Source: Tubulanus polymorphus
Taxonomy: Eukaryota > Animalia > Nemertea
Direction of reading: 5' to 3'
Length of the DNA: 64,000 nt
Assembly: GCF_964204645.1 (NCBI RefSeq)
Contig: NC_134035.1
Location: 13,576,686 to 13,640,685 of the forward strand
The position numbers were made by a program, and so were the translations under genes. Shown in pieces: positions 1 through 64,000 of the stretch. The number at the start of each line of letters is the position of its first letter. The stretch's first letter is position 1. The notes beneath the pieces are model-generated. The model worked only from the letters and a program-made list of their open reading frames with translations. It had not been told where the DNA came from and made no database searches.

Positions 1-350
1 CTCTGCTCTCTATCTCTCCTCTCCACTGTCTCTCTCTCTCTCTCTGCTGTCTCTCCTCTCTCCATCTTTCTCCTGTCTCTCTCTCTCTCTCTCTCTCTGC
101 TGTCTCTCCTCTCTCCATCTTTCTCCTGTCTCTCTCTCTCTCTCTCTCTCTGCTGTCTCTCCTCTCTCCATCTTTCTCCTGTCTCTCTCTCTCTCTCTCT
201 CTGCTGTCTCTCCTCTCTCCATCTTTCTCCTATCTCACTGCAACCTCTGCTCTCTATCTCTCCTCTCCGCTGTCTCTCTCCTCTCTCTCTCTCCTCTCCC
301 TCTGCTCTCTCTCTCTCCTCTCTATCTCTGCTCTCTCTCCTGTCTCTCAC
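1..350. repeat. CT-rich compound microsatellite
   Basis: (CT)n blocks in ~55-60-bp higher-order units. Confidence 0.9.
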
Positions 351-1195
351 TATGAATGATAACGTTATTGAATAAATGTTTTGATGACTCAATTTACTGT
401 TTGTGATGATTACTGAGATTGTGACACATCTCTGCAGTAAGGGATGGATGAGGATGCTGCAGTCAGTCACTCTGTCACTCTGTCACTCAGTAAGCTGTCT
501 GTACTCTCTCTCCCTACACAGTCACATCTCAATTTATCAACTCGATTTTCTTGATCTGCAGTTATCGGATTAGTTTCACTCTATTAGAATCATTTCATAT
601 TTGATGAATTAACGAGAGACTGTGGAACAATGGAACAGTGGAATCCTGTGGAACGGTGGAACAGTATCCTCGTCAAATAAAACTATCATTGAAATATTGC
701 GGTATATAAGATATTTATCAATAATGTTCTATGATTTGTGGTTGATGAATTGCGATGAGAATTCAATATTTCTGCGTCTCTGTTTGTTTCAAACACTTGT
801 CGTGTTTTTATTGCTTGATTTTTAGCAGACGAAACAAAACTAAAAACATCATCGTCGACTCACAGACTGTTAAGTCGTGGTCGGGTATTTTTGTGTTGAT
901 AATGCGTTTTATGTAGGTTGAAATTATTCAGTTTTCCTGGAATTATTTGTGTAACGTTGATAGTTTTGAGTTCAGACAATCTCTCCCTCCTTCCCTCCCC
1001 CCTCCGCTGTATCGGGATTTCACTTGTGTAGATAATTCAGCCAGAAATAAATTGACTAATTTAATAAACTTATTGTCAACAAAATACATGTAATGACAGG
1101 TACCAGTATATTGTTAATAAGATACATTGTAATGACAAGTACCGGTATATTGTTAATAAGATACATTGTAATGAACCGATGATGATATATTGTAG

Positions 1196-1352
1196 AGATG
1201 CAGTGAAAACGTTGTTGAAACATGAAGCGTCTACGAATGTGATGGATAACAGAGGATGTTTCCCTCTTCACTTGGCTGCGTGGAGTTCAAACGTTGAAAT
1301 CTGTCAGCTACTACTCACTAACGGGCCGTCTCTGGCTAATGCTAACGAACAG
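1196..1352 (+). CDS. ANKS1: ANKS1 exon, ankyrin repeat ([29 protein letters not shown]...NEQ)
   Basis: tgtAG acceptor at 1194-95; CAG|GTAAGT donor; ankyrin consensus. Confidence 0.9.
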
Positions 1353-4300
1353 GTAAGTCTTACAGTATAACACAGCCTCATCTATTATGATATCTCGAGA
1401 TTCTGATAATCTGTCGGATATCTTGAGATTCTGATAATCTGCTGATATCTTGAAGTTCTGATTATCTGTCTGATCTTGAGTCTGATAAACTGTCTGATAT
1501 CTTGAGATTCTGATAATCTGTCGGATATCTTGAGATTCTGATAATCTGCTGATATCTTGAAGTTCTGATAATCTGTCTGATCTTGAGTCTGATAAACTGT
1601 CTGATATCTTGAAGTTCTGATAATTTCTGTCTGATATCTTGAGATTCTGATAATCTGTTTTGGTATCTCGAAATTCTGATAAACCGTCATATCGTGCGAT
1701 TCTGATATCTCAAGATTCTGAAACCAAAATTGTGTGATATCTTTGAGATTCTGATAAACTGATTGATATCTTGAGATTCTGACTTGATATAGGGGATATG
1801 ATTAGGAGCGATGATGTTTAATTGTCTGTGACCCTTATTACATCATACACCACCACAGCAGTAGCAGCGTACACACACACATAGTGTATCATTCCTTCTC
1901 ATACTTGATTTACACTGAAGTCATCGTTGATATAGATTGGTGTCAAAGTCATTTCGTTTATATTTCAAATTGGTTTATACAGCACAGTAGTACAGCACTC
2001 CCATCCGTCCCCGGCTGGCGGTGAAACTGTTTATAGATCACTAATACTCTCAGATTGGAATAGAGGACGGGATGAATGAAATTGAAGTGTGACTGATAGC
2101 GGTATTCACTCTATATGTACTCTCAGATAGGACGAGCCGACGCTGAAACTGAAGTTTGAACATTGTCTATATCACCACGAGAGTGACACTGTTACGTAGC
2201 TACAGTCTCATACGTCCTGTTGCTCGAGTCAGGACTGTCATTCGTTGTGATGAATCTCGTCAATCAGTTGGATTTTACTGAAACGACGACACTCAGCGTG
2301 TCTGTTAACGGTAGATGACCCTGAGCCGGCGTCGCTGCAGCAGATAGAAATATTTTAATGTGTTTGTAATGTTGTAAGATAAAGCGCTCGCGCTGTACGC
2401 AGATATAAATTGGTTGGATTACTGGATGTGTGATGAGCTCTCTCCGTCGTGTCCTGTCTCTATATTCTCGATGATAAGTCTATATTTAATACCCGCGTCG
2501 TATCGCCCGCTTGCCACAGCCTGCCATCGCCGCCTAGCTGATTTATATATATATATATATTTGTGAAGTTATTGCCGTTATGGAACTGATTCTGAATGGA
2601 TGTCGATGATAGAATCAGTTGTGTTAAACTAGTGAAAGTTTTGTGCTGTAGAGACCGATATAAGCAGCAGACGTCGGACTCGACGGCTGAAACGCCGGAA
2701 TCTGACGCCGCTGATTGCTGTGTAAGTATTCGCAACAACAGAATTATCATCGTGTTTCTACAATTTAGAATTTTGAAGTCACGTCTCACATTTCTAGGAA
2801 GAGGACAGATTCAGGACGGATAGCTCGGTCCATGGACGGCTAGGTTCAGAGAAGAACCTGTTTTAGGTTCAGGGTAAAATCAGTTTGGGAAGGAATGCTG
2901 GGCTCAGGATGGCTCAGGGTAGAAGCTGCTGAGTTCAGTGTTTAGGGATGAGAGCTGGACTGGGGGAGGGTATGGTTCAGGTTCAGGCTCAGGCTGAGTT
3001 CAGTGTTTAGGGATGAGAGCTGGACTGGGGGAGGGTATGGTTCAGGTTCAGGCTCAGGCTGAGTTCAGTGTTTAGGGATGAGAGCTGGACTGGGGGAGGG
3101 TATGGTAAAGGTTCAGGCTGAGTTCAGTGTTTAGGGATGAGAGCTGGACTGGGGGAGGGTATGGTTCAGGCTCAGGCTGAGTTCAGTGTTTAGGGATGAG
3201 AGCTGGACTGGGGGAGGGTATGGTTCAGGTTCAGGTTCAGGCTGAGTTCAGTGTTTAGGGATGAGAGCTGGACTGGGGGAGGGTATGGTTCAGGCTCAGG
3301 CTGAGTTCAGTGTTTAGGGATGAGAGCTGGACTGGGGGAGGGTATGGTATAGGTTCAGGCTGAGTTCAGTGTTTAGGGATGAGAGCTGGACTGGGGGAGG
3401 GTATGGTTCAGGTTCAGGCTCAGGCTGAGTTCAGTGTTTAGGGATGAGAGCTGGACTGGGGGAGGGTATGGTTCAGGTTCAGGCTCAGGCTGAGTTCAGT
3501 GTTTAGGGATGAGAGCTGGACTGGGGGAGGGTATGGTTCAGGCTCAGGCTGAGTTCAGTGTTTAGGGATGAGAGCTGGACTGGGGGAGGGTATGGTTCAG
3601 GTTCAGGCTCAGGCTGAGTTCAGTGTTTAGGGATGAGAGCTGGACTGGGGGAGGGTATGGTTCAGGTTCAGGCTGAGTTCAGTGTTTAGGGATGAGAGCT
3701 GGACTGGGGGAGGGTATGGTTCAGGTTCAGGCTCAGGCTGAGTTCAGTGTTTAGGGATGAGAGCTGGACTGGGGGAGGGTATGGTTCAGGTTCAGGCTCA
3801 GGCTGAGTTCAGTGTTTAGGGATGAGAGCTGGACTGGGGGAGGGTATGGTTCAGGCTCAGGCTGAGTTCAGTGTTTAGGGATGAGAGCTGGACTGGGGGA
3901 GGGTATGGTTCAGGTTCAGGCTCAGGCTGAGTTCAGTGTTTAGGGATGAGAGCTGGACTGGGGGAGGGTATGGTATAGGTTCAGGCTGAGTTCAGTGTTT
4001 AGGGATGAGAGCTGGACTGGGGGAGGGTATGGTTCAGGTTCAGGCTCAGGCTGAGTTCAGTGTTTAGGGATGAGAGCTGGACTGGGGGAGGGTATGGTTC
4101 AGGTTCAGGCTCGGGCTGAGTTCAGTGTTTAGGGATGAGAGCTGGACTGGGGGAGGGTATGGTTCAGGTTCAGGCTCAGGCTGAGTTCAGTGTTTAGGGA
4201 TGAGAGCTGGACTGGGGGAGGGTATGGTTCAGGTTCAGGCTCAGGCTGAGTTCAGTGTTTAGGGATGAGAGCTGGACTGGGGGAGGGTATGGTTCAGGTT

Positions 4301-6777
4301 CAGGCTCAGGCTGAGTTCAGTGTTTAGGGATGAGAGCTGGACTGGGGGAGGGTATGGTTCAGGTTCAGGCTCAGGCTGAGTTCAGTGTTTAGGGATGAGA
4401 GCTGGACTGGGGGAGGGTATGGTTCAGTGTTATGTTTGTCTCTCTCTCTGCTGTAGTTATTTCTCCACTAATTTATGCAAATTATCAGTGATTTTTTGCG
4501 TCGCAGTTTCAACGTGACCTATTTATTTATTAATCTAACGATTAATAAATACTCCGGGAGTAGTAATTATACCAGTCTCTCTGTATACTCTAGGAGTAAA
4601 CGTTTCTATTCATATATTCATGTGAAATTCCTACCAGGATTAATTTCCTTTTGTGTCGTAATTATTGCTATTATGGTCAGAAGTTTTAATAGATTCCACG
4701 ACTTTCCCCCCCTCTTACCCCCTCTCACCCCCCCTAATTACAGGTGCCGGTATGCTGATTACGCCGGGTGGCAATAACTCAATCTCACGTCAATCATAAC
4801 TAACAATCATTCCGACATATTTTTGATATAACAGTAAAAATGTCGAGAATAAAAACGAATTCATTTCCTGATTTTCTCCGATATTGTTGTATATATGCTC
4901 AACTCGTAGCAGGGTTCCTAGCGATCTGGAAAAACCTTAAATTCATAAAATTTGTAATTTCTGAAATTTGAAATATATCTGAAGTAAGGGTAGTTACATA
5001 ACTGGGACTGATTTTGGAGCAGACCCAGTTTGAGTGAGGTTATCTTAATCTGTATGGTGTTCGATAACTGGTATCGATTTTGGAGTAGTCCCAGTTTGAG
5101 CCAGAGTTAGGTTATCTCGATCTGTATGGTGTTCAAAAACGGTTAGGCCTGATAATATCATAGACATACATTATCAACAAGTGTTATAGTACATAAGCGA
5201 AAATACATTTTGACATAACAGATATATCAGAAAATCAGGACATCAAAAACTTGAAATCAGTAATGATATATGAATGTATATGTTTATATGGTCGTAGAAA
5301 AAACTCTGCTATCACCAAAACTCAAAAACCCTGACAGAAATCCTACAATTGATTGCACAATCAAAAAGTTGTCTTAGGTCTAAAAACTTTATCTCAGAAC
5401 TAACACAGTCTTGGAACTGAGTCATAAATCTAAGCGCTCATTGCGTCTAACTGATACCTGATCTAAATAAACAGTTCTCCTTGAATTCACAACACGATGA
5501 GAATCAGATGAAGTTTTTTTTTCACAAGTCGATATTGTGATTATTACCGGTGGTTGTTTTTACGTAGTTCTCAAGTTTCAACTCTCTCACTATTTTTACT
5601 CTTATTCTCCTCTCGTTTGTCTCTTATCCTTTACTTACCTCTCGTACTATACTGATGTGAGTTTCTATTATTTTTGTAAACTCTCAAGCTGGCAGCTCTC
5701 GGAATCTCAGAGATATCACATTTCGATAAGTTAGTAGATGAAGATTGTTCACTTGAACAAACAACTCACAACTCTTTCATCTACAGTTTTTCACTTTCAA
5801 TGAACTGACAGTTTTTTATTGCTGATCATTTTTTTCTAATGTTGTAGCTATGTTTTCTAATGTAGCTATGTTTTCTAATGTAGCTATGTTGTTTGTTTGT
5901 TTGTTTTTAGAATACAGAAGGTGATACAGCTCTACACACAGCAGCTCAATACGGACATACTGATGTTGTATCTGTATTATTAGAGGTAAGCATTGTGGGC
6001 TACAGGATTTGGGCACTGGGCCAGCCCTAGGTGTGGGTAGTATGGGTACAGATTGGGACTGGAGCTGGAAAGCATTGTGGGCTACAGGATTTGGGCACTG
6101 GGCCAGCCCTAGGTGTGGGTAGTATGGGTACAGTTTGGGACTAGAGCTGGAAAGCATTGTGGGCTACAGGATTTGGGCACTGGGCCAGCCCTAGGTGTGG
6201 GTAGTATGGGTACAGTTTGGGACTAGAGCTGGAAAGCATTGTGGGCTACAGGATTTGGGCACTGGGCCAGCCCTAGGTGTGGGTAGTATGGGTACAGATT
6301 GGGACTGGAGCTGGAAAGCATTGTGGGCTACAGGATTTGGGCACTGGGCCAGCCCTAGGTGTGGGTAGTATGGGAACAGATTGGGACTGGAGCTGGAAGG
6401 CGTTGAGGGCTACAGGATTTGAACTGGGACACCTAGCACTGGGACACCTAACACTGGGACACCTAACACTGGGACACCTAGCACTGGGACGCCTTACTCT
6501 AGGATGCCTTACGCTGGAAAGCATCTAACAGTGTATATATTTCTTGTATGTATTCACTAATGATTGCAATATTTACATTGATTGATGAGAAACTCTGAGA
6601 GAGAATGAGAGAGAGAGCGAGAGAGAGATTGAGAGAGTGAAGGATCGATATTAAAGTTGACCCACTCGTCTCCCCTAGGTGCCATCAAGTCTCTCTACTG
6701 CAGAGACTCTTGTCTTTTCTTGATCATTTATTATTTTCTGTGTGTAATGAAGATGTGGTAGTTGCGTGGTATATCAC

Positions 6778-6846
<69 letters not shown>

Positions 6847-9800
6847 GTTGTCACTAGAGCTTATAGAATCTATCTGAAATGCCAAAACGCCTAAACACTA
6901 CTGATGAGGTAGTGATCATATCTCAATGATAGAATTACTGATATAAAATGGTTATATTTGAGAACTGAGGCTTTGGATCGGTTTAATAAAATGATTGTCT
7001 TTGTGTCCATCTGAAAACTTGTAACCACAGGCCCCGGGGGACCAAAAGTGGTCTTAAATCTTAAGACTGTTGGGGACCAAAAGTGGTCTTAAATCTTAAG
7101 ACTTGTCTTAAGATGTTAGATTGGCTACAGAACTAACTTTGTCTTAGTATGGTATTAAGTCTAAGCCCTGACTATGCAACCGGCCTCAGATGATAGATTG
7201 TGTAGTCTCTCGTCTGATATTGATTTAGATGATTTGATTATGATTTCAGAATTTCGCCGATCCGGGAGTGAGGAATAAAAAAGATGAAACACCGTTGGAT
7301 TTAGCCGCTCAATACGGACGTTTAGAAACGGTGGATTTATTGATTACACACTCGCGCCATCTATTGTCGAATTGTTCTATAACTCATACTCCGTTACATC
7401 TGGCTAGTCGAAACGGACATAAACAAGTAGTCGAGCGTTTATTATCGGCTGGGTTCGATGTCAATACTGCGGTAGGTTCTCCTATAATATTCCTCTTATT
7501 TCGTAGCAATAGTAAATAAAACTCTTGAGTGGGTTTCATAGATGTGGAAGAAAAATAATCCCTGGGAATATTTTGAAATTTGTCAGTTATAACCATGGTT
7601 TCTCATTGTAACTATGGTGGTTGTCACCCAGATTGAGGATTTAACCCTAGGGATAACTTTGATACTCAGTCTATGAAACCGGGCCCAGGAGTTTCGATGT
7701 AATGATTCCCCCTTGCCCCACGGTCTAGTTGGTTCATGTTATAAGCCCAAAAGCAGTGTTAAATCATTCAGAAGACTGTAGGTTTTCGGAATGAAATTTT
7801 TTGTAAAATACTTCTAAAGACTTGAAAACTTCTCACCATTGAGTGGACTGATACTGAGGAAACTCTTTACTCCCAAAAACTACATCAAAAAAATTTTATT
7901 CATCTTTAATTGAACTAAGATTTTGATGTCAAATTACTCTTGTTTTTGTGGAAAACATATAATTGTTTGTATTTTTAGACTGAATACGGTAGCGCGTTAC
8001 ATGTAATTGTTTGTATTTTTAGACTGATTACGGTAGCGCGTTACATGTAGTTGTTTGTATTTTTAGACTGAATACGGTAGCGCGTTACATGTAATTGTTT
8101 GTATTTTTAGACTGATTACGGTAGCGCGTTACATGTAGTTGTTTGTATTTTTAGACTGAATACGGTAGCGCGTTACACGAAGCAGCATTTTACGGTAAAA
8201 CTGACGTCGTAAAAGTTTTACTTTCGTTCGGCGTCGACACAAATTTACAAAATCAAGAAGGTAAAACAGCTCTGGAGCTCGTGAATTCACAGACATCTAC
8301 GAGATCACAGGAAATAGCACTTCTTATTAAACGTATGTACCACAACCAGCAATCCAGTTCGGGTGACCGCTAATCCAGTCCCCAGACCGGGTGACCGGTA
8401 ATCCAGTCCCCAGTCTGAACTACCAGGAATCCAGTCCTCAGTCTGGGTGACCGGTAATCCAGTCCCCAGTCCGGGTGACCGCTAATCCAGTCCCCAGACC
8501 GGGTGACCGCTAATCCAGTCCCCAGTCTGAGCTACCAGGAATCCAGTACCCAGACCGGGTGACCGGTAATCCAGTACCCAGACCGGGTGACCGGTAATCC
8601 AGTCCCCAGTCGGGGTGACCTGGAATCTTGTCCCCAGTCCGGGTGACCGTTAATCCTGCTGATTGTAAGTTTAAATCAATTGATATTTGTACACGTATTG
8701 TTGCAGGACAATCGTATCGCTATGGTGATGAGATCGTGATCACATCTGAACCGAGTAGTTATGATTTAATATCACAACAACAACAACAGCGGCGATCACT
8801 GGATAAATCTAATCAGGTATGGGTATCCACCAACAGGGGGTGTTAGTGAAACAGTCAACTTTTAGTTTTATGCATTAACCTCCTTCAGAAAGCTGAAAAC
8901 GAGCTTTGAAAACATAAAAGTTTTTTAAAATGCCGTTCAACTCCTTGAAAAAAGTCCTTGAATTCTGGAATGACTGATCTATTGGGACAATGAATGGTTT
9001 TAGGTGAAAATCCGAAAATTCAGATTTTGAAATAGTGTCTATTAACGTAGTATAACTATTGTGTGTATATTGATGTATTTGATGTTTATATTTCAGCAGC
9101 AGGATTCAGCGCAGGACCAGTCCTCTGTTACTACTATACCTCACAGTCAATCACTGTTTATATTTCAGCAGCAGGATTCAGCGCAGGACCAGTCCTCTGT
9201 TACTACTATACCTCACAGTCAATCACTGTATGAGAATGTATCCTCATCCAGTAGTAATAGTATAGTTAAACCGATACCACTTCCGAGACAGAGTAAACCA
9301 CCGGCTAGCGTACCCGTACCGGTGCCCGGAGTACCCGTACCCCGTCCGGGTAAACCAGCTCTACCCAGTCCTGTCTACGCTGCTGACTCCGATAACAGTA
9401 TCTACGCAATCGAACAAACTATTAAAAACTCAATGAACGCTAAAACTGAACGGTAAGATATTCACCCAGTTCTCTCTCCTAATGTCTATTTCAACCTGAG
9501 TTGAGAGCATTCCAGGTGGCCTAGCTCACTCAGTTTTGGTAGTACATACCTGATAAAGGTCTAAGTAGGACCAGAAAGGACTGGCAGCTGAACTAAAACA
9601 TTGAATATTAATCCATTCTACACTGTATTGAAGGTTTACAAAAAGTCTCTCAGAGAAAAGGTTTTTGAACCGGGCATTTCAAGTAGACATTATTAATTAG
9701 TGATGATTATTAATTGTATGTTCTGTTTATTTGATTGACAGGTGCAGTTCTAACAGCGGCGATGAATTATATCAGGTGCCTCCGTCTGCCCGTCGTTCAC

Positions 9801-12800
9801 ATGACAGCACGTCGTTTCAATTATATAAAGTTCCGCCTCCCGCGAATCGAGGGTCGGTTTCCTCGTCGGAGCGTCACTCGGAGTCGTACGACGTGCCTCC
9901 GACCGCTCGGTACTCCGCCGCTACGACCGTATCCTCCGGCGACGATACGTTATACCAGGTACCGCCCTCTAGTGGCGGAGTACGCACTTATTCGAACTGC
10001 TCCGATAACGGGTTGTATCAGATTCCGAGTCGGTCGCGTCAGACGTCGACCGCATCTTACGACTCCTGTAATCTATACCAGGTACCGCCATCTAGCGGCG
10101 GCCGCAAGAGAAATTCATCGGATGCGTCGAAAGCGCCACCTGTCGGCGACGACGGACTATATCAGGTACCGCCGTCGTCGTGCCGACGACCGTCGAGATG
10201 TTCGGAATCGGATGTTGGATTGTTGAACGAAGTTCCGCCGTCGCCGACCCAGAAAACGGACGGTTTATATCAGATGTCGTTCGACCAATCAGAGACGAGT
10301 TTACTGAGCGAGGTTCCTCCATCTCCGACGCAGACGAACGCTCCGAGCGGAGGATTCTATAAGAATATTCCTCCACCGCGGAAGAGTTCGATTCCACAAC
10401 GGAAACCGTCGTTAAACTCACAGAGTTCACTTTACGACGTTCCACCTGCAGGTGTTAATATTTACGACGTTCCTCCTGCTGGTGTCAATAATACTGTCGA
10501 TTGTAAGTTTGATTTCTATAAATCTGAGGGGAGGGGGCGTTTCAAAATTACCTCACCCCACATACACAATTTTAAACTAATCAACAAAATCTAACTCTAG
10601 ATGTTCATAAAGTATGTGCGCAGTATTTTGGTGATTTCTGGCCCCCTTTGCCCCCCCCCCCCCCCGTGTACTACTGTACAATTTGAAGTTTACTGGTGTC
10701 AATTGATTGATTAAAACTGTTTTATTTCAGCAGCAATGAAATCTGTAGGTTATATTCCGATGGACCAAGCAAAAGTTACCAGTAAACAAACGATGTCTTC
10801 CACTATGGTGAGTTTATTGAATGTAGTTTATTGGTGGAAAGGGAGAAGGGAGAGTGGTAGAGAGAGAGGGGAGAGAGAGGGGAGAGATGAGTGAGATTAG
10901 GAAGAGAGGGAGAGTGTGTTATATCGATATGACAAGTGAAAAGAGGGAATCCTTTACTGAACTCAATCTATGATCTAATCATTATTTTTCTGATATTCTT
11001 ATTTCAGGAAAAAAATTTTCATTATCAAAACATTCAAGAAAACCAGTATATTTTACATTCCCCTCCGAAGAGCAAACAATCGGCTACTGCTGCGCCTCCT
11101 AGTGGCGGCACCGGCGATAGTCAACGGAATCGAGGTGAATCGGAGGAGGAGAATCAATATATGATTCATTCTCCGAAATTGAACGAATCGAATTCTGTTG
11201 AGAAAACGGAAGAAATGTACATGAACAGCGAACAGTTAAAAACAGCTCGGAATAAATCAGAAAATTCAATGCGCAAAAACGATGAAACGATCGAGAAGGA
11301 TGAAACTGAAGAGGACGATAGTTATTTCATAAATACGGGCGTTAGTTTTACTCGTTCGTCGTCGACTGTGAAACCGATTGTTACGTCGTCGTTGCTAAGC
11401 GATAATGAACCGGTGCTTTATCAGAACCCTCACGAGGTTCGCAACGATTCGGACGGCGTTTATGAGTTGTTGTGTTTCGCAACGTCCGGGCAACGAGAGA
11501 CGGTTGAATCACACGATGTGAGTAGCGGTGAGGAGGAGGAGGTGCAGCTGGAGCAGCAGCAGCAGCAGCACCAGCAGCAGCAGCAGGAAGCTGTAAAAGA
11601 GAATAAAACAAAGGAGAACAAGAAAAAAGGTAAAAGGAAATGCAGATGATATAAGTGTATCTCTGTCCACAGCTGAATGAAATGTAGATCTTTAAAAGAT
11701 CTTTCAAACAATGTAAGATATGACTATTATTATTATCCTTTGAAAAAACAAGGGCTCCTATCTTTATAACAATAGCCAGTTCTAGAGCAAATCTGGACCT
11801 GTCATCTTGGTGCTTTTAGCAGAGTGGTCGCCTTGTAGTCTGCAGTTCTTATCCTGAATTTCTTTCTATGGAATATTTTTTTTCTTAAATCAAAATTATG
11901 ACCACCAGTACCGGTACACAGGATACATCGATAGGTGACAGAAAACCTGTTATCGCTGCTTTGCAGCTATATTGAATTTATTATTGATTTCAGAAGCTCC
12001 TCCGCCGGTCGCAGCTAAACCGATTTCTAAACCGCCGTCTTTAGAGTTTAATCAACAGCGCAGTAGCGTCGAGTTTCCCGGTGGCAGTCCGTCGAGTTAC
12101 ATCCAGCCTCCGACTCCAGATCATCCTCCACCGTCTCCTCAAACAGCTATATCCGGTATTATAGAAACTATCAATCTGAACGTAAGTTGAGATGATCAAC
12201 CATTGATGAGTTCGTCTTGTAAAGATAATATAAAATCCCTGCACACTAAGAATAAAAAGAGTCTGAAATGTTTCCTTGAGCTAGTGTAGTTTATTCAACG
12301 TTTCAACTATATCCTAATAGTCATCTTCAGGAATACTGATGTTGTCCTCATTATAACCATTGATGAAACACTCTGAGTCCGTGTTGTAAAGATAATATAA
12401 AATCCCTGCACACTAAGAATAAAAAGAGTCTGAAATGTTTCCTTGGGGTGTGTAGTTTATTCGATATTTCGACTATATCATAATAGTCATCTTCAGTAAC
12501 GCCAGTTTGTAGCACATCATATTGCTTAATCAGTCTTTTTTTCTGGACTGTATGAAATATCTCATAATTTTGTTATAACTTAAGTATTCCTGAAGATCAC
12601 AATTAGTGTATAGTCGAAACGTTGAAGTAAACTATTAGCCTCGGTGCGCAGGGATTTTGTAAATCGTAAAACCAATGAATTATAAAAACTGTGTTCGTTG
12701 ATTTATGGTTAGTATGTTTCGATGTAGATGTATTTATTACTATGGGTAAGTTGATAAAACACTTACAGTTTATCCTAGAATATAAACGCTTAAAACACGG

Positions 12801-15800
12801 ACACAATTTTCTCAAACAGGAAGACAGTATCTTTGCCTTGTGACCTCGAGATGTTAAATGGACAAAACGTGCGGTTGATGATTTAACTATTCATGTTCGG
12901 ATGGTTTGCAAAGTTTTCACTGAACTTCATCATCGAAGAAACAAAAATCAAACTGTTAGAATAAACAGTTAAATCATCAACTGTGGGTTTAGCTCATTAA
13001 CTGTGAAATACTTAAATCAATATGACAGTACACCAGTCACCATCAGTGATTTAACATGTTCGGGAGAGTGAGTCGATTCAAATCTTCAAGAAGAGACTTA
13101 AAGCACATATCTTTAATGAAACTTACAACTGAAATGTTTTAGCTCAAGAAAATATTGTATTTCAAACTATCTGTTTTGTTGAATATTTTTCTGTAAAGCG
13201 CTCTGAGTCATTATAAGATTAACCCTTTCAGTGCGTCTACACCGCAGTGCAGTGTACGTATCAGTGGTATGGATTTTGCTAGTACATCGCACTGCGGTGT
13301 ATTGATGTAATTAGTAATTAGTTTTTATCTCTACTGAAAGATGGCAGGACCTGTCAAACATAGTGAAATATTAGTAACTAACGATACACCGCGCCGCGGT
13401 GTAGACGCACTACAGTGGTACGTCCGTTATTCAACAAACTAGGGTGGAATTATTCAGAATTTTCAAATTATCTTCAGCACTATAGGATATTGATTAGTCA
13501 GCACTGAAAGGGTTAAACGCTTTATAAGAATAGATTTTATTATCATTATTATTTTATTATTTACGAATTATTCGATGTTTTTTTAGGAGAAGCGTCGATC
13601 ACGCGATCTGGAAACATCGTCTGCCGCCGATACGACGACGCCGGTTACTACGGAAACGATCGACGAGGGGCAGACGGCGGACGAATCGGAAACTGTGAAA
13701 TATTCGGATGAAAATCCGTTCATAGGTAAAATACATTATAGACTCTATTCCACAACATCGGTACTTACTAATATCATATCTATATTCTATATTCATGTTG
13801 AGGTTGTTCAGTGATACCAGGGTCTGGTTTTACTGACGCTAGCCCCGAGTCCAGCTGGGTCTGCTTAAACTGTAACCATGGCCCAGTTGCAGTGGTCTTA
13901 CATCTTAAAACTGAGGCCAGTTGCTCAAAAGTTAGTTAAAATAACCGGCGCATAAATTCCATAGTAAATGAAGTTTTAATTGTCACTATGTCAACTATCC
14001 ACTGGTTAACTCTAAACAACATTTGAGCAACTGGCCCAGGGGTTGGTTGCACAGTTGTGACTGAAGTCCAAAAGTTGTCTTAAACCTAAAGACTGGTCTT
14101 TAGTTACTAGATTGGCTATAGAACTAATATGTTCTTAGACTGGTCTAAAATCTAAGCCATGACTGACTGTGCAACTGGTGCTTGTTCCATAGTCATGGCT
14201 TAGATTTTAGACCAATTTAAGACCATGTTATTTCTATAAACAATCTAACAACTTAAGACCAGTCTTAGAATTTAAGACCATTTTTGGACTTAAGTCTCAA
14301 CTGAGGAACCAGCTGGGTCCTAAATCTGACTTAAACTAAACCAAACTCTGCTGATACATAGTAATATTAACAGTTAGGGTTTGAAGTTAAAACCGGGCTC
14401 AGTAATGAATGCATATCTTATATATAATCATCTAAAACTCTCTCTCTCTCTTTTTCTCTATTTTATTTCTTTATAAAATCTCATCGTAGAAGAATCTATC
14501 GATTGTAAGTGTTTAATAGTTCTGTGTATTCTAGATGGATAGCTTTCAGTGTTGTGTTTGTACCGGGATAGTTCATCCTTCAAACCGAGGGGTGGAGGGA
14601 TAGAACCTTCCCTCGTTTGTGTCCCTGCTCTGATTGACATCCTCATCCATTGTTTGAAAACAAAAAAACAGCCTTCGAGAATATATTTGATAAGAAACGC
14701 GTTGCATTGTGGAATAAAAATGCCTCAATCGACAATGAATCTTGTTTGATATTCGCGCAGTGCTTCTAAATCCAATCATCTGAGTTAAAATGTGACGAAA
14801 CAGTTGCGAAAATAAACTTATAATTGTTTCAGTGGGATTTGTATTTAATCTACAAACCGATGAAACTTGTTGATGTGAAGTTGAAGGATGTATGAAATTG
14901 AATGCATGCTCCGTGATGCCTTCCCCAGCCCCACTGTCTCCCATATTAGATTGAACAACAACATGCAGAAGCTACCAGCACTCTAAAGACTCTCAGCTAT
15001 TCGTCTCTTTCTAATACTCATCTCTTGTAGCCTGTTATTATTAACACTTTATTAATGCTTTTATTTATAGTTTTCAACTATTCTAGATTTTTCACCATTC
15101 TAGTCACGAGCCGCAGTAGTTCCTGTCAGGTTCAGGGGCCATTTGGACAGCGGAGACTAATCTCCAAAAGTGGTTTCAGATCTTCAAGACCGGTCTCAAG
15201 TTGTTAGATTAGTTATAGAACCAAAATGAGCTTAGAATGGTCTTAAGTTGTTAGATTGGTTATAGAAATGAGTTTAGACTGGTCTCAAGTTGTTAGATTG
15301 GATATAGAACCAAAATGAGCTTAGAATGGTCTTAAGTTGTTAGATTGGTTATAGAAATGAGTTTAGACTGGTCTTATGCCGTTAGATTGGATATGGAATT
15401 AATGAGCTTACACTGGTCTTACGTTGTTAGATTGGTTATAGAACCAAAATGAGCTTAGAATGGTCTTAAGTTGTTAGATTGGTTATAGAAATGAGTTTAG
15501 ACTGGTCTTATGCCGTTAGATTGGATATGGAATTAATGAGCTTAGACTGGTCTTACGTTGTTAGATCGGCTATAGAACAAAAATGAATTTAGACTGGTCA
15601 TAACTGTTGAAAAGGCTCCTGATCTATATTTCTCACTGTTTGTTTTACTAATAATCCTATTCACTTCTCTCCGTTCTCTCTATTACGTTTATTTTCATTA
15701 ATTTTTCGAAAATTATCACCTATAAAACCGATTGGGGTTTACGGATAGAGAATCAGTTTTAAGTGATGATTACTGTTGTTGTTTCTCCATCAACATTAAC

Positions 15801-18800
15801 TCTTTGTCCTGGATGAAGCGACTCAATACACTGATGTTTATTTCAACTGGACTTGAGAGTCCCACATCAGGTCCCTGCCTAGCTCAGTCAGTCTGGGTGG
15901 TACATACATGATAAAAGTCTTATTAGCACCACCTTTCAATGAAGACTTTTTGGATATCCTTCAATACAGTTTCAAATGGATTAAAAAATGATGATTTAGG
16001 TCGACTGCCTTTCCTTTCTGGTCCTATTAAGACTTTTATCAGGAATGTACTACCAAAACTAACTGACCTAGGCAGGTACCTGATGTGGGGCACTCAACAA
16101 GTCAGGTTGAAATAAACGTTAGTTGCGAAAGCTCTTAATTTCTAATAAAACTCATTAACCGGTTTATTTATTACGTGGCTCCTCTAAAACTAAAGGTGAT
16201 TATCTTTAATTTAAGGTTTATTGAAAGGATCGAAACCGAAGGGTCTAAAACGAGCTAAAACTATCTACGGAGGTGAACCGGCGACTAGCGCTGTTACTCC
16301 TAGAGTTAAACGTAATTCTACTCCCGGATTATTTTACGTGGCTTTCGATCCGCTACTAGAATCGCCCGGCGACGACGTATTCGTCTCCCCCGACGACGAC
16401 GGCGAGCAGACGCAACAATCGGCTGTCGTTAAATCGGTGCGAGATCGAGTTTCGGACATCGAGCGTAATTCACCGACCGGTTCACAGGGGGCGATGTCGC
16501 CGTTACGATCGCCGGTCTCGGAGAGCAGCGACGCCGACTCGGCCGTTGAAACACCGGTGAAACTACGGAAACAGAAATCGACCAATCAGCAACGAGATGA
16601 ATCCGACGAATGGAACGAGGTATAGTCAATTCAATTCAATTGATTTTATTCTAACAGTGATTCTCAGAGGTTTAATGATTTAAATCGATGTTTTAGATTT
16701 CAGATATATTTAATTTACTGCTCGGACATCGATTGAGTTCGATAAATGATTATCCTCTCTCCACTTCGATTATAGGTATTAAACACCCCCTCCCTCCACC
16801 CCCCACTCCCCTCCCTCCCTCCCTCCTCCCCCTCCTCCTCCCCTCCCCCCTCTCAAAATACTGTGAAATCTAGCATGAGCTTTAGGTTTAATGGTATAGA
16901 CAAACAGGAATGTTTTATCAAGATTTTGCTTAAAGAGAAAACAAGAAGTTTAACTCTCAGACAGATACCTCCCAGACAGAGATACCTCTCAGACAGATAA
17001 CTCTCAGACAGATACCTCTCAGACAAATATACCTCTCAGACAGAGATACCTCCCAGACAGAGATACCTCCCAGACAGAGATACCTCTCAGACAAATACCT
17101 CCCAGACAGAGATACCTCCCAGACAGAGATACCTCTCAGACAAATACCTCCCAGACAGAGATACCTCCCAGACAGAGATACCTCTCAGGCAAATACCTCC
17201 CAGACAGAGATACCTCCCGGACAGAGATACCTCCCGGACAGAGATACCTCCCGGACAGAGATACCTCCCAGACAGAGATACCTCCCAGACAGAGATACCT
17301 CTCAGACAGAGATACCTCTCAGACAGAGATACCTCTCAGACAATACTATGACAGGTGCCATTTAGACAGGTACTGCACTCATCTACCTCTCAGCCAAATA
17401 CGATTGAGACAAGTACCATTCAGGTACCATTCAGACAGATACCACTCAATAACCAGGTAGCTCCAAAGGTTTATTTATATCCAGTATTAGGTGTTACCTA
17501 GATTCAAACAAAGGATATTTTCATTTGGCTTCAGGACGCATGTATTTCTACAGAGTACAGATTTTGCTTTATTTGTATATAGAGAATCCCACATACTGAT
17601 TTAAGGAAAAGGTGAACCCCGCAGAGTTAAGTTCCATTAATCCAGTTATTTATTGATGCAACGTTTCGACTATAACCTGATAGTCATCTTCAGGAATACT
17701 ATTCGGTTATAGTCAAAATGTTGAATCAAAACTTTTCGGACTTCATCTTCTCGTTATATTAGTGTGGGATTCTGTATATATTGTCAGGACACAGACTCGT
17801 TTCATCAATGATTGTTTGCTGTATTTTATTCAAGATGTTTATTTATATACAATGTTTGTAGATTGCTGATATTATGGCTACGTTCGGAGGTCGAATTACG
17901 AATAGAGAATCAGTTTTTATGAACGATTTTGACAAAGAATTTGCTAAACTCATCTCAGGTAAGCAGCAGAAGCAGCAGCAGCCGCAGCAGCAGCAGCAGC
18001 CACAGCCGCAGCAGCTGCAACACACAGCGTCACATCCAGTTTATTGGGATCCACTTTCTCAACTGTGGATTTGAAATTTCACGGAGTTCAATGAATAGAT
18101 TTGAAGTCTAGAGATACAAACACAGTTCCACAGTTCCACTGAGTTTGATTCTAGGATATGAACTCTTAAAAAACTCTTGAATCAAACTTAAAACATCAAA
18201 TATGGAACTGTGGAATTGTGGAACTGTGTCATGGAGTATGGAACATAAGTTCAATAGTTAGGTGTTCAAATGTGGAACTGGATTGCACAGCAGTCGGATC
18301 CATAACTGTGGAACTGGTTCCCGGGGCTAATGGAACCACAAGACGTGTGTGGAATAGGATTCAGTGGAATTGCGTACAGAGTGTGGATCCAGTTCCACAG
18401 TTTTAGGTTAACCATTATTGAGAGTAATAAGAACAGTGTTCGCATTGAATCAGTTCATTCATTCACAGATGTATATAATATTTCTACCCGTTAGGAGCTG
18501 GTAAAGTAATAAGCGTCGGTGATTGGTTAGAATCGATGAAATTAGAACAATACGAAAATCTATTCATCGCCAACGGTTTCGATAATATGGATTTCATGGT
18601 AAGAGTTTTACATTTCTAAGAAACGAACGAACGAACGAACGAACGAACGATCACTTTCATTTTCATCGTGTAGATTTAAGCCTCTCGTATCCAAAATCAG
18701 ATAAATCTAGCTGATTCATACTATTTCAACGATTTCACATCAGCTTATCTTATTCATATCTTTTTATTCAAGCTTTTGGTTCTAGCCGCACTTTTATTAT

Positions 18801-21800
18801 GTATCAATATTAGAATAGCCCTGTTACACTCTTACCATGTTGACGTGTAGAATAGAAAATAAGTTTAAAATCCACTATATGAATAACTTAAAAGACTAAA
18901 AGCGAATTTTATTTATCAAAATTTTTTAAATTTATGTTGTATGAATGTTTTATGTAAGTGCCTTAGAGGAATATTTCATTGAATAAGCCACCAAATATGG
19001 TAATTAATGATAATAATAATGATTATGATGATATTATGAACTGTAGGCACCTAACGTATTGGAAGAGGCCGATATTTTAGAGATGGGTATCTATAACGAG
19101 ACTCATCGAGGTCAGATACTCGGAGCTGTTAAACTCATGTCACCGGTGCCATCTATAGGTCAGTACGATTATTAAACATTCCGCTAGAGTCATGACTCAA
19201 ATACTGAACCATCTTGCTGAGATATGTTTAAATGACCAGACAAGTAGTACTATGTAGGTTAATTATCTATTAACACTCATTCACCTGATGAAGCTTCTAT
19301 ACATTAGTAGTGAAAGCTTGCGCATCTAATGAACAGTTAACCTATATAGTACTACTCGTCTAGTTATTTATTCTAAACCCGGTTAACCCTTTCAGTGCGT
19401 CTACACCGCAGTGCGGTGTACGAATCAGTGATGGACTTTGCTAGTACACCGCATTGCAGTGTATCGATGTAATTAGTAATTATCTCTCTTGTAAAAATGG
19501 CAGCACCTGTCAAACACTGTGAAATACTAGTAACTAACGATACACCGCGTCAGGGTGTAGACGCACTATAGTGGAATTCCCATTATTCAACACACTAGGG
19601 TGGAATTTTTTAACATTTTCAAATTATCTTCAGCACTATAGGGTATTAATTAGCACTGAAAGGGGTAAACACAGCTATATACTCTCAAATCTTGAGATAT
19701 GATTGTTATTGCGTGTGCGTGTGTTGTAGGTATGAGTGGTAAAAATGAGGAGGATAGTGAAGATGAAATAGCCGTTGATGATTGGTTGAAATCGTTGAGT
19801 TTATCGGAATACATCGACACGTTTCATAAACACGATTTTACAACAATGAATAAAGTGCGGAAACTATGGGAACTCGAACTAACTACAGTAAGATCTACAT
19901 ATATTCTCTCATCCCTTATTCTATATTGTTTTATATGAAACGCATCAATTTCATCATGAATTCAAGGACCCGGTTTCATAGACTGGTATCAAAGTTACTC
20001 CTAGGGGTAACTCCCTAATCATAGTAACAATGAGAAACCTAGGCCCGGTTTCATAGACTGGTATCAAAGTTACCCCTAGGGGTAACTCCCTAACCATAGT
20101 AACAATGAGAAACCTAGGCCCGGTTTCATAGACTGGTATCAAAGTTACTCCTAGGGGTAACTCCCTAACCATAGTAACAATGAGAAACCTAGGCCCGGTT
20201 TCATAGACTGGTATCAAAGTTACTCCTAGGGGTAACTCCCTAACCATAGTAACAATGAGAAACCTAGGCCCGGTTTCATAGACTGGTATCAAAGTTACCC
20301 CTAGGGGTGACTCCCTAACCATAGTAACAATGAGAAACCTAGGCCCGGTTTCATAGACTGGTATCAAAGTTACCCCTAGGGGTAACTCCCTAACCATAGT
20401 AACAATGAGAAACCTAGGCCCGGTTTCATAGACTGGTATCAAAGTTACTCCTAGGGGTAACTCCCTAACCATAGTAACAATGAGAAACCTAGGCCCGGTT
20501 TCATAGACTGGTATCAAAGTTACTCCTAGGGGTAACTCCCTAACCATAGTAACAATGAGAAACCTAGGCCCGGTTTCATAGACTGGTATCAAAGTTACTC
20601 CTAGGGGTAACTCCCTAACCATAGTAACAATGAGAAACCTAGGCCCGGTTTCATAGACTGGTATCAAAGTTACCCCTAGGGGTAACTCCCTAACCATAGT
20701 AACAATGAGAAACCTAGGCCCGGTTTCATAGACTGGTATCAAAGTTACTCCTAGGGGTAACTCCCTAACCATAGTAACAATGATAAACCATGGTTATAAC
20801 TGATAAATTTCAAAATGTTCCCAGGGTCTATTTTGCGTCCACATCTATGAAACCCAGTCCTGGGGTGGATTGACGGACTGCTGTTTAAAGGTCTTGTGAT
20901 AGCTTTAAGAGTAATTTTGATCATTGGAAAGTAAATGTGGAGGGGTATTAGTAAGGTGTCACAGATTGGTGGACGATGGGTTAGATAACCTACCAGTTAT
21001 ACGGTGCTTGGACAGTAAAAATTTAAGAATTCATTCAGAAAAGTGAAACTAAAAAAAATATTTAAGGGTCTTTTACAAGACCCAAAAACTCCCTGAATCC
21101 ATACCAGGTATAGATACAATGTATTCAGATGTATTTGAATGTATACGAGGTATTGATACAATGTATTCAGATGTATTTGAATGTATACGAGGTATTGATA
21201 CAATGTATTTGGATGTATTTTTGTAGGTATTAGACATCACTAGACTCGGTCATCGGAAACGGATTCTAGCTTCATTAGGAGGTCATCTAGCCGATGAAAG
21301 TCTAGAGGAACTCGGTCAGACTGTTGATTTACGCAATTTAGTGAGTATCGTTATTCCTCAAATACATTCCAGCAAATATCTACATCACATTGAATAAGGA
21401 CTAGTTTCCACATTTCTCTGGTTCCACATATCACTGGTTCCACATTTCTCTGGTTCCACATATCACTGGTTCCACATTTATCTGGTTCCACATATCACGT
21501 TTAGAATTTGTATTTGAAACATCTAGATATGAACTAATTTGACCAAAATTCAGCAAACGACTGTGGAAATGGCTACTGTGGAACCCAGAGGTGTGGAGTC
21601 CAGAACTGTGGAGTCTAGAACTGTGGAACTAGGGTTCAGAAGTGTGGAACTGAATCCTGATCAATAAGTTAGTTATGATAAATAATGAATATAAAATGAA
21701 TTATTTTCAGCCGACAAGTTTCTCCTCTGATTCGACTGAGGTATTGCCATGATGTGTTACACACCAGGTCCTTACAGATTAGGGAATTAAATATCAGACA

Positions 21801-24800
21801 ATGTTGGATTCCGTGACTTATAAGAACCCTGGGGCCAGTTTTATAGACTGGTATTATCTTTAACCCTACTTAAACCTAAAATCTACTGAAAATGAATTAA
21901 GTTAGTCCCCGGGTTAAAGATAATACCAGTCTATAAAACTGAGCCCTGGTTATTATATATAATGTATATATATTTGCACTGTTGTTGTTTCTATGTTCTT
22001 GATTCTCATTCAACTCTAGATTCAATTCACAGAATTTGATTTCTTTCCTCCCCCCCCCCCCAAAAAAATCATCTTTTTACCTTTCCGATAGTTTTAGATT
22101 TTTTGTAGTTTATTTGTTGATAGTTCTTACGTGTATGTTGCATGTGGTGTGTATGTGCCCCCCTCCTCCCCCCCCCCCGGGATCAGACTGACGCACGAAC
22201 TCTGTGGCCAGACGCACCTCAATCAAATCCAACGCCAGACTAAAATCACATTTGAATCACGTAGAGAAATCTTGGTCATGAAATTGCACCCTGTAAAATC
22301 ATCTTTCGACTGAAACAAGTGATTTGCGCTTGCCTCGTACCACACACCAGATTCTTAATGATGATAGCCAAAATGATGTGTACGTCATGCCACCTATATA
22401 TGGTTGAATGAACTAGATAATGGCGGACAATCTTCTGATAATCAATAAACTCCAATAGATGGCGTATGAGTGATCAATAAAACTCAAATAAATAATAAAA
22501 ATGAATTTTAAACGCGTTGATTTTATTTTTATTGGAAAATATCGAGTAAAACACTGAAAATTCTGCACTGAAAATCTCTGAATGTTTTACGATATATCGT
22601 TTCGATATTTTCAGAGTTGGAGTTTAAATCCGTTGATAAGAGATTCCGATCCGGATGTAAGTTTATTCCGGGATTATACGGGAATTACTCCGTTTAATCC
22701 ACCAGGAACGGATCAACATCAGAACGCAACAATCAGATCGCCATCTAACGATTCCTCGCCGGACTCGGATCTGGATTCCACGAAGGTTCGTATAAAAACG
22801 GCGTTTTAGTGTTCCACGTATCACTATCGACTACCTTATTCCAGTGCCCGGTTTTATAGGCCGGGTATCAGAGTTACCCCTACGGGTCAAGGGCAGATTT
22901 AGGGGGTGTCCCCACATCTATCAGGAAGCTTTCAGTTAAAATGAATATTGATAATTATTTATTGCCATAATTCCATATAGAATTATACACCTTTTGGCTG
23001 ACAAAATAAGATGCATGAATTAAAAAATTGTAAAACAACAGTTTTAACTAAGCTATGGTAAAAAGTCTTCATTTAAAAGCATCTAAGGATGGACTAAAAA
23101 TTGGTAACTTATTCCAAAGAAATAGTGCACATGGGTAAAATGCTCTATGACCAGCAGATACGAGTTTGGTTCTATGTTGGACTAAAATGTAATTGATTTG
23201 TTTGCTTTGGGTTGCAGCAGCATCAGCAGCAGCAGCAGCAGCAGCGCAATATCAGTTACAGTAATATCGATATGCGACCTCCGAATGCGACTATGACTGT
23301 AAAATCTGATTTGATAAAAGGATGGCATCATACTCCTGATGTACTTATAAAAGGCTGCTGTAACTACAACGCACATGTGAGTATTATAACCATTGATGTG
23401 AAACACTCGACCATCAGTCATTTCAGCTTTAATTGACCATCAGTCATTTCAGCTTTTACTAAAATATTGTTTATGATTATTTACAGTATTTGGGATCAAC
23501 TTTAGTTAAAGAATTAAATGGCCTCGAATCGACAAAAGAATCAATCGTTAAAATGAAGGTATGTACCGTACACCGGCGCCATCTGGTTTCGTGATATGAA
23601 ACCGCACGCTCGACTGTCTATACTATACTGCCACCTGGTTGTATATAATAGAACTAAATATGTTTGTTTTCAAGCTGCGATATTGGGAGCGTTTAAAGGT
23701 TTGTATTTCATTGTGGTTTTTATCCCAGACCTTCTCACTGCTGATGCTCTCGTTGCTGCTGCTGGTGTTTCCTCGAACTGTTTTTGTTTGACTAATATTT
23801 TTTATGTGTTGTTAGTTTTTTTGACTAAAGCAACGTTTATTATGAGTTAATGAAGTTGTTAACTAACAGTAGTCGTTTCAAGGCACGAAATGTTAGAGAT
23901 CACCTTGATTCAATTAAACAACTTGTCAGCGTTTGTTGTCGTTGACGATGGAAGCAATCGACCGAGCAGACGGAAACAATAAGAGTTTAACAATTCAACG
24001 AATCATAAGAGAATCACATAAATCAGGGAAAGAATCAAGGGTTGGGAACTGGGTCCTGGGGAGTTAACTCTTACTCACAACTGTAGAACTGGCTCCAGAG
24101 TTCAGAGTTAACTCTTACTCACAACTGTAGAACTGGATCATGAGTTCAGAGTTAACTCTGACTCACAACTGTAGAACTGGATCCTGAGTTCACAGTTAAC
24201 TCTTACTCACAACTGTAGAACTGGATCATGAGTTCAGAGTTAACTCTTACTCACAACTGTAGAACTGGATCCTGAGTTCAGAGTTAACTCTTACTCACAA
24301 CTGTGGAACTGAATCCTGATTTCAGAGTTGATTCTAACTCACAACTGTGAAACTGGACCGTGTATTGTACTCACAGTGGTGAAACTGACGGACACAGTTT
24401 GTTGATTTCTCATATTTCTGATTTCACTTATTCTATTGTGTTGATTACGAGGGGGTGGTGATGATGATATAGAGGGGAGGGGATGGTGATGATGATATAG
24501 AGGGGAGGGGATGGTGATGATGATATAGAGGGGAGGGGATGGTGATGATGATATAGAGGGGAGGGGATGGTGATGATGATATAGAGGGGAGGGGATGGTG
24601 ATGATGATATAGAGGGGAGGGGATGGTGATGATGATATAGAGGGGAGGGGATGGTGATGATGATATAGAGGGGAGGGGATGGTGATGATGATATAGAGGG
24701 GAGGGGATGGTGATGATGATATAGAGGGGAGGGGATGGTGATGATGATATAGAGGGGAGGGGATGGTGATGATGATATAGAGGGGAGGGGATGGTGATGA

Positions 24801-27800
24801 TGATATAGAGGGGAGGGGATGGTGATGATGATATAGAGGGGAGGGGATGGTGATGATGATATAGAGGGGAGGGGATGGTGATGATGATATAGAGGGGAGG
24901 GGATGGTGATGATGATATAGAGGGGAGGGGATGGTGATGATGATATAGAGGGGAGGGGATGGTGATGATGATATAGAGGGGAGGGGATGGTGATGATGAT
25001 ATAGAGGGGAGGGGGTGGTGATGATGATATAGAGGGGAGGGGATGGTGATGATGATATAGAGGGGAGGGGATGGTGATGATGATATAGAGGGGAGGGGAT
25101 GGTGGTTTAGGGTGAGACTCAAGTTTGCTTTGTGTGTGTTTGGCTTTCATTGTTTAATGATGTAATGAGTTAGTGATGGAATCTCTCAGTGGAGAGCTCC
25201 GAGTCAGTCAGTCAGTCAGTCAGTGATTTTAGCTGGAGGGCATCGGAGGAGTCACATCTGTCCGTGTGTTTAATCCTTGTATTCAAGTTGTTCATCTCTG
25301 GATGAAATTGATACTAGTTTCACATGTGTTTATGTTATCGTTAAATATCAGTTGAATTGAATCCTTTGTTACCAGAATGTATAAGATGCAGTTGAGAAAT
25401 GAAATTTAAACTCACAACTATTCTTAACAATTGGCTCTAAGAAATGTTGTACAATTTGAGTTATTGAAAATGAAATGATTTTACAATTTTAACTTATTGA
25501 GTTATAGTTACTGAAAATGAACTAATTTGAACTGGTCTCTTATTGGAACTGGTCCGTTTAAAACCGGTCCATGTAGAATTGGTCCATGTTGAGCTCCGAA
25601 CGTTTTCTAATGATAATTGTGGCCATTTTTCTATCATTTTTATCAATTATTTCATAAATTTTTTATAATTTTGTGAATTCTATCAAATGAAATCAATCTT
25701 AGTTCTCAATGGTTATATTTTGTTTTATATTTTAATTTCCAGAGAATGACCGACAGTATACAAAAAGTTCCCAGTATAATACTGTCTATATTTTACCGAG
25801 GTGTGAAGTTCATCGATGCCAAATCAAAGGTAAGTGTCACCTAAAAGATATTCTTTAACTGTTTGAAAATTTGAGTAAAAGTTCCGAACCTGCCCACCTT
25901 GCTATCTACATTCCCGGTCTTACTTTCCCCTAGTAATAGCTCCACCTGTCCATGAAACTGTAACCCTAACCCTAACCCTAGCCCTACGGTCAACAGAGCC
26001 TCTATCCCAGGTAGCCGTAACCCTTAGTCAGCCACCGATTAACCCTAACCCTAGCTCCTCAACTCTAGCCCTCTACGGGATTTGAACCTGGGTCCACAGA
26101 TTGCAAACCCTGAGCCTTACCACTAGACCACAGAGGTCTGGTGAATGATACAGTTTGGAAGACTGTCTGGTCAGTGTGGGTGACCAGTCAGCTGTGAGGT
26201 GACCAGTCAGGTGTAAGGTGACCAGTCAGGTGTGGTAACTGGTTTTCAAATACTGTATTCACTGATAATACCCACCATTCAATTCCTGATTACTAGAGTT
26301 CCTTATTATCAGGTTCACTGTGCTACCTGTAGCATTGTCGCACTAAAGTTTGCTTTATCCTGAGACTGGGTACTCTAAAAACTGCTAGGGGTACTCTAGA
26401 GATGCTGAGTGAACCCTGAGACTGCTCTTTAGCCTGTCAGGGCTATCCTAAGACCACCGGGGGGTACTACTCTGAGATTGCTGGTTTTCGAGATTATTCA
26501 GATATTTGTGAAATTGAATTATGTGGTTCACTGATTCAGTACATGTTTCATAGATTGACCTGAAATTCCCTTGAGTGAAGTGAGATTATTGTGAACTGTC
26601 ATTTTATCTGACAACTTATAATAAATGAGAGAAGAGAAAACAGAGATCATTTATCAATCGCTATATATGCTAATAATATACCGTATATTAAAGAGAAAAT
26701 TAAAACTGATGCCGTGAGTCGACTGACACAGGGAGTTGACTGAGACACTGGAGTCGACTGACATTTGAGTCAACTGTGAGTGGTTGACTGACAGGGGGTC
26801 ACCTGATAGTAGTTGATTGTGAGGGGGGACGATCAGAGTTCAGTAAAACTTGCTGTCATAAAGATATATTTGATATCAGAAATTGTATTATAATTGATAA
26901 AACATCTTCATATTTGTAGCAATCTACAAAAATCAAACCACAGTACCACAGCTCGGGATCCATTTCCACAGCTCTGAATCCAGTTCCACAATCACTGGCC
27001 TCAGTTTCACGATTCATGATTGAAATTTTACCGTGATTTTATTTCAAATAAAGCGTTGAAACTAAACTCATTTTAGAATTTAAACTGATAAATGTAGAGC
27101 TGAGACCCTGTGCTAATATGAACTCAGTAATTAACAATCATTCAAAGATTTAACTCTTATTTACTATTGGAAAAAAACACCTCTGAATAACGACTAATAG
27201 AAATTGAGATGAATGACTGAAGATTGATAGAGGAATGGGAGGAGGGCGGACACTGAAAGAGCAGTGAGTTTATTATTTCTGGGGTTAAATCTCTTATCGC
27301 AAAACTTGTGAAAATTATACGTCAACGGTATTAATTTCGAACACTTCCCGAGATTGAAATTAACACATTTTTGACCAATTGTCGTCAGTAATAACGGTTA
27401 TTAGAGACATCGAGTCGATTCAACAGAATGATAGATTCATCTTCGATATTTCCCCGATTCATTGACAACCCCCGGCGACGATTGTTGTGTCGATTCATAA
27501 AAACTGCATTTATTGCCTTAGCGCGATTGTATATTTTTCGGGGCGAGTTTTTATTTGATTCGTTTATTGAAAGCTGACCGCGGGCCTCGGTCGTGCCCGC
27601 GGGCAACAAACGATACCCGTTTAACGCGTATAAAGCCCGCGGGCGATACGTAAACCGGTCCCGCGCGGGTCTTTGTGCGACCGATAAAGTTAACACCTCG
27701 TCGTCGTAACGCGCGGTACAGATATCCGAGTAATTATAGGTTTCGACGGTTCGGGTCTCGCCCGTCGAACAACAAACTGTTTAATTGGAATTTACGGAAG

Positions 27801-30800
27801 TTTTAATGGTTTTTCTGTCGTGTCATCATCAATCACTCGCTGCCCGTAGATCGGCTACAGCTGCCCGGACGCGGCGGGCGCTCGGTTCTCACACTGCCAA
27901 AAAACTCACTTCCTCGTTTGACTGAATTTTCAAAACTGAGTCGCACGATAAGAAATGGTCGTAAAAACTGTCGGAGTTTAGTTGTTGTTTGGGGTTTTTT
28001 TTAACGATGCGTATATAATTTCCTTTTGACGTAATTTTCCCGAGGAATACAAGAATATAATCGTCCATAACTAATTCTGTATTTGTCAACCGCAACATAA
28101 CCCTTCTGTACAAACTGCATTTATAGATAGGAGGGAGGACAGGAGGGAGAAGGCAGTTAAAGTAAAGCTTATTTTTTCGATTTCTTTAAATATTTTCAAA
28201 TGAGAATTTAATATTTGTTTTTATCCCTTTACAAATTCTGATGCCATTTTTTTTTTTTTCACGTGGAATTTTCAGTGAAGTTGAAAATAATTCCTGAACC
28301 AAACAAATCTACTTCAAAAAAAAAATTGTCAAATTTCTCCCAAAGCAAAATTCAAGTTAAGAATTATTTGAATGTTTATTTTTATGGCTCCTGAATTAAA
28401 GTCGAAATTAAAAGTGGCATTTTGATTACTGCTAATTCTTTCCTCAAATCGAAAAGATAAATTTTTCTTATGATTCTAAAATTAAATATGAAATAAAAAG
28501 TGATCTTGAGACATTTCGATAACTGGTAATGTTTTCCTAAAAAAAACCTTTTTTGCACGTTTTTTGGTGGTTCCTAGAGTTAAAAGTGTGTGCGATATAT
28601 CTATATCCGAAATCTGATGTTTCAACTATAAAACTCATGATTATTGTCAAAGTTCAGTTGGTTTCAGATAACGGATTAGTTCTAGCTAGTTAATTCAATA
28701 AGTTCTGTTTGAGTTAACACTATCGACATTAGTTCCTGTCAGTTGATTACAGCGTAATAAACGATAACACAATCATCACAATCATCACAATCATCACAAT
28801 CAACCTGCTTTTATTATTCTAGTTTTTATCATGTCTTTCTTTATTAAACTGACGCAAAGATTATTTCGGACAATTTTGTCGATAAAACAATCTTTATATT
28901 TCACAATTCGTCGATTAGTAAATGTCATAGTTACACACAAACTATGTGAATTTTGCTTCTTAAGTCATCGTTGTTGTGATGACAATCATTACATTGACGA
29001 CTTATCCAAATGATTACTTTCATTTTGTTAATTGAATTGGAATTATAAATTGAGGCTAAAAAATAGAGATGACTTCAGTAATGTGACGACTTATCCAAAT
29101 GATGACTTACACTTAGTAAATTGAATTAGAAATACAAATTGAGACTCAAAAATAGAGATGACTTCAGTAATGTGACGACTTATCCAAATGATGACTTACA
29201 CTTAGTAAATTGAATTAGAAATACAAATTGAGACTAAAAAATAGAGATGACTTCAGTAATGTGACGACTTTATACAAATGACGACCTCATCAAGTTCAAT
29301 TTTACTTACTGAATATATGAGATAAGGATAATTATTTTATTATGATGATAATGATGGTCAATAAAGTTGATATAACCTCTATAATACCTCTATAACCTCC
29401 TTGTTACCTCTATAAACTGAATAATGAGGAGCGGTCTGTGCACATGTTGCCTCCGAGCGACTCATCATGATTTTATTATCAGTTCAGTTTTTCAATAATC
29501 AACAATAAAACGTCGTCGGTTTTGACTTTGTGCGATTGTGTCCTGATTGTATCTATAATCACGCTCGAACGGTCAGCGAAATGACCAGTGTCCAGTCAGC
29601 GATAAAATTAACAATATAGAATTCTCGGCGCAGCTTGCTGACCAGCTGAAGTTCAGTCGGTCGGTTCGAACCGCTGGTCCGGTCCATGTGTCGAGATGAT
29701 TGATGTTAATTGAAGTTTATGGAACGTCACGTTTCGACCTGTAATTTACTAGTAAATTCTGTCTAGAAAAGGTGTCGTTAATGATCACCTTCGATTCTGT
29801 GTTTAATCATTTAGAAACCTATTCAGTTTCTCGTCCGATGTTCATTCATAGTTTTTCACGTTTGATAAAGAATAATTTGTCTGGATTTCGGGTCGAGAGT
29901 CGAATGAACTTTACACAGATTTCTTTAAATCAACGATTGAGATTTTTGTGGTTTTCAAATGAACATTTTTACTCCAGGTGTGTTGTAGGCAGCCATATGG
30001 CCGTACCCTGACCAGCCCAAACTCAACCCACCCTGTACCCGTACCCTGACCAGCCCAAACTCAACCCACCCTGTACCCGTACCCCGACCAGCCCAAACTC
30101 AAGCCACCCTGTACCCGTACCCACCCTGTACCCGTACCCTGACCAGCCCAAACTCAACCCAACCTGTACCCGTACCCTGACCAGCCCAAACTCAACCCAC
30201 CCTGTACCCGTACCCCGACCAGCCCAAACTCAAGCCACCCTGTACCCGTACCCCGACCAGCCCAAACTCAAGCCACCCTGTACCCGTACCCTGACCAGCC
30301 CAAACTCAACCCACCCTGTACCCGTACCCTGACCAGCCCAAACTCAACCCACCCTGTACCCGTACCCTGACCAGCCCAAACTCAACCCACCCTGTACCCG
30401 TACCCTAACCAGCCCAAACTCAACCCACCCTGTACCCGTACCCTGACCAGCCTAAACTCAACCCAACCTGTACCCGTACCCCGACCAGCCCAAACTCAAC
30501 CCACCCTGTACCCGTTCCCCGACCAGCCCAAACTCAACCCACCCCGTACCCCGACCAGCCCAAACTCAACCCACCCCGTACCCCGACCAGCCCAAACTCA
30601 ACCCACCCCGTACCCCGACCAGCCCAAACTCAACCCACCCCGTACCCCGACCAGCCCAAACTCAACCCACCCAGTACCCAACTCTACACAGGGGGTGAGA
30701 ATCTAAGAGATATTTTGTAAGACCTTCAAAACTTTCTGTTCACCAAAGAGCTTAATAAATTTTAAGTGAATAAAGGGCAGTGAATGAAAAAAATGCATTT

Positions 30801-33800
30801 TCTGTAAAATGGAGTAAAATACATGTAAAATATGATATGTTTAATATGGATTTCTGATAAACCAGATCAATTTCATCGGGTCCCAAAATGATCGTAATTA
30901 AGCGGGTTCTGGATAATAATGATATTAATAATTGAAATGATAATCGATTGCCTTGTATAGTACAAAATCTACGATGTTATCTGTACATGAAATGAGAGAC
31001 GGTTTGAATCAAACTTCGATCATTCTTATTATTCGTGATAAGATATCAGTATGCAGTATCAGTATCAGTAAATGTTATGTGTATATATATTTCAGAATGT
31101 AATCTGTGAACACGAGATCGGTAATATATTCTGCGCTTGTCAAGACGCCGATGATATGAATTTCTTCGCGTATATAACTAAAGATTTACAGACAGGTCAT
31201 CATTACTGTCATGTGTTCCGTGTGAAAACCACCGTAAGTAGAACACACTTTAATCAGATCAGATCTGTGTGTCCGGTTTAGGTTTAAAACGGTTTAGTTT
31301 GAGCTGCTGTCCTCATCGAAAACATGCAGTTAAACCAGAAGCGACTAAACCATGAACTAGAATTAATGTTTTTCTTGAAACTGGATTCCGATCAGTAACA
31401 GAAAATACAGTAAACCTTGTCTTACTCAGACATTGCCACCAATCCGGTGGGGGGGACTACTGATTGAATAAAACTGTGAAATTGGATCCAGTGTTTCATC
31501 AGACCGGGATAACTGTCATACACTGTACGCTACTGCCCTCTACTGTTAAAATCCATCACTAAACCGTGTGTGTGTATCCATACAGTGTCGCCTCCACGTG
31601 GCTTTATTCAGAACTAAACAGCTGCATTGATTCCCAACCAGCAGTTTTTTTGATGTTTCATATTTGTTCATCTTTCTCTCTCTCTGACCAGTGGCTAATT
31701 TTCGCCGATAAATATTACATGAGGCTTTGATGATATAAAACAGCAGGGGGTGAGGGGAGGTGAGAGGGGCTGAAAGGGGGGGTTCGATCATAAATAATGT
31801 GTTTGCGTTTGAAGTTATTAATTTGATCAGTTCCGCCAGTTTTCACATTTACTAATGTTTTTTATTGACCGCGAGTTTCGCAGAAAGAAAGATGACCAAT
31901 TATTATACGACTAATATTCACCATCCACACACACAACGTATTGTGACCTTCGACTTGGTTCTATAAACATGATTACAACTTTCGACTAGTCTTACTTAAG
32001 CTCGTTTTGGTTCTATCACAAATCTTACAACTTCAAACTTAAGACCAGTCTAAAGGTTTAAGACCACTTTTAGACTTACGTCATTAATGTGCAGCTTTGA
32101 TCACCTAGCTCGCTGGGGTTCTGCTCATTTTACAGAAAAATAGATCACCTTCTTAGTTCTCTAGTCAATCTGATAACTTAAGATCAGTCTTATTTAAGCT
32201 CAATTTAGTTCTGTAGTCAATTTGACACGTTAAAACCAGCCTTATGTTTTAAGACCACTTTAAGACTAACGTCGCAACAGTGCAACTGGATCCAGTGGAC
32301 CAGGGGCCGGTTCCCATAGTCAAAACTTAAGACCAAAAGTGGTCTTGATTCTTAAGACTGGTCTTAATTTGTTAGATTGGCTATAGAACTAAGTTGGTCT
32401 TAGAACGGTCTTATGTCTAAGCCCTGACCTAGCTCACTGGGGCTGTACGCATGATCTTTTGTATTATCCCAAAACTAAGCCAAGGATCTAACTCCAGGGG
32501 GCGGGGGTTTGTCCATCTGAGCAAACCTAGCAATGTCTCAGAAATTTATCAGTTAGTTTGATATTTAAATAATCGGATATAATCATCAGACAGAGTGTCA
32601 TCAGGGTGCGATTGGAGGACGAGAGGAAGGGAAGAGAGAGAGAATGGATTACTGGTGGTGTTTACACCATATGTGCGCTCTAGCTTCAGGCTAGTGAAAA
32701 CGCTTCATTGAACTCCTACAATTGTAATATAAGAACTTGAATTCAGTCGAGCGGAATTTCATTATAATAAATTCATCATCATTCTGAAACTTATCGACTC
32801 ACAGATTTTAGAGATTGAACAAAAACCTGTGCGATGAAGAAATCTGTTTAAACATTCTCACTGAATATATTCACATCTTACATTTGTTTATCAGCATCAG
32901 TGAAATCAACGAGTTCTGAATCTTTTCTTGAAAATCATGGGAAATTTGTACGTATTTTTGGTGTCTTGTTGTTCTTGCTGGTGATGAGTGGCACAAGGAA
33001 CCTCTTGATAAGAAACAGCCCTCACTGAGGATATCATATAATTTAATCAGGGATTGAATTTTTGGTGTCTTGTTGTTCTTGCTGTTGATGAGTGACACAA
33101 GGAACCTCTTGATAAGAAACAGCCCTCACTGAGGATATCTTGTAATTCAATCAGGGAATTTTAATTTTTGGTGTCTTGTTGTTCTTGCTGGTGACGAGTG
33201 ACACAAGGATTCTCCTGATAATAAACGGCCATCAACTGAAAATATCTTATAGTTTAATCAGGGAATTTTTGGTCAAGAGTCCGGAAAATTACCAATGAAT
33301 TTAGTGAAGTTTTGGTCAAGTGTTTCCCGGAAATATGTGGAAATTTTTCAATTCCTTGATCTGTATTAGATTCTGACGTTGTTCTAACGGATGACAGCCT
33401 GTATTCTAGAAGCGCTTTAAGAATCGCAATAACTCAAAAAACAAAACCCATCTTGAGATGAACGTTTGATATGAGTTATTGAGGTATCTGAATTCAATCG
33501 AGGCTCGCTCGACGACGGCAACGTTTTAAAGCGTCTCCACGACGATAGAAAGGCGGAAATTTGCAACAATGTCGTCGTATCTCGGTAACAAATAATAGTG
33601 ATGGTTGCTGACGGAGGAGATGTTGTTTTATGTTCAGCGGTTTGAACGTAATAAGGTTGATGATTGTTCATTCATTCGAATATCTGCCCACTATACATTG
33701 ATTGCTGATGCTGGGCTAACGCAATTAATCTAAAACTCTCTCTTCTCTCCATCTCTTCCTCTTTCCTTTCACCTCTCTCTCCCTCTCTCTTCCCTCTTTT

Positions 33801-36800
33801 TTCACTCTCCCTCATTTTCCTCTCTCACTATCATCCTTTTTCTCCTCTTTTTCTCTCTTAAATTTCACTATCATCCTCTTTCTTCTCTCTTAAACTTTCT
33901 CCTCTTCTCATTCTCCCTCTCCACTCGCTCTCTATTCTCTCCCTGTCTCTTTCTGCCCTCTCCTCTTACCCCGTGGTCTCCCTGTACCGGTATTTCACTC
34001 TACACATTCCTCTCTCCCTCTCTTTGTCTGTAGTTCTCACAGTCTCAGTTAACTCCGCCCCTCTCTCTCCCCCTCTCTCTCGAATACTAATCGCTACGAT
34101 GATATTTCGGGATGATATTTTGAATATGAACTTTCGGTTGACTCGGTCGGTTATTTAAATCAAGAACCGGGGCTGATTAATTTAATACAGCTGCTGCTAC
34201 TATCGGAACAATACTTACTCGCATACATTATAATCCAATGACAGCAGAACGCAGTTTAAAATCTTCCTTCGAACTAATGAACGGGTGTCTGTTCTATAAC
34301 ACAATGAAATCACCGTTCAATTTCGATGTCACATATTTCACAGAAATGACAAAGAATGTTTCGATCGATGTCTCAATTTATGTCAGTTTTTATCTCATGG
34401 AAATATCTCCGAGATTTGACATCATTTTCTTTGATTCGTCGAATAGTTGTAAATGTTTCGTGTTTACAATCCGTTTCACAATAACGTGTTTTATTTACTG
34501 TTTCAGTTTTCACTTGATTAAGTTTGAAAGTCGTCGCGAGTCGTCGTGAGTTTCTCGCGCTGTGAATTCATGTGAAAATTAAACTGACAACAGATGTCTT
34601 AAATCTCACTGAATTAATAATACCCTGAAATATCACTCTACAATTTCAAATACCCTGAAATATCACTCTACAATTTCAAATACCCTGAAATATCACTCTA
34701 CAATTTCAAATACCCTGAAATATCACTCTACAATTTCAAATACCTTGAAATATCACTCTACAATTTCAAATACCCTGAAATATCACTCTACAATTTCAAA
34801 TACCTTGAAATATCACTCTACAATTTCAAATACCTTGAAATATCACTCTACAATTTCAAATACCCTGAAATATCAATCTACAATTTCAAATACCCTGAAA
34901 TATCACTCTACAATCTCAGATAACCTGAAATATCACTCTACAATTTCAAATATCCTGAAATATCACTCTACAATTTCAAATACCCTGATTCCTGAAATAT
35001 CAGCTCTTCAAATATCTCAAAGTACTCGTTAAACAATCTCAAAATATCGATCCACAATCTTAACAAATCTCAATAGTCTTACATATTTCCTCGTGAATTC
35101 GCAAACATAATTTTCAATCTGTAAAATCAGAAATAAATCGAAGCAGGCCGAGAAATCATCAGGGGTCGTGTACTTTTATTAGTTCTCATAAACTAGGAAA
35201 ATAAACAATTTAGTTATTTAGAACGAGAAGGCGCAACATCTGTCAAATTGAAGACGAAATATTTCTGGTGCTCTGAGGGACGAGAGAGAGAGAGAGGGGC
35301 GGAGTAGATACTGATATAGTTTCTATAGTTTACTAGTTATCATCGCTACGCTGAGCATCAACGCGTCCCAACCTTAAATATCACACGGCGCCCGAATTTC
35401 GGCATCATTAAACAGATATGTATTGATAGAGCGAGGGCGATATAGTCGGGTTCGCGCTGTTTTTAAAGACTTCAGACACAACCGGTCAAATTTATGCGTA
35501 ATTAAACTCATTTTTGACACTTGAACGCCGGCGCACTGAGGTCTCGAATTTACGAGCGCGCCCCGAAAAATATCCGACTACGTCTTCAAAGCGGCGTCGT
35601 CGTCGCGAGTTGTATCGTAGAGAATCACGCAGCATCTGTCATCCAGAAAATCAGCGCCGCTAAATAGAGCTGATAATTGTCGTTGATCGTTTTACTCTTG
35701 ACTTCCTGTCTAGAAAATCCACTTACTTTCATATGACATACACACAAACACATAACACCGAGTCCCGGCCGCGGTCCCGGCCACGGTCCCGACGAGGTAA
35801 ATTACACAAATTCAACGGAATCAATTTTCAAGTTGATGCTTTTGCGATTACGATGTTGATATATTTGATTCGACGACGATGATGATTTTATTGACGAGGC
35901 TGATAGATGTGGAAGGGTGGAAGAGGATGGGTGGATAATCTGTGAACTCTACAATTAAGTAGAACTACTACGTTTGAGATCAATCTACGTTTTTCAATCC
36001 TAGAAAATTACTTTTCCTGGAAATCAGGGAAATAATCAGGGGATTTTCTATTCTTTAGAAGAAGTCGGGAAATAGTCAGAGAATTTTGTTATAAAGCTAA
36101 ATTCCAGGAATAAGTCAGGGAAATTTGTTTGCGTCTTTGTCTTATGTATTTTACTGCATTCATTGATCGGATTCTTAGCAAATCAAGTCAGGGAAAACAG
36201 TGGACATGTCAGGGAAGTCAGGTCAAATGAAAGTGGCCGAAACTAAGAATCTTATACACAAGATCTAAGACAAATTGATTTATTTAGAAAAGAAAATCTA
36301 AATGTATGAAATTTTCTTAAATCATTCGTCGTTTTGAATTGTATGAAAATGTGATAAAATGTAGTGTAATGTGATAATTCTTAAAATGTAGTGAAGATTT
36401 GAATTGAAGGCGATGGACAGTGTATTGTGAGTTTGGACAGCGTAGTGTGGGTTTGGACAGTGTATTGTGAGTTTGGACAGCGTATTGCGAGTTTGGACAG
36501 TGTATTGTGGGTTTGGACAGCGTATTGTGAGTTTGGACAGTGTATTGTGGGTTTGGACAGCGTATTGTGAGTTTGGACAGTGTATTGCGAGTTTGGACAG
36601 CGTATTGTGAGTTTAGACAGTGTATTGTGGGTTTGGACAGCGTATTGTGAGTTTGGACAGTGTATTGCGAGTTTGGACAGCGTATTGTGAGTTTGGACAG
36701 TGTATGGTGGGTTTGGACAGCGTATTGTGAGTTTGGACAGCGTATTGTGAGTTTGGACAGCGTATTGCGAGTTTGGACAGCGTATTGTGGGTTTGGACAG

Positions 36801-39800
36801 CGTATTGTGGGTTTGGACAGTGTATTGTGGGTTTGGTTGTAAAATACTGTACAGTGATTCATGTCTCGTGTTCAGACTTGAGTTTATTGCTATAATCTGT
36901 TTATTATCAGTTTGTGATGAGACAAACTCTTAATTGAATTGCGGTTTGAAATTCAATTATCACCGCACAATGTTCATTTATATCCAAACGAAAGACAGCC
37001 CTCTGAGTAACGCCATCTAATAATAACTTACACGTTTTCTTGAGACGTTTCAGCTAGTTACAACAACTCAATTGAATAATGTTTCCTATGAAAACTAACA
37101 TTACTAAATAGAAAATCTTTAAGTATTTTGTTTCTATAACTTATGAGATTTTTTCTCACGAAAACAAATTAGATAGAGAAGATTTTTTTTAGAAAACTCA
37201 AACGTAGAATTCGAAACTAGTTGTGGCTCATTTTTGTTTTCATAGATTTTATAAGTTATAGAAACAAAATACTTAAAGATTTTCTATTTAGTAGCCTTAG
37301 TTTTCATAAGAAACATTATTCAATTGAGTTGTTGTAACCAGCTGAAACTCTTTGGGAGTCCTGAAGTCATGACTGCGAACTTGGATTCTGTTCTCTACGA
37401 CTTTGATTAAAAACGTAAAAACCATAAAATTGGATCCATGTTTTTTGGTCTCCTCCATGTTTTCCCAGACCCATATGAAACAATATTTCGAGCGTTTTTG
37501 CGAATTTGATGATGAAAAGGATTTAATCAAATCTACGATGAATTCTCTATTCACAATTTGCTCTAATCTAATCATCGTGTCTGATTATTTAATTTGCTGA
37601 AATTGATTCTCTCAGTATTTCAACGATAATCTCGCGAGAGAGTCTCGCTCCTCGTCGACGCCCGCTCGCGAGACTCTGATTGATAATAATACCGTCGCGC
37701 GATATTGAAATGATATTTTCGTCGCGTGTCGGATATAAATTTGATTTTAGACGAATTCGCTGATGAAATGTAGTTCGGGTCATCGGTTCACGCGGTACTC
37801 AGGTCATAAAACATAAAACCACAGGTCATTCAATAATCCACCACACAATCAATTATTCGACTATAAATTTATGTAATTTTCTTATGTGTCAATTATATTT
37901 TTACGTACAAGAATATCAGAACCAGCAGCAGTAGTAGCAGCAGCAGCAGCAGCACCAGCAGCACCAGCACCAGCACCAGCCGCAGCAGCAGTGTATAGAT
38001 CCTGTGTATATGTCTCAACTATTAGTAGACCCACCTCTCTTACTTGGCCTTACAGAACCCTGTCCTCAAGTCGGGGAATGTTGGAAAGATTCTTTTTGGA
38101 AAAACTTTCTCATTTCCCTGATTCTGAACTGGGTGAGATATTTACAGCAGTCTCAACACGCTATCGAGTTCCCTGATTCTCAACTCAGAGTCCACTGCAT
38201 CATGAAATTTAGATCAAATATTTCAGATCATCGCAGATAATCCTCGATCCTCCATTCACTGATCTTGTAATCATGAAAACAGATATTCTGCCAGAGTCTG
38301 AAACTTACTGCCACCTACGTTCAATCACGAGAACTAACGTTATCCGGCAGAAGTTTAATTTCTGTTAAATATGGACAAACAAAGCGTCAGCGAGCGCGGC
38401 CCGACCATCCATTAGAGCTACCCGCTACAACAATACATTAATGATCGTCAATAGCGACGATTGTTGAGGAATTCTCGGCCGTTTATTGATGTTTCGTAAA
38501 ATATTGTCGACGCTTCGGGGGCCGCTAACTCAACGCGATATTATAACATGCGTTATTACGAGCCGCCTCGTCAAAAACCGGTCGCGAAAAAAAACCTGAA
38601 TCACCGTTTTTATCATCGTCATGGTGCTAATTGTTGCATCGAGCAGGCGGGGGGCGAGTGAGGGGGCGAGGCTTTCGTATGAATTCTCCAACGTGATTTG
38701 TCGTCGGCGTCGTAGAAAGAGCTGCTCAAATAAGTGTGAAATGGATATAGACAGGAATGAATTCACTGCACTCTTCAACAACGAGACATCAACAAAACAT
38801 CGGAAATAAGGCTAGAAAAATCGATACCTTGTTTCTCTCATTTCTGCTGGGCTTCACTGTTGACCAGCCGGTCGTCGAGCCAGTATTCCTGAAGATGACT
38901 ATATAAGATATAGTCGATGCGTTGAATTAAATAGATTTATAGCTTAAAGGAAACTTTTCGGACTTCTGTTATCTCAGTGTGGGATTCTCAATATATCTTC
39001 ATAACACGGAATAGTGTTTCATCAATGTTAGCCTATCCACCTCATAGATAACTTTTTTTTAAATCATGATCTAGCCAACAATAACAGACCCGGCAGTTGT
39101 AGAAATGAACTGACTACAAATTCAATCGCAGTTTATAAAAGCGACCCAACCAATAGATCATCATTTACAAAATTATTACAAAATTCTCAAGTCATTCCTG
39201 ATTTCCCTGTTGAAACCATGATGACATAGGTGTATATAGAAACTGAGCGATAGAAACTAAAATAGAAAAAAGGAAATCCACGAGATCCAAGAATTTGATG
39301 ATTATTGAGAAACAAGGTATCGTTTTATTTCAGCCTGATCGCGGGAGGCTTGTATTGATACATGAGGTTTGTATAGATAGATAGCTGCGAGCTAAGTCGC
39401 GCGGACCTCTGTGAAATTCATCCTCGGACGACGCCGGAGAATGTCGTCGTCGTCGGTGGATTGTTGTGAAGTAACCGCGGTTACCGATGATACGCGTTAT
39501 AGTTGTTCAACCGATCGTATAGTTTTAAATACCCAGCTGCCTGCGTCCGAGGCCGAAGGGCCTCGACAAACCACCGATATTCTTCCGCCGTTTAAAGTTT
39601 TGTCGTCCGATTTGTGCAGTTAACTGTACATTTTGAACTTTTCCGCATCGAACGTCGAATAATAGAATATTTCACCGTTGATTAGAAGTGATAACGACCG
39701 GTTTCCATTTTTAAACGTACGACGTTCTTTTCGACGACTATTTCCGTCATTTCTCATTGTGTTTTAAATACAAAGCAGACGACAATTCTTCTTTAAGACA

Positions 39801-42800
39801 ACAAAAAATTAAATACAGCCAAAATCCGTTAGTTATTAAACCGTTCTCATTTCTAATGGCATTCTGTGTTCACTTTTGAAGCCAACAAGAGAACATTTCT
39901 CGGAGAACAAATTTCCTCGATCAAACTCAAATTTAATGGAAATATCATTCTTCATAACACCGTTAAATTCCTTTTAACACCATATCTATCATCAGTCCCA
40001 ATAATGGCAATATAACAGAGGACATTTTTCTGGGCTTCATATGGATTTCTGTGCGGATTTCTGAAGGAAAACTGTGCAATTTTATATGTACTCATCAAGG
40101 GTGAATCCAGTATTTCATAAGGCAGGTAAAATAGGGCCTTTTACTGTCTATAGAGTAGATAAGTGCTGATCAGGTGCCTTAACAAACCCAGGAAGAAAGA
40201 CACTAAATATTTGGATGGATATATGAAAGCTGTGGGTACTGGAGTGTGTAATGGGTAGTGTAGTGTGATCTGTGTGCATTTGTGGCCAGCACACAGACCC
40301 AGATATACGTAATAATACAGCCTGAATATAAATCAGGATACTTTTTATTTTACAAGTAACTGAAAACTGATAGGTTGAATTTTGAATATTGAAGAATGAA
40401 CGCGGCAGTTAAAGATTCCATCTCGTGATGATGAATTGATTTTTAATTCGTAATGAGTTTCGTGAAATATTTTTCGTCGAGATAAATTAGTGGCAAATTC
40501 AAGCATACAGCGCACACGCGGGGCGCGCGCCCTCGTGAGGCACCCCCGCTACTTGTGAGGTGCAGTCATGCGTCGTAAAACAAACTTGTACACGCTTCAA
40601 ATACCGTGTTCACATCAATATCGAATCAGTTAAAAACTGCTCTTCAGTTATACGTCCATATCGGTAAATCTAGCTAAAATCAAGGAGTTGCAACGGGCGG
40701 CAGTTGCTCAAAAGTTGGTTAAAGATAATCGGCCGTTAAATACCATAGTGACAATTTGATTGTATATGTGTCACTATGTCAACTATCGACTGGTTAAACT
40801 CTAAACAACTTTCGAACAACTGCAGCAGCCCTTGCAATTTTGTTCTACAGTTATTGTACATATCTAGAAAAGGGTTTGTGTCCTGGGACCGCGTGTCTGG
40901 ATTGTACAGCATGGTTTTAGATCCTAAGACTTGTCTTAAGTTGTGAGATTAGAACCAAAATGAGCTGAAGTTAGTCTTGAATCTGGGCTCTGGGTCCCTG
41001 TGTCATGGGTTCTGGTGTCCTACTGGGCTCTGGCTCCCTGTGTCATAGGTTCCAGTGTCCTTCTGGGCTCTGGGTCCCTGTGTCATGGGTTCTGGTGTCC
41101 ATCTGGGCTCTGGGTCCCTGTGTCATGGGTTCCAGTGTCCTTCTGGGCTCTGAGTCCCTGTGTCACGGGTTCCAGTGTCCTACTGGGCTTTGTGTCCCTG
41201 TGTCACGGGTTCCAGTGTCCTTCTGGGCTCTGGGTCCCTGTGTCACGGGTTCCAGTGTCCTTCTGGGCTCTGGGTCCCTGTGTCACGGGTTCTGGTGTCC
41301 TACTGGGCTCTGGGTCCCTGTGTCATGGGTTCCAGTGTCCATCTGGGCTCTGGGTCCCTGTGTCATGGGTTCCAGTGTCCATCTGGGCTCTGGGTCCCTG
41401 TGTCATGGGTTCCAGTGTCCATCTGGGCTCTGGGTCCCTGTGTCATGGGTTCCAGTGTCCATCTGGGCTCTGGGTCCCTGTGCTATGGGTTCTGGTGTCC
41501 TGTTTGTAACTTTGTGGAGTCATTTTTGGGACTCCCAAGTCTCTGTGGTTGTTCATGCTTTCACTAATGTTACTATTGATCTAGACTCCAGTGTATCATT
41601 GAACCACCAGTAGTAGTTTAACTATTGTCTCTGCCCTCAGGATGACGACCGGTCAGCTTGACCACTAATGGACTGGTCATTCTACTGGAGTAAACCGAAT
41701 GTTTATTTTACTGCAGGCATTGTTTACTCCTCTCGTTGCTAACTGCAAACAACGACCAATCATCTCTCAAGACATTTTGAATTTCATATTTTCATTTGAT
41801 GACCTGACATTTGAGAAATGTGACCTGACATTTGAGATATTTTACCTCACATTGTGAGATGTGGCCTCACATTTTGAGATGTGGCCTCACATTTTGAGAT
41901 GTGGCCTCACATTTTGAGATGTGGCCTCACATTTTGAGATGTGGCCTCACATTTTGAGATGTGGCCTCACATTTTGAGATGTGGCCTCACTAATTACTAA
42001 TTGATTTGGATTTTATAATTAGATAGATAAATAATGTAACTGATGGATCTATGACCCCCCCCCCCCACGTTCCTTACTGGTCTTACTTGTTATGTTAGGC
42101 AAATTTTTCATCCATATTTCGATAAAGTGTTTCCGATAAATTTGATACAACCACAAAATGATAAAACTGTTTCACAATCTTGTGGTTGATATGACTGATT
42201 GTTAGTGGGGGAGGGGGTGATACGGGGGGGGGGGTAAGAACAATGGGAGCTCATTTAATCCTACACAAATCCCCCACCTCTCCACACAGCGCGGCAGGTC
42301 CGTACAAACCGTAAATTAATCATACTGTTTAACTACATTGTTGACTTTTAGATGAAAATTATCAATTGAAACATTGTACGAATATTGACACAACGCAACA
42401 GACCGTGAGCCTCAGTTACTGACAGACCGCGAGCCTCAGTTACTGACAGAGAGAGAACAGCGAGGTTTCAACGGGGAATAATTTGTTTGTCGTTGGTTTT
42501 TACAAAGTTTACTGATCAGTGATTAATACGAGGGGATCGTCAGTCAGTTTCAAGTGATCAGTATTTACTCATCCATTTCACTGATGAGTTGTAGAAGAAT
42601 GAGTTTTAGAGAGTTGTACTGCTCCACGCCGGTGCCGTACTGTAGCGTGCCGTGCCTCATGCTGGCCATGCCCTGCTCCACGCCGATTCTCGTTGCGTTT
42701 GAAATCATTGAATGATTTAATTAAACCGATCGTTAACGAGCGTCACTAACGAGTGCGGTACTAATTACATCTAACGATGTCGGGTGATTTTATGATGATT

Positions 42801-44941
42801 TAAACGTCCGTAAATTCACCACGACAACAACAATCTGATAAATGCAGTTATAACATCAGTATTCTGGAAGATGACTATTAGAATATAGTGGAAATATCAA
42901 AACATTCTGTAGTGATAACGAATTGATTTAGTTAAAGTCGATGATATGGTGTTATAACCATTGATGAAACATTCTGAGTCCGTGTTGTAAAAATGATATA
43001 AAATCCCTGCACATTGAAAATGAAAAATTCCAAAATGTTTCTTGGGCTAATAGTTTATCATTCGACGTTTCAACTTTATCCTAATAGTCATCTTCAGGAA
43101 TACTGATCGTCCTCGTTACAGCCATTGATGAAACACTCTGAGTCAGTGTTGTAAAGATAATATAAAATCCTACTCTAAACACGCATGAAACAATTAAAGG
43201 GGGGTATACTGATGACTATTAGGATAAAGTGTCCAGTGAATTCTAGTGCAAGGAAAACGTCAAATAACTAATTAGTCGAGGGAAACATTTCAGACTTTTT
43301 ATTCTCGTGCGGTATTTTATGTGACACCACGAATAAATGATTTACATTGTGTATATTTTACTATCCACTATTCGAGCACAGACTACGAGCGAAGTTGTGA
43401 TTCCTGTTTGGCGCCAGCACTTCCCATTATTCCGCAATCAAGACCTGCTCTCTTTCTCTTCTCTCTGTCTTTTTACTCATTGTTATCGTCAATGAAGTGA
43501 ATTGAATTGTGTAAAGATTGAGTGGTCGTATTTATTATTCTCTCGTCTGTTTTTCGTTTTTATTTCGTCGTTCTCGCGGTTTTTGATGATAAGTTGTCAT
43601 TTCACACGCAACGAGAATCTTTATCATCATCGACATAATATCCCTCCTCGCTAAGAATAAAAACAGTAACGAAATGTTTACTTGAGCTAGTGCAGTTTGT
43701 TTGATGTTTCAACTTTATCCTAATAGCAGGAATTCATGAGTTTAGTGTAGTTTATTCAACGTTTCAACTTTATTCTAATAGTCATCTTCTAGAATACTGA
43801 ATACCTTGAGCTAGTGTAGTTTATTGGACGTTTCGACTATATCCTAATAGTCATCTTCAGGAATACTGTATTCCTTGAGCTAGTGTAGTTTATTCAACGT
43901 TTCCACTATGTCCTAATAGTCATCTTCTAGAATACTGAATACCTTGAGCTAGTGTAGTTTATTGGACGTTTCGACTTTATTCTAATAGTCATCTTCTGGA
44001 ATAATGATGTAATTCCAGTCAAAGAATGAATAAATTCTGAAATGTTTCCTTGAGCTAGTGTAGTAATCTCAGTTTTGCCTATACCCTAATAGTCATCTTC
44101 AGGAATACTGATACTAGTCTGCAGATACACTCCATTAAGTTTCCTAAGTCTGAGTTAAGGACGCAAAAATAAGAAATTAATCGGGAGATTTGTTTTAGTC
44201 CAAAGTCCGAAATTAGGCAAGGTTTACTGTATAAACTATCAATCATATCTAGTTGGAAGAAGCCTGTTGAGTGTTGGGTGAAGCCTTGTGGAAATAGAGC
44301 CCAGAGGCCTTCATGTGAGAGGGTAGTGGGGGGTTAAGGAGGGTCGTCTGTTGGGCACGTGCTTCAATAACATCACTTAATACTATTAAATCTCAATAAA
44401 CCAAATATCTAAATAATCTAAGATATCGAATATCATTAGGAGCACGAGAGCCGCGAGTACTTGTAGTTATAGAGGTTTGAAGTGCTTTCCTAACTGGGAG
44501 ATGGAAGGGTATGTTATCTCTCCTGATACTCAGAGAGAGTTGGATAGTTATACCTGCAGGCTGTGAGGGGGATGAGAGGGAGGATGAGAGGGAGGAAGGC
44601 CACGGCGTATATTTGTCTTATGAAGGATGATTAACATTTCTATAACGGTTGAATAGATTTCTGACTTGTGTTGTTTAAAACGTTCGGTCGTTGTGTCGTT
44701 TCAGGATAGAGCAGCTGAAATCATACTGACTCTCGGCGAGGCCTTCGAAGTCGCGTATCAGATCGCTAAACTCGAGGAACAAGCTAACAATGCAGATACA
44801 TCACCACCAGCATCACCAGCACCACCAGCAGCAGCAGCTGTATCAATGGGACAACAAGATGAGATCAATCCATCAGTAATAACAACAACAATTAATACTA
44901 TTAGTGATACTAGTGATTCAAGCGCTGCCTTAATTGATTGA
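1196..44941 (+). CDS. ANKS1: ANKS1A/ANKS1B-family ankyrin-SAM-SAM-PTB adaptor gene, 5'-partial, 24 coding exons (whole span)
   Basis: Exons join in consistent phase through GT-AG introns. The translation shows ankyrin repeats ([44 protein letters not shown]), SAM1 ([14 protein letters not shown]), SAM2 ([11 protein letters not shown]) and a PTB domain (YLGS...GVKFID...FAYITKD...[14 protein letters not shown]), in the order known for ANKS1 proteins. Confidence 0.95.
1388..1790. repeat. Degenerate minisatellite (gatatcttgagattctgataatc)
   Basis: Visible tandem periodicity. Confidence 0.85.
2596..2721 (+). CDS. Candidate alternative first coding exon ([22 protein letters not shown]...ADCC)
   Basis: ATG + 42 codons ending at a phase-0 GTAAGT, compatible with exon 5911; CpG-rich surroundings. 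Confidence 0.45.
2928..4430. repeat. G-rich 59/65-bp minisatellite, about 24 copies
   Basis: gctgagttcagtgtttagggatgagagctggactgggggagggtatg(gttcag)n. Confidence 0.95.
5911..5985 (+). CDS. ANKS1: ANKS1 exon, ankyrin repeat ([25 protein letters not shown])
   Basis: T-rich tract + AG; GAG|GTAAG donor; phase 0/0; not in the ORF track. Confidence 0.93.
5988..6500. repeat. 82-bp minisatellite (~5 copies) starting inside the splice donor, then 18-bp repeats
   Basis: aagcattgtgggctacagg... at 5988, 6070 and onward. Confidence 0.9.
6779..6843. repeat. Intronic (CAG)n microsatellite
   Basis: About 21 triplets. Confidence 0.95.
7250..7471 (+). CDS. ANKS1: ANKS1 exon, ankyrin repeats ([24 protein letters not shown]...GFDVNTA)
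   Basis: tttcAG acceptor; GCG|GTAGGT donor; two ankyrin repeats. Confidence 0.93.
7527..7686. mobile_element. Short MITE, monomeric relative of the 19966-20860 array
   Basis: gggtttcataga...tctatgaaaccggg TIRs; reverse complement matches the last unit plus tail of the array. Confidence 0.7.
7960..8178 (+). repeat. 5 x 44-bp tandem duplication of a splice acceptor and exon start
   Basis: AG at 7977, 8021, 8065, 8109, 8153. Confidence 0.95.
8155..8332 (+). CDS. ANKS1: ANKS1 exon, last ankyrin repeat ([23 protein letters not shown]...IALLIK)
   Basis: Uses the last of five duplicated acceptors; C|GTATGT donor, phase 1. Confidence 0.9.
8350..8655. repeat. 28-bp minisatellite
   Basis: ccgggtgaccggtaatccagtccccagt units. 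Confidence 0.85.
8707..8816 (+). CDS. ANKS1: ANKS1 linker exon ([12 protein letters not shown]...KSNQ)
   Basis: ttgcAG acceptor, phase 1 matches previous exon; CAG|GTATGG donor. Confidence 0.8.
9097..9452 (+). CDS. ANKS1: ANKS1 linker exon, Pro-rich, YENV motif (alternative in-frame acceptor at 9169)
   Basis: tttcAG acceptor; CG|GTAAG donor, phase 2; open frame. Confidence 0.82.
9742..10502 (+). CDS. ANKS1: ANKS1 linker exon with nine YxxP motifs
   Basis: gacAG acceptor phase 2; T|GTAAGT donor phase 1; 761-nt open frame. Confidence 0.88.
10731..10807 (+). CDS. ANKS1: ANKS1 linker exon ([12 protein letters not shown]...STM)
   Basis: tttcAG acceptor (NAGNAG); ATG|GTGAGT donor; bridges phase 1 to 0. 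Confidence 0.82.
11008..11629 (+). CDS. ANKS1: ANKS1 linker exon (acidic, Tyr motifs, polyQ)
   Basis: tttcAG acceptor; G|GTAAAA donor phase 1; open frame. Confidence 0.85.
11994..12181 (+). CDS. ANKS1: ANKS1 linker exon ([12 protein letters not shown])
   Basis: tttcAG acceptor phase 1; AAC|GTAAGT donor. Confidence 0.87.
12197..12500 (-). mobile_element. ~166-bp head-to-tail repeat, each unit with a minimal type I hammerhead ribozyme (retrozyme/Penelope-like)
   Basis: Minus strand reads TATTC-CTGAAGA-T-GACTAT-loop-ATAGTY-GAAA-CG-TT/GAATA; two cores 166 nt apart. Confidence 0.75.
12292..12335 (-). ncRNA. Hammerhead ribozyme motif (type I, minimal)
   Basis: CUGAAGA and GAAA cores; helix I UAUUC/GAAUA; helix II GACUAU/AUAGUU; predicted cut after GUU between 12297 and 12296. 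Confidence 0.7.
12585..12660 (+). mobile_element. Inverted, degenerate copy of the hammerhead repeat
   Basis: TATTC-CTGAAGA...GAAACGTTGAA with mismatched helix II. Confidence 0.6.
13223..13512. mobile_element. piggyBac-like MITE
   Basis: TTAA-CCCTTTCAGTGC...GCACTGAAAGGG-TTAA (TIRs plus TTAA target duplication). Confidence 0.85.
13587..13725 (+). CDS. ANKS1: ANKS1 linker exon ([10 protein letters not shown]...DENPFI)
   Basis: ttttAG acceptor; G|GTAAAA donor; forms PFxGLLxGS with the next exon. Confidence 0.85.
13820..14400. mobile_element. Nested cluster of GGCC-ended MITEs (families also at ~7030-7190, 15170-15610, 31960-32430, 40697-40980, 45100-45226, 59250-59530)
   Basis: Recurrent ggccagttgc(t/a)ca...tg(a/t)gcaactggcc ends and ttaagaccagtct interiors. 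Confidence 0.65.
14490..14504 (+). CDS. Candidate 15-nt microexon
   Basis: Long pyrimidine tract, tAG, 15 nt, GTAAGT; phase 1/1, no stop. Confidence 0.5.
15831..16122. mobile_element. MITE with ~95-bp TIRs (family also at ~9479-9692 and ~47856-48282)
   Basis: atgtttatttcaac...gttgaaataaacgt long inverted ends; three similar copies in the window. Confidence 0.75.
16216..16619 (+). CDS. ANKS1: ANKS1 linker exon (GLLKGS...ESDEWNE)
   Basis: ttaAG acceptor phase 1; GAG|GTATAG donor; WxEI motif continues into next exon. Confidence 0.87.
16955..17342. repeat. 16-18-bp minisatellite
   Basis: cagacagagatacctcc/ct units. Confidence 0.9.
17576..17810. mobile_element. Inverted pair of hammerhead-repeat copies (intact core on minus strand, 17655-17698)
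   Basis: tatatagagaatcccaca / tgtgggattctgtatata inverted ends; minus strand CTGAAGA-T-GACTAT-CAGGTT-ATAGTC-GAAACGTT. Confidence 0.65.
17862..17958 (+). CDS. ANKS1: ANKS1 pre-SAM exon ([12 protein letters not shown]...LIS)
   Basis: tgtAG acceptor; G|GTAAGC donor. Confidence 0.87.
18495..18598 (+). CDS. ANKS1: ANKS1 SAM1 exon a ([29 protein letters not shown])
   Basis: SAM consensus; ttAG acceptor, ATG|GTAAGA donor. Confidence 0.93.
19047..19158 (+). CDS. ANKS1: ANKS1 SAM1 exon b ([25 protein letters not shown])
   Basis: SAM consensus; tgtAG acceptor, G|GTCAGT donor. Confidence 0.92.
19281..19324 (+). ncRNA. Second-family minimal hammerhead motif inside a ~33-bp inverted repeat (19230-19369)
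   Basis: CTGATGA-A-GCTTCTA-TACAT-TAGTAGT-GAAA-GC-TT; palindromic AGCT helix III. Confidence 0.55.
19387..19664. mobile_element. piggyBac-like MITE, second copy
   Basis: Same TIRs and interior as 13223-13512; right TSD mutated to GTAA. Confidence 0.8.
19730..19887 (+). CDS. ANKS1: ANKS1 SAM2 exon a ([17 protein letters not shown]...LWELELTT)
   Basis: SAM consensus; tgtAG acceptor, ACA|GTAAGA donor. Confidence 0.93.
19966..20860. repeat. 11 x 75-bp tandem array derived from one MITE end, plus the rest of the MITE
   Basis: Units start every 75 bp from 19967 to 20717; closes with the opposite TIR tctatgaaacccagtcc. Confidence 0.9.
21227..21340 (+). CDS. ANKS1: ANKS1 SAM2 exon b ([17 protein letters not shown])
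   Basis: SAM C-terminal helix LGHRKRIL; tgtAG acceptor, TTA|GTGAGT donor. Confidence 0.93.
21711..21740 (+). CDS. ANKS1: ANKS1 30-nt mini-exon ([10 protein letters not shown])
   Basis: ttttcAG acceptor, GAG|GTATTG donor, phase 0/0; skippable without frameshift. Confidence 0.6.
21832..21945. mobile_element. Harbinger-like MITE with CTG target duplication
   Basis: CTG-gggccagttttatagactggtattatctttaacc...ggttaaagataataccagtctataaaactgagcc-CTG. Confidence 0.75.
22615..22785 (+). CDS. ANKS1: ANKS1 SAM-PTB linker exon ([13 protein letters not shown]...DSTK)
   Basis: ttttcAG acceptor; AAG|GTTCGT donor; in-frame internal GTAAGT at 22657. Confidence 0.75.
23218..23376 (+). CDS. ANKS1: ANKS1 exon, start of PTB (RPP...[18 protein letters not shown])
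   Basis: WxHxPxxLI motif preceding the ANKS1 PTB; CAT|GTGAGT donor. Confidence 0.9.
23487..23558 (+). CDS. ANKS1: ANKS1 PTB exon ([24 protein letters not shown])
   Basis: PTB YLGS motif; tacAG acceptor, AAG|GTATGT donor. Confidence 0.93.
23675..23698 (+). CDS. Candidate 24-nt microexon in the PTB domain (LRYWERLK)
   Basis: tgtttgttttcaAG acceptor, AAG|GTTTGT donor, phase 0/0. Confidence 0.35.
24061..24352. repeat. 44-bp minisatellite
   Basis: gagttaactcttactcacaactgtagaactggatc units. Confidence 0.9.
24451..25105. repeat. 29-bp purine-rich minisatellite, about 22 copies
   Basis: ggggaggggatggtgatgatgatatagag. Confidence 0.95.
25743..25829 (+). CDS. ANKS1: ANKS1 PTB exon ([29 protein letters not shown])
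   Basis: PTB strand motif; ttccAG acceptor, AAG|GTAAGT donor. Confidence 0.93.
26069..26137 (-). mobile_element. tRNA-derived SINE-like head (A and B boxes), followed by TTAGGG-containing body towards ~25885
   Basis: Minus strand TGGTCTAGTGG (A box) and GGTTCAAATCC (B box); imperfect cloverleaf. Confidence 0.55.
29060..29285. repeat. 89-bp tandem repeat (~2.5 copies)
   Basis: aaatagagatgacttcagtaatgtgacgac recurs. Confidence 0.8.
30001..30680. repeat. C-rich 38/32-bp minisatellite
   Basis: ccgtaccctgaccagcccaaactcaacccaccctgtac. Confidence 0.95.
31096..31233 (+). CDS. ANKS1: ANKS1 PTB exon ([17 protein letters not shown]...FAYITKD...HYCHVF)
   Basis: PTB core; tttcAG acceptor, ACC|GTAAGT donor. 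Confidence 0.95.
32955..33270. repeat. ~105-bp tandem repeat, 3 copies
   Basis: ttttggtgtcttgttgttcttgctg recurs three times. Confidence 0.85.
34620..34990. repeat. 30-bp minisatellite
   Basis: taccctgaaatatcactctacaatttcaaa. Confidence 0.95.
36414..36836. repeat. 20-bp minisatellite
   Basis: gtttggacagcgtattgtga. Confidence 0.95.
37047..37348. mobile_element. Fold-back/MITE with >100-bp inverted arms
   Basis: tttcagctagttacaacaactcaattgaataatg... versus ...cattattcaattgagttgttgtaaccagctgaaa. Confidence 0.75.
38809..39336. mobile_element. MITE-like element with ~29-bp terminal inverted repeats, containing a hammerhead-repeat copy (38881-39030)
   Basis: aggctagaaaaatcgataccttgtttctc versus gagaaacaaggtatcgttttatttcagcct. 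Confidence 0.55.
40982..41500. repeat. 40-bp minisatellite
   Basis: tctgggctctgggtccctgtgtcatgggttccagtgtcc. Confidence 0.95.
41855..41990. repeat. 20-bp minisatellite
   Basis: gtggcctcacattttgagat. Confidence 0.9.
42855..43320. mobile_element. Cluster of hammerhead-repeat copies (best core on minus strand, 43059-43102)
   Basis: ~164-bp period (ccattgatgaaac at 42958 and 43122); GUC cleavage triplet; degenerate inverted copies on both sides. Confidence 0.65.
43650..44110 (-). repeat. 69-bp tandem array of hammerhead cores (about 6 units)
   Basis: ccttgagctagtgtag at 43804, 43873, 43942; each unit spans the ribozyme fold. Confidence 0.75.
44705..44941 (+). CDS. ANKS1: ANKS1 terminal coding exon ([19 protein letters not shown]...ALID stop)
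   Basis: PTB C-terminal helix; tttcAG acceptor; TGA at 44939-41. Confidence 0.93.
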   Translation, partial: DRAAEIILTLGEAFEVAYQIAKLEEQANNADTSPPASPAPPAAAAVSMGQQDEINPSVITTTINTISDTSDSSAALID

Positions 44942-46577
44942 TGGTAGCTTCCTCCTCCCAGCCTCTCCGTCTCACAGCTTCCTCCTCCCTGCCTCTCCGT
45001 CTCACAGCTTCCTCTCACAGCCTCTTGTACAGCGTTCCAGCAAGGAAAGTGATTCCCGGAACCATCTCTCTCTATCTTACAACTCTAGATTATACCATCA
45101 GGGGCTGCAAATGCTCAAAACTTAAATTTAACCGGTGGATAGTTGACATAGTGACAATTAAAAGTTCATTGTAGCCATGAAAATATCGGATGGTTAATTT
45201 AAACCGCCTTTTGAACAAATGGCTCCAGGTAGCAAGCTCCTAACAACAGGTACGCAGCCAGGTGGCGCAGTCTTACCGTCCACCCCCTTAGCAGCAGATC
45301 AATGAGTACCTGATACAGTAAACCAGCAGAGGGTAACCCCTTCTCACTCCATACCACCGGGCGGGCAGGGGGGCAGGACAGGAGGAACTGTTCTCCGTTT
45401 TACCTACGTTCTGCTCCCTCTCCCTATAGAGGTCCCACAGTACCAGAACTGTATACTGCCAGCAGACAGGTCAGTGATCCCACAGCACCAGAGCCCCCTT
45501 TAGACCCAGCAGGCAGGTCAGTGATCCCACACTACCAAAACCCCCTCCTCAGACAATATAGTCTCGGTATATGTCACAAACTTCCAGTTGATAACTTCAA
45601 TAAGCCACCTGTATGGTATAATATAGCGGAGAGCTGTGATAACTAACTACCCCCTCTCCGTGTCAATGCACTCAAAATCTGTTTACCGAAAAGATTTGAG
45701 TCAGATTTACAAAGAAGTCTTCGTCGTGGTCTTTATTCATTTATAATCGAACAACAAAAGTTGTTGTAATAGTTTTCAATCTAGTGAGTGTAGTGAGGCA
45801 ATGAGAGAGAGCGCGAGAGGAGAGAGAGAGAGAGAGACTTCGTCTTCGAAGTGAACGCGCGTAAGATTTATGAGTTGTATCACATTAACTATTGTTGTCG
45901 AATGACGTTTATAAATAGAGTGTAATAGCCGTATGATAGGTGGGTCTGCTCCGTGGCGCCGGACTGACTCGTAACGACTCTCTTACTCTTTATACTCTGT
46001 TCCATCTGGCGCGGTTATTTTGTTGCGTGTGAAATTAACGTTTTCTCTCGTCGTCGGACGCGACGCTTTTGAATTACGGGCGAATTTATTACGATATCTC
46101 GTTATTACACGTTTTAATGTGTTACGTGAAAAGCTTTCGGGTGTTAAACGCTAATTTCATAGCGCATATTTATGAGTTCAGTTTCCTCTCCCTCTCTCTC
46201 TCTCTTTCTCCTCTCTCTCCCTCTCTCTGCGTGGAGAGAGAGATGAGTGTTCATTTCTTGCTATGTAATCGATGATATTTACATTTGAATCGGACCGCGA
46301 GTATTTAAGGATATTCAATCGTCAGGTTAGATGACAGACTCTCGACGATCTGCTGTAAAGCCTGAATTTAGGTCGTATTAAACCACGTCGCGATGTGACA
46401 TTAACAGTCTTAAAGACCGAATTGCAGACGTTCGGATTGTATCTTGGCGCGACCTGAGTTCAGGCTTTAGATCGAGGAACTGTGTATCAGTCACAACACT
46501 TCAAATTACTCTTGGGTCAAATCTTACTCTTGGATAATCCACTTAAGTCGAAACTTATCCTAGGATAATCCACTTAA

Positions 46578-46801
46578 TTGTATCTAGACGCTCCTATAGT
46601 TTATCTAGACGCTCCTATAGTGTATCTAGACGCTCCTATAGTTTATCTAGACGCTCCTATAGTTTATCTAGACGCTCCTATAGCTTATCTAGACGCTCCT
46701 ATAGTGAATCTAGACGCTCCTATAGTGTATCTAGACGCTCCTATAGTTTATCTAGACGCTCCTATAGTGAAGCTAGACGCTCCTATAGTTTATCTAGACG
46801 C
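46578..46801. repeat. 21-bp minisatellite
   Basis: tatctagacgctcctatagtt. Confidence 0.95.
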
Positions 46802-47855
46802 TTTTTCTGAGCTTTATATTTTTTGATGATGTAACGTATTATCACTGTGTCATTCACTGAACGTATGTATATATATAGAATAACGCTCGTAAACATGTAC
46901 AGCCGAGCGACGGGTAGGGGTCAACATTCCCCGACCCCCGCAACGCAAATAACAATGATGCAAATAATAATAGTTGAAATGCCAAACGTAAGAATAGAAT
47001 TTTGCTCAATGATTTCATGTATTTTTTTTTTGTCGTTCTTAATACTGCATCAATAATGTAAATGTAAATTCAACTATTTCTTGCGTATTTTGCAAATTGA
47101 TTAATAATATTTGTCGTTTCTTGCCTTAAGCTTTAGTAGTAGAATCATCTAGATGAAGTAGTTGATTATTTTATTATTAGTAGATTTAAATGATATGATA
47201 ATGCTGGAATTAATGAATTGATAATACTTAGACAAGATGCATTTTATTGTAACGGGCTATAGCATATATATAACTGAGATTGTATGATATCAATTATCTC
47301 CTACTGGTAATTGTTTGTTTTATGACGACATTCTCGTGCAAGAGATCTATAGTTATTTAAGAAACAGTGGATCACCGACGTAGGAACAGTTATCCTCAGT
47401 TATCTCCAGTTATCCTCAGTTATCCACCGGTACTGGTTTAGCTTCAGCCAACAATCAAGTTAGCCCAGGTAACTGGTCGGCTTGAGTAACTAGTCTCCTT
47501 GCTGATTTGTTTAATGCTGCTCAGATATTTTCATGCGAGATTAATTTCTATTCAAGAAATTTAGAAAGAAGTCAATAATAATAATAATAATAAATACAGC
47601 TGCAAAGCAGCAATAACGGGTTTTCTGCCGTGCCCCCGATATTCGCACTAATGGGGATAGAAAGAGATTCTTTTCATGATGATGATGATGATAATGATCA
47701 TTGGCTTTATTTGATAAATCTGTATATAGTCAGGTAATAACAGTAATAGTACAATGTAACATTTATCATATTTGAATATATTGTAAACAATGTAGCAGGA
47801 AGTATATAAACACATTCCCCAGTAAATTACATTGTATATAAGCAATATTCTGATT

Positions 47856-48282
47856 ATAGTCTATTTCGAGTTAACTTGAGAGCACATCAGGTGCCTGCCT
47901 AGCTAAGTCAGTGTTGATGGTACATACCTGATAAAAGTCTTCATAGGACCAGAAAGGACAGGCAGTCGACCTAAAACATTGAATTTCAATCCAATCTTCA
48001 CTGTATTGAAGGATATATTAACAGCTTTCATTGAAGGGGTTCATGAGAGAAAATAAACCGCCTGATTTGAATGTTCAACAATGTGTTTCCATGCCTACAT
48101 TCCGTAATTTTTGAAAATTTGAAAAAAAAACTCCAGTTGGTAGGCATGGTGACGTATTGTTAAACTTTATTTGTTCATGAAAATAATGTCTCTTTTCTTT
48201 TATCAGGTAGGTACGTACCACCGAATCTGTTTGAGCTAGGCCACATGATGTGCTCTCACGTCAAGTTGAAATAGACATTAGT
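47856..48282. mobile_element. Long-TIR MITE copy in the putative 3' UTR
   Basis: Same termini and gaccagaaagga interior as the 9479 and 15831 copies. Confidence 0.7.
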
Positions 48283-49387
48283 CTACGCTGATATATTTAC
48301 TCTGGGATTCAATAATATTAGTAAATAATTGTGATATAATAAAAGTCAATTGTGCAATAAACAAACGCAAAGTTCTTGTCTGATTAAATATGATGATGAT
48401 TTTTTTTCTATGAAGATGAAAAATGAAAATTTAACGCTGTAAAAATAATATGAAATGTAATAGAATCGTAGCTTTAGTTTTTGATAAATTGTAACGAAAC
48501 CAGAATGAAATGATTTAATGCTTCTCGTTAAAGTTGTGTGCATGACCATCTTATATGAAATGTGTAAAGACCCCAGGACTGCAGTTCTCCCGACAGGCCC
48601 GGGACTGGAATGAGCCCTGGGACCTGCAGTCCTGATAGGCCGCAGGACCTGCAGTCCTTTGTTAATTCAGACTTCTGTGTTGAGTCAATTCACTCAAATT
48701 TTGACTGACAGTTTACTCTGTGTGGAGCTGGGTCCATTGCAGATGTGTAAATGATTTTAGCATAATTTTTGCATGATGAATAGGCCTATAAGATACTGCA
48801 GCTACTGATGCAGTCGCAGCTACTTTTGAAGCTGTGCAGACTGCAGATGCAGCTACTTGCTTTGGTAATTTGTAAATATAGCTATAGTGTATGAATGAAC
48901 AATAAAAGATTAAGAAAAGATTAGTATTTGAAATATGCAATAATATTCTCCTTCGCCATATCTATTTCTTTCTCTCCTCTCCCTCATCTTATCTGTCTCC
49001 TCTCTCTCATCCCTCTCACTTCTGTCTCTCTTCTCTCCCTTTCTCCTCGCCTCTCTCCCCCTCTCCATTATCTGTCTCTCTCGGAAATCTGATTTAGATT
49101 TGTCTAATCTCAACTCCCCCTCTGGTCTACCCTGAACTGTCATTGCTTATCAATGATTCGAAGATTCATGCAATACAATTAAAGTAAAAAAAAACATATT
49201 GTCTTTGAAATTGTTTTTATTTTGTGTTGGTTTGCTACAATTGGTGGATTTCTGGTCGATATAAGGAATATGATCGTCGCAGTGGAGACCGGTTATCGGC
49301 TGGTCTTCAAAATAAAATAGAGTCTTCATTAACTCGAGCGGCTAGGGCCTGTCGTTTGTTACAAGTGCTGTGATTGGCTACGACCGG

Positions 49388-49700
49388 GATCTGGTTGGCT
49401 CCGGCGTAACGAGTCGCGAGGTCTTGTTCGGGGAACGGCTTTAGCTTAGTGGGTTCGAATCCCTTGACGGGTGAAGTGTCTAACTGAAGGTAGACACCGT
49501 TAACCAGTCTATCAAGTGTATCAAGCTCGTTTGTCTGTGGACTGGTTGCCGTTCTCGTACTTTCAGTGACCGCGAATCTGTGATACACCAGACACTACAG
49601 TTCTTGGTGAAGCTCTCGTCTGCTCACCGGGTGTGTGATAGCCCTCGTTACTGTGAGGTCAAAGATTCGTTCTGTTCACTCAGTATTCATTCAGTATTTT
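49388..49700 (+). mobile_element. Possible tRNA-headed SINE or Pol III RNA
   Basis: D-arm-like GCTC/GAGT, B box GGTTCGAATCC at ~49452, simple cattca-type tail. Confidence 0.35.
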
Positions 49701-51136
49701 GGTGCTATCAATTTCCTTCTTTAACTTCAATGGGTTTTCGCGTCCGTAGCTTTTTTGAAAAATATAATGAGCGAAATAAAAGTCGTTAAGGTAAAATAAG
49801 AATATTGCGTGATGAAGTTAATGACGCGTATAAGAGTGAGTGACTAGGACGAGGTTTAGTGAAGGGTTTGATGAGGTGTGAACATCGTATTCAAATGTTC
49901 GCGACAACCTGAGATTTCCGATATGAATAATGGACAGACGACAGTGTGAGATAAACCAACACTCGAAACATAAAAACCATTAATTTAATTTCTCGATATT
50001 AAAATCACTTTAAAATTTTCGCCACACGCGCGCGCGTCATCTGTACGCCTCGTTCTGGCGAGCCGGATAATTCATAATTCGTCACCGATGATGAACGTTG
50101 ACAACGGAAATGACGCAACAATGTGCGATCGTTAGAGAGACGGAGAAATGGCGAATCTGCGCATCAGTCATTTTTGCCTGTCAAAACTTGCGCAAATTGG
50201 AAGAAAACTTATGAAATATTTCTTTCCAGGCAGTTGGGCGACGGTTTCTGCTTGGCGGGACTTTGTCGGTTCTAATCTGCTAATCAATTCATACGGCACT
50301 TTCGCGAATAAACGATACCCGTCGAACCATGAACACAAACCGTGCCTGCGATCTCTTGCTGCCAAAAACGGCGCGATGGAGGCAACATAAAAATTTCCGC
50401 GTTCGTGATTTCATTGCCGAGTCGATCTTACGCCGACGCGACTTGGGGATAGGGTGATTTCTTGATTCATTTGCTCATAAGTGGGCATCTTATGAACCGT
50501 TAACTTATTGGTTAGGGGCGCGAACACAAATCCGGCTTTATGGAATTAATTTACCGAAAGCTAAACGTATATTTCGCGGTCCCAGTAGAATTGTGTTTAT
50601 TAATTCTCTCGATTACTTTCCTACTCTTTCTCTACTCTCTCTCATCGATGCCCCAGTCTTACCGGGGAAACAATACTCGACTGTGAAGAGTTTGGCGTGT
50701 ATTAATTTTACAGTTGGGCTACGAACACAAACACTTTCACGCACTCGCCATAGTTTCACCGGTCCCTCGCGTATAACGGCTCTTGTCACGTGTTTAATGC
50801 GTCAACCAATCACCTTCACGGACGGCTGCTCAGCCGAAAAATTACCGTTATATCGAATCTTTCAATGAATTAAACTTCCGAACCCCCAGTTACCCAATTT
50901 CCCTGAATCAGTCTCTCTCTCTCGGCGGCGTCTGCCTGTTCACCGCCATCTCGTCGTTTATCGCTGAGCGCAACAATACATCGACCGGAAGTGATTCGGC
51001 GGAAACGAATAACACGCCTTGACTAATAGACAAATATTTACAATTATACGCGCATCGATCCGTCGTGAAAATAGTAACAATTGCGATCCATTCATAAATA
51101 AAAGTAAAAACGATAAAAGCCCCGGATGTACACCTA

Positions 51137-51150
51137 CAGCGCCACCTGGA
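51137..51150 (-). promoter_or_regulatory. CTCF-like motif
   Basis: CAGCGCCACCTGG matches the CTCF core; similar sites at 45257-45270, 23574-23587, 23628-23640. Confidence 0.4.
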
Positions 51151-51733
51151 CACCTACAGCGCGAGTATCCAATATTAGCGGAAATTAGAAAGTTGTCCAC
51201 GCGCTAGGCGGACGATGACGTCAACAAGAAATATTGTTTAAATAAAACAAACTTCCTCACTTTGAGACCTGATTGTAACGGACCTCTATAGATTTGTCAA
51301 TGGACCTCCGTTGATTTGGTTCATGTTAGCAGTTATAGCCCCCATGTTTGCCCCTGTTAATTACTTTACTTTTAATAATTTGGCTCACACGCTGCTAAAC
51401 TACTATAAACCACTTAAAACCACGTCCCTGACTTTATAAGTTCCAGGTGTTTTAAGTTTTCGGTATGAAGAGAGCTCTTTTCATTAGAGCAATATTCCTA
51501 TCGTTAAAAAATTGATTGTCAACCAAAACAAAACTTTAACGAGATTGGCAATTATTTTTCAATGTCGAGTATTACACCGATTACTGCATTTTTGAAATTT
51601 TCTCATATGTAAAGTGGTTAGAGATGAGATAACTGTGTAGAAATTGCGCTATATCAAGAAAATAAAGTATCTTTGAGTAAGAAATTTACACATAGGCTGA
51701 ATACAACGATTGGGGAACGTGAAAATAGCCTTA

Positions 51734-51935
51734 AGCCCAACGCAGACGGCACCGAAAAAAACGTTTTTTCCTCGTGAAAAAAAGGTTTTCGATGTTTTTT
51801 GTTATGCCGTGTGCGGGGGAGGTAAAACACAAAACGCCGAACTTAAAAACGTTTTTCACGAGCAAAAAACGTTTTCTGAAAAACGTGTTTTCTGTTTCGA
51901 CGAAACAATTAATGTTTTGCCGTATGCGTTGGGCT
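51734..51935. mobile_element. Tourist/Harbinger-like MITE with TTA target duplication
   Basis: TTA-agcccaacgcagacggca...tgccgtatgcgttgggct-TTA. Confidence 0.75.
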
Positions 51936-52790
51936 TTAAAAACCTGGAACCGGTGAAGTATGAATTGTTGTCCTCATTGAAGAAAACATAAAGTAACCAA
52001 TAGCAATTACACCAAAAATCTTAGTTAAACTTTTTGGTGAAACTGGGACGGTTGTCTATGTTCTGTCCTATAAATGGTGATTCCAATGATTTGAATCACG
52101 ACCGTTGAGAGAACATACACTTTCTTATCGATGATTAATGGATGTACCTACTACACTTCACACCGGGCGTCGAATCAGTGAGAGACTAATGAAAAACAAC
52201 CCCTCCGCTCCGGTATAACTCTCTCTCTCATGAGTTCCCGGTTGAGATATTTAGTCAGGTTACGATTGTAAAGAACACGGTGGAATAAGTGACAGATTTG
52301 ATGACGATGTCTGGTGTATAAGACGTCTGCTGGTCCTCTGAGAGCGGACGAGATTTTTCCGGTGATTAGGGGTTGAGTGTAAGACACGTTCACGCCTTGT
52401 TTAACCGGGATCATTACGCAGATTGGGTGGATCGAATATTGCCTCAACTACTCGAGTCTGACAAGTAGAAGTCGGTCCTGCGGGATCGGCGTACTGTCCT
52501 CGCAGGACCCATAAACCTCTGAGTTAATGTCAATGTCTTTACTTTGCTTAATTAATTGAGTAAGCCTCTCCGGAGCAGGCCGCGCACACCGAGTCGCGCA
52601 CACCAAGCCGCACACGCCGCCACCGTCAAGACAACATTCAATAAGCTTGAAACTCTAAGCTATATACAAAATTTAAGCTATTTATAATTAGCAAAAATTG
52701 GAATCAAAAAGACAACGTTTCGGGCTCACGCTAGAGACCATTGTCACCACCCATCTTTAGAGTTTACTTGAGAAATATTTTGGGAGTTAG

Positions 52791-52923
52791 GTGGAAGGAT
52801 TCCACCCGGAAAGCGTGAGAGAAAAAAACAATAAAAGTTGTTTAATAGAGAAACTCACAATGTCAATTTAAACAAAAGTTATTGCTTTTTTTCTTACGCG
52901 TTTCGGGTGGAATCCTTCCATCC
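52791..52923. repeat. Inverted repeat with hammerhead-like remnants
   Basis: ggtggaaggattccacccg...cgggtggaatccttccatc; GAAACGCGTA on minus strand. Confidence 0.55.
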
Positions 52924-55900
52924 ATGTTTAGAGTCGTTTCGGGTGGAATTTGAGTTTGATATGTTTCATTGAGAGAAACTCTCAATATCAATCTAAATGA
53001 TATTTATCAAAATCATGGAAATAGTCTTAACAATATTTACATCAATGGTTATAAGATGGATGATCACTGCGGTGTCCGGTGTTTCGGGCAGCGAATTGGC
53101 GGTCAAACAAACATCTGTCGCCGGCCATTACGATCGAATTAACAAAATGATTGATTTGAATTCGTGATTTTGCAAATTCAAATATGTTACCAACATGTGA
53201 CATCTTGATTTTGAACACTGGACATTTACACCATATTGTATGAGCGATACGTGGAAATTGATTGGAAAGATTTCTCGAGTTAACTGTACCTGTAGTAATG
53301 TGACGACTTATCCAAAAAATAATATTTTTTATTTCCGCAATAAATGATGACCCAGTGTATTGGAAACAAAAAATCCAAGAAAAAGTTTTTAACGGTGAAA
53401 CGGCGAGAGATGAACCTGAACAAAAGTTTTATTGTAGCAAAGAGAAACCAAGGTTACCATTGACACAAAAATTATTGGAGTATGAATTATATTTGTTGAT
53501 TTTATAGATTTCAACATTTTGATATATCAACTTTTCGGGCTTTCTGGTATATGGTACTCAGATTTAGAGACACTCGTCCCTCCTACTGTCACCCTCAACC
53601 CTATCATCACGTCACTTCCACTGAGATGTATCTCAATCTGATCTGATCGTCTGCCGAATTCAAATTAGATGATTAACTTCTTCTAAACAATTTCATATTT
53701 TCAAAACGGTTTGACGCGCACCGGGCACCAGAAGAGGAGAGACCGTCCTGACGTCTGCTGTCCGATTCTGTTTGAATTAGTAACGCTCTAACATTTTAAC
53801 GAATTCAATCAATTTCATCCCCGAATTTCATAGAATTTAAAATCGACGTCGGTTCGGTTCACGCGAGCACAAAAACTATATAGAAAGGAAATCAAAATCT
53901 CGTCTCAACAAAATTCGGTGCCCCGCCGCCGCCGGCGGTGTCGACAGAGATGAAAATCGCGAGTAACCATCAGCGCGAAAAATCCCCAAATAATTCAATT
54001 GGGTACCGACAATCGGCGCATCTTTTACTGCCCAGTCGAGCACACCGATATGGCCTTCGTGGCGGCCCGATCACGTGACCGATAATCTCGGAGCCCAATG
54101 TCCGACGGTAATGAACCGAGTTTGGACGTCAGCGGCTGTCGCCAACGATCATTACTGTGCGGACGAGTGATTCCTTCAAAATATCCTCCTCGCAGTCGCT
54201 GCCTCTAAAAAGAAGAAAAAAATTTCAAATCTGTGGGCATAAAAACACAATTTAACGGTGTCCATTGTTGGTACGGGTATATGCTTCAGTTCACTCGGAA
54301 TTCTCGTTGAACGGGAATTTAAGATGTCGAATTCAATGGGTTTTCGGTGAATTAAACGCGGTACATTGTGTCAGACCTGGAAACTGGTGGTACTTTCTCT
54401 CGAAATGACCCCGACGCTCGAGTCAGGATCTTGTGGCGGTGGTGGGAACCCAGCATCACCGACCGACCGACATGCGCTGAGAATTTTTTTTTAGAATCCT
54501 ATTTTTACAAGGGGCCTCGTCGGATTTTGATTTCGATGAAGCCTTGTCGAGCACCAGCATCTATAAAGCCACTGTTGTTGTGAGTTTAGAGAGATTTGAA
54601 TAGATTTAAATAATTAAAAATGAACACATAGCTGTTATGAAATAAAGATTATTCTGAATGATAAATAGATGCATAGGTCAAGGTCCGAGTTAGCCTAAAG
54701 TTTGACCTGACGATAGAAATAGTTTATTTCCAATTATTTTTGTTCTAGGTTCGAATTTGGACCGATAATATGTAAACCTGAGTCCAGGATATCACTGAAA
54801 CTCAATGAGTTTTCAAAACATTTAATTTACGATGATATAGGCCTACACAATAATCATTGGCATTGAAAATGAGCTAAACTCAATTGATTTTAGGCTTCAC
54901 TGACATATTGTTGATATCTGAGTGAAAAATCAATACTAACTAATTTGAATATTCAAATATATCTTCAATCAATAATTGTATAAGTACTATGCATACGTAT
55001 GTATAAACTCGTAACGGTTTTATTTAGTGTCGGTTAATAACGGTTGAATTCAAACTGATTTATTTAAACGACCAAACGGTTAATAAGAACGAGGTCCACT
55101 AGTGGTCAGATAACTGTAATCCCAATTACAAATCAGCAATCTGTAAAACTACCACTTCTGCGGTGGTACCGATGGTGTAAAACCTGGACCCGTAGATAAG
55201 GTGATTACTCTCGGACTACTGGATACCGGTTACTCTCGGAATATGGTCCACTAAACACTGTTCAATGACCGATGATTAATCCTGGTCAATAATCCGATAT
55301 AATCGTTATTGAACTGTATAATGATGGTTGTTGGTAAGAGCTGAGAGTGAGAGAGTGAGAGAGTGAAGACGAGCATCAACTCTATAACCCTGTTATCGGT
55401 ACTGTCACGTGTCCACTGATAATCGGCTGCTGTGGTTTATGATTCTCTCGTTCTGCCCTTAATGGAATTAGTATTCAATATTACACCATCAAACACTGAG
55501 TGATGCGTCTCTCATATCAATTTAACCCCGATATCAGCAACTCGTCTGCTCGCTCGGTCAGTCCATCTGAAACAATATCGCGGCACAATATTACCATGAT
55601 TCACCTGATGATGTTTAGGGCAGAGAACAAACACGCCTGCTCTCTGTCCATCTTCACAAAATACACAGTCAAAGCCTAATGCTGCCATACGTTTCAATAC
55701 CATCTGCCTTCTCATCGCCGACTTTTTTCAGTGAATACTAGAATTGTTCAATCGAACTCAAATTCAACGTTAATTCAATTCTTTATATTATAACGCTTTT
55801 AAATTCGTCTCAACACCGTGATTTACATTGGACCCCGAACAGTTGTGTTTTTATCACTGAGGACTGATTACTGTATTCAATGAAACGCCATTCTTTATAA

Positions 55901-58900
55901 CGCGCTGTCCACAGTGCCTGCGTGTCGGCCCTGTGCCAGTGCCGGCCCAGTGCCGGGCCCTGGCCCAGTGCCAGTCCAGTGCCTGCCCAGTGCCGGCCCA
56001 GTGCCGGTTCAGTGCCTGCTCAGTGATTTTCAGTGATAGATTTCTATTTGTTGATATAAAGTCTCGACGCGTCTATTGCAGATTCTTCAATTAGTCTCGG
56101 CAAAAATGATGACTTAATTTGATGAAAAATTCTGATTGAAGATTTTCATCTCAAATCTGACATATATTGAGACGAGATGGGTGAGAGGAGACGGGGATGA
56201 GAGGGGGGAGACGGGGATGAGAGGAGAGGGAGGAGGGTGTCTCCTGTCTCTCAATTCTCTCATCAATAAATCTCACTATCTCAGTGTTGAGAGTCTGTTA
56301 TGTGCTTCAATACAGATATCATAATAAACTCATATAATTCGGAATCAGATTTCGAAATATTGAACGGCGGTTGATTTAATGAAATCAATCTGACGCGGCG
56401 GAGGGGACGGAGGGGACGGCGGAGACGGAGGGGAGGCTCGAATGAATTTCCGAGGATTGACACTGATTGTGACCCCCACGTATTCCGGCAAACTCACCGC
56501 GTGTCCGATATATTGTTTTATAATCGGTGACGATTGTAAATTTCTCTGCTGATCGAACTCGCACAAAATCTCCCCATTAAAGCGGAATGATCATCGAGGT
56601 GCATGCGCGAGTGCACTTTAGGTGTCGGGTGGATTGCGGGGAGGGGTACACTGCGAGAGCGGGGTCCGAGTGGTGTGTCACCCCAGGTCACAGTTACCAA
56701 ACACAGAATATCGCCCTGTAATGACTAAGTTGCTTGAACACAGAAATAGAGAAGGATTTTCTTCAGTTATATTCTTTATAAAAAATATTGATTCATTTTT
56801 AATCATAGATTTATCGACTGTGGTATATACATATGTAGAATGATATTATCGATCGGCTCAAGGCGTGAAGGGACCATAGCAACACGCTTCAACAATCAAT
56901 ATATAGCCCGAGGACTGTCCTCTCTTTCTATACAAGGAGAAAGTGTGGATGAAACTTGTATTTGAAACGTTTGGCCAATTATTTTTTTATCTGCGATCTA
57001 AATGCGCACAGTATGTCGTCCGTTCCCGCGGGGTCCACAGAGCGCCTCGGGTCGCGCTGGTCATGTGGTGTATAGTGTTGTGTGTGATAGACCTTTTTAC
57101 GATATCATCAGTCGCGCACCACGTGATAACAACATGTAAAATATCTGATGACAAACACTATAGATACAAGGGGTTCAAACATTCCGAGTCCGTGTTGTAA
57201 AACCCATTGTAAATAAATTCCACAATAAGAATAAAAAGAGTTCCAATAATGTTTTCTTTAGTTAAATGTTTTATTAGACGTTTAGATATCATAAATAACC
57301 AACTTCTGCAGGAATATCAAAGTTATAGACAACAAAATGAGTTTTAAGTTCGATTTGACTTGATTTGAAACATTGAAAATGGAGTAACTTTAACCGTCAA
57401 CTGTCTGGGACTGGGTTTTACAACAGTGGAACTATCCGTAAGCCCCGAGTCAAATCACAAAAAGTCTCTTTTTATCATGAATTTATCTTATATATTTCTT
57501 ATCCTTGATTGACCACGTTTGATGATGCAATCCAGATCCATTCATCAGTTTGAGTTTTGTTTATTTCGTGTAGATCGAGATTTCACGATTTGTAGAAATC
57601 TCAGAGAGGAGATCCGACAGGGTTTGAATGAACGATACCTGTTTCTATGTGCAGCGAGTCTTACGGGACGAGAAAAATATGTTTAATACATAATTACAGA
57701 TAACACGAGCCCGCGGTGAGAATCATTGCAACCTCGAGCAATAATTTAACATCTGTTAACAACACCCTTCGAATTATACCAAACTCGGGATAGTGAAATT
57801 GATATAATCTCTTGGGTGTTGAAAATAAACCACCACCACCAACAGTCAGCGCCCCGGGCTCGAATCCAAAACATCCCAATAAATTACATAAGTTGTCCGT
57901 AGTCCCGCCTATATAGTTAAACTCAACGGGCCGCGGTAAATAGCAACTGGCTACATGGTAACCGGGTCGGGTTAGGGCACACGCTGTGGGTACCTTACTC
58001 AGCCTGAAACCCAGCAGGGGTTGCGTTCACGTAATGAAGACTCGACATTTGTTAAACTATTGTCCTCTTAATGTGATTTGTGTTTATTCGAATCGGCTTG
58101 AAATTGATAATTACAACTTAGGTTGTAATTCGATCTAATGAAGGCTGAGAGACTCGCTGTCCATAGTCCACAACACGTTTAATGAGGGAGAGGGACTAGC
58201 TGTCCATAGTCCACACAACCCGTCGCCAATTTGTTCTATCTAATGAGGGAACTGATGACGGCCAACTGTCCACACCTTGGTTCATAGTTTTCGAGAAAGT
58301 TTTGCTTGTTTCAGCAAAATTGTTTGTGAAGATTTTATCTATTTATGTAGGACCATGTAAATAACGAATACAGTAGAAATGTGCCTGACTTGAGCGACGT
58401 CTACGAGTTGGATGCTTTATAATTCTTAAGTACTGTCCTGAAAATACTTCAACGAACATCTGAGTTAAACGGTTAAATCAGACTTGGTCGGATCCGATTT
58501 ATCCTATCGTCTGCTTATTTATATTTCCTGTGGTTCTGTGCTGTCCGGGGAAGTCAATCAGAATACTTAATGATGATTTGTGTCCTGAAATTAATCTTCT
58601 AATTCCTCATGTTGTGATGAAACAGTTGACGCCCATCTCAATTATATCATTTCATGGCAGTCCCATAGAAAAATACATTATAAACTATTGGAAAAGTGTC
58701 TATTGAACTTAGTATATCAACTATTTCGATGTTTTCGTTTAAAGGTGTTGTAGCTTTATTAATTCGTCCCGTTTTCTCTATCCGCTAATTGCAACTAATT
58801 TGTAGCAATAAATCAAAATTGAATTGAATTGGTCCCCGGTTTCTTTCTCATTTGCATTATTTGAATATGGTCAATGCATACATATCTTTTAAACAATCCA

Positions 58901-61900
58901 CGACCTCGCGTATCGATTGGGTTCGAGTCCCACCTGATCCTTATGGGCTCGGTGATTTTCAGGTCCAGTATTTCTTCCTCTCCTCTCAGGTGGTAGCAGA
59001 AAGCTTTAAGAAAACAATCCAGACAAACAAAAACTAAACTCCGTTTTGTTTTTGATAGATTATTACATAATTTCACGATTTATTGACATTTCAAATTTAC
59101 ATATAAATTTATTTATTCATTTCCATTATCATTATATCTAAACCCATTAAACCATTTTTTATTAAACAACTCGAATCGTTTCAGGTTCAGAATTTCGAAA
59201 GAAAATTGAAGACAGGACAAACGTTCAACTTAGAAACACAGACACATGGGGCCCAGCTGCACAGCCAGGCTTAGATCTAAGACCAGTCTATGTATGGCCT
59301 TGGTTCGCAAATAAATCTAGTAAACGACAGTGTTGAAGCCAGTAAGCCTTGGTCCCATCCATAGTCAATCTAATTTGAGTGAGCTTACTTAATGTAGCCA
59401 ATCTGACAACTTAATTAAAATCAGTCTAAGCTCATTTTAGTTTGATAGCCAATCTCACAATTAATACTAATAACTGAAGAAATTTGAGACTGGATTTTGG
59501 ACTGAAGTCACGACTGTGCAACCAAACCCCGGGGGTTGAACCGTTTCTCCAAGTTGCCTCATTTGAAATCAATATTCTCTGAATTATAAATAGCTCATTA
59601 TCATAATCATTTCACTTAATAAAAACATTATTGAATTCTGAAATGACGAAGAATTTATCAGCGAATTGACGAAAAATGTCACATTGAAATCAGATTCGTT
59701 ATAAATGTGTTGCCGAGTAGCACCTGAGCAGAAGCGTGAACCTGACACGACGTAAACCACATGTTTAACATCCTAAGAGCACCGATTCGTCAGTCGCGGT
59801 CAGGTTTAAATTAATCCAATAATTAAAGCCGTTTTTGCCGTGTGGTGATTCAATTCAAGTAAATTAAGTAGAAATTTATTTACAATTTCGATGACGAAAC
59901 GAAAAAAAAAAACGTAAAATGTGCGAAAACCACGTGACAACAATATGGATAGTTAGTACGATTTACCGAAATTTAGCACCGAAATCCAGAAACAAAAAAA
60001 AAACTCATAAACCCCTAAACGCAATTGAGTATTTAAACCAATCCCGACAGACAGCTCCCCGACCCCCCCCCCCCCCCCAAAAAAAAAATGTAACATCGTT
60101 TTTATTCGACGTTTCATGTAAAATTATTGTTTTGTACATAATTTATTTGTATCTACACATATTCATCGTTCACACGGTTACAATATACACCACACCAGCG
60201 ACACCTATATTCCACACGCGCTATCCTAGTAACGTTTGTTTGTCTCCGTTAGAGTCTCGTTTCTTTAAGATCACGTGACTAATCGTGAAATATTATCTCG
60301 GATTAAAATTCCGCGCGCGTTTTATTACGGTTATACAGAACTATACCGTCGCGCCACCTATCATTGAATCCTAGGCCAATACTGTGACGTCATTGCAGCT
60401 CCCATATGGGCCATATTGTGGTCTGGGTGACCTCCACCTGGTACTTGTACCGGTACGCTTACTCCTGGTGAGATCAGACCTACAAAACACAATACAAATA
60501 CATTTATCGATTTATTCGTTGTTTTATCGATTTTTAGTTCGATTATCGATTTTTATAAACAATTTTTGTTTACAATGCATTTATGATATTGTGGGGACCT
60601 TGACCTTCGAACAGAAAGCACGAAATACACGTACAGCAGACTCCACGATAGAATAGGAAGGAAATGTTGACATTACTTTGACATAGATAATCATAAAACC
60701 ACCAAGACGAGCGCGGTTAAGACCGAGGTGGGGAGGGATTCCTGGGTCTAGGGGATGCAGTAATTCAGAAGTTAAGAGTTAATCAGTGGATAGTATTAGT
60801 AACAAAAGTCATCCGCCCCTGGTTTCTATGTAATCAACTTTTGAGCAACTGGCAGTTCACGAAAAAGTATCGGTTAGATACAGTTAAGTTTGAATTGTTT
60901 TCTTCGAAATAATTTGACCAATGATTGGAACTTGTCGTGAAACTGTACCCCATACCAGAGATTGGAGTCTACTGTCGATTTCAGACTTCAGATAGATATT
61001 TAGAAAGTTTCAAGTTCAAAGTCCATGTTGGAATTGTTTTTGTTTTTTTTTTTTAAGGAAAAGGTGTTTGAAAGATAGGTACCCATGCCAGCATACCGGT
61101 AGATGAAGCGTTGCCATTGTGAGTCATATGACTGGACATACTAGCGGCAGGATGTGGGTTACAAGGTTGTCTGGAATAGTTGCTTAAACTCAGTGGATCG
61201 TAACTTCGGGCAGGACCTGAAATTAGACAATATAGAAAAATACGTTAATAAATAATTTGAAGTAAAAACTCCACAACGATAAAGAAAATCTTAATGACAA
61301 TTTTAAGTTTCGACCAGATTTTCTATGGGTCATTTTCAAAAACTGATTTATAATGCATTTTAACAATACAGCGTGTAGCGACAAGGTTACTATGTGATAT
61401 GCTAGGATGTAGTGAGTGTCAAGTTCATCGTTCTCCCATAGCGCCACTGCTTGGACCAAATGGACACATAGCATTCTAACGAATTTTCCAGCGTCCTAAA
61501 GAATGATATTGCCCTTGAATTTGAGTTTTATTTGGTAATTTTCTGTTCGGAAAAATGTCGTCGTTTAGCGAGCAGTTGCGTTGAAAAAGATGGCAGCGTT
61601 TAACGGACTTTGACTGTATTTGAATTTTAAATCCTAGAGGGGGTCGATGATGGTTCAGGGGGAGAGAGATGACTGCTCGCGAGGGGGTCGGGTAGAGGGG
61701 AATATAATCATCAAATTGCCCCGCAGTATATCACGTGTTTAATTTCTGTCTGTGTCTGTGTGTGAATCAATGTACGGTATTATATTGCTACCGCCTCGAA
61801 CCTTTCTAATCGAGTCAGAACCTCTTCTCTTACAAAATCAACCGCGTCGTAAACCGAACCCGATAGATTTTGTTTTAACGAATTGTCTCTTGTCTTTTTT

Positions 61901-61952
61901 TTGCTCCTCGCTCGCGTTCGATATTAGCGATGTTGAAATGAACATCGTAAAC

Positions 61953-61988
<36 letters not shown>

Positions 61989-64000
61989 AGGAGACGTCAT
62001 TAAGATGATGCTGAGGTATCATAGCGCCCGCAGCTATCACTGATAACCAGGTGTCACTGTTCTCAAATACCCGAATGATACCGGTTTTTATTAACGACCA
62101 CAAATCTTTCTTCCTCTGTGTTATAATATCAGCAACTCTCCCCAGTTTATCGATTTCATCTCTATTAATCGTATTTAATTTTCTTCTACCCAAATTAGGA
62201 AGACGAGATGCTGCATTTTCTGAATTTTCTGTATAGTTTTTTTTTTAAATTGAATCCGGTTTTGTGTCTTCGGGCTGCAATCGATTCCTGCGAGGGTTCG
62301 GTTTTTGAACTGGGGGAACTTTCTCTAATTAAGTTTTTATAATCTTTCGACGCCGTAAAATATGTTACAATAGGCTAGAAATGATGCCTTGTTTCCGGGT
62401 GACTTTTACAGATATTGAATCACGTGAGTGTCCAGTAGAGACTGGGATTGAACCCTTACCTGGAAGCATACACGAATAGGACGATGTATTTGATGACTGT
62501 AAACAAGCCGGATTAGCTTGTATATTATTGGACAGTGTATAACTCGGCACTTGTGGCATCGAGCTAGAAAATAAAATATAGAAAAAACATACAAATTATT
62601 ATTTTACTGAAACTTAGAAGTCATCGAGAATGAGAAGGTCGTCATTAGTAACTACAATCATAATTCTACTGAATTGTTGAAAAGTTAGCGAGAATAAAAA
62701 ACTAATCATAATTTTTACTGAATCTGAGAAGTCTCGAAACAGAATTAGACGGTTGTCTTCAGTAACTGATCATAATTTCACTGAATCGTAGAAGTTATCG
62801 AGAATGAGAAAGTCGTCAAAGTCGTATAACTAATCATAATTTTACTGAAGTCTTTGACAATGAGAGGTTCGCCATAAGTAACAAATTATAATTTTAATGA
62901 ATTGTTGAAGTCATTGAGAAGTCGTCATTAGTAACTAATCATGATTTTACTAAATCATTCTGAAGTTATCTTTGCCGTATTGATAAGAAATATATACGCA
63001 TTTGTATTTGCAGTGATTTAGACATAGACTGAGTGTGTAAGACCTACAGTAGCTTATCATAATTTCACTTAATCGTTGAAGTAAAGACCTACCTGTATGT
63101 ATCAGCCATAGTAGCTATAGGTTGATGCAATGATGGATACATTCCGTTAGGGAAGCTGCTGTTTATCGGGATACGACTACCGCCGTTAGCCGCGTCTCGT
63201 CTCTGGTTCCGTAATTTCTCTTCGCGCCTCCATTTTGCTCTTCGATTCGAAAACCAAACCTTCAATAAATATACATATAGTATTCATAGCAGATATCTCA
63301 TATTTTAGGTACAGCCTATAATCTGGATAGTGGAGTGCTAGGCAGGAGCATAATAATCGTGGTAAAGATATTTTGAGTGCTGGCAGTAATCTTCAAATTA
63401 TAGATCGTATTTATGTTTAAATGAATACCCCGTAAAATAATTTATTTTCATACTGAATATGAATAAATTATCTTAATAATTATAATGATACATAATAATC
63501 ATTGCTATTACAATTATTACTTTGATATCAGATATCAGAATAACTTTTACTTGGGAAACACATTTAGATAGAAACCCAGACTAGAATCGAAATATTTTCT
63601 GAGATTCTATTTTGCGATGCAATTCTTTTTCTCAAATCGGTGAATGGCGACTTTGAGAATATTTTTGATCGATGCCCCCCTCGAACAAAGTCGCGAATAA
63701 TCTCCAGTCAGAATCTCGGTAATAATCGATATCGTCGCCGCCGATACGAGGGGACTTAATAAACTCATTACTCTCGTGACGAGTTTAAAAGGACCCGGGA
63801 ATGTTTTCACTTTATTATCTACGCATTCAAGCGAACACAACTCGGTTCCTTATTCGACAATAACTATATGCAAATGAGCATTAACATGACGTTTATAGCT
63901 CCACATATATCCGCTTATCGCGCGCACTAGATCCTGTCGCTTCGTCACCTAACTCTTATCGACCGGCGCTGCTGCATTAATTCATGATTTGCGCAAAATG

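Follow-up and report, generated by a model that had tools for sequence, protein, structure and literature searches.

A 167-nt hammerhead repeat in Tubulanus polymorphus, probably a non-autonomous derivative of a Penelope-like element

A hammerhead ribozyme motif lies within a short, rearranged repeat at positions 12192-12716 of the stretch of Tubulanus polymorphus DNA analysed here (64,000 nucleotides of contig NC_134035.1, hereafter the window). What kind of element is this repeat, how did it reach its present site, and could it release a small circular RNA, as the original prediction proposed? We consider it probable that the locus represents head-to-head, 5'-truncated insertions of a non-autonomous 167-nt family, derived from the pseudo-LTR (pLTR) of a Penelope-like element (PLE) and spread in trans by the PLE enzyme. 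This reading is built on a motif, a repeat family, a homology to a PLE, a set of common end positions and an inverted-pair architecture, all of which were observed directly.

On the minus strand, the window sequence from 12335 to 12292 reads UAUUC-CUGAAGA-U-GACUAU-UAGGAU-AUAGUU-GAAA-CGUU/GAAUA, with the predicted cut between 12297 and 12296. Both catalytic boxes (CUGAAGA and GAAA) are present together with a UH cleavage site. Five base pairs form helix I (UAUUC/GAAUA) and six form helix II (GACUAU/AUAGUY, with a G-U closing pair at this locus), a single U is unpaired after A9, and the palindrome ACGU stands in place of helix III. Boxes, helices and palindrome were thus confirmed where they had been predicted, and the genomic consensus of the hammerhead core is the same as the window sequence (CUGAAGA ... 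GAAA). By its core boxes, helices and palindrome this is a minimal type I hammerhead of the PLE type, for which catalysis is predicted, and its structure also supports the earlier assignment to the minimal, dimer-dependent class known from Penelope elements. The palindrome extends to the 6-mer AACGUU, both in the window (12297-12302, minus strand) and in the family consensus. A predicted dimer would therefore also pair A14 with U17 and compete with the active core.

A structural descriptor (core boxes, at least 4 bp in helix II, at least 4 bp in helix I and a U-H cut site) found two matches in the 64-kb window, at 12292-12335 and 43059-43102 on the minus strand, and none in 20 shuffles. A sequence pattern matched three times in the window against 0.04 expected; across the 268-Mb assembly, which was the genome searched, it matched 1466 times against 0 for the reversed control. 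Together, the shuffle, expectation and reversed-control counts exclude a chance origin of the motif. The Rfam hammerhead models, including Hammerhead_1 (RF00163), gave no match at the gathering threshold or at E <= 10. This is expected, since the type I model needs a helix III hairpin that is missing in the PLE-type minimal class, and the null result says little on hammerhead identity.

The original prediction described two head-to-tail units at the locus, followed by an inverted copy (Table 1). The two cut sites, 12297/12296 and 12463/12462, are indeed present and lie 166 nt apart, but the second hammerhead is truncated at its 5' end. It reads CUGAAGA...GAAAUAUC/GAAUA from 12499 to 12458, with AUAU at helix III and C at position 17. 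In BLAST with the unit, family homology of the second unit begins at the CUGAAGA box (12499); the 5' strand of helix I is therefore flanking sequence and pairs poorly. Judged by its sequence, the second hammerhead is a 5' truncation point, and no complete second ribozyme is predicted. The inverted copy was found on the plus strand, beginning at 12577, and is decayed. It carries CTGAAGA at 12590-12596 and GAAACGTT at 12616-12623, its helix II is broken by two mismatches, and it may reach ~12716, with weak homology past 12660 (13 of 500 shuffles score equally high). Around 12192-12716 there is no target-site duplication of more than 5 nt. The partial unit at the opposite end of the locus stops where, by homology, the PLE has its distal 3' terminus.

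With only one intact hammerhead, the locus is unlikely to free a 166-nt monomer by itself, and the ACGU and AUAU palindromes of its two hammerheads cannot pair mutually in a dimer. The AUAU sequence had been put forward as a palindrome kept in the second unit, a claim that the genome-wide counts contradict. Among 1681 motifs with otherwise intact helix II, 1551 have ACGU, 68 have AUGU, 54 have ACAU and 8 have AUAU. We considered compensatory covariation for AUAU and rejected it, given 8 copies where independent CpG decay would predict ~2, and 122 variants that are a single step away. On these sequence counts, AUAU is best explained as a rare product of double CpG decay and not as a maintained covariant.

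Table 1. Positions of the hammerhead-bearing repeats in the window and of the related Penelope-like elements in the genome.
Feature	Position	Strand	Details
3'-terminal partial unit	12192..12296	-	unit positions 1 to ~108-114; 10-nt internal deletion
Sole structurally intact minimal type I hammerhead of the locus	12292..12335	-	cut 12297/12296
Complete 166-nt unit	12297..12462	-	98% identical to the commonest 167-nt genomic units
5'-truncated second hammerhead	12463..12499	-	starts at CUGAAGA; predicted cut 12463/12462
AT-rich spacer between the head-to-head arms	12500..12576	.	77 nt, 69% AT, no unit homology
Inverted decayed partial copy	12577..12716	+	hammerhead-like part 12584-12628, then internal deletion
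Solo hammerhead copy	17653..17700	-	core intact, helix I 3' strand mutated
Older single copy	38881..39027	+	GAAA changed to GAUG; ends at unit position 106
Cluster of older copies	42852..43320	both strands	3' ends at unit positions 113 and 67
Decayed array of the 69-nt short form	43635..44113	-	ends at unit position 67
Diverged fragment	57177..57258	-	75% identity, unit positions 19-98
PLE family 1 reference locus	L034:5800-8871 (G000:C2:13167800-13170870)		further loci L035-L064
PLE families 2 and 3	G000:C3:23045761-23048142, C5:7313573-7315954, C5:7318183-7320564, C1:15223827-15226208, C1:13430498-13432885		

The locus adjoins a large exon of a host gene, whose 3' boundary is at 12181, next to a GTAAGT splice donor (window 12171-12190). 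The 3' end of the repeat lies 11-16 nt inside the host intron. Because the array is antisense to the gene, the intact hammerhead would be outside the host pre-mRNA; the inverted copy is in the sense orientation, but is decayed. Summed contig depth in the DNA runs reaches hundreds to thousands of times the single-copy value at 9453-9603, 11869-12019 and 13077-13500, which marks other high-copy repeats beside and inside the host gene region. The window is also rich in minisatellites, with 96 tandem-repeat rows; among them are 65-bp (2928-4427) and 75-bp (19969-20789) arrays.

BLAST with the unit recovered related copies at all of the other window sites for which they had been predicted. The second intact hammerhead of the window belongs to the cluster at 42852-43320, and several cores in the array at 43635-44113 are mutated (CUAG, CCAG). 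In the genome as a whole, the commonest form of the unit is 167 nt long and is found in tandem arrays of 3-11 units with 93-100% identity. Family units occur at many loci with differing flanks, most of them no more than a few Mb from a contig end and a small number in the interior, like the copy at 12192-12716. Two unit-specific patterns gave family sizes of about 180 and 206 copies, and the hammerhead motif is far commoner than the unit, with at least 1466-1551 exact pattern matches. The unit is non-coding (GC 34%; no stop-free stretch of a trimer exceeds 46 codons), and an RT/GIY-YIG ORF was sought in it and is absent, so the unit is not an autonomous PLE.

A 69-nt form with the same hammerhead is interleaved with the 167-nt form within the same arrays. 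It consists of positions 1-25 of the 167-nt unit, 2 nt, and positions 126-167, with positions 26-125 missing. The segment from +26 to +112, which includes both PLE terminus positions, is thus kept in the 167-nt form and missing from the 69-nt form. At L018 and L020 (G000:C8:194587-238097), three 167-nt units followed by one 69-nt unit make up a higher-order pattern, and the corresponding 236-nt (167+69) spacing recurs at further loci.

Near dispersed pairs of hammerheads lies a 2857-nt element whose 802-aa ORF matches both RVT_1 and GIY-YIG, which identifies it as a Penelope-like element. With this ORF found directly, the proposed link between the non-coding tandem family and PLEs is borne out. 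The same hammerhead stands ~100-105 nt upstream of the ORF (ATG) and again downstream of it, and an inverted partial copy lies upstream. PLE family 1 has at least 13 full-length copies with intact 833-aa RT/GIY-YIG frames that share 99-100% amino-acid identity, as well as many more copies that are 5'-truncated, and it looks active in this genome. Two further PLE families have 68% and 59% amino-acid identity to family 1, and several of their copies have intact 817-aa frames. Among the matches listed for a 34-nt unit-specific pattern, none lies beside copies of families 2 and 3; 106 further matches exist. ORFs at L031:3567-4325 and L032:804-1853 adjoin PLE copies and match DNA_pol_B_2 (type B DNA polymerase), with weak aspartyl-protease matches; these sites probably harbour other, nested mobile elements.

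Counted from the cut site, the 167-nt unit aligns to positions -46 to ~+110 of PLE family 1. Matching positions number 42/43 (98%) for the hammerhead and 5/5 for the helix I 3' strand; identity is 68% over +6 to +55 and 63% over +56 to +107, and there is nothing recognisable beyond. The original prediction depended on a core that is conserved more than its flanks, and the hammerhead is in fact far better kept than its surroundings. The 166/167-nt period joins ~+112 straight back to the hammerhead, a junction that is missing from the 2857-nt PLE.

Family and PLE also have insertion ends in common. The 3' ends of 23 PLE copies fall into two clusters 37 nt apart, at +64 to +68 (13 copies) and +101 to +107 (10 copies) after the hammerhead cut. 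By homology, these clusters correspond to unit positions of ~67-73 and ~106-113. A clear 3' end is present in ~16 arrays or solo copies, and it lies at unit positions 101-113 in 8 of them and at 67-73 in 4. Arrays that end off the PLE positions do so at unit 50, 84, 90 and 98 (four arrays) or inside the hammerhead region (another four). The window array ends at unit ~108-114 (window 12192-12197). At the 5' side, array ends are variable, and an inverted partial copy is present there in 4 of 14 arrays. A PLE 'tail' of 30-40 nt has been traced to two internal start sites of reverse transcription (Frangieh et al. 2024, PMC11167929), and Craig et al. (2021, PMC8557442) report the tail alongside 5' truncation and an inverted partner at the 5' end. 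The head-to-head pair at 12192-12716 fits the published nicking and extension of both DNA strands by the PLE protein.

These observations suggest how the family could have arisen and spread. The unit would derive from the PLE pseudo-LTR by retention of the hammerhead and ~110 nt after it and loss of the RT/GIY-YIG gene. The place where PLE copies end would be the presumed internal start site of reverse transcription, a position that for this PLE we infer from genomic ends. From the same ends, it appears that the PLE protein could act in trans to copy array transcripts into new sites by target-primed reverse transcription. Since the unit keeps exactly the part of the PLE that runs from the hammerhead to its two 3'-end positions, and most copies end at one of these two, trans-mobilisation by the PLE enzyme is the process to which the data point.

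We are less confident about the part played by the ribozyme. The hammerheads may dimerise through ACGU and cut multimeric RNA after GUU, giving monomers of 167 nt that a tRNA ligase could close into circles. This proposal is an analogy with double-hammerhead cleavage and circle ligation in other systems (PMC4209133, PMC7229834), in which terms a double hammerhead formed by ACGU pairing would cut multimers and the monomers could be ligated into circles. Published PLE hammerheads cut poorly in vitro, and cleavage was dispensable for insertion in vitro (PMC4209133, PMC11167929). The circular fold of the 167-nt monomer (-23.5 kcal/mol) has no excess structure relative to shuffles (z = 0.24), and the active hammerhead fold differs from the predicted minimum-energy fold of the monomer. 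A predicted dimer cofold pairs the AACGUU palindromes, a modelling result that is weakly informative. Four of the sequencing runs are contig sets that look like DNA, and a fifth, possibly of RNA, has zero coverage of the stretch; circle-junction reads would be ambiguous in any case, because tandem genomic copies mimic the same junction.

Position 11.1 of the hammerhead also bears on ribozyme function. In 53 units from 167-nt arrays it is C in 24, G in 25 and T in 4, so that ~47% of array units have a G-G mismatch that breaks the conserved G10.1-C11.1 pair. C is found at this position in all 20 distinct PLE-linked hammerheads, and the window copy at 12292-12335 has U, which accounts for its G-U pair. 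Units with C and with G at 11.1 are mixed within arrays (L002-L030; G000:C8:0.19-3.7 Mb). Given G at 11.1 in about half of the array units, catalytic constraint looks relaxed in the arrays.

The concentration of units at contig ends and the higher-order patterns with the 69-nt form also fit satellite-type local amplification, and the alternative that survives best is a plain satellite. On this explanation, a single capture of a PLE tail fragment was followed by spread through unequal crossing-over and subtelomeric segmental duplication, with no ongoing retrotransposition and no ribozyme function, and the window copy is an old stray fragment. The strong enrichment of arrays near contig ends, the mixing of 167-nt and 69-nt units in higher-order patterns, the G11.1 mismatch in half of the units and the absence of transcripts from the runs described above are all in its favour, and a 2026 preprint (10.64898/2026.07.22.740005) also proposes local amplification following PLE insertion. 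However, isolated interior copies have differing flanks, variable 5' truncation and inverted partners, and their 3' ends fall at the two terminus positions of the PLE. Recombination alone predicts none of these features, and we therefore regard the satellite explanation as unlikely.

It is more improbable still, and by a wide measure, that the locus is the rearranged, 5'-truncated remnant of an autonomous PLE, with a partial tandem and an inverted copy but no separate family. In its favour, the architecture is that expected of a typical PLE insertion (PMC8557442), and the hammerhead shares 98% identity with its PLE counterpart. However, outside the hammerhead the repeat has 63-68% identity to PLE family 1, yet 98% to ~200 genomic 167-nt units, and the PLE lacks the junction between ~+112 and the hammerhead. 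Finally, there is hardly any prospect that the motif merely resembles a hammerhead by chance and has no RNA role: the Rfam models do not match and the active fold is not the predicted minimum of the monomer, but shuffled and reversed controls gave 0 matches against 1466 in the genome, the core is 98% conserved while the flanks have diverged to ~65%, and the motif has the specific traits of published PLE hammerheads.

Returning to a 167-nt family mobilised in trans, the unit reaches from the hammerhead to the distal 3'-end position of the PLE and includes both end positions. We raise the speculative and rather doubtful idea that it is a natural minimal cis module for PLE mobilisation, which would be cut, ligated into a 167-nt circle and reverse-transcribed by a rolling-circle process into arrays. 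If true, the unit would be among the smallest retrozymes and the first based on a minimal PLE-type hammerhead, and it would offer a direct handle on the RNA recognised by the PLE reverse transcriptase.

The minimal type I hammerheads of PLE pLTRs (Cervera & de la Pena 2014, PMC4209133) resemble the motif described here in their core boxes, 5-bp helix I, 6-bp helix II, unpaired nucleotide after A9 and palindromic 15.2-16.2 without a helix III hairpin. They are likewise located in PLE pLTRs and frequently occur as opposite-strand pairs 50-700 bp apart. In contrast to those hammerheads, the present motif is also found in a 167-nt tandem unit without an ORF, and half of the units break the G10.1-C11.1 pair of the consensus. 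The insertion signature is also that of PLEs (PMC11167929, PMC8557442), with two 3'-end positions, 5' truncation and an inverted partner. In the anole element (PMC11167929), the hammerhead overlaps the start codon and reverse transcription starts inside the ORF, whereas in the PLE described here the ATG follows the hammerhead by ~105 nt and is also where the distal terminus falls.

The original prediction called the family possibly undescribed, but elements of this kind have been described in 2014 (PMC4209133), 2020 (PMC7229834) and 2026 (10.64898/2026.07.22.740005). Non-autonomous, retrozyme-like PLE derivatives are thus already known, and the current picture of hammerheads and PLEs is unchanged by the 167-nt family. 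The family shares with non-LTR retrozymes (PMC7229834; 10.64898/2026.07.22.740005) its short, AT-rich and non-coding units in tandem, a type I hammerhead in each unit, arrays of few units, enrichment at chromosome ends, homology to PLE pLTRs and the presence of autonomous PLEs in the same genome. The 167-nt unit is within the reported ranges of length, which are ~170-400 nt for retrozyme units (Cervera & de la Pena 2020, PMC7229834) and 51-972 bp for the retrozyme consensus sequences to which an origin from PLE pLTRs is ascribed (Li, Clavereau & Pollet 2026 preprint, 10.64898/2026.07.22.740005). The invertebrate retrozymes reported in 2020 have canonical hammerheads with loop-loop contacts and give rise to abundant, highly self-paired circular RNAs, whereas the 167-nt unit has a minimal PLE-type motif and no excess predicted structure. 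On its sequence features, the 167-nt repeat is best filed beside the animal non-LTR retrozymes. It has recently been proposed that the retrozyme-like repeats of animals branched off from PLEs as non-autonomous derivatives, and the family contributes a further example of invertebrate style, with its anatomy resolved to single bases.
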